From the IMG/VR virus record IMGVR_UViG_3300017734_000001: a DNA stretch of 64,000 bases, one strand, 5' to 3'. This DNA comes from an uncultured virus (IMG/VR IMGVR_UViG_3300017734_000001). Lineage: Duplodnaviria; Heunggongvirae; Uroviricota; Caudoviricetes; Crassvirales. Below the pieces are notes generated by a model. The model was given only the letters and a program-made list of their open reading frames with translations. It had not been told where the DNA came from and ran no database searches. This document shows, piece by piece, positions 1-64,000 of this stretch. Each line of letters starts with the position of its first letter. The stretch's first letter is position 1. Both the position numbers and the translations under genes were made by a program.

Positions 1-949
1 GCGTAAGCTAGCGAGGTTTGGCTATGAAAGCAAACCAAATTTTTACAACGGCACAGAAAACAATGTAGGATTATCTGCACCCACAGCTGCAGTAAAAGGT
101 TTAGAGTATTTATTGCACTGGGAAAAACAAAGAGTAGACGGCAACGAATTTGATAATAGACGTTTATTCGTAAGACACACAGGTAAATACCATATAGGTA
201 AATTTGAGTCTAGAGAATCTGGTAATGTGGGATTTGAATATATGTCTGGTGAAGTAAGAGCTAGGCTACCTATAGGTAGTAAGTTTAGTATATCTGCAGG
301 TATTATATATCGTACACATCAAAAAGCATATGGCTATAATCCAATTGAAATATGGCTAAATGAAACAATGATAGACGAATACTCGGGTGAAGAAATACCT
401 GCTAATCCTTGGTATTCTTTAGGATATGAATATGGCTTTCAAGACGCATTCTATTCTTCAGAAGTTTATAACCCAGATGGTTCTACATCTCAAATATATA
501 ATTATTTATGGACAGATGGTCAAGGTAATATAGTCGCGTATACCGATGAGGACTTTAGAGACCGCATATTTGGTGGCTTAATGAATAGGTTTAATCAGGA
601 GGCATGGTCTGAACTAGACCATTTTGCTGAAATTGCACCTATAGTTGGCTTTGATTTTTACCATTATAAAAATAACTTTTGGTTACACGCATACGGCAAT
701 TGGATTATGCCTCACCATAGCTATGTGGAAGGCAACGAGGATTTTAGTTACCTGCATCGTAACAGCTGGGGTAAAGGCGGTCATAATGATTTAATAGCCG
801 GCGAGCAATGGGACGATTACCAAGCAGGTTTGATGTTTGGTTGGAAAGTAACTAAGTCAATAGGTATATTTGTAGAAGGTGAGTACACTAAATTTTGGGA
901 CTCTAAAATATTTAACTCAAACTTTGGAATAAATTTTACATTTAGATAA
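1..949 (+). CDS. 5'-truncated putative outer-membrane beta-barrel protein
   Basis: Frame is open from base 2 (RKLARFGYESK...), so the gene starts before the window. Many amphipathic aromatic strands; C-terminus NSNFGINFTFR resembles a barrel-closing strand. Confidence 0.55.
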   Translation, partial: RKLARFGYESKPNFYNGTENNVGLSAPTAAVKGLEYLLHWEKQRVDGNEFDNRRLFVRHTGKYHIGKFESRESGNVGFEYMSGEVRARLPIGSKFSISAGIIYRTHQKAYGYNPIEIWLNETMIDEYSGEEIPANPWYSLGYEYGFQDAFYSSEVYNPDGSTSQIYNYLWTDGQGNIVAYTDEDFRDRIFGGLMNRFNQEAWSELDHFAEIAPIVGFDFYHYKNNFWLHAYGNWIMPHHSYVEGNEDFSYLHRNSWGKGGHNDLIAGEQWDDYQAGLMFGWKVTKSIGIFVEGEYTKFWDSKIFNSNFGINFTFR

Positions 950-1263
950 TGGCAGAAATATCAGAAAAATCAAAAGTATCTTTAGATATAAAAGCTGTTG
1001 TAAGCGCTGTAATAGGTATAGTGTCTATAGCCGGTGTATGGTTTACGTTAACAGCCGAAATAGCTCAGTTACAGTTAGATGTAATTAGAATGCAAGATGC
1101 TGTTGCGTTAAATGAAGAGTTTAGAATTAAATGGCCTCGTGGCGAAATGGGTGCGCTGCCTGATGATGCTAAACAAGATCTAAGAATACAATACTTACAA
1201 GACGATGTAGAACAATTAAAATATGTCGTTAAAGCTTTAGAAATAGACAACGCTAAAAAATAG
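949..1263 (+). CDS. Small membrane protein, one TM helix plus coiled coil
   Basis: Hydrophobic AVVSAVIGIVSIAGVWFTL followed by heptad-like segment; N-terminus resembles the next gene. Confidence 0.7.
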   Translation: MAEISEKSKVSLDIKAVVSAVIGIVSIAGVWFTLTAEIAQLQLDVIRMQDAVALNEEFRIKWPRGEMGALPDDAKQDLRIQYLQDDVEQLKYVVKALEIDNAKK

Positions 1264-1265
1264 TC

Positions 1266-1550
1266 ATGGCAAAACAAATAGGTGAAAATACTAAAATAAC
1301 TCTAGACTTAAAAACTATGGGTATGATTATTGGTGGTGTTGTGTCGCTAGCTTTAATGTATTTCACGTTACAAGCTGATATAGCGCTCGCTAAGGAACTT
1401 CCTGAGCCAGTAATCTCAAGAACAGAATATGATTTAAAAGATGAATTGGTTCGTCAAACAATTATGGACACACAAGAAGATGTTGATCAAATATTAGAAG
1501 ATCTAAAAAAGATTGACGAGCGTTTATACGAAATAAGAAAAAACCAATGA
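1266..1550 (+). CDS. Small membrane protein, one TM helix plus coiled coil; paralog of 949-1263
   Basis: IGENTKITLDLK vs ISEKSKVSLDIK; YFTLQADIA vs WFTLTAEIA. Confidence 0.7.
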   Translation: MAKQIGENTKITLDLKTMGMIIGGVVSLALMYFTLQADIALAKELPEPVISRTEYDLKDELVRQTIMDTQEDVDQILEDLKKIDERLYEIRKNQ

Positions 1551-1957
1551 GAACTTTAATATTATTTTTAATTAGTGCGTTTACGTACGCGCAGTCAGAT
1601 GTTCCGGATAAATACTGGATAGATGACAGTAACTTTAATAAAACTGTAAGTAACGATAACGCTTTTGGTGATGATAATGATGGCACAATAGTTGTTGAAT
1701 TCTGGGCTAAATTTAATGAAGCAAATTGTTTTAACGAATGGGATAAAATAGAAAATGCATCATATTATAGAGTTGATATATCAAAAGCACCACAAGCTAA
1801 AAAGAAGTATAGGGTTAGAATGGTGCCTACTGTTCTTATTTTTAAGTCTGGTAGCATGGAAAAAATATTTAAAGCCGGTCTTGACCTTACGCTTCCTGTG
1901 GGGTTGGTTGAAATACAAGAAGCAGTAAATGAAATAAATTTAGCAAGTAATTTTTAA
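1547..1957 (+). CDS. Exported thioredoxin-fold protein lacking CxxC
   Basis: Signal-peptide-like MRTLILFLISAFTYA; VVEFWA, RVDI, YRVRMVPTVLIFKSG match the thioredoxin fold; the WCxxC position reads FNEAN. Confidence 0.7.
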   Translation: MRTLILFLISAFTYAQSDVPDKYWIDDSNFNKTVSNDNAFGDDNDGTIVVEFWAKFNEANCFNEWDKIENASYYRVDISKAPQAKKKYRVRMVPTVLIFKSGSMEKIFKAGLDLTLPVGLVEIQEAVNEINLASNF

Positions 1958-1961
1958 TTAA

Positions 1962-2423
1962 ATGGAAAAAATCAGTAAGCATATTAGCTACAAAGAAGGC
2001 GTGTATAGCAGAACAGCACAGAGATTAGGTATAGATAATAATCCTAGTCAATACGAATTAACGAATATGCAGGTTGTTGCTGAAAACATATTTGAACCTC
2101 TTAGAGAGTGGGTTAATGGTCCTATAGCTATAAATTCTTTTTATAGAAGTGCAGATCTTAATAAGGCTATTGGAGGTAGTTCAAAGTCACAACATTGCCA
2201 AGGTAGAGCTATGGATATAGACGATACTTTTGGTCATAAAACAAACGCTGAAATGTATTGTTGGATTAAAGATAATTTAGACTTTGATCAAATGATATGG
2301 GAGTTTGGTACAGATGAAAATCCTAATTGGGTGCATGTGTCCTACGTGTCTGAAGACACTAATAGAAACAGATGTTTGAAAGCTTATAAAGAAAATGGTA
2401 AAACTAAATACAAAGTGATATGA
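1962..2423 (+). CDS. Peptidase M15 family endolysin
   Basis: INSFYRS..LNKAIGGSSKSQHCQGRAMDI and WVHVS zinc-ligand motifs. Confidence 0.85.
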   Translation: MEKISKHISYKEGVYSRTAQRLGIDNNPSQYELTNMQVVAENIFEPLREWVNGPIAINSFYRSADLNKAIGGSSKSQHCQGRAMDIDDTFGHKTNAEMYCWIKDNLDFDQMIWEFGTDENPNWVHVSYVSEDTNRNRCLKAYKENGKTKYKVI

Positions 2424-2788
2424 AAAATAAATCACCATTAAAACAAACTAGAGGCGTGAAAAAGCCTACACCAAAACACCCAGACAGAATACAACACTCT
2501 GTCTTTAGAGGTCCCAAAGATGTGCCAACCGTACCTTATACTCAATCTCAGATTGATACGATGGGTCAAAAAAGTTATGATAAACTTCCTATGTTTTTTA
2601 AAACTTTAGATGAATCAAAAAAATCTGACACTATAGTAAACAAGGTAAAAGGTAGTAAAAAACCCACGCCATTAAAAAAGAAAGATGCTTGCTATCGTAA
2701 AGCAAAAGATAAATATGATGTATTTCCATCTGCCTACGCTTCTGGTTATATAGCTAAATGTAGAAAAAGAAAAGGTAATATAGGGTAA
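2420..2788 (+). CDS. Small basic protein with SPLK/TPLK motifs and C-terminal KKDACY..FPSAYASG..CRK module
   Basis: ORF overlaps the upstream stop; lysine-rich. Confidence 0.6.
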   Translation: MKNKSPLKQTRGVKKPTPKHPDRIQHSVFRGPKDVPTVPYTQSQIDTMGQKSYDKLPMFFKTLDESKKSDTIVNKVKGSKKPTPLKKKDACYRKAKDKYDVFPSAYASGYIAKCRKRKGNIG

Positions 2789-2789
2789 T

Positions 2790-3146
2790 ATGTTTAAAAA
2801 TAAAGAATTAAGAGGATATGTAAGTGCTGCCACTGTGTTTGCTATGGTAATGGGTTTACTATTATTTTTAGCTTACAAAGAAATACCTGACACCAATAAT
2901 GATATATTTAAAGTTATTGTTGGTATGCTCGTCGGCAGTTTATCAGTTGTCATATACACTTTCATAGGTAAGAATCCGGAAGAAGTAGAATCACTGAAGG
3001 CTAAGAACGAGGCATTAGAAGATAAAGTAGCTGGCATGGTTGTTGAAAAAGATAAACTTGAAAAACTACTAAGAGATCTACAAACAGAAGTTATAGATAA
3101 ATTAGCTGTGTCAGGTGATAACTTTACTTTCAAAAACACTAAGTAA
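2790..3146 (+). CDS. Two-TM membrane protein with C-terminal coiled coil (holin/lysis-accessory candidate)
   Basis: Two hydrophobic helices followed by a charged heptad region; lies in the endolysin operon. Confidence 0.5.
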   Translation: MFKNKELRGYVSAATVFAMVMGLLLFLAYKEIPDTNNDIFKVIVGMLVGSLSVVIYTFIGKNPEEVESLKAKNEALEDKVAGMVVEKDKLEKLLRDLQTEVIDKLAVSGDNFTFKNTK

Positions 3147-3505
3147 TGGCTTTTAAGTTAAATAACTCACCTTTTAAATGTTGGGACGGTTATGAAAGAG
3201 TTCCTGGTACTAAATCTGGAGCTAAAGGTAGCTGTCGCAAGTCTTCACCTATGAAGGTTAGAAAGACTGAAAAAGGTTTAGCTCTTAAACGTTGGTTTAG
3301 AGAAGAGTGGAAAGATGAAAAAGGTAACGTCTGTGGCTCTGATAAAAACAAAAACACTAAAGTTTGTAGACCTAGTAAAAGAGTTAGTAAAGATAGCCCT
3401 AAATCTTGGGGTGAAATGAGTAAAGGTGAAAAATCAAAAGTAGTTCGTGCAAAAAAGAAGGTTGGTATGGGCAAACGAAGATCATCATCAAGTAATGTAG
3501 CATAA
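3146..3505 (+). CDS. Small basic Cys-containing phage protein (LKRWFREEWKD..CG..CRP type)
   Basis: Starts MAFKLNNSPFK; very basic. Confidence 0.6.
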   Translation: MAFKLNNSPFKCWDGYERVPGTKSGAKGSCRKSSPMKVRKTEKGLALKRWFREEWKDEKGNVCGSDKNKNTKVCRPSKRVSKDSPKSWGEMSKGEKSKVVRAKKKVGMGKRRSSSSNVA

Positions 3506-3508
3506 AAA

Positions 3509-3529
3509 AAAGGGGCGTTAAGCCCCTTT
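3509..3529. terminator. Bidirectional intrinsic terminator between convergent arms
   Basis: AAAGGGGC-GTTAA-GCCCCTTT with A/T runs on both sides, between convergent stops. Confidence 0.85.
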
Positions 3530-3534
3530 ATTAT

Positions 3535-5301
3535 TTACCCATCGCAAGCAGTGCATTCAGGATCCATAGCTTGTTTAGCGATATCACCTCGTAACACTGA
3601 CTCTGTTCTCATATAGTATAATGTTTTAATACCTTTTTTCCAAGCTTCCATGTGAACTTGATTTATCCACTTTGGTGTAGCTTCAGAGGGAAAAGCTAAG
3701 TTCAAGCTAACAGACTGATCAATATACTGTTGACGTATACCAGCTTGATTAACTAACTCTAATTGATTTATTTCTTTAAAGGTTTTAAATACATCTACTA
3801 CTTTATCAAAACCCGTTAGATCTAACGAATTTTGCTCAGATAGACGTACTAGTCTACCATTAACATAGCCGAAATCAGCAAGCTCTTTTATGTCTTGTAT
3901 ACTTCCTCCATCGGCCATAATCTTATCCCAAGTTTCTTTGGTATTTATACCAGCTTTACGAAGAACTTTTTCTAGTTCTTTGTTCTTCCTAATGAACGTA
4001 CCCTTCGCGCTTTGTTCAGTGAAAACATTAGCGGCCCAAGGCTCAATGCCAGGACTAACATTACCGGCAAGCTTACTATTACTGACAGTAGGAGCAATAG
4101 CCCTAAGATGAGTGTTGCGAAGGCCAGTGCCACGACACCAAAGAGGTTCACCATAAACCTCAGCAAGAGCTCTTGACGCGCGTTCACTTTCAATTTTAAT
4201 CTGTGAAAATATACGTCTTGTTTGAAACTGGGCTTGTAATCCTTCAAAGGGGATTCCATTTTGTTGAAGATACGTATGCCAACCCAAGACTCCCAAGCCA
4301 AGTGCACGGCCTTTTTCTGCAGATCGCACAGAGTTGCCGAAGCCCTTGAGACCTTTAGCTTTTTGAATGAATTCTTCCAGGACTCCATCAAGAAACCAAA
4401 TAGCATCATATATAATATTTGTATTTTTCCATTCCTCATATTTTGATAAATTAAGTGAAGATAAACAGCACACAAAACTGTGTGACTCGTCAGTATGTAG
4501 AGTTATTTCACTACATATATTTGTCATATGTACTTTTAAAGCGTTGTCTTTGTACGCTGCTGGATTTGCTTTATTAGTGTTTCCTTTAAAAAGGATATAC
4601 GGTTCTCCGGTGCTTTTCCTTTTTCTAAGAAGTTTACTCCATTTAGATCTAGCCTCTGCATCTCCTCGTTCAAGCTTTCGCATAAACTTATCGCCAACCA
4701 CTGCGCACTGATGTAAGTTAAGAGATTGTCTGTTGACATCTCCTTTAGGTTCTCGTATTTCAAGCCACTGCTCAAAATCTCTGTGGTCAATGTTGATATT
4801 AACGCTTGCAGCTCCGCGTCTAACTGATCCTTGATTGGTTGCAAGAATTGTGCTATCGTAGATTTTGCAGAAGGGTACGACTCCGTCTGATGTTCCATTT
4901 CCTGTTATTGTTGCGCCGGCGGGTCTAATCATATTAATACCAATGCCAACTCCGCCGCCGTGCTTTGCAAGTAACATCATCTCTAAATTTTTAGTACCTA
5001 TGTCATGTATACTATCACCGACATCTATACCAAAGCAGCTAATAGGTAAACCACGATCAGTGCCTGTGTTAGATAAAACCGGAGACGCTAAACACAACCA
5101 ACCCTTCCAGATATAATCAAAAAATGTATCTGCTAACTCTGGTTTGTACAATCGTCTTGCGATTGTTGTTGCGACTCTTTTGTATGCGTCTCTTGGGGAC
5201 TCTCCCATATGTAAATATCCCCCGGATATAGTCTTCTTGTATACTTCCGTGTCTCCCCAAGATGGGTAGTCGACACCTTTTTTCCATTCATTATTCCACA
5301 T
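3535..5301 (-). CDS. nrdA: Class I ribonucleotide reductase alpha subunit (short form)
   Basis: PISCF, TNICSEI (NxCxE), AIAPT, KTLYY and C-terminal CTAC motifs. Confidence 0.95.
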   Translation of the reverse strand: MWNNEWKKGVDYPSWGDTEVYKKTISGGYLHMGESPRDAYKRVATTIARRLYKPELADTFFDYIWKGWLCLASPVLSNTGTDRGLPISCFGIDVGDSIHDIGTKNLEMMLLAKHGGGVGIGINMIRPAGATITGNGTSDGVVPFCKIYDSTILATNQGSVRRGAASVNINIDHRDFEQWLEIREPKGDVNRQSLNLHQCAVVGDKFMRKLERGDAEARSKWSKLLRKRKSTGEPYILFKGNTNKANPAAYKDNALKVHMTNICSEITLHTDESHSFVCCLSSLNLSKYEEWKNTNIIYDAIWFLDGVLEEFIQKAKGLKGFGNSVRSAEKGRALGLGVLGWHTYLQQNGIPFEGLQAQFQTRRIFSQIKIESERASRALAEVYGEPLWCRGTGLRNTHLRAIAPTVSNSKLAGNVSPGIEPWAANVFTEQSAKGTFIRKNKELEKVLRKAGINTKETWDKIMADGGSIQDIKELADFGYVNGRLVRLSEQNSLDLTGFDKVVDVFKTFKEINQLELVNQAGIRQQYIDQSVSLNLAFPSEATPKWINQVHMEAWKKGIKTLYYMRTESVLRGDIAKQAMDPECTACDG

Positions 5302-5534
5302 TATTTAAAAAATAGTATGGCGTACGCCATCATTACATTTATATTTGCTATTACTAAGTTCCATTGCTTTGCCACCCAAACTTGTGGTAAACAAAACAAA
5401 CCAGCTAAAAAATATATTACGACACCAGGTGTGTCAGGTAACATATGGGGAGCAGTTACAAAAAAACCGGTCCCCATGTATCCTAGCCTATTAGCTAATC
5501 TTTCCGTCGGAGACAACTTCCTCTCTTTCACCAT
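5301..5534 (-). CDS. Small membrane protein
   Basis: Several hydrophobic segments; probable start MVKERK at 5534 (track start 5579). Confidence 0.5.
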   Translation of the reverse strand: MVKERKLSPTERLANRLGYMGTGFFVTAPHMLPDTPGVVIYFLAGLFCLPQVWVAKQWNLVIANINVMMAYAILFFK

Positions 5535-5718
5535 GCTCTCCAGCAGCTTTCTCTTTAAGCTTTTCGATTGCTTTTTCATAGTTAGGCATTTCTTTTATTG
5601 TTTGAAAAGTTCCAACGGACATTGTCTTTACCTGCTCCAATTCCTGTCGCATATAATCAACCACTCGTATAAGTGCTTGAATCTGTTTTTGCATTTCAAT
5701 TAATTTACTTTCTTTCAT
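5491..5718 (-). CDS. Hypothetical coiled-coil protein
   Basis: 75-aa ORF in operon orientation between the RNR subunits. Confidence 0.55.
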   Translation of the reverse strand: MKESKLIEMQKQIQALIRVVDYMRQELEQVKTMSVGTFQTIKEMPNYEKAIEKLKEKAAGEHGEREEVVSDGKIS

Positions 5719-5762
5719 TTCTTTTTCTTAAATCTTCCCACATTTCGTCTTCCGACATTAAA

Positions 5763-6722
5763 TTACCATATGTTTTCAAAGTCTTCACCTTCGTTAGCCT
5801 TTGAGTAATCAGTTGGGCGAATAGCGAAGAAATCTGTATGAGTATGGCCACCGGTAAGATGATAAAACCAATCAAGGTTATCAGCCGCTTCAGTATCGAC
5901 ATCGAAGAAGGCGAGGTATCCAAGTTCAACAAGTTTTTCATTTGCTCTTTTTCTTATAAATTGTTTAAGGTCGTATGCTTTTAGGTTTTCAATATCACCC
6001 ATTTCAAACATTTTGTCAATATACTTTTCCTCTAGCTCTACCATAGTTTTGGCAGCTTCAGCTATATCTTCTTGACAATTTTCTAGTAAACCAGGTGTTT
6101 CACTACACATATCGCGGAAAAGTTTACAACCCATCTTACTGTGAAGTGACTCATCTCGTACACTCCATTTCATTTGTTGCCCTACACCTTTCAATAAGTT
6201 TCTTAACTGAAAACTGTACAGTACAGCAAACGCAGAGTATAAGCTAACCCCTTCAGCAAAAGCGCTAAAGACAGCAAGAGACTTACCAATACCAACAGGA
6301 TCGGTGCCGCTATAACTAACCAGATTGTCAAACCTTCTAGCAGTCGCCGGCTCATGTAAAAAAGCTTCATAATCTTCAAGACCTAATGTTTCATTTAAAT
6401 AACTATATGCAACAGCGTGTATTGTTTCTTGCGAACCAAACATCATTGCCATTTGTTGTATCTCGTGTTTAGGAAACCACGAAACAACCTTCTGTGTCCA
6501 ATAGTCTGAAACAGCGCACTCTGTTTGTGCAAACCCGAGCAATATGTTCCCGACTAAGTTTTTCTCTTTATCATTTAATTTTTCATTCCAATCTTTTATG
6601 TCGCTTTGCATAGGTATTTCAGTGTGCAACCAAAATGCCTGCGCTTGCTTAAGCCACCCTTCTGTATAATAGTCAGGGTATTCAAATGGTTTGTACGCTA
6701 TGCGCTCATCAAACAATCCCAT
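5763..6722 (-). CDS. nrdB: Ribonucleotide reductase beta subunit
   Basis: FW..EIPMQSD, QETIHAVAY, EGVSLYSAF, RDESLH diiron motifs; HTDFF. Confidence 0.95.
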   Translation of the reverse strand: MGLFDERIAYKPFEYPDYYTEGWLKQAQAFWLHTEIPMQSDIKDWNEKLNDKEKNLVGNILLGFAQTECAVSDYWTQKVVSWFPKHEIQQMAMMFGSQETIHAVAYSYLNETLGLEDYEAFLHEPATARRFDNLVSYSGTDPVGIGKSLAVFSAFAEGVSLYSAFAVLYSFQLRNLLKGVGQQMKWSVRDESLHSKMGCKLFRDMCSETPGLLENCQEDIAEAAKTMVELEEKYIDKMFEMGDIENLKAYDLKQFIRKRANEKLVELGYLAFFDVDTEAADNLDWFYHLTGGHTHTDFFAIRPTDYSKANEGEDFENIW

Positions 6723-6883
6723 TATCTTTCAACTTCGTAAGCAAGATCAATGAACGGTAGATAAAAAACCGTTTGACTATGTGTATCACCCGCGTAACTT
6801 CTTACTCCAAAGAGTATACCAGGATACGTTCCTAAACTTAAAGACCATTCTTTACCGGCCTTGCCCTTTGTATTTTTTGACAT
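6722..6883 (-). CDS. Small hypothetical protein
   Basis: Probable ATG start MSKNTKG at 6883; stop overlaps the nrdB start. Confidence 0.5.
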   Translation of the reverse strand: MSKNTKGKAGKEWSLSLGTYPGILFGVRSYAGDTHSQTVFYLPFIDLAYEVER

Positions 6884-6986
6884 AATTTTTACTTTGTTTG
6901 TTGTTACTATTCCTTGTTTTCGCGTGGACACCAGGCCTACGCACTTTTGTCTTCTTAATGTATTTAAATAAAGCTAACTTAGCCAT
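6852..6986 (-). CDS. 44-aa highly basic protein ending KKYKGQGR (not in ORF track)
   Basis: Translated by hand: MAKLALFKYIKKTKVRRPGVHAKTRNSNNKQSKNYVKKYKGQGR. Confidence 0.65.
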   Translation of the reverse strand: MAKLALFKYIKKTKVRRPGVHAKTRNSNNKQSKNYVKKYKGQGR

Positions 6987-7152
6987 AAACTTTAATATTA
7001 TATCGTTCTTGTAAATCAACTAGATGTTTATACTTAACGTAACCTTTAACATCAACACTCCACTTTATCCATTTGTCAATTTGACGCTCTTTGTATTTTG
7101 CTCTAGCTATTTTTTTTGATTTTCCAGAATCAATTTTACTGTTTCGTCGCAT
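6979..7152 (-). CDS. 57-aa hypothetical protein (not in ORF track)
   Basis: MRRNSKIDSGKSKKIARAKYKERQIDKWIKW...NIKVYG; fills the gap and overlaps both neighbours. Confidence 0.5.
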   Translation of the reverse strand: MRRNSKIDSGKSKKIARAKYKERQIDKWIKWSVDVKGYVKYKHLVDLQERYNIKVYG

Positions 7153-7565
7153 TCTTTTTGATTTTGTGGTTTGTATAATACATACTCAGGGAACTGTTCT
7201 GTAACTAACTTTTTAAATAACTTCCAACGCATTGGAAATGATTCGTTAGCTCTACCTTTTGTTTCTATAATAAAGTCATCGCCAATAAAATCAGGTGTGT
7301 ATTTAATGGGTAGTATACGTTTTGATCCTCTGTCCTTGTATTCTCCTTTTCCATTTGCTTGTTTTGCATAACATTTGTTTTCAAAGTGAAATCCATTTAA
7401 CAATACAAAAGTTTCACCTTCATATTTGTTTTTAATTTTAGCTCTTTTTAAACCCATGTACATATAACGCTCAAGGCCAGAAGCAAAATTAATACCGTCG
7501 TATGTTATTTTTTTTGCTTGAACTGGCCCGCGTTTTTTTGATCTTCTTTTATAAGGTCTCTTCAT
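7107..7565 (-). CDS. T7 endonuclease I-like PD-(D/E)xK nuclease / resolvase
   Basis: FASGLE, YE, YTPDF, IIETKGR motifs; probable start MKRPYK at 7565. Confidence 0.8.
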   Translation of the reverse strand: MKRPYKRRSKKRGPVQAKKITYDGINFASGLERYMYMGLKRAKIKNKYEGETFVLLNGFHFENKCYAKQANGKGEYKDRGSKRILPIKYTPDFIGDDFIIETKGRANESFPMRWKLFKKLVTEQFPEYVLYKPQNQKECDETVKLILENQKK

Positions 7566-7878
7566 CGTTAACTTCAATATCGTAATGAAGGCCATCGTTA
7601 CCATTTTGGCCTATAATGTCCATTCTTTTTAACATACACTCTTCTATCTCGTTTTGTAAACAGTGACGAGCTGACTGTATGTATAGCAATGCGTCCATTA
7701 TTTCTTCTTGAACATCAACTAAAAATCTATCTAAGTCTTTTACTTGATTTTCAATTTCACCCATCATAGTAGCACCGTACTTAGCTTGACCAACCAGACT
7801 ACGTTGATCTATCTTTTCGATAACTTGTTGTACGATTTCGTCTTTAGTCTTTACTGTGTAATTACTCATCTTTAACAA
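7549..7878 (-). CDS. All-alpha NTP pyrophosphohydrolase-like protein
   Basis: R..VGQAKYG.TM ... VQEEIMDALLY pattern (EExxD). Confidence 0.5.
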   Translation of the reverse strand: MLKMSNYTVKTKDEIVQQVIEKIDQRSLVGQAKYGATMMGEIENQVKDLDRFLVDVQEEIMDALLYIQSARHCLQNEIEECMLKRMDIIGQNGNDGLHYDIEVNDEETL

Positions 7879-8635
7879 ATGTTCCGTTTACCATAGATCC
7901 AGTTCTATCGCTGATCTCATTGTAAGCACTGCTAATACAATGTTCAATATCGAACCCGCCCAAGTGGGAAAGATTTGTAAGTACAACAACGCAATCGCCA
8001 ATGGCATCAATAAACTCATCTTTATCGTCTTTGAGAATTGCTTTTCCGAGCTCTCCGACTTCTTCCATAAGTTTAACAAACTGCGTTTTAGTATCTCCAT
8101 TTTCATATATACCTCTTTCATTAGCCCAGTTTCTAATTAAATCAAAAGTGTCATTAGATTCTAGTTTTTGTTTTGGATTATGTGTTGGATTAAAAAAGGC
8201 TTCGTAAAAAGCCTTGTTGTAAATATAGCTTCGATTGTTGTTATACATCGAGGTTTTAACGTTGTTCATTATCCAAGGAATATGCTCTTTTTTTAGTTCA
8301 AAACTAAACTCTGGCGTCTTCCATTTTAAACCTATATTATCTAAAAGTCTACCTTTCAATTTAGATACAGGCAAAGGAAATGTACTTGTTTGGTCTGTTG
8401 GGTTTATTTTCATTTTATTAGATTTTGTGTATAAATTTTTATACTTCTTACTATCAACTCTATAGCCATAAGACTGTTGAAGTTCTATTTCGCGGTCTGA
8501 TATATAGTCTATATCGTCTGACTGCTCAAGAACTTCATATTCATCTTCCTTATAGCCTTGTATAAGAGTTACACGGTTATATAGATTACTTGTAACACCG
8601 ATTTTTTTACCAGGAATGTGGTATAAATAATACAT
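7862..8635 (-). CDS. MazG-like nucleotide pyrophosphohydrolase with N-terminal extension
   Basis: C-terminal KLMEEVGEL..DAIGD..VVL..AYNEI..R; N-terminal YLYH..KIGVT..L..R is GIY-YIG-like. Confidence 0.75.
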   Translation of the reverse strand: MYYLYHIPGKKIGVTSNLYNRVTLIQGYKEDEYEVLEQSDDIDYISDREIELQQSYGYRVDSKKYKNLYTKSNKMKINPTDQTSTFPLPVSKLKGRLLDNIGLKWKTPEFSFELKKEHIPWIMNNVKTSMYNNNRSYIYNKAFYEAFFNPTHNPKQKLESNDTFDLIRNWANERGIYENGDTKTQFVKLMEEVGELGKAILKDDKDEFIDAIGDCVVVLTNLSHLGGFDIEHCISSAYNEISDRTGSMVNGTFVKDE

Positions 8636-8638
8636 AAA

Positions 8639-9298
8639 TTATATTTTATTGTTATATAAATGTAGATTATGCGCGTGGTGGTAATATGTGCCTATTGGCA
8701 AATTTAATCTCTCTGCAACCATTTCTTGCAACGATGCAAACTGATACTGATCATTGCAGAAACCATACCAGAGATCATTAGAACGCATATAGACAGACAT
8801 GTATAGCTTATCTTGTACTACAGTAAACTGTACTGCATACGTACAAGGCGTGTCAAACTTATAAGCATTTATTTCTTTACCATCGTAAATACTTATAGCA
8901 GCTTGCCTGTTGTCTTTTGTTTTTAATTTGTTTATAACATGCTCAAGCTGATTGTTACGTTGCCATTGCCAACCATAGTTTGAATTAACTTCTCCATCAG
9001 GGTCAGCCATTTGTTTCCATATAGCGGGTACCTTGCCATATATCTCACCTAGCTTAGATATATTTCTGTCACCAGACATATACCATTTCCATTCAGCTTC
9101 AGCGTAGTCATGTTTCCAATTACGCTCTTTGTTTGTAATTACTTTGTTAGTAGGATCTTCTATTGTAAACCCTATATTAAACAAAGCTTTGGTACCTGCA
9201 AACTCGACACCATTAGTAATGATTTCGTTGTGCATATACTCGTAAGCTTCATTTGCTGTCTTGAAAGTATTTCTCATAATAATATCTATAATATTCAT
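8639..9298 (-). CDS. Thymidylate synthase superfamily enzyme, dCMP hydroxymethylase (T4 gp42)-like
   Basis: GEVNSNYGW, DTPCT..VQF, MRSNDLWYGFCND, HNLHLY; probable start 9277. Confidence 0.8.
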   Translation of the reverse strand: MNIIDIIMRNTFKTANEAYEYMHNEIITNGVEFAGTKALFNIGFTIEDPTNKVITNKERNWKHDYAEAEWKWYMSGDRNISKLGEIYGKVPAIWKQMADPDGEVNSNYGWQWQRNNQLEHVINKLKTKDNRQAAISIYDGKEINAYKFDTPCTYAVQFTVVQDKLYMSVYMRSNDLWYGFCNDQYQFASLQEMVAERLNLPIGTYYHHAHNLHLYNNKI

Positions 9299-9521
9299 AG
9301 ATCTTCTCCCATATCATATCTTTAATATAAACATGAGGCGATCGGTTTGTTTTACCGTTTATTGTTATATCTATATACCATGAACCTGGTTGCTTAGCAA
9401 ACGGTGCTATTTTTATACCGTTATTAATACACCAGTTCATAGCCTTGTGATCAAACTCTGTAGTTTCATATGTACCCATATTCCACTCAGACTTTTTTTT
9501 AGGTCTCCAGTGCGGAGGCAT
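9249..9521 (-). CDS. Hypothetical protein
   Basis: 90-aa ORF coupled to the primase-helicase stop. Confidence 0.6.
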   Translation of the reverse strand: MPPHWRPKKKSEWNMGTYETTEFDHKAMNWCINNGIKIAPFAKQPGSWYIDITINGKTNRSPHVYIKDMIWEKIYEYYRYYYEKYFQDSK

Positions 9522-11242
9522 TATTCCCAGGGCATTTTCTCACCTTCAGCCATACCAGGCAGAACATGAGGCATAAAACTGCCTGACTTTGGTTCCCATT
9601 TGAAATGTGCTTCAGCTCCGTTTTCACCTAAGTTTTGAAACTTAACTTTAAGTATTTTAGCTTTAACAGTTTTCTCTTCGTAATTTCTGTGAACTAATAT
9701 ACCGTGATAACTAGCATCGTACCATTCACCACCACCTTTAATGTTGTACATAGTTGGCTCTTCTATTTGACCATCTTTGTCTTTGTACATTTTAGTTGGG
9801 TGTGCTACAATAAACGTAAGTACATCATACTTCTTACAAAACATCTCTATCTTAGTTAGATACTCCATTGTATATCTGTTTACATCTTCTGTTTTACAGT
9901 CAATGTCTCTTATCTTATTAAATGGATCTATAACCAAGCATTTAATACCTTTACGTTTAACAAGCTCAGCGCCTTTACGTAGCACTGATTCAAGACTATA
10001 CTTATCCATATCAATGAAAAAGTAATTATCATTAACATGTTCTGCAACCTGTTTCCATTTATCACCGCCTATGTCTGTGCGCGTAGGCATATCACCCCAC
10101 GTTTTACGCATTAGTTTATGGGCATGTAAATAAGTTGGCGCATTCTCTGGACTAGCAAACGCTGTCTTCCAACCATAGTTTGCGTTATACCCAACGACCA
10201 TTTGATCGACGAAGTCACTTTTACCGGAACTAGGAATACCAGTAACAGTAATAAACTGACCAGTATAAGTTGAAAATATACTATCGAAATTTGGAATACC
10301 GATTTGGTAACCTGGCTTGAACCCGTTTTTAACGAAGTCAGTAATTTCGTCCTCAATGTCTTTGAAAGTTGTGACGTTTTCAAGTGGGACTGGTCGCGCT
10401 TTGGTAACACGCTCTGCCAATTTTTCTTTTCCATACTTTACTAAATATTCATTAGCATCTTTACAGTCTTCAAATGTAACTAAAAAACATACTTCAGCGC
10501 CAAGCCTACGTATAAGTTCTTGTTGTAACATTTGACCTGCTTCGTCTTGATCTACTGCTAATATTATTTTTTCTTTATCTTCAAAATAATCTATACAGTT
10601 GTCTAAATAATCTAAATTATTATTTGTTAACGTTGCTCCATTTGGTACTGATACAGCGTTTTTAACACCAGCTTCATGTAACGCTAAAACGTCCATTTCA
10701 CCCTCAGTTATAACGCAATTGTCATAGCCAACAATACTATTTATGTTATAGAAAACTTTTTCGGCACCTTTGTATAATTTAAAGTTTTTACGACCGTCTC
10801 TATATTTAACATTTATGAGTTGATTACCAACAAAGTAATTAAACTTTATAGTATTTTCTTCTTTACCTGTTTGTGGCATGTACTCAGGACCCTCACTGAT
10901 TTTTAAGTCAATGAGAGTCTGAGTTGATATGCCTCTTGTTTCAAACCACTCAGCAACTTTAGTTCTTGGTATATTGAACTCGTCAACTGGTGGATCTACT
11001 GGTCTAACGTACTCTTTTACACTAGCGCCTTTACGCTGGTATGTGTGTAGTTGAAAAGAAGTGTTGCAATTATGACAAGTACCGAGACCCCGTTCCCAAT
11101 CATATGAAGCACACTGTGCTTTTTGGTTTTTGGGTTGCCTAGTGTGAGAGCAAAGAGGGCATGTACCCTGCTTTTTACCTTCTTTTAGGCTATATTGATT
11201 GAACTCATCAATCAAGAATCCATTGATCTCTACTGTCTGCAT
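9521..11242 (-). CDS. Primase-helicase (T7 gp4/Twinkle-like)
   Basis: Zn-binding CPLC..CHNC, TOPRIM EGEMD and DQDEAG, Walker A GIPSSGKS, VIDP, VAHP. Confidence 0.93.
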   Translation of the reverse strand: MQTVEINGFLIDEFNQYSLKEGKKQGTCPLCSHTRQPKNQKAQCASYDWERGLGTCHNCNTSFQLHTYQRKGASVKEYVRPVDPPVDEFNIPRTKVAEWFETRGISTQTLIDLKISEGPEYMPQTGKEENTIKFNYFVGNQLINVKYRDGRKNFKLYKGAEKVFYNINSIVGYDNCVITEGEMDVLALHEAGVKNAVSVPNGATLTNNNLDYLDNCIDYFEDKEKIILAVDQDEAGQMLQQELIRRLGAEVCFLVTFEDCKDANEYLVKYGKEKLAERVTKARPVPLENVTTFKDIEDEITDFVKNGFKPGYQIGIPNFDSIFSTYTGQFITVTGIPSSGKSDFVDQMVVGYNANYGWKTAFASPENAPTYLHAHKLMRKTWGDMPTRTDIGGDKWKQVAEHVNDNYFFIDMDKYSLESVLRKGAELVKRKGIKCLVIDPFNKIRDIDCKTEDVNRYTMEYLTKIEMFCKKYDVLTFIVAHPTKMYKDKDGQIEEPTMYNIKGGGEWYDASYHGILVHRNYEEKTVKAKILKVKFQNLGENGAEAHFKWEPKSGSFMPHVLPGMAEGEKMPWE

Positions 11243-11256
11243 TAATTTAATTTAAT

Positions 11257-11565
11257 TTAAAATGGTAGATCAACCTCTTCTTGAGCTTGCATTGGTGCAG
11301 GCGCTGGTTGATCATCTCTTTTTGAAGCTTCTACATTTTGGCCATTAGTCCAAACAACTTGCACATTACCTAAGTACGTTTTGCCTTGCTTAGCATCTCG
11401 CTCTTCTTTTGTTTGTGCAACAACAACTGGACCTTGATTACCAAATTGATCTGGCTCATCATTAAGAGTTATTGTTATTGGTAAGTATTTACCTTTCTTG
11501 CCTTGGATAATTTTATCCTTTGGTATTTCAGAAAGATTAATACTAGTTTTAATTATACTCGCCAT
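11257..11565 (-). CDS. Single-stranded DNA-binding protein (putative)
   Basis: Small beta protein with acidic tail EEVDLPF next to the helicase. Confidence 0.7.
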   Translation of the reverse strand: MASIIKTSINLSEIPKDKIIQGKKGKYLPITITLNDEPDQFGNQGPVVVAQTKEERDAKQGKTYLGNVQVVWTNGQNVEASKRDDQPAPAPMQAQEEVDLPF

Positions 11566-11743
11566 TATACGTATGAATTGATTTGTGAAAACATTCTTTG
11601 TAACTGATCTTTAGTTACATTAGTTGCACGTCTTAGATTATCAACAGCTTTTACGTGATTTTGGTTTGCGTAAAAGTTTTTAGTATTTGTTTCAAGTCCT
11701 GTAACTGTACAAATCTTAGTCTGGTTTTTTCTTGTTCTAGCCA
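11565..11743 (-). CDS. Small hypothetical protein
   Basis: Probable true start MARTRKNQ inside track ORF 11565-11888. Confidence 0.5.
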
Positions 11744-11754
11744 TATTATTGGTT

Positions 11755-12486
11755 TTAAAGGGTTTCATTAATAAAATACTGCGAAGGATCGAAGCCTTCT
11801 TGTTTATAAAATAAATCATAGATACTGTTTGCCTCCTGTACTTTTGCACTTCCGCGCTCATAAAATTCAGGTGAGCAATCAAATACACCTATTTGATGAG
11901 TTGTTTTGTCTATAACTATAAACAACATCTCATACCCAAAGAGCTTACTGTATATATAAGCCTGTGAGTCGTAATTGTAACGCTTTGAGCTAAACTTAAA
12001 CTTTTTGATATCTGCTGTAGTCTTAAGGTCAATAACAAGCCTTTCATCATGATTAATGATATCGGCTTTGCCTTTCCACATGTTACTACCTATTACTGAT
12101 ACTCCTGGTTTTTCGTACTCAACGTTACTTCCTTTAATAAAGTCTCTACAAACGTCGTTACTTAACATCTTATCTGTCATTAACTCTATTTGATCAACTT
12201 CATGTTGCAGCAAACAAAGTTCGCCACCGGACATATCCTTGTAAAACTTCGTGTTTCTAGTAGACGAAGGTATTACTCGGTATTTCTTCAACTTATCTGG
12301 TTCAAGTATAGCGGTATGAAAATATCCACCAACTAAAAACGCTGGAGAAGGTTTACTAGGTTGTCCCAACAAGAGAGGATTACTAAGTAAAGTTTGTATA
12401 TCAGAATTACTTATATACTGTTTACCAAACTCGCCATAGTAATCATCATCGTTTCTTAATTTCTCAATTATATTATCTTTGTTCAT
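11755..12486 (-). CDS. RecE/exonuclease VIII-like PD-(D/E)xK exonuclease
   Basis: ISNSDI, G..FHTAILEP, KGKADII, IDLKTT, YDSQAYIY. Confidence 0.8.
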   Translation of the reverse strand: MNKDNIIEKLRNDDDYYGEFGKQYISNSDIQTLLSNPLLLGQPSKPSPAFLVGGYFHTAILEPDKLKKYRVIPSSTRNTKFYKDMSGGELCLLQHEVDQIELMTDKMLSNDVCRDFIKGSNVEYEKPGVSVIGSNMWKGKADIINHDERLVIDLKTTADIKKFKFSSKRYNYDSQAYIYSKLFGYEMLFIVIDKTTHQIGVFDCSPEFYERGSAKVQEANSIYDLFYKQEGFDPSQYFINETL

Positions 12487-13021
12487 GTTTCTTAAGTTCT
12501 GCTTTTGCAGCTATACTAACTTTGTATTTAGAATTAATAGCTGATATATCACCACCATTTTTCACGTACTCAATAGCTTTGTTCATAGCATCTGTACCTA
12601 TATCTAACGCTGGCTTTTTATCGTGCTTGTTAGTAGCATCAGCATCTGCAGTGTCATCTATTAAAAGCAAATTACCCAAAGAATATTTTTTAGCATAACT
12701 AGACGCTGATCCAAACTGTTGAGGAGTTTGCATGCCCTTCTGATTAAGGTCAACACCGACCACAGCAGAAGCTGTAATTGAATCAGCACCGTCGTGTATA
12801 GCAGCTTGCGAAACTATAATAGGAGGTAACTTATCGTTGCCAATTGCGTCTCCTAACGTTTCGCTTACAGTAAAATATACTTTATATTTCTCATTAAATG
12901 GTTTTAATGCTTCAAGGATGTCTTCGGCAGATCTGAAGTTGTACTTGCCGAACGAGTTGTATCTCGATTTTTTAGCTTTAAATTCTTTTTGAATTATGCT
13001 TAGTTTTTCGTGTATTGTCAT
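12473..13021 (-). CDS. ERF-family single-strand annealing protein
   Basis: YNFRSAEDI, Q.FGSASSYAKKYSL..L..IDD..DAD. Confidence 0.85.
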   Translation of the reverse strand: MTIHEKLSIIQKEFKAKKSRYNSFGKYNFRSAEDILEALKPFNEKYKVYFTVSETLGDAIGNDKLPPIIVSQAAIHDGADSITASAVVGVDLNQKGMQTPQQFGSASSYAKKYSLGNLLLIDDTADADATNKHDKKPALDIGTDAMNKAIEYVKNGGDISAINSKYKVSIAAKAELKKHEQR

Positions 13022-13047
13022 GATATTTAATTGAATTGCTTATATAT

Positions 13048-13076
13048 ATAATTACATATTATTTTTTAAAATTAAA
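13048..13076 (-). promoter_or_regulatory. Class II promoter-like motif upstream of the recombination/replication operon
   Basis: Minus strand TTTA-N17-GTAATTAT. Confidence 0.6.
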
Positions 13077-13084
13077 CTTCTAAC

Positions 13085-13834
13085 TTACAGATAATCAATC
13101 ACTTGCGAGTGATCTACGTTAGTTATTAATTTATTTATTGCATCTCTTTTTATCTGAGAAACTCTTATTTGAGCCGTGTCTACATTTATATCTAAGTTGT
13201 CTGCTATTTGTTTAGCTGGCATCTTATCACAGCCAATTCCAAAGCTATTTTTAATAACATAATATTCTTTATCGTTTAAATGTTTTTTAATTAAACTATC
13301 TAAGTATAGACTAAACAACTCTTTGTTGTAATTTTGGCTTTTGTCCTCTATTTGATCGTAATAAGAGTTATCATTTTTTTCGTCTATACTTGAAAATACT
13401 GCATTGAAAAACATTTGTACTATTTTTTCATTCTTACTATTGTTACGTCTCATTTCATTTAGTACATACTCTGGGATTTTTATATCGCCCCTGTTTATAT
13501 CAATACGTCTTCTTATTGCGCCTTTGATTCTTTTAGTAAAGAAAGACTTTAATGTTTTCTCTATATCTTCTGATTCAGATAATTTATTTACCCAGTCTAA
13601 TTTGTCTACTGCTTTAATTAAAGCTTCACTACCTATTTGTATTAAATCTAGTATAGTTAAAACACCTGAAGCTTGTTGGCTAGTAGAAAACTTACGAGCA
13701 AGACTTTCTACAAGAGGAGTAAATTTTACTATCAATTCATTACGAGTGTATTCATTATACTGTTTAACTTCAGGCATAGACTTTTTTAAGTCTTCTTTAT
13801 ATCTGATATAGTTTTTTATATTATATTTCTTCAT
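13085..13834 (-). CDS. Phage sigma-70 family RNA polymerase sigma factor
   Basis: Region 2 (RNELIVKFTPLVESLARKF..DLIQIG..ALIKAVDK..RIKGAI) and region 4 HTH (LNDKEYYVI..FGI..KQIAD.L..RVSQIKRDAINKL). Confidence 0.88.
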   Translation of the reverse strand: MKKYNIKNYIRYKEDLKKSMPEVKQYNEYTRNELIVKFTPLVESLARKFSTSQQASGVLTILDLIQIGSEALIKAVDKLDWVNKLSESEDIEKTLKSFFTKRIKGAIRRRIDINRGDIKIPEYVLNEMRRNNSKNEKIVQMFFNAVFSSIDEKNDNSYYDQIEDKSQNYNKELFSLYLDSLIKKHLNDKEYYVIKNSFGIGCDKMPAKQIADNLDINVDTAQIRVSQIKRDAINKLITNVDHSQVIDYL

Positions 13835-14441
13835 TTAGTATTTTTTTCTCTTTTTTTAACACACTGCTCATGTGTCTATGTATTGTTCTTGTTGAGCATG
13901 CAAAATGCAAAGCTAAATTTTTTATAGTTATTTTATTGTTTGTAGAGTTTATAGCTAGCATAGCGTCATATATTTTTTCTTCATTAACAATGGAAGATCT
14001 GCCTATTAATTTGCCAACTATACTTAACTTTTCACTGATACTTAAACCGCTAAAGTCTTTAAATATTATTTTCCTTAATTTGTTTCTTGGTGGGTGTTCA
14101 AGATCACACTGTTTAAGATCTTTAAATATAGATTCAAATAAGTTATCTGAAACTTTAAACGTAACAAAACCATTGTTTATGTTGCATATTGTTTTAGCAA
14201 CATGTCTAAACTTAGATTCGTCAAAGTCAGGGTTTAAATACCATATAACAAGTAAATGCCATTTTAAAGATTTGTAAGTAGTTATCTTAGCTTTACTTCT
14301 AAACAACTCGTAACACTCGTGTGTACCTTGCTCATAATACCAACCCCAGTCATATTCTTCAGTTGGCTGATCTGATATAGGATGCCTTCTGTATATAACT
14401 TTATTGTTATTAAGTAATTCTAATTTTCTATCTTGTGACAT
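13821..14441 (-). CDS. DNA-binding protein with C-terminal HTH (replication-initiator-like, tentative)
   Basis: ITIKNLALHFACSTRTIHRHM helix-turn-helix; start codon lies within an inverted repeat. Confidence 0.55.
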   Translation of the reverse strand: MSQDRKLELLNNNKVIYRRHPISDQPTEEYDWGWYYEQGTHECYELFRSKAKITTYKSLKWHLLVIWYLNPDFDESKFRHVAKTICNINNGFVTFKVSDNLFESIFKDLKQCDLEHPPRNKLRKIIFKDFSGLSISEKLSIVGKLIGRSSIVNEEKIYDAMLAINSTNNKITIKNLALHFACSTRTIHRHMSSVLKKEKKILNEEI

Positions 14442-14479
14442 TAGCCCTCTACTCTTTATTATCTATGGCTGTTGTCACA
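14434..14479. repeat. Inverted repeat TGTGACA-N32-TGTCACA, copy 1
   Basis: Read directly; overlaps the ATG at 14441. Confidence 0.75.
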
Positions 14480-14574
14480 GCCTCTATTGGTTTTATTTTA
14501 CAAATAATAATATGCTCTTTAAAAAACTCTTCTTCTTCTCTTAATTTAATAAATAAATCTTTAGTTCTACCCAT
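14449..14574 (-). CDS. 41-aa short ORF ending inside the inverted repeat
   Basis: MGRTKDLFIKLREEEEFF...TTAIDNKE; ATG overlaps the upstream stop. Confidence 0.45.
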   Translation of the reverse strand: MGRTKDLFIKLREEEEFFKEHIIICKIKPIEAVTTAIDNKE

Positions 14575-14765
14575 TATTTAAAAAATGTTATTAGCTTTAA
14601 GCGCCTATTGTATTTATGAAAACACTTTACTTTAGTTTCGTTTACTTCTAAAGTCAATGCATCGTTAAGTATTTCATACTTTAAAACCCATATCCTATTG
14701 TTTAGATACTTTAGGTGTTTTCTTCTTCTTCTGAACTTGTTTAATCTTTGTTTTAATATTTCCAT
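14574..14765 (-). CDS. Hypothetical basic protein
   Basis: ORF track; operon packing. Confidence 0.5.
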   Translation of the reverse strand: MEILKQRLNKFRRRRKHLKYLNNRIWVLKYEILNDALTLEVNETKVKCFHKYNRRLKLITFFK

Positions 14766-14767
14766 AA

Positions 14768-15256
14768 TTAACTGATATTAAGTGATCGTATAATTTTTTG
14801 CTCATCTTTATTTGCTATTTTATATTTTTCTTGTTCATAATAATTCCAGTATGCCATAATGCTATCGCCGGGTACTTTGTACTCGTCAGGCATACACTGT
14901 GGTGGTTCAACCCATTCATCACCCTGTACATGTATAGGCGGTGTGGATAAAAAATCTCTACATTTAGTTATAGTTAAATGTTCTTTACCATATCTTTTTG
15001 TGTATTCCTTACCTAATGCTATCATGTATTCATATGCCCACAAATATGTAGCGCGTGACCTTCTAACCCATATTGTTGAAGGGTGATTTAAATGCGCTTG
15101 CTTGTAAGGTACGTTGGCTTTTTGCGTTGAACTACCATAACAATGATGCGCTGTGCATAGCATTTGCGCTGCTTCTAAGACCATCTTGACCTTATGCTTA
15201 TCGTAATGATAAGATGCGGCAACAACAGGGTCTCTATCAAGATAAAATAAATTCAT
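14768..15256 (-). CDS. Pyrimidine-dimer DNA glycosylase (DenV/endonuclease V superfamily)-like
   Basis: MNLFYLD, DKH..KM.LE.AQML, H.NHPS..W, EY..RYGK.H, PQCMP. Confidence 0.7.
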   Translation of the reverse strand: MNLFYLDRDPVVAASYHYDKHKVKMVLEAAQMLCTAHHCYGSSTQKANVPYKQAHLNHPSTIWVRRSRATYLWAYEYMIALGKEYTKRYGKEHLTITKCRDFLSTPPIHVQGDEWVEPPQCMPDEYKVPGDSIMAYWNYYEQEKYKIANKDEQKIIRSLNIS

Positions 15257-15480
15257 AATCCCGATTTATTAAGAAAGTAATTATACACTTCTGGTATATG
15301 TTTTTTATAGTATGGTTGGTTTTCTTTAATAAACTTTTTCAAGTGCTTTTTATCTTTAAAGCCACCGCAGTGGTTTAAGCTCCATAGCCCTCCGTCCATT
15401 TGTGATTTAAAGAACGGTTCAACACTTTCAATAAAGTCATTAACAGTCCAACCTTCCCATATGTGTTTATCTCTATTCAT
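15253..15480 (-). CDS. Hypothetical protein
   Basis: ORF track; operon packing. Confidence 0.55.
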   Translation of the reverse strand: MNRDKHIWEGWTVNDFIESVEPFFKSQMDGGLWSLNHCGGFKDKKHLKKFIKENQPYYKKHIPEVYNYFLNKSGL

Positions 15481-15750
15481 TTATAATCTATTGAGTTTGT
15501 TTTCTACGTGCTCTATCTTTCTTTTGATTACAGCTGCTTGTTCGTATTTTTCTTTTTCTTCAAGCTGAGCTAGTATTGTATGTAATCTTGCTAGCTCACC
15601 TAATAATATTTCTTCCTTAGCATTACCTTGAGTTGTTTCGTTTATCATTCTTTGCATTTCATCTTTAAACTGCTCATCGTATTGCTTTTGATAATCCATT
15701 ATTTTTAAAAAGATTTTCTCAGCTATTATTTCTAGTTCTTCTTCTGTCAT
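15481..15750 (-). CDS. Helical protein with UVR-like C-terminus
   Basis: EEKEKYEQAAVIKRKI resembles the UvrB/C coiled motif. Confidence 0.5.
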   Translation of the reverse strand: MTEEELEIIAEKIFLKIMDYQKQYDEQFKDEMQRMINETTQGNAKEEILLGELARLHTILAQLEEKEKYEQAAVIKRKIEHVENKLNRL

Positions 15751-15752
15751 AT

Positions 15753-16358
15753 TTAGTGGTATATTAATCCTATTTTATTATTCTTGTTAAACCATTTTGT
15801 TGCGTACAAATCTATTTTACTTGCATTAACAAATCCAGCTCTATTAAGTTTTTGTTCTGAAGTAAATATATTTGTGTATCTATCTTTAGTAGTTCTTATA
15901 AGATGCTTTTGTTTACCTGAGTCACTAAATATAACATCATAGTTTTCAGGTAGATCTGTTTTTTGAAACATATCAACCATATTGGTGTAACTGTAAAACC
16001 GCACGCTTGGATTGTGTATAGCAATGTCGAGCCATTTGGCTAAATAAGCGCGAGAATAATAATCACCACTGTCATGAACTCTTACATAATCTGGTTTTTT
16101 ACGTCTTATCTCTTCATTCATTGCATCAACAAAGTCATCAGTCTTGGTTAGCTGATAACGTTTTTCAAACGCAGGTTTTACATTACTCCAAATGTAGGCT
16201 CCTTTTTTAGCATAACAGAACTTTATACAAGCATCTGCCATGGGGCACGTCAGTTTTCCACTCGCACTTTTGTACGCTGGTATACCAAAGTTAAATACCC
16301 TAAGCCCTAGTTTCTTACTAGTATTTTTTAATTTGCTATTTTGAGTCAATAAATTCAT
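15753..16358 (-). CDS. Gp88-like protein (radical-SAM-related Cys cluster)
   Basis: TCPMADACIKFCYA, RVHDSGDYY, FYSYT. Confidence 0.7.
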   Translation of the reverse strand: MNLLTQNSKLKNTSKKLGLRVFNFGIPAYKSASGKLTCPMADACIKFCYAKKGAYIWSNVKPAFEKRYQLTKTDDFVDAMNEEIRRKKPDYVRVHDSGDYYSRAYLAKWLDIAIHNPSVRFYSYTNMVDMFQKTDLPENYDVIFSDSGKQKHLIRTTKDRYTNIFTSEQKLNRAGFVNASKIDLYATKWFNKNNKIGLIYH

Positions 16359-16510
16359 ACTAATTCTTCTATTACTCCAATTACTTCGCTAGCGATAAGT
16401 ATACCCGCCGCTACTTCAATGTCAATAAAAATGAGACAATAGCCTCCTACTCTTATAACACTCTTTGTCATACTAGCCCAAAAGTGTTTATCTGCATCTG
16501 GATATTTCAT
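16355..16510 (-). CDS. 51-aa small membrane protein (not in ORF track)
   Basis: MKYPDADKHFWASMTKSVIRVGGYCLIFIDIEVAAGILIASEVIGVIEELV; stop overlaps the next ATG. Confidence 0.55.
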   Translation of the reverse strand: MKYPDADKHFWASMTKSVIRVGGYCLIFIDIEVAAGILIASEVIGVIEELV

Positions 16511-16512
16511 AA

Positions 16513-17611
16513 CTAATCTAATAATGTCATATATGCTTCAGGGTTAGCTGATCTAAACCAATCTAAACCTTTCTGCATTAGATTCCATTGTCGAAATCTT
16601 TCTGCACCGATAATTAAATCGTACATTGCTACCTCGTTAGGTGACAGTAGGGCCTTATCGCCTGTAAATCTATTTTCTACAGTTTCCCACTCGGTGTACT
16701 TCATGCCATCATACCACTTTGGTAACGGCTTTTGCCCTGTGTCATTACTCTTCCCACTCATAACCTTCTTCAATTAATTCTTCTTCAACTTCTTTTCTTT
16801 TTTCACTGTAATACTCTTCATAAACTTCATCTACAACTTCTTGAAAACCATAGTCTTGTGAGTCAAGATCTGTGTAGTATATATCATTACCATCATACAT
16901 TGCTTGTGGCATTTTTTCAAGCCAGTCGCTGTCATAGTAGTATACATCTCCACCTATATAAGGATTTCTGTCATCATCGGTAGCAATCCATACTTCATAA
17001 CCATCAGCTGTTGTTTCAGTATAGAACATAAAGCTTGGACTAACCCAACTTTCTGATATTGTAAAATCGTAGTGCTCTTTAATAGCATTTAGCTTAGCAT
17101 CATGGTCTAAGTCATGCACGCTGTAAATGTCTTTTTCTTCTAAAGTATTTATAATAAGTTGATCATCTAGTTTTTTCATCTGTTTCTATTAATTTAAAAA
17201 TATAATTCCAAGTTTTAATTTCTCTTACTGTTGCGGACACACAAACTTTTAGTTGGTCTTCTGATAACACAGATGGAGATCCTTTTAATTCATCTACATA
17301 CTTATCCAACTCTCTGTTTAGGTCTTCTAGTTTAGCAAAAGCTTTGTTTGAAGCTCTTTCTTTTAATTCTATATTGCTCATTGTTCTTTAAATAATTTTG
17401 TACCCCATTTGTAGTCATGTACTGTCCAATCAAACGTATGAGTATTACTAAATATAATTAACCTGTTTACGTCTGATATTTTTAGGTCAGTGTAGACATG
17501 CTTGTTTTTTAGCGTAGGTATAATAACCTTGTCAACTATTTCATACTTTTTGCGCTCAGCAAGTAATCTTGTTTTTACTTTTGGCTTTAGTAGTTTGTAT
17601 AGATTTTTCAT
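16513..17611 (-). CDS. Four small hypothetical early genes (16513-16773, 16745-17179, 17163-17381, 17378-17611)
   Basis: Overlapping start/stop packing downstream of class I motif copy 1. Confidence 0.6.
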
Positions 17612-17628
17612 TTATATCAATTTTAGTT

Positions 17629-17658
17629 ATAATCATTTTATACGCGTAATTAGTTTGT
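17629..17658 (-). promoter_or_regulatory. Class I early promoter-like motif, copy 1
   Basis: Plus strand ATAATCA-N9-CGTAATTAGTTTGT; abuts the tRNA 3' end. Confidence 0.75.
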
Positions 17659-17731
17659 GAACCTGACACGACTCGAACGTGTGACCGTCTGCTTAGAAGG
17701 CAGATGCTCTATCCAACTGAGCTACAGGTCC
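17658..17731 (-). tRNA. tRNA-Arg(TCT)
   Basis: GGACCTG/CAGGTTC acceptor, TAGCTCAGTTGGATAGAGC D arm, TCTGC-CTTCTAA-GCAGA anticodon arm, GTTCGAG T loop; CCA not encoded. Confidence 0.95.
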
Positions 17732-17751
17732 AGCCAACTATGTCTAACTAG

Positions 17752-18276
17752 TTAGTTTATACTGGTTTTTAACACATTTATTATGTGGTTTAAGTCTTCA
17801 AGACTAAGGTTTACTTTGTTAGATTTTTTATTTTCATCAAATCTAGTTTCGCCATTAGCAAAATCAGTGTATGAAGTGTAATCGCTGTAAGTTGATATAA
17901 TATCTTTAGGTGTAGCAACAAAAACGCACTCTGTTTTGTAGTTATCCCAACAGCTTACCATTGTTTTATCTCTATCACCTGACCATATTATGTATGTGTA
18001 TTGGTGATCTATCTCATCTTGCAGTGGATATAAGTAGCAACTGTCATAGAAATGGTCGTGAACTAACTTTGCCGCCATTGCACTACCATCACATCTATTA
18101 TTTTCTAACAACCAATTAGCTATTTGCACACCTTGCCACTCAGGGTAACCATCATGGTGTAAGTACATGTTTACATAGCTAAAAGACTGAACGGCGCTCG
18201 GGTGTATAGCAAGACCTTTGCCTTCGCCACGCGCGTGCTGCCGATCTACTACCATAGTTAAATTTCTAGTACTCAT
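17752..18276 (-). CDS. Conserved phage hypothetical protein (YxHxDGYP motif)
   Basis: MSTR start and YLHHDGYPEWQG motif. Confidence 0.65.
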   Translation of the reverse strand: MSTRNLTMVVDRQHARGEGKGLAIHPSAVQSFSYVNMYLHHDGYPEWQGVQIANWLLENNRCDGSAMAAKLVHDHFYDSCYLYPLQDEIDHQYTYIIWSGDRDKTMVSCWDNYKTECVFVATPKDIISTYSDYTSYTDFANGETRFDENKKSNKVNLSLEDLNHIINVLKTSIN

Positions 18277-18278
18277 AA

Positions 18279-18413
18279 TTATTTAAATTTATTTGCTACT
18301 TCATATATTTCTTCTCTGTCTTCACTGTCTAAGTCCGGTGTTGTCTTAGCATAGTGACGTAATACATAGTGTACGAAAGTACAATCGTTTTCAGTAAGGT
18401 TTATATTTCTCAT
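18279..18413 (-). CDS. 44-aa hypothetical protein (not in ORF track)
   Basis: MRNINLTENDCTFVHYVLRHYAK...ANKFK fills the gap. Confidence 0.5.
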   Translation of the reverse strand: MRNINLTENDCTFVHYVLRHYAKTTPDLDSEDREEIYEVANKFK

Positions 18414-18418
18414 AGTCG

Positions 18419-18796
18419 TTATGATTTGTAGTTTTTTAAGTAGTATTCAACAATAAATACTAGTCTAGCCATTTCACTGTATATAAGAGCTCTAGCCCAA
18501 GCAGTGCCTTTTCTTACATAAGTGCCACCTGTATCTTGGTCTAACCACATCCATCTGTCTTCTCTTTTGTACTTAGGATTTAGTTGATATATTCTATCAC
18601 TGCTGTCACATCTTCTAACGTAACCGCTTGAGTATGAGCCCATTAGCTCACCACCGGGACAAAGAAATATCCTTGTACCATTTTTTGCCTGTCTTTGAGT
18701 TGTAACCTCTTTTAGATTATGCTCTACAAGCATTCTTCTTGCAAACGCATCAGTTAGCATTTGCCTTTCTTGTTTCCATGTGTAAGTGTTATTCAT
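18419..18796 (-). CDS. Hypothetical protein
   Basis: ORF track; A-rich leader. Confidence 0.6.
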   Translation of the reverse strand: MNNTYTWKQERQMLTDAFARRMLVEHNLKEVTTQRQAKNGTRIFLCPGGELMGSYSSGYVRRCDSSDRIYQLNPKYKREDRWMWLDQDTGGTYVRKGTAWARALIYSEMARLVFIVEYYLKNYKS

Positions 18797-18811
18797 ATTT
18801 ATTTAATTTAG

Positions 18812-18934
18812 TGGACGTGGCAGGATTCGAACCTGCATTTATCACTGTCACTACGAGTGGCTTTGTACAACTGATACAAGCTTGAAGCCAAGACCTCGAT
18901 TTAACTGTTAGGTGATAATAACCATTTCACGCCC
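18812..18934 (-). ncRNA. Minimal tmRNA-like / alanyl-tRNA-like RNA (123 nt)
   Basis: Acceptor GGGCGTG/CACGTCC with G3:U70 and discriminator A; T arm GCAGG-TTCGAAT-CCTGC; no D stem; TTATCAC/GTGATAA helix enclosing a long hairpin. Confidence 0.75.
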
Positions 18935-18970
18935 TCCAGTAGTTAATAGTGTACTTTCGAACTTTGTTAA

Positions 18971-19159
18971 CTACTTACGCCGCCAAGCTCTGTGCACACT
19001 AGCTGATACTTCTTGGCTGACGATTTGAATAGTATTGCCTGTCTTGTGCTCTATGATAGGTACATAGCTATAAGTTTGAGTGGTTGAACACTCGACACAA
19101 GTTTTGTAACCTAAGTCTATTCGCACTGGGTGCACAGTATTTCCGCATCTACAATACAT
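18971..19159 (-). CDS. Small C4 zinc-finger protein (DksA/TraR finger-like)
   Basis: MYCRCGNTVHPVRIDLGYKTCVEC; probable start 19159. Confidence 0.55.
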   Translation of the reverse strand: MYCRCGNTVHPVRIDLGYKTCVECSTTQTYSYVPIIEHKTGNTIQIVSQEVSASVHRAWRRK

Positions 19160-19184
19160 ATTTGTTGTTTTAAAATTCACATAT

Positions 19185-19214
19185 ATAATCAAAAACGGTG
19201 CGTATTTAGTTTGT
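19185..19214 (-). promoter_or_regulatory. Class I early promoter-like motif, copy 2
   Basis: ATAATCA-N9-CGTATTTAGTTTGT. Confidence 0.8.
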
Positions 19215-20684
19215 AATTATTCCACCGTCTTCGTGAAGCATCCACTCGATATTACTTAGCTTATGACCTTTCTGGTCCATCCAAGCCTCATAATCCTCAC
19301 TTGATAGCATACCTGAACCTACTTCATATTGGTATACTTTACCATCGTTAAAATCTAATACTGTTATATACATGCTTAGTTATTTAAATATATTATTTGC
19401 TCTTCTATATACTCTAGTAAGTCATCACTTAGTAACTCGTATATATCAACGTCACCGGCGCGTACTTCATGTATAGCAGCTGACGGTGGTGAACCTGGGT
19501 GACCTGAACCATCTGAGTAATACATAACCATTGCTTCACCAGGGTCATATTCGTAATACACATTAAGCTTCACGTCTCGTACTCTTACTTCTGCGTAATT
19601 CATAGTTTATATTTTAAAATAGTGATTTATATAGTGAATCATAAACAAAATCACGGTGTTCATCGTTTAGTAAATCTAGCTGCTCGTCTGTCATTTGCAC
19701 ACCATCATAGTCTGCGTCGTGGCAAAAGGCATCACAGAAATCAGGGTAATCACCGAAGTCTATACCATCGAACTGCATATTATCTATTTTATTTAGATCT
19801 AGTTTCATTTTTTAGATTTTAATTATATCCCAGCCTTCATTTTTAGCAAAGCTAATTGAAAACGGTTGTGCGCCTAGTAAGTATGTACAGCAACTATTGT
19901 AGTTGCTTTTATGTACTACCTCGCAGTATTTAGTTACAGCGTAAGTGTAATCAAGATAATTATTACTCTTCATATTGCTCTAGTATTTGCTCTATATTAT
20001 CTTCGTAGTCTACAATTACTCTACCTAATTCTAGGAAATGTTGTAAAGCTTTAATCTCGTATTGGCTGAGGTCATTACACTCGTTGTCCTCGATAGCGTT
20101 TAAGCAATCTTGCATATCGTTTACCGTGTTCTCGAACCGGCAATAACTCATGTTAGGCATATTATTTAGATTTAATTAATTTTAGTTGTTTAGTGTCAAA
20201 TCGCTTGTGAGTTTCACGCCACATTTTATTGTGAGTAAACTTACGGGCTTTTGAGTATGTTTTTTTACCGTCAATCTTCATACGATTATATTCTTTATCG
20301 GTAAGACCATGGCAAAAACCATGTAATAGTCGCTGTTGATAGTTAATTTCAGCCTGTTGCCTACGCTTTTGTTCGACGTAGGCAATTAACTCAGGCATCG
20401 TCTTAGGAACACTCATGTTAGTTGATACTTTTAAATAGCATTTCTACATTTGCTCGTTCGTGATCTTTAGCAACGTCATTCCAGAAGCTTTCTTTAACTT
20501 CAATGAATGTAAGACCTTTGCATTTAAACCACTCTGATATACCTGGTTTTACTTCGTCGCCAGATATAATATCTTTGATACCGAATTTACTCGGTAAGTT
20601 GCCAACGGTATAACCTTTGTATGACTTGTTATTTATTTTAGCCATTGGAACTTCGTTTTTAGTATAAAATTTAATAGTGTTCAT
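19206..20684 (-). CDS. Cluster of small early hypothetical genes (19206-19373, 19376-19603, 19614-19808, 19812-19973, 19963-20160, 20162-20416, 20418-20684)
   Basis: Contiguous short minus-strand ORFs; two were translated by hand because they fall below the track cutoff. Confidence 0.55.
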
Positions 20685-20714
20685 AAGTGTATATTTAATA
20701 AATTAGACGTATTA

Positions 20715-20744
20715 ATAATCAAATAGTGATCGTATTTAGTTTGT
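20715..20744 (-). promoter_or_regulatory. Class I early promoter-like motif, copy 3
   Basis: ATAATCA-N9-CGTATTTAGTTTGT. Confidence 0.8.
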
Positions 20745-20747
20745 AAA

Positions 20748-21351
20748 CTATTTATTTTCTTGCCAGTTATTATATAGGTGTTTAAGATATGAAGTATCTT
20801 GTATTTCATCATCGCTTAGTTTATGGAAATGTAGAAACTTTGCGAAAGAAATAATATCGTTAGTTTCTTTGGCTTCTCGCTCGTATAATTCAAAGCGTAG
20901 TTCGTTCTCTGACCATTCAAGTAATTGCTCGAACGGTATTTTTGAGTGTATAGCAACAGCGTGGACGAGTTCGCTGTGATTTAGTTCTTGTATATTCATA
21001 GTTATATATTTAAACCTCGTATGGTGTATACTTTTTTAATTATATATTCTTGTTGGTCCATGGTGCAAGTGGCAAAACCAAACTCACCATATAACTTCAT
21101 CGCGAAGTAATCTAGTTGTGTAGTGATACTCATAGTTTATTTATTAAGGTGTATAAAGTTTCTTTGATACCGTTTTTACTTACGTTACCGTTTAGGTATT
21201 GGTTCAAGTCGTCGATAGTAGATGTTACTTCAGTATTTACTCTGTTTAGTTCTATATCTACTAAGTCGGAAATATCGTTATTATTCAAGTGACTGTATTC
21301 TTGTATAAAGTCATTGTATATATCTTCACGTAGTGTAGTTAAATCTATCAT
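20748..21351 (-). CDS. Three small early genes (20748-20999, 21002-21133, 21130-21351)
   Basis: Contiguous short ORFs. Confidence 0.55.
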
Positions 21352-21397
21352 AGTATAAAGGCAGTTTAGCCACTTGCCTAGGTGGGAATTAAATTAA

Positions 21398-21628
21398 TTA
21401 AACTAATTTTTTATCTCGCAAAGCGGAAGGTATATTGTTAGTTGCCGTATAATTTTTATATTTCGACCAACATGGTAGCTTCGATAAACCATTTTTATCC
21501 ATTATTTTATAAGCGACATCGTGGTTATATTTTACCTTGTTACCATTTTTGAATGTTACTTCAATAGTTTGGTTTTTTCCGATTAGACTTTGACGTAGTA
21601 CAAAGCGTTTAGTATTTAAAATAGACAT
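21398..21628 (-). CDS. Early protein, paralog A (TKRFV.R.SL.GKN family)
   Basis: Probable start MSILNTKRF; clearly similar to 22269-22511. Confidence 0.7.
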   Translation of the reverse strand: MSILNTKRFVLRQSLIGKNQTIEVTFKNGNKVKYNHDVAYKIMDKNGLSKLPCWSKYKNYTATNNIPSALRDKKLV

Positions 21629-21659
21629 AGTTTTAATTTTTAAGTTATTAGACATAGAT

Positions 21660-21689
21660 ATAATCAATTAGTATTCGTATTTAGTTTGT
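21660..21689 (-). promoter_or_regulatory. Class I early promoter-like motif, copy 4
   Basis: ATAATCA-N9-CGTATTTAGTTTGT. Confidence 0.8.
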
Positions 21690-21777
21690 AAAGGTGATAA
21701 TTCGTTTACCAGTTATTTTTTATTATGAGGTATAGTTCAAACTCTCTCACTTTAAAACTAAATTATTTTATTCAAAG

Positions 21778-21825
21778 TGTGACACTAGACTATTAGTTTA
21801 TATAGAATAACACGCTATTGTCACA
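21778..21825. repeat. Inverted repeat TGTGACA-N34-TGTCACA, copy 2
   Basis: Read directly; in non-coding DNA just downstream of class I copy 5. Confidence 0.75.
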
Positions 21826-21841
21826 TTTTTTATTCAACTTA

Positions 21842-21871
21842 ATAATCAAATATAGTGCGTAATTGGTTTGT
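21842..21871 (-). promoter_or_regulatory. Class I early promoter-like motif, copy 5
   Basis: ATAATCA-N9-CGTAATTGGTTTGT followed by GTGCTATACAC. Confidence 0.75.
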
Positions 21872-21990
21872 GAAGTGCTATACACAAGTTTGCAACACCA
21901 CGCTTTGCCTTTATTTCCATGTACTTAACACTCGCGTAGGGCGGAGTATACTCTTCCGATCTTATTTCAGGATCAGGCCAATTTAATAAT

Positions 21991-22019
21991 CAAAACAAAG
22001 CCCCGAAGGGCTTATTTTG
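21991..22019 (-). terminator. Intrinsic terminator with UUCG tetraloop
   Basis: Minus strand AAGCCC-TTCG-GGGCTTTGTTTTG immediately after the 43-aa ORF. Confidence 0.75.
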
Positions 22020-22020
22020 G

Positions 22021-22152
22021 CTACATTTTGGAATTTATAAAATTAACCCAGTCGTCGTGGTCGTCAAACGTTGCCTCGAGGTGGGCATATTTTTTTTCCA
22101 GCATTAATATTTTTTTAAATTCCGGATGGATATTCGGATCGAGGTAATTCAT
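22021..22152 (-). CDS. 43-aa early protein (not in ORF track)
   Basis: MNYLDPNIHPEFKKILMLEKKYAHLEATFDDHDDWVNFINSKM, between a promoter motif and a terminator. Confidence 0.6.
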   Translation of the reverse strand: MNYLDPNIHPEFKKILMLEKKYAHLEATFDDHDDWVNFINSKM

Positions 22153-22175
22153 ATTATTTATTTTTTGTCATATGG

Positions 22176-22205
22176 ATAATCAAAACACAGGCGTAATTGC
22201 TTTGT
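22176..22205 (-). promoter_or_regulatory. Class I early promoter-like motif, copy 6
   Basis: ATAATCA-N9-CGTAATTGCTTTGT followed by ATGCTATACA. Confidence 0.75.
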
Positions 22206-22226
22206 GATGCTATACATACAGTGTAT

Positions 22227-22254
22227 AAAAAAACACCCCGAAGGGTGTTGTTTT
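22227..22254 (-). terminator. Intrinsic terminator with UUCG tetraloop
   Basis: Minus strand AACACCC-TTCG-GGGTGTTTTTTT after 22269-22511. Confidence 0.8.
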
Positions 22255-22268
22255 GAGTTAGTTAGTTG

Positions 22269-22511
22269 TTACACTAGTTTCGGTAGTTCACGTACGAACT
22301 TCGGGAGGTTGTTCGTGTTAGTATAGTTTTTATACTTCTTGAAACAGTTCATACTCTCGAATTTATCCTTGAGTTGGTTGTAGACAACATCGTGGTTGTA
22401 CTTACACTTTTCACCTTTGTGGTTATTAAACTCGATGATTTGATTTTTACCTACGAGTGATTTACGAATAACGAAACGTTTTGTTGTTAGTATAGAATTT
22501 GTATTAGACAT
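22269..22511 (-). CDS. Early protein, paralog B
   Basis: TKRFVIRKSLVGKNQ..KYNHDVVY..KYKNYT.TNN.P. Confidence 0.7.
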   Translation of the reverse strand: MSNTNSILTTKRFVIRKSLVGKNQIIEFNNHKGEKCKYNHDVVYNQLKDKFESMNCFKKYKNYTNTNNLPKFVRELPKLV

Positions 22512-22553
22512 AATATAAAGTTTAAGTTATTAATTAATTTTAAATTCGACTTA

Positions 22554-22583
22554 ATAATCAAGATAACCGCGTAGTTACCTTGT
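22554..22583 (-). promoter_or_regulatory. Class I early promoter-like motif, copy 7
   Basis: ATAATCA-N9-CGTAGTTACCTTGT followed by GTGCTATACAC. Confidence 0.7.
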
Positions 22584-22787
22584 GGGTGCTATACACAAAT
22601 ACCTAAAAGTTCTACGTAAATTATAGTTCCTAACTAAACTATAGTTACTGTTACTGTGGTAAAAGCAATAACCATATTTGTAAAACGAGAGATGTTACGG
22701 GGCTGGGCAAAAAAATATTAGTTTTAGTAAAAAGGCGTAGGCCTATATATGTATATGTTATTCAACACCCCTATATATCTAACTAAA

Positions 22788-22816
22788 TTTAATTATACCT
22801 ACTATTATGTAATTAT
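22788..22816 (+). promoter_or_regulatory. Class II promoter-like motif at the start of the morphogenesis arm
   Basis: TTTA-N17-GTAATTAT. Confidence 0.6.
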
Positions 22817-22859
22817 TTAGAATATATAAAAACACTAACCATGAGCAAGTTAATAAGCA

Positions 22860-23108
22860 ATGCCAAAGCAAAAACTATCCCCAAAAGCCTCCGCAGCCAA
22901 AAAACGGCGAGATCTAGCATACGCTAAGACAAAAAGACGCACAAAAATGCGCGCAGAGAATCAAAGATTACGTAGAGCCGCAAAAAAAGCAGGTAAAAAC
23001 GTTGAAAATAAAGATTATGACCACACTTCTGGTCGTTTTGTTAGTGTTTACACCAATAGAAGTGGTCACGGAGAAGGAACTAGAAAAAATAATACAAAAA
23101 ACGCATAA
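22860..23108 (+). CDS. Small basic protein, possible degenerate HNH
   Basis: Arg/Lys-rich; KDYDH..VSVYTNRS. Confidence 0.5.
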   Translation: MPKQKLSPKASAAKKRRDLAYAKTKRRTKMRAENQRLRRAAKKAGKNVENKDYDHTSGRFVSVYTNRSGHGEGTRKNNTKNA

Positions 23109-23111
23109 AAA

Positions 23112-23678
23112 ATGGCCAGAATAGAGACATATAACAATGATAACGCGATAAATCCATCAGATAAGCTGATAGGAACAGATGGAGCTGTTGGCGCTTTAAA
23201 CGCAACTAAGAACTTTGAGGTGCAAAAGCTTAAAGATTACATGTATCAAAGTTTATCTCATGATATATTGAAAAAAGATTTAATAGTTACATCGACACAG
23301 ATATTAAGCTTAAACAATGGTGGTACTATTGAGTTAGTACCCGCGCCAGGAGCTGGTAAATTACTCTACATTATCAATGCATTAATGCACTTAGACTTCG
23401 CTACTACAGCTTACAACTTTGCTGCAGCAGAACTTAGTGATGGAACAGGATTAACTTTAGGCACTACAAATTTAAATAACGATAATGGTCTTTTTAGTTC
23501 TAATCTTAACTCTACATCAGATACTTTTTTTGTAGGTGATCCAGTCGCGCCTGGTCCAAGCACACAAGTACCAGTAAATGCTGCTATTAATTTAGTTGCT
23601 ACTTCTGGAATGACGGTTTCACAAGGAGATTCACCACTTAAAATATCTATGTTGTATAGGGAAATAACTTTACCGTAA
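23112..23678 (+). CDS. Putative virion fibre/decoration protein
   Basis: N-terminus MARI.Y..D....DK.IGTD shared with 29004-29693. Confidence 0.5.
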   Translation: MARIETYNNDNAINPSDKLIGTDGAVGALNATKNFEVQKLKDYMYQSLSHDILKKDLIVTSTQILSLNNGGTIELVPAPGAGKLLYIINALMHLDFATTAYNFAAAELSDGTGLTLGTTNLNNDNGLFSSNLNSTSDTFFVGDPVAPGPSTQVPVNAAINLVATSGMTVSQGDSPLKISMLYREITLP

Positions 23679-23728
23679 AACCCTGCTCGGGTAGAGCAAT
23701 AACCAATAATTAATTAAAACCAAAACCA

Positions 23729-24019
23729 ATGACTTATTTTTATTATAAGACCAATACTTGGGGTAACTCCACGCCTCAAGTAACCGAGGAGACCAAAGAC
23801 TTTTGGAAACACCTTGTAGAGAAAAAAAACTGGAGAATTGTTAAACTACCAAATGGTTTTTACCAGACAGAATACAAAGATCAAGATGATAATTGGATTG
23901 ATGTTACTAGAAGAGAAACTATAGATGGAGCTGAATCTGCTATAAATAGTAGTATTGAGCACTACAATAAAAAACTAGAGTTTATAAAAGGACCAGTAGT
24001 AGTAAAAACATTTGAATAA
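23729..24019 (+). CDS. Hypothetical protein upstream of GroEL
   Basis: ORF track; A-rich leader. Confidence 0.6.
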   Translation: MTYFYYKTNTWGNSTPQVTEETKDFWKHLVEKKNWRIVKLPNGFYQTEYKDQDDNWIDVTRRETIDGAESAINSSIEHYNKKLEFIKGPVVVKTFE

Positions 24020-24041
24020 TAATAAACAATAATATAATTTA

Positions 24042-25604
24042 ATGGAATTTAATAACCCAAGCGAAATCGTAAAAGACTTGTCTTTTGGCGATAAAGGAAG
24101 AGAGAAGATAATGCTAGGGGTTGATAAGCTTACAAAAGCAGTTGAATCAACCCTTGGCGCATCTGGAAAGTGCGTTATATATGAAGATGCATTAGGAAGA
24201 CCGGTGATAACAAAAGATGGTGTAACCGTTGCGGAAAGCGTAGTCTTAAAAGATCCGGTCGAAAATATAGGTGCTACTTTAATTAAAGAAGCTGCTAAAA
24301 ATACAGTAAAAGAAGCTGGAGATGGTACAACCACAGCTACAGTTCTAGCATCGTCCTTGCTTACTAAATGTAACGAAACATTAGATGTAAGCATAAGAGA
24401 CCTAAAAGATGGTATAGACTCTTGTTTATATAAAGTAATGAAGCACCTAGATAAAAACGCCATACCAGTTGAAGGTGATATGCTTAAAAACGTAGCTACT
24501 ATAAGTTGTAACAATGATAAAGATTTAGGTAGCAAAATAGGTAAAGCATACAAAAAAGTCGGTAGAGATGGTGTTGTGCTTATGGAAGAGTCAGATACAA
24601 ATGAAACATATGTAGAGTTTGTGGATGGTGTTCAGCTTGAGTGCAACTTAAAGTCACAGCATTTAGCTACAAACAAAGATCGCATGACATGTGAGCTTGA
24701 TAATCCATATATTCTGCTAATGATGTCACCAATACCCAATGTTAGAAAAATACAGTCTATATTAGAGTTTGCAATAAAGAAAAACAGATCTTTGCTTATT
24801 ATAGCTGAAATGGAGCAACAACCATATGCCACATTAATAGCTAACAAAGTAAAGGGTAATATAAAAGTTAATGTCGTCGATCCACCAGGATTTGGCCCTA
24901 CTAAGATGGACACTATGGAAGACATAGCGTTCTTAACAGGTGCTAAAGTAATGAACGAAGAATTAGGTGATGATTTAGACCTTATTCAGCCAGATGTTTT
25001 AGGTGAAGCTGTAAAAGCTGTAACAGATGATAAAACGACCGTGCTTCAAGTTGGTGATCTAGGCGAAGCTTTAGCTGATAGAATAAAAACAGTTGAAGAT
25101 AAAATAAAAGAAGAAACTAATCCGTTTTTCAAAAAAAGACTAGAACAAAGGCTAGCTATGCTTAACGGATCAGTAGCTATAGTAAAAGTAGGTGCTGATT
25201 CTAAAGTTGAGCTAAAAGAAAAACGCGATAGAGTTGAAGATGCGATTCACGCAACTAAAGCCGCATACAAAGAAGGTATAGTTCCAGGTGGAGGTATAGC
25301 CCTTTTGAATGCCTCTAAAATAATCAAACCCGCTAACGCGGGTGAACAAGCTCTACTTGATGCTATTAAGTCTCCATACATAACTATACTTAATAACGCC
25401 GGTTTAGACGCATCTTTACAACTAAATAGAAAAGGTTGGGGTATTGATGTTACAACTGGCAAACCTTTGAATATGGCTAGAGCTGGTATCATAGACCCGG
25501 TTTTGGTTACAAAATCGGCGCTCAAAAACGCAGTGAGTGTTGTTAAAACTATTATTTCTGCAGATTGTATAATTAGTAATGTTAGAATAGATGAAAGCAA
25601 TTAA
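24042..25604 (+). CDS. groEL: Phage chaperonin GroEL (Cpn60)
   Basis: ITKDGVTVA, AGDGTTTATVLA, PGFG, ELKEKRDRVEDA..ATKAA..EGIVPGGG, GIIDP. Confidence 0.95.
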   Translation: MEFNNPSEIVKDLSFGDKGREKIMLGVDKLTKAVESTLGASGKCVIYEDALGRPVITKDGVTVAESVVLKDPVENIGATLIKEAAKNTVKEAGDGTTTATVLASSLLTKCNETLDVSIRDLKDGIDSCLYKVMKHLDKNAIPVEGDMLKNVATISCNNDKDLGSKIGKAYKKVGRDGVVLMEESDTNETYVEFVDGVQLECNLKSQHLATNKDRMTCELDNPYILLMMSPIPNVRKIQSILEFAIKKNRSLLIIAEMEQQPYATLIANKVKGNIKVNVVDPPGFGPTKMDTMEDIAFLTGAKVMNEELGDDLDLIQPDVLGEAVKAVTDDKTTVLQVGDLGEALADRIKTVEDKIKEETNPFFKKRLEQRLAMLNGSVAIVKVGADSKVELKEKRDRVEDAIHATKAAYKEGIVPGGGIALLNASKIIKPANAGEQALLDAIKSPYITILNNAGLDASLQLNRKGWGIDVTTGKPLNMARAGIIDPVLVTKSALKNAVSVVKTIISADCIISNVRIDESN

Positions 25605-25848
25605 TTATTATATAGTCTTAGAAAAGATAAAAGAGCAGCCAAAAAGCATTGGCGGTATAGAGTTACTTGAAAAGTATGACAAAGACACTAGATATTCAAA
25701 AGCTAAGGTAATATCTGTTGGTGATAAAGTTGAAGCTGTAAAGCAAGATGATATAGTGTGGTATGACAAACATAATGGTCATGGTATACAATTTGACAAA
25801 AAACTTTATCATGTTGTAAATTTAGGTGATATAGTAATTGTAGAATGA
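25591..25848 (+). CDS. groES: Co-chaperonin GroES (Cpn10)-like
   Basis: SIGGIEL mobile loop, KAKVISVG, VKQDDIV, GDIV; directly after GroEL. Confidence 0.8.
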   Translation: MKAINYYIVLEKIKEQPKSIGGIELLEKYDKDTRYSKAKVISVGDKVEAVKQDDIVWYDKHNGHGIQFDKKLYHVVNLGDIVIVE

Positions 25849-26285
25849 TAACTTCTTCTACAGATTTAAGGGAATTGCAAATATTTAAGTATTACAGGCT
25901 CGTTCGCAAATGGGCCTGTAAAACTTATGATATAAAAGACGCAGACCTTGAATTACTTATATATCTTGACTGTAAAGATAGATTTACAAGAAAAGATTTT
26001 ATGGACGGTACATATACTTACTCTTGGGATAAAGGTAGGTGGGAACGTCTAAGGCGTGAAGGTTGGATAGACGTTTGGCGCCAAAGAAATAGAACTTCAA
26101 TTAAATATAGTATATATAAAACTTCGTACAAGTGCAGACAATTAATATCAAGAATATATCGTATACTATTAAGTGAAGAGGATCTTCCTACAAGTAGTCG
26201 CGGTGTTTTCTATAAAAACAAAAATTATAGCGATAAAGTTTACAACAAAGCTATAGACGACATGATTAAAGATCCAGAACGATGA
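25845..26285 (+). CDS. Putative winged-helix DNA-binding protein
   Basis: DLELLIYL..FTRKDF..L.REGWI..YKTSYK pattern. Confidence 0.45.
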   Translation: MITSSTDLRELQIFKYYRLVRKWACKTYDIKDADLELLIYLDCKDRFTRKDFMDGTYTYSWDKGRWERLRREGWIDVWRQRNRTSIKYSIYKTSYKCRQLISRIYRILLSEEDLPTSSRGVFYKNKNYSDKVYNKAIDDMIKDPER

Positions 26286-26617
26286 ATTACAAACCAATCA
26301 CAATAAGAGCAAAGTGCAATTACTCAAAAGCACCAGCTAACCAAGAGGTGACTATAGATCCTCAAGGTAAAACGCCTGTCAATATGGCTAAAGTATCTCC
26401 ACTTAAAAAACCTTTGGTTGGCAATCAAGACAGACTACCTCAACATTTACAAGAAAACATTTTAGCTTCACCGGCGAAAGGATATAAATCTGATGCGCAG
26501 CGCAAAGCTGTACATGCTAGCAAAGCTGATGGAGGTAAAGGTGCTCCTAACAAAATGTACAAGTCACCTGCTAAAAAGAAGGGCTGCAAATCACCTGCTA
26601 AAAAACACTGTTATTAA
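26282..26617 (+). CDS. Small basic protein with SPLK/SPAK repeats
   Basis: SPLKK, SPAKG, SPAKKK, SPAKK. Confidence 0.6.
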   Translation: MNYKPITIRAKCNYSKAPANQEVTIDPQGKTPVNMAKVSPLKKPLVGNQDRLPQHLQENILASPAKGYKSDAQRKAVHASKADGGKGAPNKMYKSPAKKKGCKSPAKKHCY

Positions 26618-26955
26618 TGGCTTTTAAAATGAGAAGCGATTTAGCTAGATTAACTGGTACAGAAGAAGATTTAGCTGAAGACCCACAAAATCCAGTTTTT
26701 TTAAAAAAATTAGATCCGGGCATAGCTGCAGAAGCTAATAGAGATGGAACTATTTTTGTAGATCCATCATTGTCACCCGCTCAAATGAAAAAAGCCGTTA
26801 AACATGAAATGGTTCATATAGAGCAAATGAAAAGAGGTGATTTAAATTACGATAATAATAACGTTTACTGGAAAGGAAAAATATATCCTAGGGATAAAAT
26901 GCCTGAAGGATCAAAACAATTGCCTTGGGAAGCCGAGGCTTATAAAAGAACTTAA
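26617..26955 (+). CDS. Small zincin metallopeptidase
   Basis: HEMVH (HExxH) plus downstream PWEAEAY third-ligand motif; starts MAFKM. Confidence 0.7.
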   Translation: MAFKMRSDLARLTGTEEDLAEDPQNPVFLKKLDPGIAAEANRDGTIFVDPSLSPAQMKKAVKHEMVHIEQMKRGDLNYDNNNVYWKGKIYPRDKMPEGSKQLPWEAEAYKRT

Positions 26956-26957
26956 AA

Positions 26958-28545
26958 ATGAAAGCAACACCTATAACACAAAAAGCTAAATTTAACAGAA
27001 ACAGCAGCGGATGCTGTGGTGAGCCTGGATGTGGGCATACTTCATCTCCAGCTAAAGCTAATATGGCTTTAATATATGGAGCAGCTGATGTAGGCGCTTC
27101 AAAATCTTTTGTTGATCCTGGTGAAGCTATGCAACCAGGTTTAGATAAAGCAATGGACAAAATTGGTTCTGGTAGCATAGGTTTTGGCAAAAAAGAAAAA
27201 GAGGGTGATACCGAACTACCAACTGAAGAATAAAAAATACAACTATGAAACTTAGAAACACCCCACTAAAACAAACTACTAATGTGCAAGAAATACCTGG
27301 CTATGACGGTAAAGGTAGAAAAGGTACTATTAATATAACTACAAATCAAACTCCCGGCGGAAAAACCGACTTTAGCTCAGATCCTGTTGAAAAAGCAAAA
27401 CAAAAGAAATGGATTGAAGATAATCCAGAGCTATATAAAGAGCTGATAAACAAAAAGAGACAAGGCACAAGAAGCCAAAAGAAATCATTTGCACCTGATA
27501 CAACAGTAACTGAAGGCAAACCAGGAACTACAGTAGATACTTTTACAGCTCCAAACACCAGGGAGACTATAAGAACTGGTAAAATTACAGCCAACAAAAT
27601 GTCTAACATGGGTAAAAAGCAAGGTAGAATCCAAAACAGAGCTGTAAAATCAGGTTTTGGATCCATGGAAGATGTTCTTGACACAGATGGTAATCCAACA
27701 GGAGAAAAAGAGTTTAAGCTAAAAGAATTAAACCCAGGTGATAAAGGTTATAATAAATATAGAAGATTTAAAGAAAACCTTGCAAAAGTTGAAAGCAAAC
27801 GTAGTAAAGTTGAAGATTTAGACGATACTATTGTAGCTGCTAATAAAGCTGGTGTTAATGCTAGAAACCGAAGTGATTTTGAGTATGGCACTACAAAAAC
27901 AGGTCCAGTTGAAGGTGGTGAAGTTCAGAACGTTCAAATAACTGATGAGCAAAAGCAAAGTGGAGATTTTACTAACTACGATGAAGTTGAAACTTTTGAA
28001 AATCAACCTGTAATGGACGAAGACGATAAAAATCCTAATAATCCACCAATGAAATCTTCCGCGTTTAAGATGAAGTATAATCACTCACCTAGCAAAATGT
28101 ATGCTCAAGCAAAAGAAAAATCATCTGCTCTTAAAATGTGGGGTGCAAGTAAAATAGAAGACGGTAATAAGTTGTTTTTTGACAAGTCTTTATTTAAAGG
28201 ACAAAATAAAGCTACTAGACCGATGACTAACAAAGCTAGCGCTTTTAAAATGAAAGGTTACAACGAGTAATGGCTTACGTACAACACAATTCTCCTTTTA
28301 AGCAAACGAATAAAAGGACAAAAGGCAAAGGTAGACACTTTAGATCAAAAGAAGAGGGTGCTGGAATGACTGAAGCTGGTGTTGATTCATATAGAAGAGA
28401 AAATCCTGGTAGCAACCTACAAACCGCTGTTACCGAAAAAAACCCAAAAGGTAAAAGAGCTAAAAGAAGAAAAGCATTTTGTGCTAGATCAAGAAGTTGG
28501 ACTGGCGAAAGAGGTAGAGCCGCTAGGCGTAGATGGAACTGTTAA
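26958..28545 (+). CDS. Three low-complexity or basic late proteins (26958-27233, 27245-28270, 28270-28545)
   Basis: Contiguous ORFs carrying SPxK/TPLK and AFKMK motifs; the last has RRKAFCARS..RRRWNC. Confidence 0.6.
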
Positions 28546-28556
28546 TATAATTAATT

Positions 28557-29003
28557 ATGTCTACTAAAAAGAAATTTAAAGAAACTGCTGTAGGTAAGTT
28601 ATTACTTGGAGCTGCAAGTGTTGTTAATCCAACTCTAGGTAAATTACTAGAAGGCGTAGTAGATCCAAAGCAAGCTATAGCTGAAATAACAAAGTCTGAT
28701 ATATCTGTTGAAGATAAAATAAAACTGCAGCAGTTGATACACGAAGGTCAACAACAAGAAATGATAGAAATAAGTTCTAGATGGAAAGCTGACCTTGAGC
28801 ATGGAAACTGGTTAACTAGATCAGTTAGACCAATTGTTTTGCTTTTTTTAATATTTACTACTGTACTTATGGTGTTCATAGATTCTGGATCTATAACTTT
28901 TGAAGTTGACGAAAAATGGACAGATTTACTTCAAATCGTTTTAATCACTGTAATAGGTGCTTATTTTGGAGGTCGAAGTATTGAAAAAGTAAGAAAAAAA
29001 TAA
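28557..29003 (+). CDS. Holin-like protein (3TM gene-transfer-agent type)
   Basis: RWKAD..WLTRSVRP, hydrophobic helices, GAYFGGRS.EK. Confidence 0.65.
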   Translation: MSTKKKFKETAVGKLLLGAASVVNPTLGKLLEGVVDPKQAIAEITKSDISVEDKIKLQQLIHEGQQQEMIEISSRWKADLEHGNWLTRSVRPIVLLFLIFTTVLMVFIDSGSITFEVDEKWTDLLQIVLITVIGAYFGGRSIEKVRKK

Positions 29004-29693
29004 ATGGCTAGAATAAGTGTTTATTCCAAAGATACTGTAATTGAAAAACAAGATAAGGTAATAGGTACTGATTTTAGTGGTTCGATAACTAAAAACTACC
29101 CTTTTTCTGGTATCGCTGAGCTTTTCAATAAAGGTATTGTAAATGTTGGCGGTCAATTGGGATATAAATTTAGCGACATACTAGAAGAGCAAGCATTTTC
29201 TGGCCCTGCAGATAACGCTGCTTTTTCTTCTTTAACAACATTAAAGTTTAGCGAAATTGATGGAGCTGAACATAATATAGAAAATTTTATACTAGAATAT
29301 AGAAATAAAAGAATACTGCTTTTTGATAACTTAGATAAAAACAAGTACGGTATATACGATGTTTCTACTATAAGCGAAGATAGTAATAATTTGGATTATT
29401 ATGATTTTAATATTAGCTTTATTTCTGGTAATGGCAATTTAATTTTACATAATTTTTATACGTTGTCCATGTATGGGCAAGATGCTACATATGTGCACCA
29501 TCAAAATAACGCGAGCACAACTTGGACTATCAATCATGGCATGGGTAAATTTCCTAGTGTTAGTATTAAGTTTTCAAGTAGTGATCAAATTTATGAAAAC
29601 GTTGGCGCTTTTGCTGGCGTTGTATATACTGACAAAAATAACTTAACAATTAACCTAGCAGCCGCGGAAAGCGGTTATGCATATTTAAACTAA
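29004..29693 (+). CDS. Putative tail/fibre structural protein
   Basis: MARI N-terminal module; C-terminal HHQ..ASTTWTINH.MG.FPSV..SGYAYLN module. Confidence 0.55.
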   Translation: MARISVYSKDTVIEKQDKVIGTDFSGSITKNYPFSGIAELFNKGIVNVGGQLGYKFSDILEEQAFSGPADNAAFSSLTTLKFSEIDGAEHNIENFILEYRNKRILLFDNLDKNKYGIYDVSTISEDSNNLDYYDFNISFISGNGNLILHNFYTLSMYGQDATYVHHQNNASTTWTINHGMGKFPSVSIKFSSSDQIYENVGAFAGVVYTDKNNLTINLAAAESGYAYLN

Positions 29694-29697
29694 AATT

Positions 29698-31302
29698 ATG
29701 GCAATACCATTTCTTAATCACTTAGATTTACGAAGTGTATCAGAGTTACGAAATGCTATTCTTCATTTAACCACGGAAAGTTCAGCATCAGACGTAGAAG
29801 GTAAAATTATTTACGATACCGGAACAGACACAATAAAGTTTTATAACGGAACCGAATGGATTTCTCTTGGTGGAGACACAGTTAGAGCTGTATCTATAGA
29901 TACTAACGGTGACGGTAGCGCAAACAATACTTTAGAAGCTTCAGAAACACTCGTCCTTAAAAAAGGAACAAACATCTCGTTGTCTGAGGCAGGTGGTGTA
30001 GTAACAATATCATCTACTGATACAGACACTCAGCTTAGCACTGAACAAGTTCAAGACATAGTTGGGGCAATGTTCTCTAGTAATACAGAAACTAGAATAT
30101 CTGTATCTTATGAAGATAGCGATGGAACTATTGATCTTGTTGTCGACGACATGACAGCAGACACCAACACGCAAAGATCTGCAGGTGTTGGTTTAACGTT
30201 AAACGGTAACGCGTTAGATGTAAACGTAGGTGCAACTGGAACGACGCAGGCGCCTGAATCAATAAGCACTACAGCTAATAGATTGTATCAAATTGAAACA
30301 GACGATCAAGATAACCTTGTTGTTAATGTGCCGTGGTCTGACACCGACACAAATACAGATGTTTTACAGGGTAACTCTGCAGCTACTGATAACGACGAAA
30401 AGTTTGTTACTTTTGTTGAAACAGCTACAGGCGCTCAACAAGCAAAAACAGGAGCTGATTTTAAATTCAACCCAGGCTTAAACGGTGGTACATTGTATGT
30501 TCCAAACATAATTGTTTCAGGTGATACAATAACATCTAGTGAAACTGTAAAAATTATAGAAAACAATACTTTACAGTTTGAAGGTGCTGCTGGATCTGGT
30601 ACTGATGATGAATTAAATCTTACAACAGCAACCCTAACAGATGATCATACTCAAACGTTGCAAAATGCCACTGGTACTATTGCTTTAACAAGTGATATTA
30701 CAGGTACCAACTCTGGCACTAACACAGGTGATCAAAACTTATTTAGCACAATAGCCGTATCAGGACAGAGTAATGTTATAGCAGATACAACATCTGACAC
30801 ACTAACACTTGTAGGTGGAAGTAACGTATCAATCTCAACAGCTGCCGGCTCAGATACTATTACAATTGCTTCAACAGATACTAACACTCAGTTGAGTACA
30901 GAACAAGTTCAAGATATCGTAGGTGCTATGTTTGCTGGTAACACAGAGACAAGAATTTCAGCTGATTACCAAGACAGTGATGGTACAATTGACTTAACTG
31001 TCGATGACATGACCACTAACACTAACACTCAATTATCTACTGCAGCTGCTCTTATAGATGTTAGTGTGATGGATGACACTGCTAGTCATAGAACAGCTTC
31101 ATTTTCACACGGTTTATCATCTCAAAACTTAATAGTTCAGATGTACGACACCATAACCGGTCAAGTAGTTCATGCAGACATAGACCACACAAGTACTAGC
31201 GCAATATCAATAACTTTTTCGGCGATTCCAACAAACGACATTAGAGTTGTTGTTATAGACGCTAAAAACGGGTTAACTGATAAAACAGTTTCTTATTCAT
31301 AA
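29698..31302 (+). CDS. Tail fibre-like protein with 48-aa internal repeat
   Basis: Thr/Ser/Asp-rich; repeats at 30013-30156 and 30871-31014. Confidence 0.65.
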   Translation: MAIPFLNHLDLRSVSELRNAILHLTTESSASDVEGKIIYDTGTDTIKFYNGTEWISLGGDTVRAVSIDTNGDGSANNTLEASETLVLKKGTNISLSEAGGVVTISSTDTDTQLSTEQVQDIVGAMFSSNTETRISVSYEDSDGTIDLVVDDMTADTNTQRSAGVGLTLNGNALDVNVGATGTTQAPESISTTANRLYQIETDDQDNLVVNVPWSDTDTNTDVLQGNSAATDNDEKFVTFVETATGAQQAKTGADFKFNPGLNGGTLYVPNIIVSGDTITSSETVKIIENNTLQFEGAAGSGTDDELNLTTATLTDDHTQTLQNATGTIALTSDITGTNSGTNTGDQNLFSTIAVSGQSNVIADTTSDTLTLVGGSNVSISTAAGSDTITIASTDTNTQLSTEQVQDIVGAMFAGNTETRISADYQDSDGTIDLTVDDMTTNTNTQLSTAAALIDVSVMDDTASHRTASFSHGLSSQNLIVQMYDTITGQVVHADIDHTSTSAISITFSAIPTNDIRVVVIDAKNGLTDKTVSYS

Positions 31303-31316
31303 TAATTAAATAAAAT

Positions 31317-34300
31317 ATGGCAATACCATTTCTTAAAGGTATAGACGTAACTGGCACTGTTGATTTAAGTAACTTAACGATCGACGGTGCTCAGGGTACA
31401 GATGGGCAAGTATTAACCTCTACAGGATCAGGTATTGCTTGGGAAGACGCTTCTGGAGGTGCTAGCCTTTCTGGTGGCGCAGCTAATAAACTAGCAATAT
31501 GGAGCGGCACAAGTACTTTAACTAACGACACAAATCTTCACTGGGATACTTCAAATGATAGGTTAGGTATAGGCACTTCAAGTCCGTCCGCTAAATTTCA
31601 TATTAAAGAAACAACTAATTCTACCTCATCAGGATATCTTTTGCAACTACAAAGCGTAAACGGAGGGGGTGACTATTTTAATACATCTGGTTTTCATAGG
31701 GATAGCAGTCAAAACATGCGACTACTCCTTAATAAATCCGCGATGAGCGGAGCGAACACGGTATTAATAAATTCTTCTGGTGATTCATATTTATCTGGTG
31801 GCGATGTTGGTATAGGTACGAGCAGCCCTTCTCAAAAACTTCACGTGAATGGTAATGTAATAGCTGATAGATATTATGGTTATAATGCTACAAATTATTA
31901 CATAGATCCAAATGATGGTACTACTTCAGCTATACTAAACGGAGATGTAAGTATTGGCAGTAGTTCGACTTATACAAAATTATCAGTTACAGCAGACACC
32001 GGAACTGGTGGAGATGGTATATTTATACGATCAGCTTTTGCTGGAGGTTCGCCTATGGTAAGTGATAAGGACCCGTTTTTATCCATTGGGTGTTCGGATG
32101 CTACTGGTTCTGTTTCTACTATTTTTATGGGAGAAGATTCTACCGCTACAAGTCAAGAATCTAAAATAGAATATAGTCATGACAATTCAGCTTTAAGTAT
32201 TCATGTTGCAGGACAGGGGGTTCATAGAGAACACGTTAGATTTGGTCATGTGTCGAGTAGCGCAGCCAGAACTAGATTTTACGGCAACGTTGGTATTGGA
32301 ACAAATCCATCTGCTCCTCTTCATGTGTCTGGATTAGCGAGAGCAACTGATGGTTTTTCGACTGACGGTAACAATAGGTTTTATACTTGGAGAGCGTTAC
32401 AAAATACAAGCTCCAGTAGTAACCAATATTACAGAATAGCTAGAGTTACTGGCAGCCAATCAACAAGATTTATAATTGAATTAGCAGGAAGAAGTACTTC
32501 TTATACTGACGGCGTATTGCCAGCTTTTGGTAAAATTGTTGGGCAATTAAATAATGATAATAATTTCGATATAGTTTATTATAATGCTAGCGCTACAGAT
32601 GAAGTTGTTGATGAAGTAGGACAAGTAGATGTTAATACAGTCCAAACAGACATATATGTTAGAGTTGGGCAGTTTGCTGAATTAACTGCTATAGGCCATA
32701 TTAGTGATGGTACAATGATTACTTACGATTCAAACAGTGGAAGTACATCAGCGCCTACTAACTATGTTCAAGCTACTGAATATAAATTATGGAACACTGG
32801 AAACGATGGATCAGGCTCTGGGTTAGATGCTGACTTACTAGACGGGCAGCATGCTTCTGCTTTTGCGGCTTCATCTCACAATCACGCAGCAGGCGACATA
32901 ACTTCCGGAACATTCAGCACAGCAAGAATACCTAATCTTGCTGCATCTAAAATAACATCAGGAACATTCAGCGCCGCTAGAATAGCCCATAACAGTTTTG
33001 ATATAGGAGACACTACTGCCGAAACAGGTAGATCTGTTCATGAAACTGGTATTTATACTTTTAACAGAAACAATGGTAATTTAGGCACAGGAACAGCTTC
33101 TGCGTATTATTCTGTTCTAGCATTTGGTCAAGGAGCAGGTGGTTCTGTTCAAATTGCAGGTGATTGGACTGGTGGAGGTAATAAATTATATTGGAGAAGT
33201 TTAAGAGACACTACAGACAACTGGTGGGACTGGAAAGAAATATACCACACCAACCACAAGCCAACTTATTCGGAGCTTGGCGCTATGGCTTACAGCAATT
33301 TAACAGGCACACCATCTTCTCTTCCAGCTAATGGAGGAAATTCAGATACTGTAGACAATTTACACGCAGCTTCTTTTCTTAGAAGCGACGCTGCCGACAC
33401 TTTTACAGGTAAACTTTCCGTTGGGTCTACAAGTAGTAGAAGCGCGGGCGTGTATGGTGTATATGACTCTTACAAGACAGGTCATATATGGTCAATAGGA
33501 ACTGGTTATGAAATTCCTAACGATGGATCTAATTTTGGAGACTTATATGGTCTAGCCTACAAGCACACTAATAATACTACCGGCGGCACAATGGGCGGCG
33601 GCCACCAAATGGTTTGGTGTGATAACGGAAGCGCTAGAGGTTCAATGGGCTATAGTGCTGTTTGGCATGCGGAGTCAATGAAAGCCCCGATATTCTATGA
33701 CTCAGATAACACAGCGTATTATACAAATCCTGCTAGTACAAGCGTGATGAACATTGTTACTGCGGATCGTATAAACATGAAGGATAGAGGCGATTTCATT
33801 AGCTTTTATGGTAATGATAATGATGACCACAGTATAACTTCAAGAAATGAAGCTGGTAGTCCTGATGATGATATTAGAATAAATTCATATCACAGTGTTT
33901 TCTTTGACTTAGATTCAAATAATAATAATGACAACGCCAGTACTGGTATTTATGTTGGCCAACACGGAAGCGGAAGCGGTACAATTGGCAGTCAGTGGAC
34001 TTTTAAAACCACAACAGACGGTATAACGATAGCAAGTGGTTCTTTTAGAACGCCGGTTTTTTATGATTCAAATAATACATCATTTTTTGCGCATCTAGAT
34101 AGTACCGCAGACTCTATTAGAGCGGCTGGGGATATCATAGCTTACTATTCTTCTGATAAAAGGTATAAAGAAAATATAAAGCCCATAGAGTCACCAATTG
34201 AAAAAGTAAAAGCAATCAGTGGTGTTACTTTTGAGTGGAACGAAAAATCACATAAAGAAACAGGCAAGAAAGATGTAGGTGTGATTGCGCAAGAGGTAGA

Positions 34301-34448
34301 AGAAGTATTACCAGAAATTGTACAAACCAGAGATAATGGCTATAAAGCTGTAGATTATCAAAAGCTAACAGCTGTACTAATTGAAGCTGTAAAAGACCAG
34401 CAAAAACAGATTGATGAACTTAAATCTATAATCAATGGCAGTTCCTAG
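31317..34448 (+). CDS. Tail fibre with C-terminal intramolecular chaperone (peptidase S74)
   Basis: GIGT..PS repeats, GSGLDADLLDG, SDKRYKENI..GVIAQEVE..VDYQKL..LIEAVK. Confidence 0.88.
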   Translation: MAIPFLKGIDVTGTVDLSNLTIDGAQGTDGQVLTSTGSGIAWEDASGGASLSGGAANKLAIWSGTSTLTNDTNLHWDTSNDRLGIGTSSPSAKFHIKETTNSTSSGYLLQLQSVNGGGDYFNTSGFHRDSSQNMRLLLNKSAMSGANTVLINSSGDSYLSGGDVGIGTSSPSQKLHVNGNVIADRYYGYNATNYYIDPNDGTTSAILNGDVSIGSSSTYTKLSVTADTGTGGDGIFIRSAFAGGSPMVSDKDPFLSIGCSDATGSVSTIFMGEDSTATSQESKIEYSHDNSALSIHVAGQGVHREHVRFGHVSSSAARTRFYGNVGIGTNPSAPLHVSGLARATDGFSTDGNNRFYTWRALQNTSSSSNQYYRIARVTGSQSTRFIIELAGRSTSYTDGVLPAFGKIVGQLNNDNNFDIVYYNASATDEVVDEVGQVDVNTVQTDIYVRVGQFAELTAIGHISDGTMITYDSNSGSTSAPTNYVQATEYKLWNTGNDGSGSGLDADLLDGQHASAFAASSHNHAAGDITSGTFSTARIPNLAASKITSGTFSAARIAHNSFDIGDTTAETGRSVHETGIYTFNRNNGNLGTGTASAYYSVLAFGQGAGGSVQIAGDWTGGGNKLYWRSLRDTTDNWWDWKEIYHTNHKPTYSELGAMAYSNLTGTPSSLPANGGNSDTVDNLHAASFLRSDAADTFTGKLSVGSTSSRSAGVYGVYDSYKTGHIWSIGTGYEIPNDGSNFGDLYGLAYKHTNNTTGGTMGGGHQMVWCDNGSARGSMGYSAVWHAESMKAPIFYDSDNTAYYTNPASTSVMNIVTADRINMKDRGDFISFYGNDNDDHSITSRNEAGSPDDDIRINSYHSVFFDLDSNNNNDNASTGIYVGQHGSGSGTIGSQWTFKTTTDGITIASGSFRTPVFYDSNNTSFFAHLDSTADSIRAAGDIIAYYSSDKRYKENIKPIESPIEKVKAISGVTFEWNEKSHKETGKKDVGVIAQEVEEVLPEIVQTRDNGYKAVDYQKLTAVLIEAVKDQQKQIDELKSIINGSS

Positions 34449-35319
34449 TTCTGGCCCTATTTCTTTATATGGTATTGCTAAAGAAATACACTTAGATAAC
34501 TACAATAATACAATACCAAATCCAAACCAATCAGGTACTAACTGGGACACGTTTAACTATCCTCAACCAATTAGTTTAAAAAACATGAGCACAGGCGCAG
34601 GTGGATTTGACGCTATTAACTCCGCATCATCATCTAAGCCAAACGGGGCTACTCCTCATAGTATGTCTGAGTTTCACGGATATGATCATGATGCTAGCTC
34701 TTTGACACTGCTTCAGACAATAACCGGTCAGCAACACTCAACACAAACAACCGCATCAACTCAATACTCAATAGGGGTTAGCGCTTTTAAAGGTAAAACG
34801 GTTAGAGCTGTATTTCATTACGTTTCAGGATCAAACTACACGGGTGATGTTCAGTTAGATATGATATCTATGCCGTGGTATGGAAGTTTTTTTGGAAGCC
34901 CCACCCAATGGCAAACAATGTCTACTGGTTTTGGCGGCAGTACGTTTAGCGCTTTACAATTAAACCCAGATTTTACTTCAAATGGAAACTGGGAGACTAA
35001 TACAAGTGACTCAAGTAGTTACGCAGCAACAACGTTTGGTAGTATTGGCACTAGCACTTCTGCTTACGGAAGATGGGTCGGGAGAAGCAACGGAACTCCT
35101 TCTGGAGGCACTGGTTTAACATCAAGCCCTTTTAATGGCATGCATGTATATGCTGAAACTAGTTCGCAAGGTGGTGGTTATCCAAGTAAAAACTTTTGGC
35201 TAAGAAGTCCTGAGTGGGATCATATTGACAATGAAGTCGGTACTCCTTCTTTTACTTTTTATTATGGAGCATATGGTAATACTATTGGAACTATGAGAGT
35301 TTATTTTTTAGAAGTTTAG
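34435..35319 (+). CDS. Putative receptor-binding/tail-tip protein with MAM-like domain
   Basis: MAVPSSGPISL N-terminus; GTPSGGTG, VYAETS, LRSP, FYYGAYG..IGTMRVY. Confidence 0.6.
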   Translation: MAVPSSGPISLYGIAKEIHLDNYNNTIPNPNQSGTNWDTFNYPQPISLKNMSTGAGGFDAINSASSSKPNGATPHSMSEFHGYDHDASSLTLLQTITGQQHSTQTTASTQYSIGVSAFKGKTVRAVFHYVSGSNYTGDVQLDMISMPWYGSFFGSPTQWQTMSTGFGGSTFSALQLNPDFTSNGNWETNTSDSSSYAATTFGSIGTSTSAYGRWVGRSNGTPSGGTGLTSSPFNGMHVYAETSSQGGGYPSKNFWLRSPEWDHIDNEVGTPSFTFYYGAYGNTIGTMRVYFLEV

Positions 35320-35343
35320 ATAATTATTAAAACAAGTGATTAT
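35315..35343 (+). promoter_or_regulatory. Class II promoter-like motif
   Basis: TTTA-N17-GTGATTAT. Confidence 0.6.
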
Positions 35344-35375
35344 TTAACATATATATAACCAATAAATTATAAATT

Positions 35376-36212
35376 ATGAATATGAGTTACGAGTGGGCGA
35401 TTACGGCTATGAAAAAAGCACCCACGTTAGACGGATTGTCAAATGTAATCACACACATTAATTTTAAATATACAGGAACAGACGCTGATTCAGGTCATGT
35501 AGCTATATTTAATGGCGCTTGTCCATTAGAAACCCCGGAGGAAGGTGCTGAGTTTATAGAACTAGCAGATCTTGCTGAAGCTAAAGTTATTGAATGGGCA
35601 AAAGCAGCGCATCCAACAAACCACATGAATCAAGTCATTGCAGAAGAAATTAATAGCAGAATAACACCAACGAATGTAGAGGTGACTGGAGAAGAATTAT
35701 CTTTTCTTGCGCCGCCCGCAGAAAGTGAAGAATAAATAACTATTAACCACAATTAAATTAAATTATTATGTCAAAAATTAAAAAGAAAGAGCTACAAGCT
35801 CTTCAAGAAGTAGTAAATAGAATACAATCAATACAATCTCAGTTAGGTTTATACGAAATAGAAAAACACGCTTTGTTGCATGAAATGGTTACAGCTAGAC
35901 AACAAGTTCAAGCGCAACAAGCCGATTTAGAAGAAAAATATGGTAAAGTTTCTATTGATGTAAAAACTGGTGAGTATAAAGAAATAGAGGAAGATGAAAC
36001 TAATAAGGAAGATTAGTATAGGCAGAGACTATAAAAATGAAGCTATGCACTATGCTGTTGGGCAAGAAGTTTACGGTGGGCACTCTATACATCAAATAGT
36101 TGAAGAAGAAAAAAAGTATTCTGTATACATAGAAAAAAATAACGAGGTTTTACCTTGGAAAGATTTTAATAAAAATATGGCAATAGCCGTAGAATATAAT
36201 TTAGAATATTAA
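35376..36212 (+). CDS. Three small genes (35376-35735, 35768-36016 coiled coil, 35994-36212); fibre-assembly candidates
   Basis: Position after the fibre genes; tight packing. Confidence 0.5.
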
Positions 36213-36808
36213 TGCGTAGTCCTTTTAACTTTATAGTAAAGCCAAAAGAAAAAAGGAGCACGTCTACTAAAAAAATAAAAGATAAAGAGCTTATATTAAA
36301 CACAGAGCTACAAAATCATTTATATGTAAGTAGACACGGTATTGTTTTAGAAACTCCTGTGTTAGAAAAAACTAACGTTAAAAAAGGAGATGAAGTAATA
36401 ATACATCATAATGTTTTTAGAAGGTTTTATGATGTTAAGGGTAATGAGAAAAACAGTAAAAGTTTTTTTGATGAAGAAGTTTTTTTTGCTAGCCCTGATC
36501 AAATATTTTTATACAAAAGAAACAAAGACTGGAAACCTGTAAAAGGTTATTGTTTTGTAAAACCTATAAAAAATGATGATATTTTTTCTGATAGCAAAGA
36601 AAAACCTTTAGTTGGTATAATGAAATACCCCGATGAAGAGTTAATTAAAAACGGAATAAAGTCTGGTTTTAAAGTAGGTTTTAAACCTAGATCAGAATAT
36701 GAGTTTATTGTTAACGGTGAAAAACTTTATAGGGTTAAATCTAATTTAATAACAATAAAATATGAACATAAAGGAAACGAAGTCGAGTATAATCCAAGCT
36801 GGCTATAG
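36212..36808 (+). CDS. Protein with two tandem GroES-like domains (tentative)
   Basis: FIVKP..GIV..VKKGDEV and PVKGYCFVKP..GIM..IKSGFKVGF..YEFIVNGEKLYRV. Confidence 0.5.
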   Translation: MRSPFNFIVKPKEKRSTSTKKIKDKELILNTELQNHLYVSRHGIVLETPVLEKTNVKKGDEVIIHHNVFRRFYDVKGNEKNSKSFFDEEVFFASPDQIFLYKRNKDWKPVKGYCFVKPIKNDDIFSDSKEKPLVGIMKYPDEELIKNGIKSGFKVGFKPRSEYEFIVNGEKLYRVKSNLITIKYEHKGNEVEYNPSWL

Positions 36809-37034
36809 AGCTGTTGAAGAATTAATAAAAGTAGCTAAAGAACCTATAGTTGAAACTGAAGATGATGTTTCTGCTGATAGATTAAAAAATGCTGCAGCAA
36901 CAAAAAAGTTAGCTATATTTGATGCTTTTGAAATACTAAACAGGATTCAAGAAGAAAAATCTTTGCTAGAAAACAAACCTATAGAAAAGAAAACTGAAGC
37001 TTTTAAAGGTTTTGCAGAAAGAAGAAGCAAATAA
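36762..37034 (+). CDS. Terminase small subunit candidate
   Basis: Helical 90-aa protein whose stop overlaps the terminase large subunit start. Confidence 0.45.
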   Translation: MNIKETKSSIIQAGYRAVEELIKVAKEPIVETEDDVSADRLKNAAATKKLAIFDAFEILNRIQEEKSLLENKPIEKKTEAFKGFAERRSK

Positions 37035-39247
37035 TGTACAAACAAAGTTTATATAGAATAATAAATCCTGTTAAGATAAACAAGTTAAAGAGATTTAATA
37101 AATCTAAAAGGTGGGAGTATGGCTACAATAAAGAAGAAGATCTAGTAATTATAAGTAAGACAGGTCAAATAGGAGATGTGTATAGCATACAAAACTTAAA
37201 CATAGCTTTACCACCTATGCCTAAAATAAACAAGCAAGACAACAAGTGGGTTAAAAAAGAATACCCTAAAGAGCTTAGCAGAATAAAAACTATATTTGAT
37301 TGGAAGACTTACCCAGATGATTTTAAACAAAACTGGGAGCCGTATATAGATGAAGAATTTAAAAGACGTGACGAAGGGTATTGGTTCTACAATAAAGATG
37401 AGCCTACTTATGTTACTGGTACTCATTACATGTACTTGCAGTGGACCAAGATTGATGTTGGGGCCCCTGAATTTAGAGAAGCAAATAGATTATTCTTTAT
37501 ATTCTGGGAAGCTTGCAAGGCAGACAGCCGCTGTTATGGAATGTGCTATCTTAAAAACAGACGATCCGGATTTTCTTTTATGGCGTCATCAGAAACAGTT
37601 AACTGGGCAACAATTTCATCTGATTCACGGTTTGGTATATTGTCCAAATCTGGGGCCGATGCTAAGAAAATGTTTACCGATAAAGTTGTACCAATATCAG
37701 TCAACTACCCTTTTTTCTTTAAACCAATACAAGACGGTATGGATCGTCCCAAAACCGAACTTGCATATAGAGTACCCGCATCAAAGCTCACGCGTAAATC
37801 TATACAGTCAGGGCAGACGAGGGAAGAGCTTGAAGGACTTGATACAACAATCGACTGGAAGAACACGGGCGATAACTCCTACGACGGTGAGAAACTTAAA
37901 CTCCTTGTACATGACGAATCGGGTAAATGGGAACGGCCGGACAACATCCTCAACAACTGGCGGGTCACGAAGACAACGTTGAGACTAGGTAGTAGAATTA
38001 TAGGTAAGTGTATGATGGGATCTACGAGCAATGCTCTAGACAAAGGTGGTGATAATTTTAAAAAGCTTTATTATGATTCAGACGTCACTAAAAGAAACCG
38101 CAATGGACAGACTCGCTCAGGACTATATAGTTTGTTTATACCTATGGAATGGAACTACGAAGGATTCATTGATTCTTATGGAGTACCTGTATTCGACACT
38201 CCAAAAAAAGAAGTTAAAGGTCCTTATGGGGAAAGCATAGATATAGGTGTTATAGAGCACTGGGATAATGAAGTAGACGGTTTAAGAGGTGATCAAGACG
38301 CTTTAAACGAATATTACAGACAGTTTCCGCGTACAGAAGAACACGCGTTTAGAGATGAAACTAAAAACAGTATATTTAATTTAACAAAAATATACGAGCA
38401 AATAGATTACAACGAAGCTGTTGCAGATGGATTGATATCAAAAGGTAATTTTCAATGGAAAAACGGTGTTAAAGACACTGAAGTTGTTTTTATGCCAAAT
38501 GATCAAGGTAGATTTTTAATATCGTGGGTACCAGATTTATCTATACAAAACAATGTTATACTTAAAAATGGCATGAAAAAACCTGGTAACGAGCATATTG
38601 GAGCTTTTGGTTGTGATAGTTACGATATATCAGGCACAACCGACGGTAGAGGATCAAAAGGCGCTTTGCACGGACTAACAAGGTTTAGCATGGAAAACGC
38701 ACCTGCTAACTCATTTTTTTTAGAATATATAGCTAGACCTCAAACTTCTGAAATATTTTTTGAAGATGTACTTATGGCTTGTATATTTTACGGCATGCCT
38801 ATACTAGCAGAAAATAACAAACCTAGACTTTTGTATTATTTTAAAAGAAGAGGTTACAGAGGTTTTAGTATGAATAGACCTGATAAAACCTGGAATAAAC
38901 TATCGGTTGCAGAAAAAGAAATTGGTGGTATACCTAACACAAGCGAAGACATCAAACAGTCTCACGCGGCCGCTATAGAAATGTATATAGAGAACCACGT
39001 AGGTCATATTAAAGAAGGTACTTACGGTAATATATATTTCAATAAAACATTAAACGATTGGGCTAGATTTGATATAAATAAAAGAACAAAGTTTGACGCT
39101 GCAATTAGCTCGGGATTAGCTATAATGGCATGTAACAAACATATGTATAGTCCAAAAAGTAGTTATAATAAAGACAAAGTAAATTTAAGTATCGCGAGAT
39201 ACCAGAACAAAGGAACAAGATCAAAACTAATAAATAATTATGGCTGA
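37034..39247 (+). CDS. terL: Terminase large subunit
   Basis: KNRRSGFS Walker A-like, LLVHDESGKW Walker B, GST coupling motif, GCDSYD nuclease aspartates. Confidence 0.88.
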   Translation: MYKQSLYRIINPVKINKLKRFNKSKRWEYGYNKEEDLVIISKTGQIGDVYSIQNLNIALPPMPKINKQDNKWVKKEYPKELSRIKTIFDWKTYPDDFKQNWEPYIDEEFKRRDEGYWFYNKDEPTYVTGTHYMYLQWTKIDVGAPEFREANRLFFIFWEACKADSRCYGMCYLKNRRSGFSFMASSETVNWATISSDSRFGILSKSGADAKKMFTDKVVPISVNYPFFFKPIQDGMDRPKTELAYRVPASKLTRKSIQSGQTREELEGLDTTIDWKNTGDNSYDGEKLKLLVHDESGKWERPDNILNNWRVTKTTLRLGSRIIGKCMMGSTSNALDKGGDNFKKLYYDSDVTKRNRNGQTRSGLYSLFIPMEWNYEGFIDSYGVPVFDTPKKEVKGPYGESIDIGVIEHWDNEVDGLRGDQDALNEYYRQFPRTEEHAFRDETKNSIFNLTKIYEQIDYNEAVADGLISKGNFQWKNGVKDTEVVFMPNDQGRFLISWVPDLSIQNNVILKNGMKKPGNEHIGAFGCDSYDISGTTDGRGSKGALHGLTRFSMENAPANSFFLEYIARPQTSEIFFEDVLMACIFYGMPILAENNKPRLLYYFKRRGYRGFSMNRPDKTWNKLSVAEKEIGGIPNTSEDIKQSHAAAIEMYIENHVGHIKEGTYGNIYFNKTLNDWARFDINKRTKFDAAISSGLAIMACNKHMYSPKSSYNKDKVNLSIARYQNKGTRSKLINNYG

Positions 39248-41666
39248 GTCAGTTGTAAAAAGTTATTTTCCTAGTCAAATAGCTAGCGATTTAGAAAAAG
39301 TAACCGAAGAATACGGTTTAAAAGTTGCTAAAGCTATAGAACATGAGTGGTTTAAAAGAGACTCCGGTACTAATAGGTTTTATAACAATCAAAATACATT
39401 TCACAGAAGAAGATTGTACGCGCGAGGCGAACAGTCTATACAAAAATATAAAGATGAGTTATCTATAAACGGTGACTTATCTTATCTAAATCTAGACTGG
39501 AAACCAGTTCCAATTATATCGAAGTTTGTAGATATAGTTGTTAATGGTATTTCAGAAAGAACTTTTGACATAAAAGCTTTCTCACAAGATCCTTACGGTG
39601 TTCAAAAAAGAACAGACTACATGGAATCTTTAATTAGAGACATGCAAACAAAAGAATTAAATAGCTTCGCTCAAGAAGCTTTTGGTATAAGTTTGTTTGA
39701 AACAGATCAAAACAGTTTACCAGAAAACAAAGAAGAGTTAGAGCTTCACATGCAGTTAGACTATAAAGAAGCTATAGAGATAGCTCAGGAGCAAGCTATA
39801 AATACAATACTAGAAGGAAACAGATATGAGTTGCTTAGAAAAAGACTAAATTACGACTTAACTGTTTTAGGTATTGGTTGTGCTAAAACATCATTTAATA
39901 AATCAGAAGGTATAAAAGTAGAGTATGTAGATCCTGCTGATATTATATTTTCTTATACAGAGTCACCTTACTTTGAAGATATATATTATGTGGGTGAAAT
40001 AAAGACTGTACCTATTAATGAACTTAAGAAACAGTTTCCAGAATTAACAAACGAAGATTTAGAAGAAATAACTAAGCAAGGCGTACAAAATACAGACTTC
40101 TATCACAGAACTATAAACGAAACAAACAACATAGATAAAAACTCTGTGCAGTTATTGTATTTTAATTATAAAACCTACGCTAACGAAGTTTACAAAGTAA
40201 AACAGACAGCAACAGGTGCTTCTAAAATATTAATAAAAGATGATACTTTTAATCCACCTGCAGAAGTTTTAGATCGTAACTTTGAAAAAATATCAAGATC
40301 TATAGAAGTTCTTTATGAAGGTGTTTTAGTTTTAGGTACAAATAAAATGCTAAAATGGGAGTTAGCTAAGAATATGATGAGAACTAAAAGCGACCACACT
40401 AAAGTCAAAATGAACTACAGTATAGTTGCTCCTAGAATGTACAAAGGTCGTATAGAGAGTTTAGTTAGTAGAATTATAGGTTTTGCTGACATGATTCAAA
40501 TAACTCATTTAAAACTACAGCAAGTTTTATCTCGCATGGTGCCTGATGGTATATATTTAGATGCTGATGGTTTAGCTGAAATAGACTTAGGTAATGGAAC
40601 TAACTACAACCCACAAGAGGCGTTAAATATGTTCTTTCAAACTGGTTCTGTTATAGGTAGATCATTTACGTCTGAAGGTGATATGAATCCAGGTAAAATA
40701 CCTGTTCAAGAAATACAATCAGGTTCTGGTAACAATAAAATATCATCTTTAATAACAACGTATAACTATTACATGCAGATGATACGTGATGTGACGGGAT
40801 TAAATGAAGCTAGAGATGGTAGTATGCCTGACAAAAATGCTTTAGTTGGCGTACAAAAACTAGCAGCCGCTAATAGTAATACGGCTACAAGGCATATACT
40901 GCAAAGTGGTTTATTTTTAACAGCTGAAATAGCAGAAGCTTTGTCACTAAGAATATCTGACGTTTTAGAGTATAGTCCAACAAGAGAAGCTTTTATACAA
41001 GCTATAGGAGTTCACAACGTGGCTACGTTAGATGATATATCTGACATGCACTTACATGACTTTGGTATATTTATAGATTTAGCTCCAGATGATGAGCAGC
41101 AAGCTATATTAGAAAATAATATTTAAATGGCACTTAGCCAAGGTACTATAGATTTAGAAGATGCTATTGACGTTAGAGAAATTAAAAACGTTAAGCTTGC
41201 TAATCAATTGCTTAAAATAAAAAGAAAAAAGAAGCAAGAAAAAGATATGCAGATACAGCAAGCTAATATGCAAGCTCAAGCTGATGCAAACGTGCAAGCT
41301 CAACAAGCTGCTGCTCAACTAGAAGTTCAAAAACAACAAGCTTTAGTTGGCGCGCAGGTTCAACTAGAACAAGCTAAATCAAATTTTGAATCACAAAGGC
41401 TTTCTGAAGAAGCTAAATTAAAGAAAGATTTGATGGCTTATGAATTTCAAATTAATATGGCTTTGAAAAGCAAAGAAGCTGAAGTTCATAAAACAAAAGA
41501 GTCTTATAAAGAAAACAGAAAAGACGATAGAACTAAAATACAAGCTTCACAACAAAGCCAACTTATAGAGCAAAGACAAAGAAACACCGGGCCAAAAAAC
41601 TTTGAATCATCTGGCAACGATATACTAAGTGGTGATTTTGATTTAGGTTCGTTTGAACCCAGGTGA
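39240..41666 (+). CDS. Portal protein, interrupted by one in-frame TAA at 41124-41126
   Basis: Follows terL. ORFs 39240-41126 and 41127-41666 are in the same frame (LENNI*MALSQ); Gln-rich coiled-coil C-terminus. Confidence 0.8.
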
Positions 41667-41670
41667 TAAT
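41642..41670 (+). promoter_or_regulatory. Class II promoter-like motif upstream of scaffold/capsid
   Basis: TTTA-N17-GTGATAAT. Confidence 0.6.
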
Positions 41671-41700
41671 AGTAAATGTATAATTATATAATATTTTATC

Positions 41701-42888
41701 ATGGAAAACCAAGAAAATGAGTCTGTAATTGAAGAGGTTGTAGACAAAACTACTGAGCAGACTTTAGAAAACGAAGTAGAAAAACCTCAAGAAGAAGTTG
41801 AAACTAAAGATCAAGAAAGTGTATCTAGCGTAGACGAAGATGGTACTATTAAAATTGATCTAAGAAAATTAAACCAAGATCAACCTGAAAAAGCAGAAGT
41901 TGAAAGTGAACAAACTGAACCAGAGAAGGTTGAAGCTGAGCAAGCTGATACAGCTGAAGATCAGGTTTTAGAAGAAGTCACTGAAGAAGAAGTTCAAGAA
42001 CAAGTTGAAGAGCTTCAAGAAGAGGTAGAAGAGGTTATAGCCGAAGCACAAGAAACAGGTGAACCTCTACCTGAAAATATACAAAAAGTAGTTGATTTCA
42101 TGAATGAAACAGGTGGTAGCTTAGAAGATTATGTAAAGCTAAACACTGATTATTCTAGTCTAAATGACAAACAATTACTTAGAGAGTATTATGAAAATAC
42201 TAAACCACACTTAGATAAAGAAGATATAGATATATTAATGGAAGACTTTTCTTACGATGAAGAGTTAGATGACGAAAAATCTGTAAGAAAATCTAAAATA
42301 GCTTTTAAAGAAGAAGTAGCTAAAGCTAAAAATCATCTAGAATCTTTAAAGTCTGAGTATTACGAAGAAATTAAAGCTGGATCAAAATTGACACCTGATC
42401 AGCAAAAAGCAGTTGATTTTTTCAACCGCTATAATAAAGAATCTGAAGAAGAGAATAAAGTTGCTAAAAATAAATCAAATGTTTTTTTACAAAAAACTAA
42501 TAAAGTTTTTTCTGACAATTTCAAAGGTTTTGAATATTCTGTTGGCGATAAAAAATATAGATTTAATGTTAAAAATGCTAGTGAAGTTAAGCAAACACAA
42601 AGTGATATAAACAATTTTGTTAAAAAGTTTTTAGCGGAAGACAGCACGATGGGTGATGCAAAAGGTTATCACAAGGCACTTTTTACAGCAATGAACGCGG
42701 ATTCAATAGCTAATCATTTCTACGAGCAAGGCAAAGCTGATGCTATTAAAAATAGTGTAGCTAAGTCTAAAAACGTCGACATGGACCCTAGAGGTGTTCA
42801 TGAACCTGTTACGGAAGCTGGTGGACTTAGAGTTAGAGCAATAAGCGGTGACGATTCTTCACGATTAAAAGTCAAAATAACAAAATAG
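41701..42888 (+). CDS. Putative capsid scaffolding protein
   Basis: Very acidic N-terminus, helical; lies between portal and capsid. Confidence 0.65.
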   Translation: MENQENESVIEEVVDKTTEQTLENEVEKPQEEVETKDQESVSSVDEDGTIKIDLRKLNQDQPEKAEVESEQTEPEKVEAEQADTAEDQVLEEVTEEEVQEQVEELQEEVEEVIAEAQETGEPLPENIQKVVDFMNETGGSLEDYVKLNTDYSSLNDKQLLREYYENTKPHLDKEDIDILMEDFSYDEELDDEKSVRKSKIAFKEEVAKAKNHLESLKSEYYEEIKAGSKLTPDQQKAVDFFNRYNKESEEENKVAKNKSNVFLQKTNKVFSDNFKGFEYSVGDKKYRFNVKNASEVKQTQSDINNFVKKFLAEDSTMGDAKGYHKALFTAMNADSIANHFYEQGKADAIKNSVAKSKNVDMDPRGVHEPVTEAGGLRVRAISGDDSSRLKVKITK

Positions 42889-42911
42889 AATAACTTTAAA
42901 AAACTAAAAAT

Positions 42912-44357
42912 ATGAGTTTTGCAACTGGCGGCGCGTTTCCAGCTGGATTAACGCCCGCACCATCAAAAACTGTCTTCGATAAAAACTACCTAGCAATCGG
43001 TACTTCCGGAGACTTTGATTTTACAAAACAGTTCTTACCAGAAGTATATGAAAAAGAAGTTGAAAGATATGGAAACAGATCTATCTCTTCATTTCTACGT
43101 ATGGTAGGTGCTGAAATGCCAATGGCTTCTGACGAAGTCGTATGGTCTGAACAAGGTAGACTACACGTCGCTTATGATTCAGTAAAAGTTAAAACAAATA
43201 ACGACGCTACAGATCACACTTTAGTTGTGCTTGACAGTGGAGGATCTGCTCAAGGTCACGCTATCAGAGCTAACCAAACTATCATCGTATCTAAAGGTTT
43301 TGTAACTGTAAAAGCTTTCGTTACTTCTGTTGACGCTGCAACTGGAGAGCTAGAGGCATACCCTCTAACTCAAGCTGACTGGCCTGCTTCATTCGTAGCT
43401 GGTACTAACCCAACCGACCTTAAAGTATTTGTTTATGGTTCTGAGTTTGGTAAAGGTGCTGCAGGAATGCAAAAGTCTATCGACGCTGGATTCCAAAAGT
43501 TTACTAACAGCCCAATTATCATTAAAGATAAATACTCAATCAATGGTTCTGACACTGCTCAGATCGGTTGGATCGAAGTAACTACTGAGCTTGGAACTTC
43601 TGGATATCTATGGTATCTAAAGTCAGAGCATGAAACTAGATTAAGATTTGAAGATTACCTAGAGATGTCTATGGTTGAAGCTGAGAAAGCAACTGAAACA
43701 ATCACAGACGCTAACTCTCAAACTGTAAAAGGTACTGAAGGTCTTTTTGCTGCCATCGAAAGCAGAGGTCTTGTTTTCAATGATCATGACTTTAACAACG
43801 GTACTGGTTTAACTGGTCTTGGTGAGTTTGATTCAATCTTACAAGAGCTTGATAAGCAGGGTGCTATTGAAGAAAACATGCTTTTCTTAGATAGAGGTAC
43901 ATCTTTAGCTATCGACAACATGCTAGCAAGAGCTAATTCTTACGGAACTGGCGGTACATCTTATGGTGTATTTGACAACTCTGAGGATATGGCACTTAAT
44001 CTAGGATTTAGCGGTTTCCGCAGAGGTTCTTATGACTTCTACAAAACTGACTGGAAATATTTGAATGATGCTGCTACTCGTGGTTTAACTGATGATATCG
44101 ACGGTGTACTTGTGCCTGCTGGTGTTTCTACAGTTTACGACCAAACGCTTGGCAAAAACATTCAAAGACCATTCTTGCACGTACGCTACAGAGCTTCTGA
44201 AGCTGACGATAGAAGAATGAAGTCTTGGATCACTGGTTCTGTTGGTGGTAACTACACTTCTGACATTGATGAGATGAACGTACACTTCTTGTCTGAAAGA
44301 TGTCTATGTGTTCAAGGTGCTAACAACTTTGTATTGTTGAAAGACACTGCAAGCTAA
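42912..44357 (+). CDS. Major capsid protein
   Basis: Position, size, codon choice typical of high expression, GTEGLFAAI segment, strong hairpin downstream. Confidence 0.8.
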   Translation: MSFATGGAFPAGLTPAPSKTVFDKNYLAIGTSGDFDFTKQFLPEVYEKEVERYGNRSISSFLRMVGAEMPMASDEVVWSEQGRLHVAYDSVKVKTNNDATDHTLVVLDSGGSAQGHAIRANQTIIVSKGFVTVKAFVTSVDAATGELEAYPLTQADWPASFVAGTNPTDLKVFVYGSEFGKGAAGMQKSIDAGFQKFTNSPIIIKDKYSINGSDTAQIGWIEVTTELGTSGYLWYLKSEHETRLRFEDYLEMSMVEAEKATETITDANSQTVKGTEGLFAAIESRGLVFNDHDFNNGTGLTGLGEFDSILQELDKQGAIEENMLFLDRGTSLAIDNMLARANSYGTGGTSYGVFDNSEDMALNLGFSGFRRGSYDFYKTDWKYLNDAATRGLTDDIDGVLVPAGVSTVYDQTLGKNIQRPFLHVRYRASEADDRRMKSWITGSVGGNYTSDIDEMNVHFLSERCLCVQGANNFVLLKDTAS

Positions 44358-44370
44358 AAAGCAGAATAAA

Positions 44371-44416
44371 GTAAGATTACCCTCGATATAATTCGGGGGT
44401 AAATCTTACATTTTTA
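44371..44416 (+). terminator. Hairpin terminator after the capsid gene
   Basis: GTAAGATTACCCTCG...CGGGGGTAAATCTTAC followed by a T run. Confidence 0.65.
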
Positions 44417-44437
44417 ATAATTTTATTATATCATATC

Positions 44438-45202
44438 ATGGCAAAAAAAGAAAAAACCGCACCTGCGGTATGGGAACAAAAAGACAGAGTATACGAACTA
44501 GTTGGTAATAAAAAACCCATCATAACTACAATACCAGCAAAACACTCTGTTAAAAGATCTTTATTATGGTTTGATCCAGAAAAAGGTTATCAAAGAGAAT
44601 TAAGATACGCTACAAACCAAAGCTCACCATTTGTTGATGAGCAAAAAGGTGAAGTTACATTACAACAAATTGTTTTTAGAGATGGAACTTTATTCGTGCC
44701 AAAGGCAAATGTATCACTACAAAAACTATTATCGCTTTATCACCCATTAAATGGTGGTATATATTACGAAGTAGATAATGTTAAACAAGCGAATGATGAT
44801 TTAGCATATCTTGAAGCTGAAATTGAAGCTTTAAACTCTGCTAAAAACTTAGATATTGATCATTTAGAAGCTATATTAAGAGTAGAGGTTGGTAGTAAGG
44901 TTAATTCTATGACTTCTAAGGAGATTAAAAGAGACGTGCTGTTGTTTGCGCGTAGAAATCCTATTTTATTCTTAGAACTAGCGTCTGATGACAACGTACA
45001 ATTAAGAAATTTTGGTATAAAAGCCGTAGAAGACGGTATTATTGACTTAAGTCAAGACCAAAGAAACTTTACTTGGGCATCAACAGGTAGAAAACTGTTA
45101 TCTGTACCTTTTGAAGAAAACCCTTATTCAGCACTAGCTGCTTGGTTTAAAACAGATGAAGGAGTAGAGATTTACTCAAGTATTGAAAAAAGATTAAAAT
45201 AA
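44438..45202 (+). CDS. Conserved hypothetical morphogenesis protein
   Basis: ORF track; position after the capsid gene. Confidence 0.55.
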   Translation: MAKKEKTAPAVWEQKDRVYELVGNKKPIITTIPAKHSVKRSLLWFDPEKGYQRELRYATNQSSPFVDEQKGEVTLQQIVFRDGTLFVPKANVSLQKLLSLYHPLNGGIYYEVDNVKQANDDLAYLEAEIEALNSAKNLDIDHLEAILRVEVGSKVNSMTSKEIKRDVLLFARRNPILFLELASDDNVQLRNFGIKAVEDGIIDLSQDQRNFTWASTGRKLLSVPFEENPYSALAAWFKTDEGVEIYSSIEKRLK

Positions 45203-45208
45203 AGTCAC

Positions 45209-45248
45209 TTATAGCGGTTAGGCCGCTTAACGTGGCCTAACTACTATA
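45209..45248. terminator. Intergenic hairpin
   Basis: TTATAG.GGTTAGGCC...GGCCTAACT.CTATAA. Confidence 0.55.
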
Positions 45249-45259
45249 AAAAATATAAA

Positions 45260-45976
45260 ATGGCAGTAAGTGTAGATACCGTATATCAAAGAGTGCTCGC
45301 TGTGTTAAATAAAGAGCAAAGAGGTTATTTAACACCTGAAGAATTTAATTTGTTTGCCAATCAAGTTCAAATGGATATATTTGAGCAGTATTTTTACGAT
45401 ATAAATCAATTTAGCAGATTGCATGGTAATGATACAGAGTATTCAGACGTGTTAAACATATTGAACGAAAAAATAAATATATTTGAAAAGCAAGCATCAC
45501 TTGATTATGATGAAAACGCTACACCTCCACACTACGATCTACCTACAGATATATATAGGTTAGGCACAGTTATATATAAAAGCTCTGAAGTTGAAAAAGT
45601 CAACAGAAACGAGTATTTATATATAAACTCTTCAGCCATAACCAAACCAACAGATGATTTTCCTATTTATACTAGAGATGAAAACGGTATAAGAGTTTAT
45701 GGTACATCAGAAATAACTTCTGATTCAACTGTAACGAATCCAGTAACTATAAACTACGTGAAAAGACCTGATAGAGTTATTTGGAACTATAACACTGTTT
45801 TAGGTAACGCTCAATATCAAGCTACAGGTAGTAATGATTTTGATCTTCATGATTCAGAGGAAGTAGAAATTGTAACAAAAATATTAGCTTTAGCTGGTGT
45901 TTTAGTTAGAGATTTATCAGTATATCAATTAGCGATGCAAGAAGATATGCTTGCAGCACAACAAGAAAAACAATAA
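45260..45976 (+). CDS. Putative head-tail adaptor/ring protein
   Basis: NKEQRGYLTPEEFNLFA..INYVKRP; position. Confidence 0.55.
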   Translation: MAVSVDTVYQRVLAVLNKEQRGYLTPEEFNLFANQVQMDIFEQYFYDINQFSRLHGNDTEYSDVLNILNEKINIFEKQASLDYDENATPPHYDLPTDIYRLGTVIYKSSEVEKVNRNEYLYINSSAITKPTDDFPIYTRDENGIRVYGTSEITSDSTVTNPVTINYVKRPDRVIWNYNTVLGNAQYQATGSNDFDLHDSEEVEIVTKILALAGVLVRDLSVYQLAMQEDMLAAQQEKQ

Positions 45977-45979
45977 TAA

Positions 45980-46891
45980 ATGGCTTTATTTGAAGGAACA
46001 CAGTATCAATACTATTACGGCCCTGATAATTTATGGGGTACTAACGATGAGGTTTATGGAAACTACCAGTTTATAAAGCTAAAAGAGCTAGTTAATAATT
46101 TTATTATAGCTTATGTAGGTGAAGATAAAATTATATCTAAAATAAAAAGAACAGATGTAGCTTTTCATGTAAAAAGAGCTATGCAAGAGTTTAGCTATGA
46201 TATATTTAAAAGTGAAAAGTCTCAAGAAATAGAAATACCACCAAGCTTACAAATGCCACTACCACATGACTATGTTAATTATGTGAAAATTAGTTGGCTA
46301 GATCAAAGTGGTGTTGAAAGGCTTTTATATCCTGCTAGAAAAACTAGTAATCCACTACCTATACTTCAAGATGACAAATATGAATATTTGTTTGACTATC
46401 AAAGTGGTGAGATACTAACAGCCAACGAATCTGAAACTTGGAAGAAATTTAAATCAGACACTAGTAATGCATCAACTGACAACTTAGATGATTTAGAAAA
46501 CGATCCTGGGTTGTTACAATTATTTGGCAGAAGATATGGCATGGAGCCAGAAAATTCACAAACAAACGGTGTTTACTTTATAGATCCACTTAAAAGTAAA
46601 ATATTCTTTGATTCGTCAATGACTGGCAAAGTTATTACTTTAAAATACATAAGCGACGGTTTAGCTGTAGACGCGGATATGATAGTTCACAAGTTTGCTG
46701 AAGAAGCCGTGTATCAGCACGTTGCTCACGCTATACTGTCAACAAGAGCTAATGTTCCAGAATATATAATTCAAAGATTTCAAAAAGGTAAATTTGCAAA
46801 AGCTAGACAAGCTAAGTTAAGACTATCTAATTTAAAAATAGAGGAGCTTACTCAAGTAATGAGAGGTAAGTCTAAAGTTATAAAACACTAA
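45980..46891 (+). CDS. Putative tail ring/tube protein
   Basis: LPHDYVNYVKISW, ITLKYISDG; position. Confidence 0.55.
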   Translation: MALFEGTQYQYYYGPDNLWGTNDEVYGNYQFIKLKELVNNFIIAYVGEDKIISKIKRTDVAFHVKRAMQEFSYDIFKSEKSQEIEIPPSLQMPLPHDYVNYVKISWLDQSGVERLLYPARKTSNPLPILQDDKYEYLFDYQSGEILTANESETWKKFKSDTSNASTDNLDDLENDPGLLQLFGRRYGMEPENSQTNGVYFIDPLKSKIFFDSSMTGKVITLKYISDGLAVDADMIVHKFAEEAVYQHVAHAILSTRANVPEYIIQRFQKGKFAKARQAKLRLSNLKIEELTQVMRGKSKVIKH

Positions 46892-46894
46892 TAT

Positions 46895-49800
46895 ATGCCT
46901 GAAATTAAAAATGTTTTTTCGGCAGGTAAAATGAATAAAGACCTGGACGAAAGATTAATTCCCAATGGCCAGTATCGAGATGCTTTGAATATAAAGATAT
47001 CTAGTTCTGAGGGTGCGGACGTAGGTGCAATTGAAAATATATTAGGTAACACAGCTATTTTTAATAGATCTTATAATGAGGTTACTAACTCATACACTCA
47101 ATGGGGTTTAAACGACTCTGACACAAACTACTATGGTTTTGATAACTGTAAAACAGTAGGTGTTATAAGATACGATAGAAATGAAAAAATATATTGGCTT
47201 CTAAGTGGTAGCAATCAAGATGGTATACTAGAGTTTGATCAAACAACTAAAGTTGTATCTCCTGTTGTTATAGATAAAAACAACGTTTTAAAATTTTCAT
47301 CAAATACTCTTATTACAGGTATAAATATAATCGATGGCTTGTTGTTTTTTACTGATGACTTAAATGAGCCAAAATGTATCAACATAGAAAGATTCAAAAC
47401 TGCAGCAGCAGCCTCAGGAGACACTTCTCACACTGAAATTTACGGTAGAGATTTTATAGAATCAGATGTAACCGTAATAAAAAAATCACCTATTACAGCC
47501 CCCACTTTGGAGATGTACAGAACAAAGCAGCTTGACGATAATGGCAATGTTACTAATGTAGATACAGGTTGGTATGGAGCTTTAGGTAGCAATGTAGATG
47601 GTGAACCAACACCATTTGATCCAGGTACTGCTGTTACTATGTATTGGAATCAACCTTATCCTTTTTATAATGTTGGTGATACTTTAGTTTTAACGGCTTC
47701 AAACGGTGAAGATGATGAAGATCATATAGCTAGAGTTAAAGTTTTTGAAGTACCAACAGGTAATACTCAAAACTTTGCTAAAGTAAACGTGTTGTCTATT
47801 AACACAGCACCAGCAACGAGTACATTTTGGGAGGTAACTTTAGAACAAACTCCACCCATGTTTGAGTTTAAGTTTGCTAGGTTTGCGTATAGATATATAT
47901 ACAATGATAATCAAGTTTCTTGTTTTTCTCCTTTTTCTGAGCCAGCATTTTTACCTGACGAAAAAGCTTTTGAATATAACCCAGAGCAAGGTTACAATGT
48001 GTTAATGAAAAACACGGTTAGAAATTTAAAAGTAAAAAACTTCGCGTCAAGTGGGACAGTTCCATCCGATGTAGAAAAAATAGATATATTATATAAAGAT
48101 TCTTCAAACCAAAATGTTTATGTTGTAGATACAATTGAAAAAGACTCTTCTGGTAACTTTGCTAATCAGTATAGTATAAAATCTGAAATAATAAGCAAGG
48201 TTATAGAGTCTAATCAAATACTAAGACCGTTTGATAATGTACCAAGAAAAGCAAAATCTCAAGAAATAATTGCCAATAGGCTAGTTTATGCTAATTATTT
48301 ACAGAACTTTGATATAAAAAATGCAAACGGTGACATTGTAAAACCTAAAGTATCTATAAACATTGACAATTACCCAACTTGGAATATTACTAATGAATCA
48401 GCTGGTAAATCAATAAAAACTTTAAGAACTTATCAAATTGGCGTTGCTTATAGAGATGAACATGGTAGAGAAACACCAGTGTTTTCATCAGAAACAAGTT
48501 CTACTGTATTAGGTAAAACATCAGCAAACTTAAATAATAGAATATCTGCGGTAATAGAATCAGATCCTCCAGAAGGTTTTACTCATTTTAAGTTTTTTGT
48601 TAAAGAAAATTCAAACGAGTACTATAATTTATCAATGGATAGATTTTACGTTGAGTCAGATGATAATGTTTGGATATCTTTTCCATCTTCAGAAAGAAAT
48701 AAAATAAAAGAAGATGACTTTATTATATTAAAAAAACAACACGATAGCAACAACTTTGTTGATGAAGAAGCTAGATACAAAATTATAGCTTTAGAAAATG
48801 AAGCTCCAGACACAATAAAAACAAAAAATGTAAACAAAGCTAAAATACAAGGTTCGGGTAATAATAACACCTTTGTATCTGACGGTCAGCCAGTTGAAAC
48901 TGCTTTAACTTTAAAAATACTAAATCAAGCTTGGGTTGACTCTGGCGCTGATTCTAGAGACAACGCTTTGTTAGGTGAACCACAGCTTTGTTGTAAAATA
49001 TTTACAGAAACAAATACAACACCTGTTTTTTATGATATAGAAAGTATACAAAAAGTTGGATCTGGTAACGATGCTCATTACAAGATTACTTTAAATAAAC
49101 CACTATCTGGTATGGCTTTTGCTACAAGTAATGGTCAAGAAGCTGTAGGTTTAGGTATAAATATATTTCAAAAAGAAATACAAAATAAACCAGAGTTTGC
49201 TGGTAGATTTTTTGCAAAAATATATAGTGATAAAGCTTTAGTTGACAGAATAACATCGGTAAACGAAAAAGAAGGTTATGCTATAGCTTCTACTCGCACT
49301 CTTGGTAAAATGACTAGATTTGGAGATAATGATGATAACTGGAAATCTGGCGATAGAGGTTGGCATATAGATAATTCACAGCCTCGTTATCATACAGCTG
49401 TTCAAGGGGGATTGTTGCCACATAATAGTAATCTTCCTGGAGAAACGCTTAACGTTGGTGCGAAACGAGGTAGAGGGACTAGAGTGGGCTCAAAATACAT
49501 AGATATATGTTATTTTAAATGGGGACCTGGTAGTGGTAGCGCGGCAAGAAACGCATGGGACGGTTATTGGTGGGGCTTTGAAAATAAAGTTCCAGACGCA
49601 GCTGATACAGCTAATTTTTTACAGTCACCTGGACAAAAGATAAGATGGACTGATGATCCAGATGGCACTATATATGAAATAGTCGATTATGCTAGAGTTC
49701 ATTGTGTTACTTATAAAGGCAGCAAAAAAGGAAAGTTCGCTTCATCGAGATTAATAAGATTTACAATTCAACTAGATAAACCTCTAACTTGGTCACCAGA

Positions 49801-51136
49801 TGACTCTTTACAGTTAACAGAAGTAGGTGGAAGTACTACTACTAATTTAGAGTTTTTAAGAATAGTAGATGAAGACTCTGGAACGTACACATCAAAAAAC
49901 CCTGCTATTTTTGAAACTGAGCCCGATGAAAATGTTGACATTGATATATACTATGAAGCTAGTGATAATATACCAATCGCTCAACACGGAACTGAAGCGT
50001 TGCCATCTACTCACGATTTAGATTGGTTCAACTGCTATTCGTTTAACAATGGTGTAGAGTCTGACAGAATAAGAGATGATTTTAACGCTGTAAGAATAGG
50101 TAAAGGTGTAAAAGTATCTGCAACACTAGATGAGCCATACCAAGAAGAAAGAAGAGGATCAGGTTTAATATTTTCTCAAATATTCAACTCTTTAACAGGC
50201 ACAAACAAACTTAATCAGTTTATACAAGCTCAACCTATAACTAAAGACTTAAATCCAGCAAATGGATCAATACAAAAACTTCACGCTAGAGACACAGATT
50301 TAGTTGTAATGTGTGAAGATAAAGTTTTAAAGATTTTAGCTCAGAAAGATGCCTTATTTAACGCAGACGGATCTGCTAACGTTACATCTAACGCGGCTGT
50401 TTTAGGTCAAGCGATACCTTTTGTTGGTGAATATGGTATATCTAAAAACCCAGAGTCGTATGCTTATTATGGTTTTAGATCTTACTTCACAGATAAAAAT
50501 AGAGGTGTTGTTTTAAGGCTATCAAGAGATGGTTTAGAAGAAATATCTTCAAACGGCATGAGCGATTATTTTTCAGATAAACTTGCTTCAGAAAACACAA
50601 TGATTGGCAACTACGACGAAGACTCTGGATGCTACAATGTTAGTTTTTCTGATGAAACAGTTTCTTTTGAAGAAACAGTTAGAGGTTGGCCAACTAGAAA
50701 ATCTTTTGTAGCTGAAGCTGGTGTATCTTTAAATAACATATATTACACATTTAAAGATGGTGTCATATGGTCACATGACAATCAAACAAGAAATAACTTT
50801 TATGGTACTCAATATAAATCAACAGTAAAGCTAGTGTTTAACGAGTCACCATCAAAAATTAAAAACTTTAAAACAATATTTTACGAAGGAGACTCTGGTT
50901 GGACTTGTCCAAAAATATCTACAGATCAACAAGACGGTAGCGTTCCAGGCTTTTCTAATAAAGAAGGTATATATTATAACTTTATAAAAGGCATTGAAAA
51001 CACATGGGATAATAACTTTCAAGCTGGTACTCTAGATACTAAAGAGTTTTCAACGCAAGGTATAGATATACTTGGATCAATAACTGGCACAACTAAGAGT
51101 GACTTTATTTTAACAATAGAAGAAGACGGAAATTAA
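46895..51136 (+). CDS. Large tail nozzle/stabilisation-type protein
   Basis: F.AGKMNKDLDERL.PNGQYRDALN N-terminus; beta-rich, GEYGISKNPES near the C-terminus. Confidence 0.65.
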   Translation: MPEIKNVFSAGKMNKDLDERLIPNGQYRDALNIKISSSEGADVGAIENILGNTAIFNRSYNEVTNSYTQWGLNDSDTNYYGFDNCKTVGVIRYDRNEKIYWLLSGSNQDGILEFDQTTKVVSPVVIDKNNVLKFSSNTLITGINIIDGLLFFTDDLNEPKCINIERFKTAAAASGDTSHTEIYGRDFIESDVTVIKKSPITAPTLEMYRTKQLDDNGNVTNVDTGWYGALGSNVDGEPTPFDPGTAVTMYWNQPYPFYNVGDTLVLTASNGEDDEDHIARVKVFEVPTGNTQNFAKVNVLSINTAPATSTFWEVTLEQTPPMFEFKFARFAYRYIYNDNQVSCFSPFSEPAFLPDEKAFEYNPEQGYNVLMKNTVRNLKVKNFASSGTVPSDVEKIDILYKDSSNQNVYVVDTIEKDSSGNFANQYSIKSEIISKVIESNQILRPFDNVPRKAKSQEIIANRLVYANYLQNFDIKNANGDIVKPKVSINIDNYPTWNITNESAGKSIKTLRTYQIGVAYRDEHGRETPVFSSETSSTVLGKTSANLNNRISAVIESDPPEGFTHFKFFVKENSNEYYNLSMDRFYVESDDNVWISFPSSERNKIKEDDFIILKKQHDSNNFVDEEARYKIIALENEAPDTIKTKNVNKAKIQGSGNNNTFVSDGQPVETALTLKILNQAWVDSGADSRDNALLGEPQLCCKIFTETNTTPVFYDIESIQKVGSGNDAHYKITLNKPLSGMAFATSNGQEAVGLGINIFQKEIQNKPEFAGRFFAKIYSDKALVDRITSVNEKEGYAIASTRTLGKMTRFGDNDDNWKSGDRGWHIDNSQPRYHTAVQGGLLPHNSNLPGETLNVGAKRGRGTRVGSKYIDICYFKWGPGSGSAARNAWDGYWWGFENKVPDAADTANFLQSPGQKIRWTDDPDGTIYEIVDYARVHCVTYKGSKKGKFASSRLIRFTIQLDKPLTWSPDDSLQLTEVGGSTTTNLEFLRIVDEDSGTYTSKNPAIFETEPDENVDIDIYYEASDNIPIAQHGTEALPSTHDLDWFNCYSFNNGVESDRIRDDFNAVRIGKGVKVSATLDEPYQEERRGSGLIFSQIFNSLTGTNKLNQFIQAQPITKDLNPANGSIQKLHARDTDLVVMCEDKVLKILAQKDALFNADGSANVTSNAAVLGQAIPFVGEYGISKNPESYAYYGFRSYFTDKNRGVVLRLSRDGLEEISSNGMSDYFSDKLASENTMIGNYDEDSGCYNVSFSDETVSFEETVRGWPTRKSFVAEAGVSLNNIYYTFKDGVIWSHDNQTRNNFYGTQYKSTVKLVFNESPSKIKNFKTIFYEGDSGWTCPKISTDQQDGSVPGFSNKEGIYYNFIKGIENTWDNNFQAGTLDTKEFSTQGIDILGSITGTTKSDFILTIEEDGN

Positions 51137-51137
51137 T

Positions 51138-54113
51138 ATGGCACTAATAAATTGTAGTATAAATTCAGCTTCGTTAACTAAAACAGGCGGTCAAGCTATA
51201 GGAAGTGATAATGCGACTTTAACAATAACACCAGCTACAGGTTATGTTGTAAATGCTGCAGATTTTACTGTTTCTAATGTTTCGTTTTCATCAAACGGTA
51301 ATAGTTTAACGTTTCAACATGGTCAAAACGGAGTTGTTTTACCCACTGGTGTAACAAGTGTTACTTTAATAAACACTGGAACTGGTGGCGGTGTTGGAAA
51401 CACTATCGCGGTTGCTGTAGATTTAACTAATAGTTTTGTCATGCCTTCGTCAGATACTACGCTTATTGTAGATATCGATGGATCTGCAACTTTACAAGGT
51501 TTTACAGTTCAAGGTACTTTTGAGCAAATAGGTAGCGGTTTATCTGTAGCCAACACAACTACAGGCAACTGGGGCCCTGTTTCTGGTCAATTTAATTCTT
51601 CATCTACAGTTTTTACCCGCACTATATCAGCTGCAAGTGGTAAGTATTTTCCAACTGCACCAACTTGTGAAATAGCTATAGGTGATAGTTCTAGATACAC
51701 CATAAGTAGCTCAGATGCAACTGACAGTGACAACAATATAACAGGTAGAGCTTTTACAGTTTCTTACAATTTTCCAAATCAAAACGTAACTGGTGATAAA
51801 ATAAAAATTACTGGTACAGCTATAGATATACCTTCAACTACAACAGAAATAACAGCTTATAGTATATCTACTAACAAAATACCAAATTCTGGAGAAACTA
51901 GATTGTATAGGGTGTATGGAACACCTGGCGCTACTTTTAGCGTTGCTGTTGTTGATTCTAACAATAGTAGTGTTGCAGGAATATCAAATATAACACTAGA
52001 CAGCACTGGTACTTATGATTATTATATAACTTTTCCAAGTATATCTTCAGGCAGCGAAACTTATACTATAACAATATCTGGAGACCTGTCTAGTACATTT
52101 GGCACGTCAAGTGGCCAACCTACATCAGTTAATATAGTTCAACAATCAAACGTTATATTAACTTTAGGGTTAACATGCTCAGATTCTACAGTAACTGTAC
52201 CTGCAAATCAAAGCATAAATCTACCTATAGATGAGGTTGACTTTTCTACATCTTATACTAATGAACAATACACTTTCTACTTTACAGTAACACGAACGGT
52301 TGCTTTGTATTTAAAAACTATACCTACATCTGCTTTTAACAATCAAAGTCAAACTAGTGGTATAAATTTTGATGTACAGTCTATAACAATAACTAACAAC
52401 AACACAACTAGCGTAACACTTGCTGTGCTTGTTAATTTAAACTCCACAGAAGACACAAATTTAACTAGTACGCTTAATTTAGATACGTATATAAACAACG
52501 TGCCTACTGGATCGCCTTTCACGTTTAATGTTAACCAAGGAGATCCTATAACTTTAAACTTACAGTCGAGATCTAGCGCTAGTGATCCTGAAGGTGATGG
52601 GCTTGCGTTTATAATATCAGGTTTACCAACAAATGGTAAACTTTTTACAGATGCAAATAGAACAGATGAAATATTGTCTAATGAGTTGCCAGCTACATTA
52701 TCTGGTAATACTGTTTATTATGAACATGATAATACCAACACATCTTCAGACACTTTTACATTTAAAATATCTGATGGTAATTCTACAACAGCAAATATAA
52801 CAGCTACAGCAAATGTTAATTTAAACCAAGCTCCTACAGCTAGCGGTTTTACTTTTTCTTTATTAAAAGGAGCATCAAAAGAATTAAACTTAGCAACACT
52901 TTCAAGCCCTTCAGATCCAGACGGTGACACTTTAAGTTATAAAATAACAGGTTTACCTTCTGCGGGATCAGATGCTAGCGGTCAGCTATTTACAGATTCA
53001 GCTTTACAAAACCAAATAACAAGCACACCAACAACACTAAGCAGTTCAACTATATACTACAAACACGATAATAGTAATGATTTAACTGACTCTTTTACTT
53101 TTAGAGTTAGCGACGGATCTACTGAAACATCTGATTTAACAGCATCGGCAACTATAGGCGTTGCTCCTGGAGCTGCAATTTCAACATCAGGTAACTCTGG
53201 TATTTTCTTAATAGCAGTAACGCTAGGGACTGCTGCTGGAACTTTTAAAGTTCATTGTGATTCTTTTGATGTTTTTGATAGATTTCAAATATTGTTTGAT
53301 ACAAATGGTAATTCTAATAACATAGCTGACATGGAAGTTGTTGCAGATTCGCTTTATGTTGGTGATAACGATTTTGGGAGTAATGATATTCCAAGTAACG
53401 GCCAAACGACAGGTTTAAGTGAATACACATACGTTGGATCAGGAGGAAATGCTCCGGTAGCTGACTTTAACGGGAGTACATCAGCTGCCGATAAGTGGAA
53501 TAGAACCGGAAACGCTAATCAAACTATAACTATAACAGATGATATAGTTTCTATTGCTTCTGCTGTAAATAGAAGTAATTTTCCTGCTGACACAAGCGAG
53601 TTAGCGCCTTCAAGAGGGTCAAACTCAACAACAATAAAACAAGTTAATGTTCAAACTGGTAGAGTTGAATCTACAACTAGTAACAATTACAGTCTTATTA
53701 CGGGTGGCGCTTTAAACAATGGTAACGTTTGTCTTTATTATACTAAGTCTGCTACTACTAACACAGTAGCATATATAAAAATATCTAGTCACCCTACAGA
53801 GGGTACAGGTTGGAATATTTTACACACTAGCTTCAATGCTAACTTTGGAACTGCTTATGTTCAAACAAATAATGGTTGTGGTGCAACTGCATATCATACT
53901 ACTTTTTTAGCTTATCCACAGGATAATACATGGGCTAACGGTAAAATAGTGTATTTAGATCCAGAAGAAACTCAAGTTTTGGTAGGAAATGGTAATACAT
54001 ATAAATTTCACACATATGTAAATGATCCAGACGACATAAGTAGTTATCAAGGTGTTACTGCTACTATAAGCAACACCGGTGTTATTAGTTCTAAGTTTAC
54101 GTGTACAGCATAA
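51138..54113 (+). CDS. Ser/Thr-rich virion protein with two cadherin/Ig-like repeats
   Basis: Two copies of N..PT..F...SDP(E/D)GD.L...I.GLP..G.LFTD..YY.HDN...D.FTF..SDG. Confidence 0.65.
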   Translation: MALINCSINSASLTKTGGQAIGSDNATLTITPATGYVVNAADFTVSNVSFSSNGNSLTFQHGQNGVVLPTGVTSVTLINTGTGGGVGNTIAVAVDLTNSFVMPSSDTTLIVDIDGSATLQGFTVQGTFEQIGSGLSVANTTTGNWGPVSGQFNSSSTVFTRTISAASGKYFPTAPTCEIAIGDSSRYTISSSDATDSDNNITGRAFTVSYNFPNQNVTGDKIKITGTAIDIPSTTTEITAYSISTNKIPNSGETRLYRVYGTPGATFSVAVVDSNNSSVAGISNITLDSTGTYDYYITFPSISSGSETYTITISGDLSSTFGTSSGQPTSVNIVQQSNVILTLGLTCSDSTVTVPANQSINLPIDEVDFSTSYTNEQYTFYFTVTRTVALYLKTIPTSAFNNQSQTSGINFDVQSITITNNNTTSVTLAVLVNLNSTEDTNLTSTLNLDTYINNVPTGSPFTFNVNQGDPITLNLQSRSSASDPEGDGLAFIISGLPTNGKLFTDANRTDEILSNELPATLSGNTVYYEHDNTNTSSDTFTFKISDGNSTTANITATANVNLNQAPTASGFTFSLLKGASKELNLATLSSPSDPDGDTLSYKITGLPSAGSDASGQLFTDSALQNQITSTPTTLSSSTIYYKHDNSNDLTDSFTFRVSDGSTETSDLTASATIGVAPGAAISTSGNSGIFLIAVTLGTAAGTFKVHCDSFDVFDRFQILFDTNGNSNNIADMEVVADSLYVGDNDFGSNDIPSNGQTTGLSEYTYVGSGGNAPVADFNGSTSAADKWNRTGNANQTITITDDIVSIASAVNRSNFPADTSELAPSRGSNSTTIKQVNVQTGRVESTTSNNYSLITGGALNNGNVCLYYTKSATTNTVAYIKISSHPTEGTGWNILHTSFNANFGTAYVQTNNGCGATAYHTTFLAYPQDNTWANGKIVYLDPEETQVLVGNGNTYKFHTYVNDPDDISSYQGVTATISNTGVISSKFTCTA

Positions 54114-54124
54114 TATAAAAACAT

Positions 54125-54469
54125 ATGGCAACTATAGTATTAAACTTTAACAACCCAATAAACGTATCTATACAGTCTAACAGCGACTCAAATACTGGTT
54201 ACGCTGGAGCTGATATAGTTTATTTTAAAAATTCATCAGGTGTATTTCAAATAGGACCGTGTATAGGTGTAACTAAAACTTCAGTAACATGTGACACGCC
54301 TGACAACGCTTTAAGGCCTTCTAACGGTGATTTTATATTTTTTGCTAAATCACCAGTAACAAACACGTCAGGTGTTATAGGCTATTACGCAGACGTTGAT
54401 TTTGAAATAACGTCTACAACTAAAAAAGAGCTTTTCGCTGTTAACTCAGAGATATTCTTAAGTAGTTAA
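54125..54469 (+). CDS. Small structural protein candidate
   Basis: ORF track; ends ELFAVNSE. Confidence 0.5.
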   Translation: MATIVLNFNNPINVSIQSNSDSNTGYAGADIVYFKNSSGVFQIGPCIGVTKTSVTCDTPDNALRPSNGDFIFFAKSPVTNTSGVIGYYADVDFEITSTTKKELFAVNSEIFLSS

Positions 54470-54493
54470 TATTTAGTGATAAAGTGTAATAAT
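54465..54493 (+). promoter_or_regulatory. Class II promoter-like motif upstream of internal-protein genes
   Basis: GTTA-N17-GTAATAAT (one mismatch). Confidence 0.55.
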
Positions 54494-54513
54494 ATTAATA
54501 TAAATAACTTATA

Positions 54514-55155
54514 ATGAATAACAATATGAAACCATCACCGCTAAAAGTGCCAATAGGAGCCATAATGCAAGGCGTTCAAGGTCTAGCTGGTATAGCTGGA
54601 GGCATTATAGGTAGCCGATCAAGAAAACAAGAGCAACGTAATGCACAAGCAGAATATGAAAGAAGAAAAGCGGATTATCAAAGTTTAGACACATCTAATC
54701 CATACCTAAACCAAGAGAACGTTTATGAAGATTTAACAGTAAACACTCAAGCGGCTGATTTCGCAGCGCAACAACAACAACAAGCTGCTGCTAACACTAT
54801 GGATACGATGGCTAGCGCTGCTGGTGGATCTGGTATAGCTGCGTTAGCTCAAGCTATGGCTGGTCAACAAGCTCAAAATTTACAAGGTGCATCAGCTAGT
54901 ATAGCTCAACAAGAGTCTGCTAACGAGATGGCTCAAGCTAACATGGCTGGACAGTTACAATCGCAAGAAAGACAAGGTGAGGTTTACTCTAGAAACTTAC
55001 AAAAGGATAAAGTTGAAACATTGATGGGTATGTCGCAGCAAAGACTAGCGGCTGCAAATCAAGCTAGACAACAAGCTACGCAATCAATAATGGGTGGTGT
55101 AGGTAATTTAGTTGGAGGAGCTGCTCAAGGCTTCGACGCAATGAAAAGAGATTGA
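54514..55155 (+). CDS. Putative ejection/internal virion protein
   Basis: Gly/Ala hydrophobic ends, Gln/Ala-rich core; SPLK near the N-terminus. Confidence 0.6.
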   Translation: MNNNMKPSPLKVPIGAIMQGVQGLAGIAGGIIGSRSRKQEQRNAQAEYERRKADYQSLDTSNPYLNQENVYEDLTVNTQAADFAAQQQQQAAANTMDTMASAAGGSGIAALAQAMAGQQAQNLQGASASIAQQESANEMAQANMAGQLQSQERQGEVYSRNLQKDKVETLMGMSQQRLAAANQARQQATQSIMGGVGNLVGGAAQGFDAMKRD

Positions 55156-56690
55156 TAATGGCAAAACAAAATGAATTAATAGCACAGCAAGGTCTTATCT
55201 ACAATAGTAGATACTATGACCCTTCTTTGTCCCTAGCACAACCTTTTGCTAGAGCTGAAAGAGTTATAGATTACAATAACAGACGTAGAAGGGCTAATAA
55301 AGCTGCAGCTGAAGCTAAAGTTTCTCAATACGTAGAAAATCTAGCAGGTGATTTGCCAAACATAAGTAAGATATCTCCAAAGTACAGAAACAAAATAAAC
55401 GAGTTTTTAGTAAGTAAAAGAAGAGAGTATACTAACGCAAGTAAAGTTATAGGTAGATTTGCACCAGGCACAACTGCATATATGGAAGCTGTGTCTAAAA
55501 TGAACTCCATAAGTGACTCATTTAAAAACCTTAGTAATCAGTTTGATTTATTTAAAAAACTAAAAACAGAAGAGCTACCTGACTTTCAAAATAGATTATT
55601 GTCTGAAGCTAATAATCCAAACAATATAAGTTTAATGTCTAGTATACTTACGGATGAGCTTGACGTTGAGGTTGGTGAAGGTGGTAGTTTAAGTTTCGTT
55701 CAACAGGTTCAAGATGAACTAGGTAACATAAGTTTATCTCAAACTAGTTTAAACGATTTACCTAAGTATTTTAATAAAGACTTTGATACAGCCACAAAGA
55801 TTATAGAAATGAATAAAACTTTGTATAATGGCAGTAAAAAAATGACGCCAGCTATGGCTAAGTTTGTTGAAATGCAACTTAGAAACCATATGATGCAAGG
55901 TGGTAGAGAAACAGTTTTGTCTTTAGCTGTTGATGATTTTATCATACCAGATGGTTTAGGTTTAGATGACGATCTTCTTTTTAACGAAGAAAGACACGAC
56001 GAACTTGTTGATGTTGTGGTAGATCAATACTTGAACATGTTAAAACAATCTGCTGATACTGGATACGAGTCAAGAAGAGCTGCTGATATTCAGACTATAA
56101 AAGACAGAAAAGCTGCAAGTGGAACTAGCAGTACTAGTACTAGCAACGAAGAGACAGACTTGTTTACACCTGGCCAAAGACAAGATATTATGTTAAACCA
56201 ACAGTTTGCTCAAAACATAAAAAATAGAGCTAAAGATATGTTTGATAGAATAAACGATCCTAGCATGCTAGCAAATTTTGATGGTAGATTTAATGAATTA
56301 TCAGATTTATACATAAAAACTATAGGCATGAATAGCCCAGACATGGCTAACAGATATATAGATAGAAATAGACACTACGAAATGTGGAAACAACAACACA
56401 AGGATGTTCCAGATTTTGACGTGCAAGGTGAGTATAACAAAAGATTTGGTGCTGGTGATAGAATATTTGTAAACCTAACAGGCCAAGGTAGAGATTTAGG
56501 TAATGTATTTCAATATCAAGCCGTAGACCCTTTTGTTAACGCTGCCGATTTTGATCAATTCTACAGAGATTTACTTATAACATCTGGCATGGATCCAAAA
56601 ACAGCTAACTACTTTGTTTATGGAATAGAAGGCATGACAGGCGGTGAAGACGCTGCTGATGATGAAGGTGTATTAAACGTATCAAATTAA
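55152..56690 (+). CDS. Putative internal virion protein
   Basis: Helical 512-aa protein between the ejection-like gene and the giant gene. Confidence 0.5.
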   Translation: MIMAKQNELIAQQGLIYNSRYYDPSLSLAQPFARAERVIDYNNRRRRANKAAAEAKVSQYVENLAGDLPNISKISPKYRNKINEFLVSKRREYTNASKVIGRFAPGTTAYMEAVSKMNSISDSFKNLSNQFDLFKKLKTEELPDFQNRLLSEANNPNNISLMSSILTDELDVEVGEGGSLSFVQQVQDELGNISLSQTSLNDLPKYFNKDFDTATKIIEMNKTLYNGSKKMTPAMAKFVEMQLRNHMMQGGRETVLSLAVDDFIIPDGLGLDDDLLFNEERHDELVDVVVDQYLNMLKQSADTGYESRRAADIQTIKDRKAASGTSSTSTSNEETDLFTPGQRQDIMLNQQFAQNIKNRAKDMFDRINDPSMLANFDGRFNELSDLYIKTIGMNSPDMANRYIDRNRHYEMWKQQHKDVPDFDVQGEYNKRFGAGDRIFVNLTGQGRDLGNVFQYQAVDPFVNAADFDQFYRDLLITSGMDPKTANYFVYGIEGMTGGEDAADDEGVLNVSN

Positions 56691-56701
56691 AATAAAATAA
56701 C

Positions 56702-59700
56702 ATGCTAGAAAAACTATACAATGTTTTGTATGATAAAAAATTATTCACACAAGACTTTGATAAATTTAAACAAGCTTGGAGTAACGAAGAATATAAGAAA
56801 AAAGTATACGACGTTGTAAACTCTAAGAAACTTTTCACGCAAGATTATGATGTTTTTGTAAACGCATATAGCGAGGGAAAGCAACAGGGCGATGTTGCAA
56901 CGGATGCAGCTGCAGAGCCCGCAGAAGATTTGGCATCCACATCGGCAATTACTTCATCGGACTTATCTTTACCAATACCTCAAAGTGAAGGGCCTGCTGA
57001 TCCTGAAGCATACACTACAGATTTAGGATTAACTTACGGCGATCAAAGAACATCTCAAGAACAAATAGACGACTTTATGAATAATATGTACCAAGCTTTG
57101 TCAGCTACAGGTACATATGAATTTTTAAAAGAAAAAGATTTAGAAGAAAGATACTACTACGCTGGTAAACTTATATCAAACCCTACAGGTTCACCTAAAG
57201 ACATTAAATTATCTTATTACAATTACTTCAAAGACATAAAGATAAAAGGTGTAAAAGATCCTAAAGCTATACTAGAACCTTTGTTTTTAGATAAAGATCA
57301 AATAAAAGAAGATTATTTTAAAATTAAAAACCTTAAAAACGATTTAAATATAAAAGACTTTTATGATCAAGGCGGAACAGAAGATGTGTTAATTAAAAAC
57401 GCTGATGATGCTGTAGATGAATTGATTCACGAAAGTGATTACATGAACAAAGAGTTTTTACCTTACTTTTTTAAAAAATACGAAGAAGATTTTTACAATA
57501 AACAAATAGAAACAATAGAGTCAATGGAAGTAGATTTTATCGGTCAAGATGAACTAGATAAAATCGAAGCTGAAATGGAGAACTATCAACTAGAGATGCT
57601 AAAACAAGAGCTAGCTTCAGATGTTGGTTATAAAGATTTAGTTAGTAAAGTAACGAGTGTTGTTTCAAATGATTTAGGTATAGATATAAAAGCTTTAAAT
57701 AAAACTAAAGTAATACCTAATTGGGCTGAAGGCTCTGATTTTTTAGAAGGTATATACAGGTTTACTAAGCAATGGGCTAGCGGTGAAGCCGGTGAGAAAA
57801 TGGCTAATATATCTAAAGAAAATAAAGGTATAGATAACTTTTTAAAAGCTTACCAAAGCGGAGAATACACGGAGCAAGAATTAGCTGAGATAGCTAAAGA
57901 AAATTTAACAGATGCAGACTTAACGCTTTTATATCCATCTAAGTCTGTAGCACTTAGTAGAGCTCAGTGGATTGGCGCTGATAATTACGAAGAACTGATA
58001 GATAAGGCTAGGGCAGGTATAAAAGATCCTGTCTCTTACTTGAAGAAAAAGAAAAAATTTCTAAATAAGCAGTTTATTAATAGCATGCAAGACAGCGAAG
58101 AGCTTTCTAAAGTGTTATCCATAATGGACAATACTGAGTTTTTTGATGAAGATGGTGTTACTATTGATGATTTTCAAAGAATGGCAGGTGAACAGCTACC
58201 TCAAATGGCTCAAGCTATTCTAACTTTAGGTTACGGTACTTATATGCAGGAAGCTGGTGGTATATACGTAGAGTCAATGTATAAAATAGCGGAGGCTAAA
58301 TATGGACCATTAGCTTTAGGTATGGCTAGTAAAGAACAAAAAGAACAAATGTTCTTAGAGATAATGGAAGCTGGAGAAGATAATCCAGATGCAGCTATTG
58401 AAGGTGGTGTTATAAACGCTGGTTTAGATTTTGGTTCATCAATTTTTGTAGTAACAAAGGCTGGTAAATTTATACCTAAACAAGCCTGGAGATCTTTGCT
58501 TAGAGGTGAGTTTAAAAAAGCCTTAAAAAAAGCTGGAGGTAAAGACTTGCTAGAAGATGCTTTAAAAATATCTATAGCAGAAAGTATTACAGAGGGTTCT
58601 CAAGAGACAGTTTCTATGCTTAAAGTAGGTAAAAGCACAGGTTACTACAATTTTGATCCAAAAAGAATAAAAGAAGGTGCAGCTCAAGGTTTTGCTAGTT
58701 CATTACTGTTTTTTGGTTTAGGTAAGAGTAGATCTGCTTATAATTATTTAACAGATGGCATTGGTTTACAATACTCTAGATTTAAAAATAAAGATCACAT
58801 ATTAAATTTAATTAAACTAGAAAAACAAAAAATAAAACAAGATCTTAAAAATGGCAATATAACAAAACAAGAAGCCATTGATAAAGTTAAGAAAGCCAAC
58901 GCTAAAAGAGATGTTATAGTTGATAACGATGTTTACAATGTTTCTGAAAATAACAGACAACAAGCATTTGACGCTACAGAAGCTGTTGTTGATGAACAAG
59001 TTAAACTTGACACAGCGCTAGACAACCTAAAGCAAGCAAAAAACAACCCTTCTGCTACAGATCAAGATATTGAGTTTAGAGAGGCAGAGGTTAATAATCA
59101 AAAAGAAAGACTTGCAGATGCTAAATTTGAACTTAATAAAGCAAAGCAGAAAGACAATGCTAGTAAAGATATAAGCAGAGCTTCTAATAGAATTAATCAA
59201 ACAAAAGAAGGTGAATTAGCTGATAAACAACTTATTACATTTAGAACTAGAAAAGAAGCAGCTGCATTTGTAAAAAGATACAAAATAAAAGTAGACGCAA
59301 ATATTGAAGGGTTACTAAATGGTGGGGCCTCAGGAGCAGCTTTAGCGCCTGGACAGACTATAAGATACAAAGGTGAAGATATAGTGCCAGCTTTTGTTGT
59401 GAAACAAACAATAAATGAGCAAATCGATAATTCTACTAGACAAAACGATTTTAGTTTACGATCTGCTTTTGCGGCTAGTCACGAGGTTAATCACTTTATA
59501 TTAGATACCGTTGACCCAAAAGTGTTAGATGGTGTTGTATCTAAGTTAAAAAACGACATGCGTAATTCTGGAGACATCGAAACTAATGCGGTTTTAGAGA
59601 TTGTTGAAACCATGATGGTGGAATATGTAAAAAAAGATCCAAAAATATCTAGAGACTATTTAAACCAAGAGTTTTTAGCTGGTTTAGGTGATGTGCTACA

Positions 59701-62700
59701 AACTTTTAAAGCTTTAAAACCTAAATCTCCATTTCAAAGAATGTTTATAGACTTTGGTGAATCTATTTCAAAAATTATAAACGCTAACACAGGATTAAAT
59801 GTAAACTACAACGATGCTAATTCTGTGCTAGGCTTTCTTAAAAATTATAACAAATTTTTAGGTAAAAATGCACCTATAGTAATAAAAAGTGGTACTGATA
59901 TTGATGGCGAGAAAAAGTCTAGAGCTCAAATAAGCTTAGAGCAGCAGAAGAAGCTTTTAGTAGATGAGAATAAGATTTTAGCACCTATGATGCGTACTAA
60001 CGCTTCTGCCGCTAAAAAAATACAGGAAAACGTAGATAAGATAAAAGCTATAAGTGCTCAAATAATAGAAGAAAAAGAGCTAGCAGAAAACTTAAAGTTT
60101 GCTCCTGGTTTATCTAAAAAAGCAAAAGATATTACAAGAAAAAATGAGCTCAATTGGAGTGAGCTTATGGATCCAGCTACTAAAGAATCTGACAAAACAG
60201 CTTTAAAAAATAAAATATACGAAGACAATCAAGGTACTATTATAAACATTATAAGAAAAACATTTAATCCAAATATAGAAAGCAATCTAACAGCTGAAGA
60301 TTACGCACAAGCAATGCAGCTTGAAGCCTTGAAGATGATCGATTCTTACGAAAAGACATATAACAAAAAGAAAGCAGAAGGTACATTAGCACCGTGGAAC
60401 TTTTATTTAAAAGATAACTTACCTAAGAGACAAGGAGCTATACTTAAAAAACTTATAGGTGATAAGTCTATGATGTTTATGGGTGATGCTACAGCTAGTA
60501 TAGGTAGCGCTCAACTTGGTTATACACCTGATTATGGTAATTTTAGTAATGAAGAATACATCGAACAACAAGGTGTAATAGTAGATGAAGTTTTAGCTTT
60601 CACACCAGAAATTAAAGCAGAAATAAGAGAGGCTGCTAAAAAAGTTTTATCAACTTTTAAAGGTGATTCAGGTGTTAATCTTAAAAAACAACTTGGCGAT
60701 GCTCTTGAAGTAATGCTAAAGCCTTATATTCAAACAAATGTATTGGGTAGTAAGGTAAAGAAAAACTACAAAGGGCAAACGTATAGAGAGTTTATGCAGC
60801 AAAACTGGGAAGATATATATTCTATAATAGGTTTTGACGTTATAAATACCAGACTTACATCTAGAACTAAACAAGAGAAAGCGGCTGGCATACCAAATCC
60901 TTTTATATTTAAAATAACTAAAGACGGTAAGCAAGTTAGAGATAGTAGATTAGAAGACCTAACTGGTAAAGGTAGAGGTAAAGCTAAAAAGAGAATAGTT
61001 AATCAAGAAGAGTTTATAAAATTCTTTTTTGGTGAATTAGTAAATCCTTCTACACAAGGTACTAGAAAAGATACTTTAGCAGAAATAATAGCTAGAGAAG
61101 CTGGCTTAGATCAAATAAGCTGGATGCTAGAAAACGATACTGAGTTTTTAGATTTATTTAAACAAAAACAAGACTTGTTAGGTACTCTTATAGATAATGA
61201 TTACATCGAGAGTATACAAAGACAAATTGACAGGTTTGATGGTTCAAGAAGACCAGGGTCAAGAGCACAGTTAGTCATAGACAGCGCTAACTACAACGGT
61301 TTAAGCTCTAGCGCTGCTATGAACGTATTAGAAGACATTAAAAACAACGAGATAATAGATTACAAGTCTCAACCATTAAATCGATTTAGAAATGATGTTT
61401 TAGACATGATAAGAGTTGGTAATGCTTACGCTGCTATAGATTTATACCATACCCCAACAGACGAAGACATTAAGGTTGATGGTAAGTATAAACTTAACAA
61501 TGAAGGCTTACAACTATCAAATGTTAAATCGGATGGTGATGTTAGTGTAAGAGTTAAAATTAGCTCAGCTGGAAACTTATTTGTGCCTAAAGAGTTTTCT
61601 TGGAATGGTGGATTTAGCATAATGAGATCTTTAGATATAGAGTTAAAAGGTTATGATGTTGCTATGTCTAGAATACCAGACGAAGATGGTAGTTATTTTG
61701 CTAAATGGTTAGTTGATAATAACATACTAACAAAAAAGCAAGTAGAAAAAGATGCTAGCGCTAGTGGTATAAGAGAAACTTTAGTGTCTGAAGGTTATAC
61801 TTCAATAACATATCCTAAAGCTGATGGTAGCTTTGGCTATATAATACTAAACAACGAAGCTTTTGACTTGTCTTTTGATAATAAAATAAACAATCAAATA
61901 AAAAGCTTAATGAGTGATTCAGGCTCAAGAGCTCAGTTGGTTGGTATGAAGGGAAAAATGAGTGAGATCATTGAGCAGAAATCAAAAGGTAAAATAAAAG
62001 CCAATGAAGTATTATCTAACGCTGCTGCAAGAAACATGCGTAGAAAAGCTGGACTTAACTTTAGCAATCTATATGTTCCTTATCAACTAGAAGACTTTGT
62101 AGGTTTAACATATGCTTTCACGCCAGAAGGTAAAAAAGGTGAAGCCGCTCAAGAGTTTATAAAAGAAAGAGTGATGAATCCTTATTTTGAAGCTAAAGAG
62201 CAGTATAGAGTTTTTCAGCAAAACTTAAACGCTAACTTTAATAGATTACTTAGTGATGTTGGTATTACAGCTAAAACACTTAAAGAAACAGTAGACATAC
62301 TAGGTAAACCGTTTACTAAAGATCAAATAGTTAGAGCTTATTTGTTTTCTACACAAGGAGCTGATATAGATCCTTCTATATTAAGCCCAAAAGAAATACA
62401 AGCTTCATTAGACTATATAAAGTCAGATGAAAAGCTTTTGATGCTTGCAGCAATGCTACCAACAATACTAGATAACAAAGGCGGTTGGGTACGGTATAGA
62501 GGTGAAATGCACGAAACTTTATCTATTGATATAGTTAAGTTTGCAGAAGGTAAAAGAAAAATATTTTTTGAAAGATTTAAAGACAATATAGATATAATAT
62601 TTGATCCTCAAATAAAAGAAAAGTTAAGAGGTTTGCTAGGTGAAACATACGTTAAAGAACTAGAAAGCTCCCTTAAAAGGATGTACACAGGTAGAAATGA

Positions 62701-64000
62701 AAGCCAAAACGCTAGTCCAATGGTTAACGAGATTATGACTTGGTTTAATGGCTCTGTTAATACTATAATGTTCTTTAACATGAGATCTGCTAGCTTACAG
62801 TTGCTTTCTACAATTAACTTTGTTAACTGGACCGATAACAACCCCATAGCTGCTGGTGCTGCCTTTTCTAATCAAAAGCAGTTTTGGTCTGACGTGTCTA
62901 TGCTTATGAATACAAGTTACATAAAAGACAGGATGGGTAACATGAAGTTTGATGTTGAAGCTGATATTCTTGTTGAAATGGGCAAAACATCAAAAACATA
63001 TAACGATCTTTTAGCTAAACTTTTTAAGCTAGGTTATGCACCTACAAGACTTGCTGACTCGTTTGCTATAACTTTTGGTGGTGCTACTTTTTACAGAAAT
63101 AGATTCAACACTTACAAAAAACAAGGTATGTCAGACGCTAATGCTAATGCTAAAGCTTTGGTAGACTTTGAAAGAACGGCTGAGGTTAGCCAGCAGTCTA
63201 GTGATCCATCTAAAATAGCAAGTGCGCAGATTGGTAGTTACGGTAGATTCCTTTTTGCTTTTGCTAACACTCCATTTCAATATGCTAGATTATCAAAGAA
63301 AGCTGCTTTAGATATAATAAATAACAGAGGTGATTTAAAAACCAATATATCTAAACTAACGTACTACACTTTTGTTCAGTCTATAATATTTTCAGCCTTA
63401 CAAAACGCCGTGTCTTTAAAAGATTTAATTGATTTGGGAGATGAAGAAGATGATAGAATGGACGAAACAACTAGAGGGGCTTTATATTTTGGAGTTAATT
63501 CTTTGATAGATGGTCAATTGAAAAACTTTGGTGCTAGAGTTGGTATTTCATCTATACTAGCAAAAAATGCTTTGTTGCTGCAAATACAAAGAGATCTTTA
63601 CAGAGAGTTTGGTAAAGATGCTATTGGTGGACCTTTTGATTTAGTTAAAGCTGCTAGACCTGAAATTGGTCAAATGGTTCTTTTGGCTAGTTCTGTTTCT
63701 CCGCCAATGTCAACCAAGACTAGAAAATTATTTGCTATAGACAGAATGGATATCTATAATCAAATACGAGAGAAAAAAGAGTTTTACGACTTAACAGATA
63801 CATGGTATGTATATCCACAAGATCCAACGTGGCAAACATACGCTACATATTTAAACGTAGCACTTAATATACCAGCTGATAGATTATTACAAAAATTAGA
63901 AAATATATCTTTCGCTATGTATGATGAGTTTGATTATGCCACAAGATTTGCGTTTTTAGCTGGTTGGAGCAAATGGAACTTACTACCAAAAGATGACTTT
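56702..64000 (+). CDS. Giant multidomain (polyvalent) internal virion protein, 3'-truncated, at least 2433 aa
   Basis: ATG at 56702 (MLEKLYNV...). Every segment translated is open, the last codons are in frame (..WNLLPKDDF), and the track lists no closed ORF in this frame. Contains HEVNH, sigma-2-like and ART-like segments. Confidence 0.85.
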   Translation, partial: MLEKLYNVLYDKKLFTQDFDKFKQAWSNEEYKKKVYDVVNSKKLFTQDYDVFVNAYSEGKQQGDVATDAAAEPAEDLASTSAITSSDLSLPIPQSEGPADPEAYTTDLGLTYGDQRTSQEQIDDFMNNMYQALSATGTYEFLKEKDLEERYYYAGKLISNPTGSPKDIKLSYYNYFKDIKIKGVKDPKAILEPLFLDKDQIKEDYFKIKNLKNDLNIKDFYDQGGTEDVLIKNADDAVDELIHESDYMNKEFLPYFFKKYEEDFYNKQIETIESMEVDFIGQDELDKIEAEMENYQLEMLKQELASDVGYKDLVSKVTSVVSNDLGIDIKALNKTKVIPNWAEGSDFLEGIYRFTKQWASGEAGEKMANISKENKGIDNFLKAYQSGEYTEQELAEIAKENLTDADLTLLYPSKSVALSRAQWIGADNYEELIDKARAGIKDPVSYLKKKKKFLNKQFINSMQDSEELSKVLSIMDNTEFFDEDGVTIDDFQRMAGEQLPQMAQAILTLGYGTYMQEAGGIYVESMYKIAEAKYGPLALGMASKEQKEQMFLEIMEAGEDNPDAAIEGGVINAGLDFGSSIFVVTKAGKFIPKQAWRSLLRGEFKKALKKAGGKDLLEDALKISIAESITEGSQETVSMLKVGKSTGYYNFDPKRIKEGAAQGFASSLLFFGLGKSRSAYNYLTDGIGLQYSRFKNKDHILNLIKLEKQKIKQDLKNGNITKQEAIDKVKKANAKRDVIVDNDVYNVSENNRQQAFDATEAVVDEQVKLDTALDNLKQAKNNPSATDQDIEFREAEVNNQKERLADAKFELNKAKQKDNASKDISRASNRINQTKEGELADKQLITFRTRKEAAAFVKRYKIKVDANIEGLLNGGASGAALAPGQTIRYKGEDIVPAFVVKQTINEQIDNSTRQNDFSLRSAFAASHEVNHFILDTVDPKVLDGVVSKLKNDMRNSGDIETNAVLEIVETMMVEYVKKDPKISRDYLNQEFLAGLGDVLQTFKALKPKSPFQRMFIDFGESISKIINANTGLNVNYNDANSVLGFLKNYNKFLGKNAPIVIKSGTDIDGEKKSRAQISLEQQKKLLVDENKILAPMMRTNASAAKKIQENVDKIKAISAQIIEEKELAENLKFAPGLSKKAKDITRKNELNWSELMDPATKESDKTALKNKIYEDNQGTIINIIRKTFNPNIESNLTAEDYAQAMQLEALKMIDSYEKTYNKKKAEGTLAPWNFYLKDNLPKRQGAILKKLIGDKSMMFMGDATASIGSAQLGYTPDYGNFSNEEYIEQQGVIVDEVLAFTPEIKAEIREAAKKVLSTFKGDSGVNLKKQLGDALEVMLKPYIQTNVLGSKVKKNYKGQTYREFMQQNWEDIYSIIGFDVINTRLTSRTKQEKAAGIPNPFIFKITKDGKQVRDSRLEDLTGKGRGKAKKRIVNQEEFIKFFFGELVNPSTQGTRKDTLAEIIAREAGLDQISWMLENDTEFLDLFKQKQDLLGTLIDNDYIESIQRQIDRFDGSRRPGSRAQLVIDSANYNGLSSSAAMNVLEDIKNNEIIDYKSQPLNRFRNDVLDMIRVGNAYAAIDLYHTPTDEDIKVDGKYKLNNEGLQLSNVKSDGDVSVRVKISSAGNLFVPKEFSWNGGFSIMRSLDIELKGYDVAMSRIPDEDGSYFAKWLVDNNILTKKQVEKDASASGIRETLVSEGYTSITYPKADGSFGYIILNNEAFDLSFDNKINNQIKSLMSDSGSRAQLVGMKGKMSEIIEQKSKGKIKANEVLSNAAARNMRRKAGLNFSNLYVPYQLEDFVGLTYAFTPEGKKGEAAQEFIKERVMNPYFEAKEQYRVFQQNLNANFNRLLSDVGITAKTLKETVDILGKPFTKDQIVRAYLFSTQGADIDPSILSPKEIQASLDYIKSDEKLLMLAAMLPTILDNKGGWVRYRGEMHETLSIDIVKFAEGKRKIFFERFKDNIDIIFDPQIKEKLRGLLGETYVKELESSLKRMYTGRNESQNASPMVNEIMTWFNGSVNTIMFFNMRSASLQLLSTINFVNWTDNNPIAAGAAFSNQKQFWSDVSMLMNTSYIKDRMGNMKFDVEADILVEMGKTSKTYNDLLAKLFKLGYAPTRLADSFAITFGGATFYRNRFNTYKKQGMSDANANAKALVDFERTAEVSQQSSDPSKIASAQIGSYGRFLFAFANTPFQYARLSKKAALDIINNRGDLKTNISKLTYYTFVQSIIFSALQNAVSLKDLIDLGDEEDDRMDETTRGALYFGVNSLIDGQLKNFGARVGISSILAKNALLLQIQRDLYREFGKDAIGGPFDLVKAARPEIGQMVLLASSVSPPMSTKTRKLFAIDRMDIYNQIREKKEFYDLTDTWYVYPQDPTWQTYATYLNVALNIPADRLLQKLENISFAMYDEFDYATRFAFLAGWSKWNLLPKDDF

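Follow-up and report, generated by a model that had tools for sequence, protein, structure and literature searches.

A repeated junction motif in the giant zincin-bearing polyprotein of an uncultured crassvirus, a candidate self-cleavage signal

We analysed a stretch of 64,000 nucleotides (the window) from the uncultured virus IMGVR_UViG_3300017734_000001, assigned to Crassvirales. Family matches identified genes for a terminase, a portal protein, a crAss-type muzzle domain, GroEL, a primase-helicase, ribonucleotide reductase and a separate sigma factor. Sequence identity of the capsid protein is 45–52 % with its counterparts in Elemovirus, Maribacter phage Panino and an uncultured spring phage, and 37 % with that of Callevirus phi38:1. 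The virus appears to be an uncultured marine podovirus infecting Flavobacteriia, with a flavobacterium as its presumed host. The portal gene (39240–41666) is interrupted by an in-frame TAA at 41124–41126 with an ATG directly after it. Both halves match one portal family consecutively (profile positions 6–649, then 652–824), and the split may be either an assembly error or a read-through site. The separate sigma factor gene (13085–13834, minus strand; phrog_351, E 8e-21) is additional to the sigma-2-like module described below. GroEL is encoded at 24042–25604, and an ORF of 112 aa with a weak match to a metallo-protease PHROG (E 1e-4) lies at 26617–26955.

A block of three genes on the plus strand ends with the giant gene studied here, which lies among the late virion genes, a position typical of polyvalent phage proteins. 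The first gene of the block encodes a small putative ejection protein of 213 aa (54514–55155), whose family profile matches phi38:1 gp99 (E 2e-6) and phi18:3 gp120 (E 0.003). The second encodes the middle putative ejection protein of 512 aa (55152–56690), with profile matches to elemo gp19, phi38:1 gp100 and phi18:3 gp121 (E 3e-6 to 3e-5; 3e-5 for gp121). The giant gene (56702–64000) runs for 2433 codons without a stop and continues past the end of the window. The last 47 codons were supplied by the contig L001, which is 100 % identical over the searched part, so that the full protein has 2480 aa. In one relative (L010) the giant gene is present as two ORFs, 3822–5819 (666 aa) and 5876–12040 (2055 aa), with the break upstream of the zincin.

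The N-terminal part of the giant protein contains a conserved virion domain (aa 364–834; 57791–59203, plus strand; family profile E 4e-23) with a strain-variable block inside. The profile of this N-terminal region matches phi18:3 gp123 (9e-12), phi38:1 gp101 (3e-21) and elemo gp18 (4e-17). The three phi18:3 products gp120, gp121 and gp123 are syntenic with the block, and their GenBank notes say that they were detected in virions by MS/MS. From the homology and synteny of all three genes with these products we infer that the giant protein is likely packaged in the head as the largest of three ejection proteins. The preliminary description of this DNA had called it a virion or ejection protein, and both the likeness of its N-terminal part to gp123 and the synteny agree with this.

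The same description reported four copies of SRAQ, and all four are present, at 57956, 59918, 61259 and 61925 (aa 419, 1073, 1520 and 1742). SRAQ is the sole 4-mer with more than two copies in the giant protein (expected copies 0.02), and none of 500 shuffles of the protein showed any 4-mer equally over-represented. The codon differences among the four copies are all synonymous, and Arg is AGA in each. Only three copies are conserved, however. Those at aa 1073 (59918–59929, after the zincin), aa 1520 (61259–61270) and aa 1742 (61925–61936, before the C-terminal domain), hereafter junction tags A, B and C, are kept in all four aligned relatives (L002, L004, L091 and L015), even in L015 at 44 % identity. 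The copy at aa 419 (57956–57967) is missing from all four and lies inside the strain-variable block. We rejected it as a conserved site, and it is probably incidental. The strain-variable block (aa 301–700; 57602–58801) is 54–81 % identical to L002, compared with 99–100 % from aa 801 on, which suggests a recombined or host-adapted segment. Elsewhere in the family, P0031 reads SSAQ, SRAQ and SRAQ at the three sites, and P0003 (30 % identical) reads TRYSL, TRFSL and IRAQK. We compared the tags with the domain boundaries of the structure models. In the better model (mean pLDDT 75) tags A and B fall in linkers with pLDDT below 50, but a poor model (mean pLDDT 48) draws tags B and C within helices.

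The zincin-like metallopeptidase domain spans approximately aa 851–1055 (59252–59866, plus strand). Its zincin residues are H927, E928 and H931 of HEVNH (59480–59494) and the third ligand E990 (59669–59671), which is part of QEFLA (aa 989–993). The zincin had been called from HEVNH and QEFLA, and the conservation of the third ligand supports the call: all 101 proteins of a set chosen for HExxH have Glu in this column. HExxH itself is present in 127 of the 139 complete family proteins. The predicted structure consists of a three-stranded sheet, the HExxH helix and a later helix bearing the Glu. A Foldseek search of the 697-residue model against PDB and BFVD gave no match at E ≤0.001; there was no fold-search match for the zincin portion, the result list being taken up by the sigma and hairpin parts. 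A predicted complex of the zincin with zinc and a tag-C peptide scored 0.01, a value which counts neither for nor against cleavage. Several relatives (L019, L022, L038, L147, L157 and L162) carry a conserved EExxH variant of the zincin (PLEELFH) on several C-terminal backgrounds, and two others (L076 and L232) a QExxH variant. A second HExxH close to the C-terminus of the giant protein, beyond the conserved domain, was seen in L037, L049, L077, L092, L108, L115, L116, L120 and L164.

Tags A and B enclose a module of 447 aa, which the preliminary description took to be sigma-like. Fold, profile and atlas agree with this, and a sigma region-2 fold at aa 1151–1259 (60152–60478, plus strand) is supported by the structure model. 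VIA-align placed sigma factors in all top five chains (Z 7.2–7.8), the best being 8b3z_A (Z 7.8, rmsd 2.5 over 80 residues). A profile of the module built from 102 sequences matches the sigma factor chain 8x6g_H (E 5e-4), and the atlas places the module at the Sigma70_r2 cluster (0.91). Although Z values of 7–8 are middling for helical domains, no other kind of protein appears among the top five chains, and the sequence profile points to sigma factors as well. The region-2 fold resembles the SigE N-domain, sigma28 and SigB; unlike in the sigma-70 family, it is embedded in a virion polyprotein. T4 gp55 is a sigma factor with region 2 only. The module contains a second folded domain at aa 1286–1510 (60557–61231, plus strand; mostly pLDDT 80–97), which had no match to sigma regions 3 or 4 in a fold search that barely covered it.

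The segment between tags B and C is a variable cargo of 218 aa (61271–61924, plus strand). It had been proposed to be ART-like, an assignment that is no more than a lead: the atlas points to ART-PolyVal (0.89; PF18760 on 17–22 % of cluster members), but the cargo has no Pfam match and its triad looks degenerate. The profile comparison of the cargo with the family's ART-like cargo gave a probability of 1.4 %, and a search for deeper homologues of the ART-like cargo returned close kin alone. The structure model (mean pLDDT 48) is too poor for fold comparison. Judging the alignment by eye, H1583 is present, Q1604 occupies the Y place, and T1700 occupies what we take, from the family consensus, to be the D place. 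The catalytic triad of ART-PolyVal, as given in the available passages of PMC5512222, is H-Y-D. As a weak lead, the cargo may thus be a degenerate ART-PolyVal-like domain. PF18760 matches below the cut-off in two relatives (L042 and L122), and none of the named LPD/PolyVal Pfam models matches the giant protein of the window. Among relatives the cargo varies between zeta-toxin/AAA, DUF2608/HAD-like and ART-PolyVal-like domains, with the HAD-type motif DFDDT in 40 of 101 proteins.

The part following tag C, from aa 1753 to the end (61958–64000 in the window, plus strand), is the most conserved part of the giant protein, with 30–35 % identity across the family. No Pfam, PHROG or convincing NCBIfam match was found for this C-terminal domain, whose relatives are encoded by at least 491 viral and at least 544 metagenome stretches. 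The whole giant protein had no match in Pfam, PHROG, PDB sequences or, by tblastn, cultured phages.

We examined the joints across the family in two sets. The first comprised 170 loci, reduced to 126 representatives and then to the 101 proteins that reach 1800 aa and have both HExxH and the anchor (three near-duplicate pairs were left in). The held-out set started from 175 later loci with 152 complete proteins; 49 of these duplicated the first set and were removed, and 87 representatives were kept, of which 78 were tested after exclusion of eight without anchor and one with a variant zincin. Among the 3-mers of the middle region FSK is the most over-represented, with 148 occurrences in the 101 representatives against 30 expected. 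A tag matrix trained solely on two windows, one following the zincin and one preceding the C-terminal domain, has the consensus K-I/V-K/Q-F/A/E-S-K/R-S/T. In the untrained middle region it gave 1.6 hits per 1000 aa, compared with 0.26–0.51 in three control regions; 2 of the 132 middle hits are part of the HAD motif. Many first middle hits lie 290–470 aa past tag A, where the sigma-like module ends. The family tag thus follows both the zincin and the sigma-2-fold module and also precedes the C-terminal domain. SRAQ-L/I aligns with it, with R-A-Q-L opposite K-F-S-K. By this alignment, SRAQ at 1073, 1520 and 1742 is to be read as this lineage's version of a family junction motif, which is usually K/Q-F/A/E-S-K. 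Repeated linkers analogous to SRAQ had been expected in homologues, and relatives do carry their own tag version at the same joints.

Tags within one protein tend to resemble each other. In the 101 proteins tags A and C are more alike within than between proteins (z 8.9, 0 of 5000 permutations), and in the 78 held-out proteins z was 6.1; the permutations ignore phylogeny in both sets. Six of seven control window pairs were null in the first set and one reached z 2.4, while all four controls were null in the held-out set. Compared with the nearest neighbour, self-likeness of A and C in the first set wins 48 times, loses 25 times and ties 28 times. Deviant tags recur inside one protein (LAQK four times, KFKR four times, ASIP three times), and a shift of the core from S to Q at both A and C was found in 4 proteins of 2 lineages (table 4/5/2/57). 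Tags of one protein are also often unlike, e.g. KESR at A with KFSK at B and C. The tag serine is encoded by both TCN and AGY codons in 54 of 76 proteins. Together with the matrix hits and the within-protein likeness, this codon use supports, for three of the four SRAQ copies, the earlier view of sites at module joints under constraint at the protein level.

The same tag at the joints of the window protein, and the relatives' own tag at the same joints, point to 'cut here' signals for the built-in zinc protease. The proposed chain starts with the N-terminal virion domain and the zincin, continues with the sigma-2-like module and the exchangeable cargo, and ends with the conserved C-terminal domain; one tag each follows the zincin, the module and the cargo. 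The embedded zincin would recognise and cleave the tag, which reads SRAQ-I/L in this virus and K/Q-F/A/E-S-K in the majority of relatives. The cuts, which would most likely be made in the course of ejection or thereafter, would yield pieces of approximately 121, 51, 25 and 84 kDa. The freed 51 kDa sigma-2-like piece would bind the core of the host RNA polymerase, and the exchangeable cargo would be set free in the host cell. On the sequence evidence we lean towards the tags being self-cleavage sites of the embedded zincin and consider this reading fairly probable. It is favoured by the matrix enrichment, the A–C likeness, the repeated deviant tags, the mixed serine codons, the position of tags A and B in linkers and the autoproteolysis already proposed for polyvalent proteins (PMC5512222), as well as by the breakpoint clustering and the tag decay described below. 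Against it stand the permutations that ignore phylogeny and the ties and losses to nearest neighbours, the unlike tags of single proteins, tags B and C drawn in helices, and the points on zincin loss, tagless proteins, zincin variants, covariation and uncut homologues that follow.

Proteins without the zincin bear directly on this reading. There are seven distinct ones, five of the 139 in the first set and two further (L246 and L342). The C tag is weak in all seven, with scores from −5 to 6 against a family median of 10, and only zero or one strong tag lies upstream. On the tree of the C-terminal domain they are scattered, and on the tree of the sigma module they form one clade (support 0.95–0.97). 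The latter argues for a single loss of the zincin followed by recombination, and we rejected several independent losses, as suggested by the C-terminal tree. The zincin-less L246 and the zincin-bearing L094 share a HAD and C-terminal block of 79 % identity, and the tags around HAD have decayed in L246. Conversely, the last 760 aa ahead of the C-terminal domain contain no strong tag in 13 of 101 and 15 of 78 zincin-bearing proteins of the two sets, counts made with a matrix that under-scores deviant tags, SRAQ itself included. The likeness of tag C covaries only weakly with zincin identity (partial r 0.09; 7 of 300 permutations), and somewhat more closely with C-terminal identity (r 0.14).

Co-loss of tag and zincin suits binding as well as cutting. 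The tag may be bound and left uncut: the zincin fold, a chaperone, or the portal or ejection channel could dock on it so that the modules are packed or threaded. The phage has its own GroEL, strong tags are kept in four of six proteins with an EExxH zincin, and encapsidation of the N4 virion RNA polymerase requires its zincin region, yet this protein is packaged without processing. However, the family keeps HExxH, with the catalytic Glu and both His, together with the third ligand at the high frequencies given above, and the tags occur at joints only. We regard docking without cleavage as unlikely.

The tags could also be seams of DNA recombination or gene conversion, or helix caps at module starts, with no role in recognition. 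BLAST homology breakpoints do cluster at middle tags, with 239 of 993 within 25 aa compared with 103 ± 13 for random sites. There is a small excess of codon identity among tag copies (249 of 391 against 222.5 expected), the SRAQ copies of the window share the core AGAGC(T/A)CA, and a helix comes after tags A and C. Nevertheless, the exchange of TCN and AGY codons and the mean identity of only 0.36 in the DNA flanking tag copies argue against copying at the DNA level. The same tag precedes unrelated modules, and the concerted change at distant sites and the decay in L246 would not be expected of helix caps. We therefore rate seams or caps as quite improbable. Cleavage of the tags by another protease, of the host or from another phage gene, with the zincin acting elsewhere, e.g. 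on peptidoglycan or a host protein, accords with the weak sequence link between tag and zincin and with the peptidoglycan digestion proposed for such domains, but we hold it very unlikely, as lineage-specific shifts from S to Q at A and C are hard to reconcile with a single host enzyme, zincin loss goes along with tag loss, and no head-maturation protease was found among the 57 window ORFs scanned, one of which has the weak metallo-protease match given above.

Self-cleavage by a zincin fits a class of proteins that is already known. The preliminary description had considered the locus the best candidate for an undescribed system, and this does not hold for the class: polyvalent phage proteins were defined, and their autoproteolysis by a zincin-like MPTase proposed, by Iyer et al. 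2017 (PMC5512222, section 8). According to the available passages of that paper, P1 DdrB is processed, yet three proteins with such a zincin, the N4 virion RNA polymerase, ArdC and TraC1, are delivered uncut. As far as these passages go, the giant protein resembles polyvalent proteins in being a giant late-region protein with a zincin and variable effector-type domains, with ART-PolyVal-like, zeta-toxin/AAA-like and HAD-like cargo in the relatives of the window; it differs in that no LPD Pfam family matches it. Section 8 and the other available passages name no cleavage motif, 'cleavage site' occurs in the reference list only, and 'linker' and 'sigma' are absent from the main text, to which the supplement may add with regard to novelty. 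The junction tag appears undescribed, as no published description of it in such proteins was found in the literature searched, which covered subscription journals thinly.

Related proposals come from other phages, each cited from the available part of the source. Zincin cleavage of fused crAss-like polyproteins was proposed in a preprint on phi14:2 (10.1101/2020.03.07.982082). A paper on N4 ejection notes that the C1 domain contains HExxH and does not mention cleavage in its available passages (PMC13434306), and a preprint on phi24B reports a 2811-aa polyvalent protein in virions, for which peptidoglycan digestion is suggested (10.64898/2026.04.10.717836). The block resembles gp65, gp66 and gp67 of the crAss-like phi14:2, and the N4 virion RNA polymerase, in its three putatively packaged ejection proteins, a zincin within the set and proposed processing. 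In contrast to both, the giant protein lacks DxDGD and has a sigma-2-like module instead. We rejected its identity as a virion RNA polymerase, given the absence of the DxDGD motif and of any Pfam, PHROG or PDB-sequence match to a polymerase. The sigma-2-like module in place of an RNA polymerase suggests that the host RNA polymerase would be used.

Further counterparts are Callevirus phi38:1 gp101, Baltivirus phi18:3 gp123, the corresponding protein of Panino and Elemovirus gp18, which share the position after two smaller homologous genes and a homologous N-terminal region. Like the window protein, elemo gp18 has a zincin (E 2e-12), whereas the large proteins of phi38:1, phi18:3 and Panino have none. 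By profile, the sigma-2 module and the window-type C-terminal domain are absent from all five large structural proteins compared, and tblastn gave no direct match between the giant protein and the large structural proteins of cultured phages. In elemo gp18 (L174:2352-13436) R-x-Q occurs after the zincin at 1683, 2079, 2223 and 2302 (RFQ, RQQ, RAQ and RMQ), apparently at module joints. Four of its six copies fall within 650 aa against 0.7 expected, a lead from a window picked post hoc.

The proposal that zincin-bearing phage polyproteins process themselves dates from 2017 and came without sites; the tags make it directly testable. There is a tag at every joint, with hundreds of natural variants; it is absent where the protease was lost, and the cultured phage protein elemo gp18 offers a candidate. 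The tag also marks module boundaries for cargo with no family match. If packaged, the sigma-2-like module would be an extra route to early takeover of transcription. In the fullest version, which we offer tentatively and hold to be possible but doubtful, an abundant family of aquatic flavobacterial podoviruses would inject a self-cleaving polyprotein whose zincin and tags shift specificity together in each lineage (SRAQ, LAQK, KFKR, KFSK). One of its products would be a virion-delivered sigma-2 factor that redirects the host RNA polymerase before phage genes are expressed, and would thus take the role that a virion RNA polymerase has in crAss-like and N4-like phages.

Follow-up and report, generated by a model that had tools for sequence, protein, structure and literature searches.

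The locus analysed here raises the question of how a phage related to the crassviruses, in which no virion polymerase is recognizable, starts the transcription of its early genes. To our knowledge, known phages do so either through the host holoenzyme or through a packaged polymerase. In the present case, part of a giant cargo-position protein resembles domain 2 of sigma70 factors (sigma2) and one of its residues tracks a base of the presumed early promoter; therefore, the phage may bring along a promoter-reading factor instead of a polymerase.

The giant cargo-position protein and its sigma2-like module

The window, by which we mean the whole stretch of 64,000 nucleotides from this uncultured virus, covers most of a phage genome of ~65-70 kb. 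Its terminase, portal and capsid-block genes have their nearest matches in flavobacterial podophages (terminase identity is 46% with Elemovirus and 31-38% with Pachyviridae and Pervagoviridae); we infer a flavobacterial host. The genes that set the scene lie in the right part of the window:

46895..51136, plus strand: muzzle-like tail protein (PF25729, E 5.4e-10; phrog_14478)
54514..55155, plus strand: first cargo-position gene (213 aa), with HMM homology to annotated structural proteins
55152..56690, plus strand: second cargo-position gene (512 aa), assigned by position only
56702..>64000, plus strand: giant cargo-position (polyvalent) protein, >2433 aa, its ORF open at the window end
62708..63457, plus strand: conserved C-terminal family domain of the giant protein, the marker used to collect relatives

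The muzzle-like gene contains the crassvirus muzzle C-terminal domain, a sequence likeness that ties this phage group to crassvirus-type virions. Downstream of the tail block come the three genes of 213, 512 and >2433 aa, the giant gene being the last, in an order that is kept in cultured relatives. Homologues of the first of the three in phi38:1, elemoA and phi13:2 (HMM E 6e-7, 2e-5 and 2e-4, in a comparison with 10 proteins) bear the annotation "virion structural protein". Because of the position of its gene and the homology of this neighboring cargo gene, the giant protein, which contains no cysteine and is 2484 aa long in a 94% identical relative (P0001), is probably delivered with the phage DNA from the virion, as its crassvirus counterparts are. 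A pair of genes at 24042..25848 is, presumably, GroEL-like and GroES-like; the elemoA annotation includes both GroEL and GroES.

The virion RNA polymerases of crassviruses occupy the same position, after a muzzle-like gene and two smaller cargo genes (crAss001 gp47/49/50; PMC10172136, PMC7886860), and crAss001 cargo is described in the former article as two smaller proteins plus polymerase-associated proteins. No D.D.D motif was found in the giant protein as far as the window reaches, and D[FY]D[GI]D is missing from all of 70 giant proteins and 183 ORFs of at least 600 aa; a Pfam RdRP search of five relatives gave no match, but it gave none with the controls either and so carries no information.

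An earlier note on this DNA had proposed that a sigma-70 region-2-like domain is embedded in this protein. The residues it quoted are in frame, at 60182-60460 of ORF 56702..>64000, and the limits it gave, 59918-61258, reach from the SRAQ motif at R1074 to the following one at R1521. The parts of the protein that matter here are the following:

59480..59671, plus strand: zincin/MPTase-like motif, HExxH (H927-H931) with E990, invariant in alignment A1
59918..59932, plus strand: SRAQ linker 1, bordering the module on the left, a candidate cleavage site; the motif recurs at other domain borders
60113..60475, plus strand: sigma70 domain-2-like module, aa ~1138-1258, from fold search and profile matches
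60296..60343, plus strand: region 2.2-like helix, predicted to bind core, with E1199, D1200, Q1203, Q1206, L1207, L1210 and D1214, from the predicted interface with the β' clamp helices
60404..60439, plus strand: region 2.3-2.4-like helix with Y1235, the conserved R1243 and A1246, from alignment and covariation
60563..61243, plus strand: downstream helical domain (pLDDT 86.7 and pTM 0.85 when folded alone)
61259..61273, plus strand: SRAQ linker 2, bordering the module on the right and aligning with the FSK-type motif of relatives
61925..61939, plus strand: SRAQ linker 3, from motif recurrence

Single sequences say little about the module. Against Pfam Sigma70_r2 (PF04542), the window piece alone stays below the cut-off (E 0.063-0.072, ~13-13.5 bits against 24), and the best relative, at 19.6 bits, is also under the gathering score of 24; the family appears at E 8e-4 to 0.012 in three of 25 whole relatives and at E<=0.1 in just one of 44 domain pieces. 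Nothing informative came from scanning the giant protein as a single sequence against Pfam and PHROG, and no Pfam LPD family was matched; hhalign gave a probability of 1.3% when the sigma2 profile was compared with the phage's own free sigma factor. When a profile of the 44 domains was run against the PDB, four of the five best matches were sigma factors (SigK, the sigma2 part of SigE and two FliA entries; E 0.011-0.14). An AlphaFold2 model of the module (pLDDT 67, from 22 alignment rows), of which residues 19-139 align with sigma2 domains, was used to search 48,161 chains: ranks 1-12 are all sigma factors, and the first non-sigma chain comes at rank 13 with Z 6.4. The best match, SigK 8vjl_B, has a VIA Z of 7.6 (rmsd 3.1 Å, 97 residues aligned), a modest value within the range that the tool rates ambiguous for helical bundles. 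SigI6 (8i24_F), SigB (8x6g_H) and FliA/sigma28 are also among the close solved chains, and rank 5 (Z 7.1) is held by 7d7d_F, which we take to be T4 gp55. Foldseek with the 406-aa model returned nothing at E<=0.001 in the PDB or BFVD. Despite the modest Z and this null result, we accept the predicted sigma2 fold as very probably real, because the ranking is consistent and agrees with the profile matches; on both counts the domain proposed in the note is borne out. On the best reading, the module would work like a sigma70-family factor. We do not class it as a complete member of that family, because it lies under the Pfam cut-off and because region 4 was not found.

The likeness to sigma70 domain 2 extends from the predicted fold to the predicted interface with the β' clamp helices. 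Co-folding of the sigma2 module with residues 235-350 of Flavobacterium johnsoniae β', a stand-in for the phage's actual host, scored 0.76 against 0.18 for the best control; 116 of 157 solved pairs and two of 215 mismatched ones attain the docking mark. The runs have at least 65% of their contacts in common, with a partner pLDDT of at least 79. Predicted contacts with the clamp helices are made by E1199, D1200, Q1203, Q1206, L1207 and L1210, presumably equivalent to sigma70 402-413, so that docking takes place through the canonical region-2.2 positions, as would be expected from the note's proposal. Since many comparable complexes have been solved, and the prediction may be remembered from them, the docking shows likeness to sigma2 rather than binding.

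The domain that follows sigma2 measures 230-270 aa in relatives, where it occurs as two related subtypes with a conserved RK and D. The note had seen no clear region-4 helix-turn-helix in these ~270 aa. This holds: Pfam detects none and no sigma4 is among the fold matches listed, within searches that cover the listed families and leave an unlisted region-4 family possible. The fold search with this domain gave no clear match (best Z 4.6), although many weak winged-helix matches of ~60 residues were returned (Z 3.5-4.2). Its best rows in BFVD are two uncultured-virus proteins (E 0.014 and 0.092), probably members of the same family, and the ESM Atlas gave no match; the absence of a fold match is not proof of a new fold.

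Ahead of the module, HExxH is found in 64 of 69-70 giant proteins, a median of 273 aa before the sigma2 recognition helix, and this segment is a candidate self-processing protease by analogy with the proteases of phage polyvalent proteins, which, in Iyer et al. 2017 (PMC5512222), are proposed to release domains. The polyvalent MPTase proteins treated there share with the present one a giant multidomain build, HExxH...E, swappable domains and the proposed self-processing; the word "sigma" does not occur in the main text of that article. The SRAQ motifs at residues 1074 and 1521 flank the module and a third is at 1743. They would be the cleavage sites, to judge from their placement; the linker motif was counted in 45 of 69 giant proteins with a loose pattern and without a chance control. 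Swapped-in domains, a HAD-like DxD motif (recognized by eye) and an AAA_33/zeta-like kinase, are seen in the giant proteins of P0008, P0061 and L036; in L036, the kinase sits between the protease motif and sigma2.

Early promoter-like sites and the free sigma factor

The sites that the module is proposed to read, here called class I, have the general form ACA-N7-YACG-N10-GATWAT. In the window, ACAANNNANNTACG-N9-TGATTAT is present in seven exact copies where 0.10 would be expected, all on the minus strand between 17629 and 22583 and ahead of small leftward genes:

22554..22583, minus strand: class I early promoter-like site, exact motif
22176..22205, minus strand: class I site, exact motif
21842..21871, minus strand: class I site, exact motif
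21660..21689, minus strand: class I site, exact motif
20715..20744, minus strand: class I site, exact motif
19185..19214, minus strand: class I site, exact motif
17629..17658, minus strand: class I site, exact motif

TGATTAT alone is not enriched in the window (25 against 17.8 expected). A matrix search found class I arrays in 25 of the 29 relatives examined, some of whose contigs were covered in part. An ORF lies no more than 120 nt away on the same strand at 111 of 119 strict class I sites, and on the opposite strand at 12. In the reverse approach, 46 of 47 contigs chosen by the motif alone match the relaxed pattern, against none with a reversed control, and the giant-protein marker is present in 45 of the 47 and in 35 of the 35 near-complete ones. 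The σA motif of the host-type bacterium F. psychrophilum is TAnnTTTG, not GATAAT (PMC9723704).

Several smaller features accompany the array. The element TGTATAGCA precedes the three outermost class I sites (22583, 22205 and 21871, minus strand) and is missing from the inner four. Two paralogous genes of ~80 aa, at 21398..21655 and 22269..22511, stand directly behind class I sites and have no Pfam match; their products are candidates for first-made host-takeover proteins. The end of a tRNA-Arg(TCT) gene (17657-17731) abuts the site at 17629-17658. Inverted GTGACA pairs are found at 14435-14478 and 21779-21824 of the window, and a TGTGAC/TGCGAC element, possibly an operator or an origin, recurs upstream of the HTH gene at 13821..14441 in most of 22 contigs. 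In G024, G052, G064 and G088, class I sites on opposite strands lie back to back at the edge of the early region.

The phage also encodes a sigma factor of its own, together with sites of a second class:

13085..13834, minus strand: full sigma factor encoded by a gene of its own, with regions 2 and 4 (Pfam region 2 E 2.5e-4, region 4 E 2.6e-3)
13048..13055, minus strand: class II site (GTAATTAT) ahead of the ERF gene, recurring upstream of orthologues
22809..22816, plus strand: class II site where the rightward (late) block begins, from the motif
35336..35343, plus strand: class II site, from the motif
41663..41670, plus strand: class II site, from the motif
54486..54493, plus strand: class II site ahead of the three cargo-position genes, from the motif

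The nearest solved match of this protein is FliA (1rp3, E 3.5e-6), and its gene was detected in 24 of 31 contigs in one set of relatives and in 36 of 40 in another; in G011, G013 and G076 it is split over two frames or ORFs, as is the giant gene of L050, either by an assembly error or by a real break. The free sigma probably reads class II. The evidence for class II YGTRATWAT is its recurrence, assessed by eye, upstream of orthologous genes in relatives, whereas GTRATWAT alone shows no enrichment in the window (23 against 19.8 expected). Of the resemblance between the two classes that the earlier note had pointed out, the common RATWAT stands, but the class II octamer it gave does not rise above background.

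Covariation of a recognition-helix residue with the promoter

The base that precedes GATWAT differs by genome and is T in the window, where it goes with A1246. This residue belongs to the column three positions after the conserved arginine (R+3), which has the highest AMI, 0.45, of 610 columns over 45 genomes; columns of the free sigma reach at most 0.34 and those of the C-terminal domain at most 0.28. The alignment was automatic; mixed genomes did not enter the AMI test but were counted in a plurality table. The comparison covered genomes with at least two sites, leaving aside G068, where sigma2 could not be located, G083 and G087, in which there is no giant gene, and G044, G052, G054, G056 and G064, whose giant gene was outside the sequence set. 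In the plurality table (63 genomes), E is paired with G in 12 of 15 cases and A, T or G with T in 20 of 22; D goes with C in five genomes, A in five and T in two, and 10 of the 14 genomes with other residues have A. Seven of eight C-type genomes have D or E at R+3. The pairing of E with G and of T with T was set down before set 2 was translated, and the wider residue classes are post hoc. That set, which had been selected for T, A or C before GATWAT, yielded seven RAIx-type domains, all non-E and all T-type. It counts against a role in promoter reading that the sigma2 domains are so divergent, with 10-20% identity between subtypes, while the motif is constant.

Kinship weakens this signal. After dereplication at 80%, R+3 ties with a column of the free sigma (0.343 against 0.338) that lies outside region 2.4, and at 70% it drops to fourth. 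Most T-type genomes form one clade; phylogenetically independent pairs go in the same direction and are too few, with p of at least 0.125 on all three trees. Exceptions include G081, G066 and G028, in which E is paired with A or C, G047, in which D is paired with T, and many mixed genomes. At face value, then, the module and the early motif covary strongly, in line with one of the checks listed in the note, but the link is not significant once kinship is controlled. Region 2.4 of the free sigma, on the other hand, hardly varies between genomes of the G, T, C and A types, and the covariation, as a pattern in sequences, favors the virion module over the free sigma as the reader of class I.

In sigma70 terms, the covarying residue probably corresponds to position 441, in a register obtained by ungapped extension of the SigK profile alignment; a low-probability hhalign alignment gave another register. 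An assignment to T440 had been considered and was replaced by 441 on the SigK profile alignment. The numbering of the class I bases as -13 and -12 is likewise by analogy. In Pseudomonas aeruginosa sigma28, I79 and R80 are the equivalents of W433 and W434, and D87, the 441 equivalent, touches -13C (PMC12784957). The sigma28 element is C-13 G-12 ATAA (bioRxiv 2020.01.02.893370); its CGATAA is close to the module's presumed -10-like hexamer GATWAT. For sigma70, PMC2613000 and PMC8407463 have Q437 and T440 reading -12 and R441 affecting binding.

A possible injected sigma factor, its alternatives and its relatives

We consider it likely that the module of the giant protein is a virion-delivered early sigma acting with the host core polymerase on class I promoters. 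The giant polyprotein would be packed and ejected like crassvirus cargo, and its HExxH protease may free a module of ~450 aa (SRAQ 1074-1521), unless the module works attached. The sigma2 part is predicted in silico to bind the β' clamp helices of the host core RNA polymerase; comparison suggests that it would then read and open N(-13)-GATWAT, with the region-2.4 residue setting the -13 base. The downstream domain might replace regions 3-4 and bind ACA-N7-YACG. The note had likewise let it read ACA..TACG; consistent with this, relaxed YACG is found in 3 of 42 genomes with one subtype of the domain and 8 of 23 with the other (Fisher p 0.012, uncorrected for kinship and for the motif-based choice of set 2), a weak covariation to which the fold search adds no clear match. 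Early transcription would afterwards make the free sigma (13085..13834), which would take over at class II YGTRATWAT.

The proposed job, starting early transcription, is that of the crassvirus and N4 virion RNA polymerases, except that the module would recruit the host core instead of replacing it: the phage would supply the specificity factor only, whereas crassviruses deliver a whole polymerase. The note's suggestion that a sigma-like factor stands in for the virion RNA polymerase is partly supported, by the sigma2 fold, the docking, an RNAP catalytic motif having been looked for and not found, and, at face value, the covariation. The module differs from sigma70 factors in being embedded in a polyprotein of 2.4 kaa, in having no region 4 that we could find and in its three-part promoter. 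T4 gp55 is a sigma2-centered phage factor that acts on the host core and has no region 4; it is, however, synthesized late in infection as a separate protein and needs gp33/gp45, whereas the present module is encoded among virion cargo genes and tied to early promoters.

The same fold could serve the opposite end, as a decoy or anti-sigma that sits on the β' clamp and shuts host promoters while class I sites are read by something else. The core-binding positions are kept in the sigma2 domain, no region 4 was found, and sigma2 subtypes have been swapped between the close kin G009 and G011 without a change of promoter, all of which would suit a decoy. Yet the best-covarying column is on the DNA-reading helix, the swapped domain of G009 keeps E with a G-type promoter, and there is no other candidate reader at time zero; we hold this explanation to be unlikely. 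Less probable still is that the free sigma reads both classes, in which case the virion module would do no more than activate or tether at ACA..YACG, or the free sigma would itself be packaged. The two classes do share RATWAT, the free sigma is widespread (24/31 and 36/40 contigs), and one of its columns ties with the sigma2 column after dereplication. But that column is outside region 2.4, one and the same region-2.4 sequence accompanies G-, C- and T-type promoters, and since the free-sigma gene lies downstream of the class I array, something else must transcribe it first.

Transcription drives DNA entry in T7 and N4, and the sigma2 part might tether the ejected protein to transcribing host polymerase and so, above all, pull the DNA in, with the choice of promoters a secondary matter. 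The cargo position of the giant gene and the clustering of class I sites at one genome end would fit such a tether, to which we give little credence since the covariation points to sequence reading, and which is in any case compatible with an injected early sigma. It is hardly credible, lastly, that class I sites are host promoters, for instance SM5 boxes (the flavobacterial TAnnTTGY) lying on the opposite strand, and that the likeness to sigma2 is incidental: the reverse complement of TAnnTTGY (motif from PMC9723704) is contained in 49 of 119 sites but missing from 70, ORFs are on the GATWAT strand at 111 sites against 12 on the other, and GATWAT and the spacing are fixed.

A broader statement, which we regard as reasonably probable, is that a large group of uncultured marine podophages of flavobacterial type injects a polyprotein that yields a two-domain hybrid sigma, made of sigma2 and a new reader of upstream elements; this would redirect the host core polymerase immediately to private promoters, with a residue-to-base code at -13, a third route into early transcription that needs neither the host sigma nor a virion polymerase. 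If true, delivery of a sigma alone would be a cheaper way than the other two and would explain a crass-related lineage without a virion polymerase. A sigma with an upstream reader other than region 4 would widen the range of possible sigma building blocks, and the system might yield orthogonal promoters for Bacteroidota. With a defined promoter and a single-residue prediction, a two-component test in vitro is possible without culturing the phage. We found no virion-delivered sigma in print among open-licence PMC articles and bioRxiv.

The giant-protein family forms 655 clusters at 50% identity, 150 of them listed, and 80 IMG/VR loci were collected through the C-terminal marker. HMM searches located sigma2-like sequence in 67 of 81 giant ORFs, and the remaining 14 have divergent versions recognized by eye or by weak BLAST matches. 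Queries with the module, with the C-terminal part of the giant protein and with the free sigma had no tblastn match among 50,697 GenBank phage records, so that no cultured phage is known to carry the giant protein. The nearest cultured phages, Elemovirus, Pachyviridae and Pervagoviridae, share with the window's phage the gene order, flavobacterial hosts and a homologous first cargo gene, and their last gene is likewise giant and bears a structural annotation; searches in them detected neither the sigma2 module nor a class I array nor a homologue of the free sigma. In four cultured or GenBank relatives, neither sigma2 nor the downstream domain was matched (best E 0.007), and no class I array was seen in five such records. 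A standard array is also lacking in G003, G016 and G022, which are near-complete and have a sigma2-like domain, and in the partial G017, a point against the proposed link between module and promoter. G016 and G017 have one site each with a shorter ACA-to-GATAAT spacing, and the free sigma of G016 is divergent. L040 (from G009) and L044 (from G011) combine near-identical downstream domains and promoters with very different sigma2 subtypes, both with E at R+3, a contrast that suggests domain swapping. Finally, the 129.5-kb contig G056 carries two class I arrays and two giant-protein matches and is probably made of two genomes joined.
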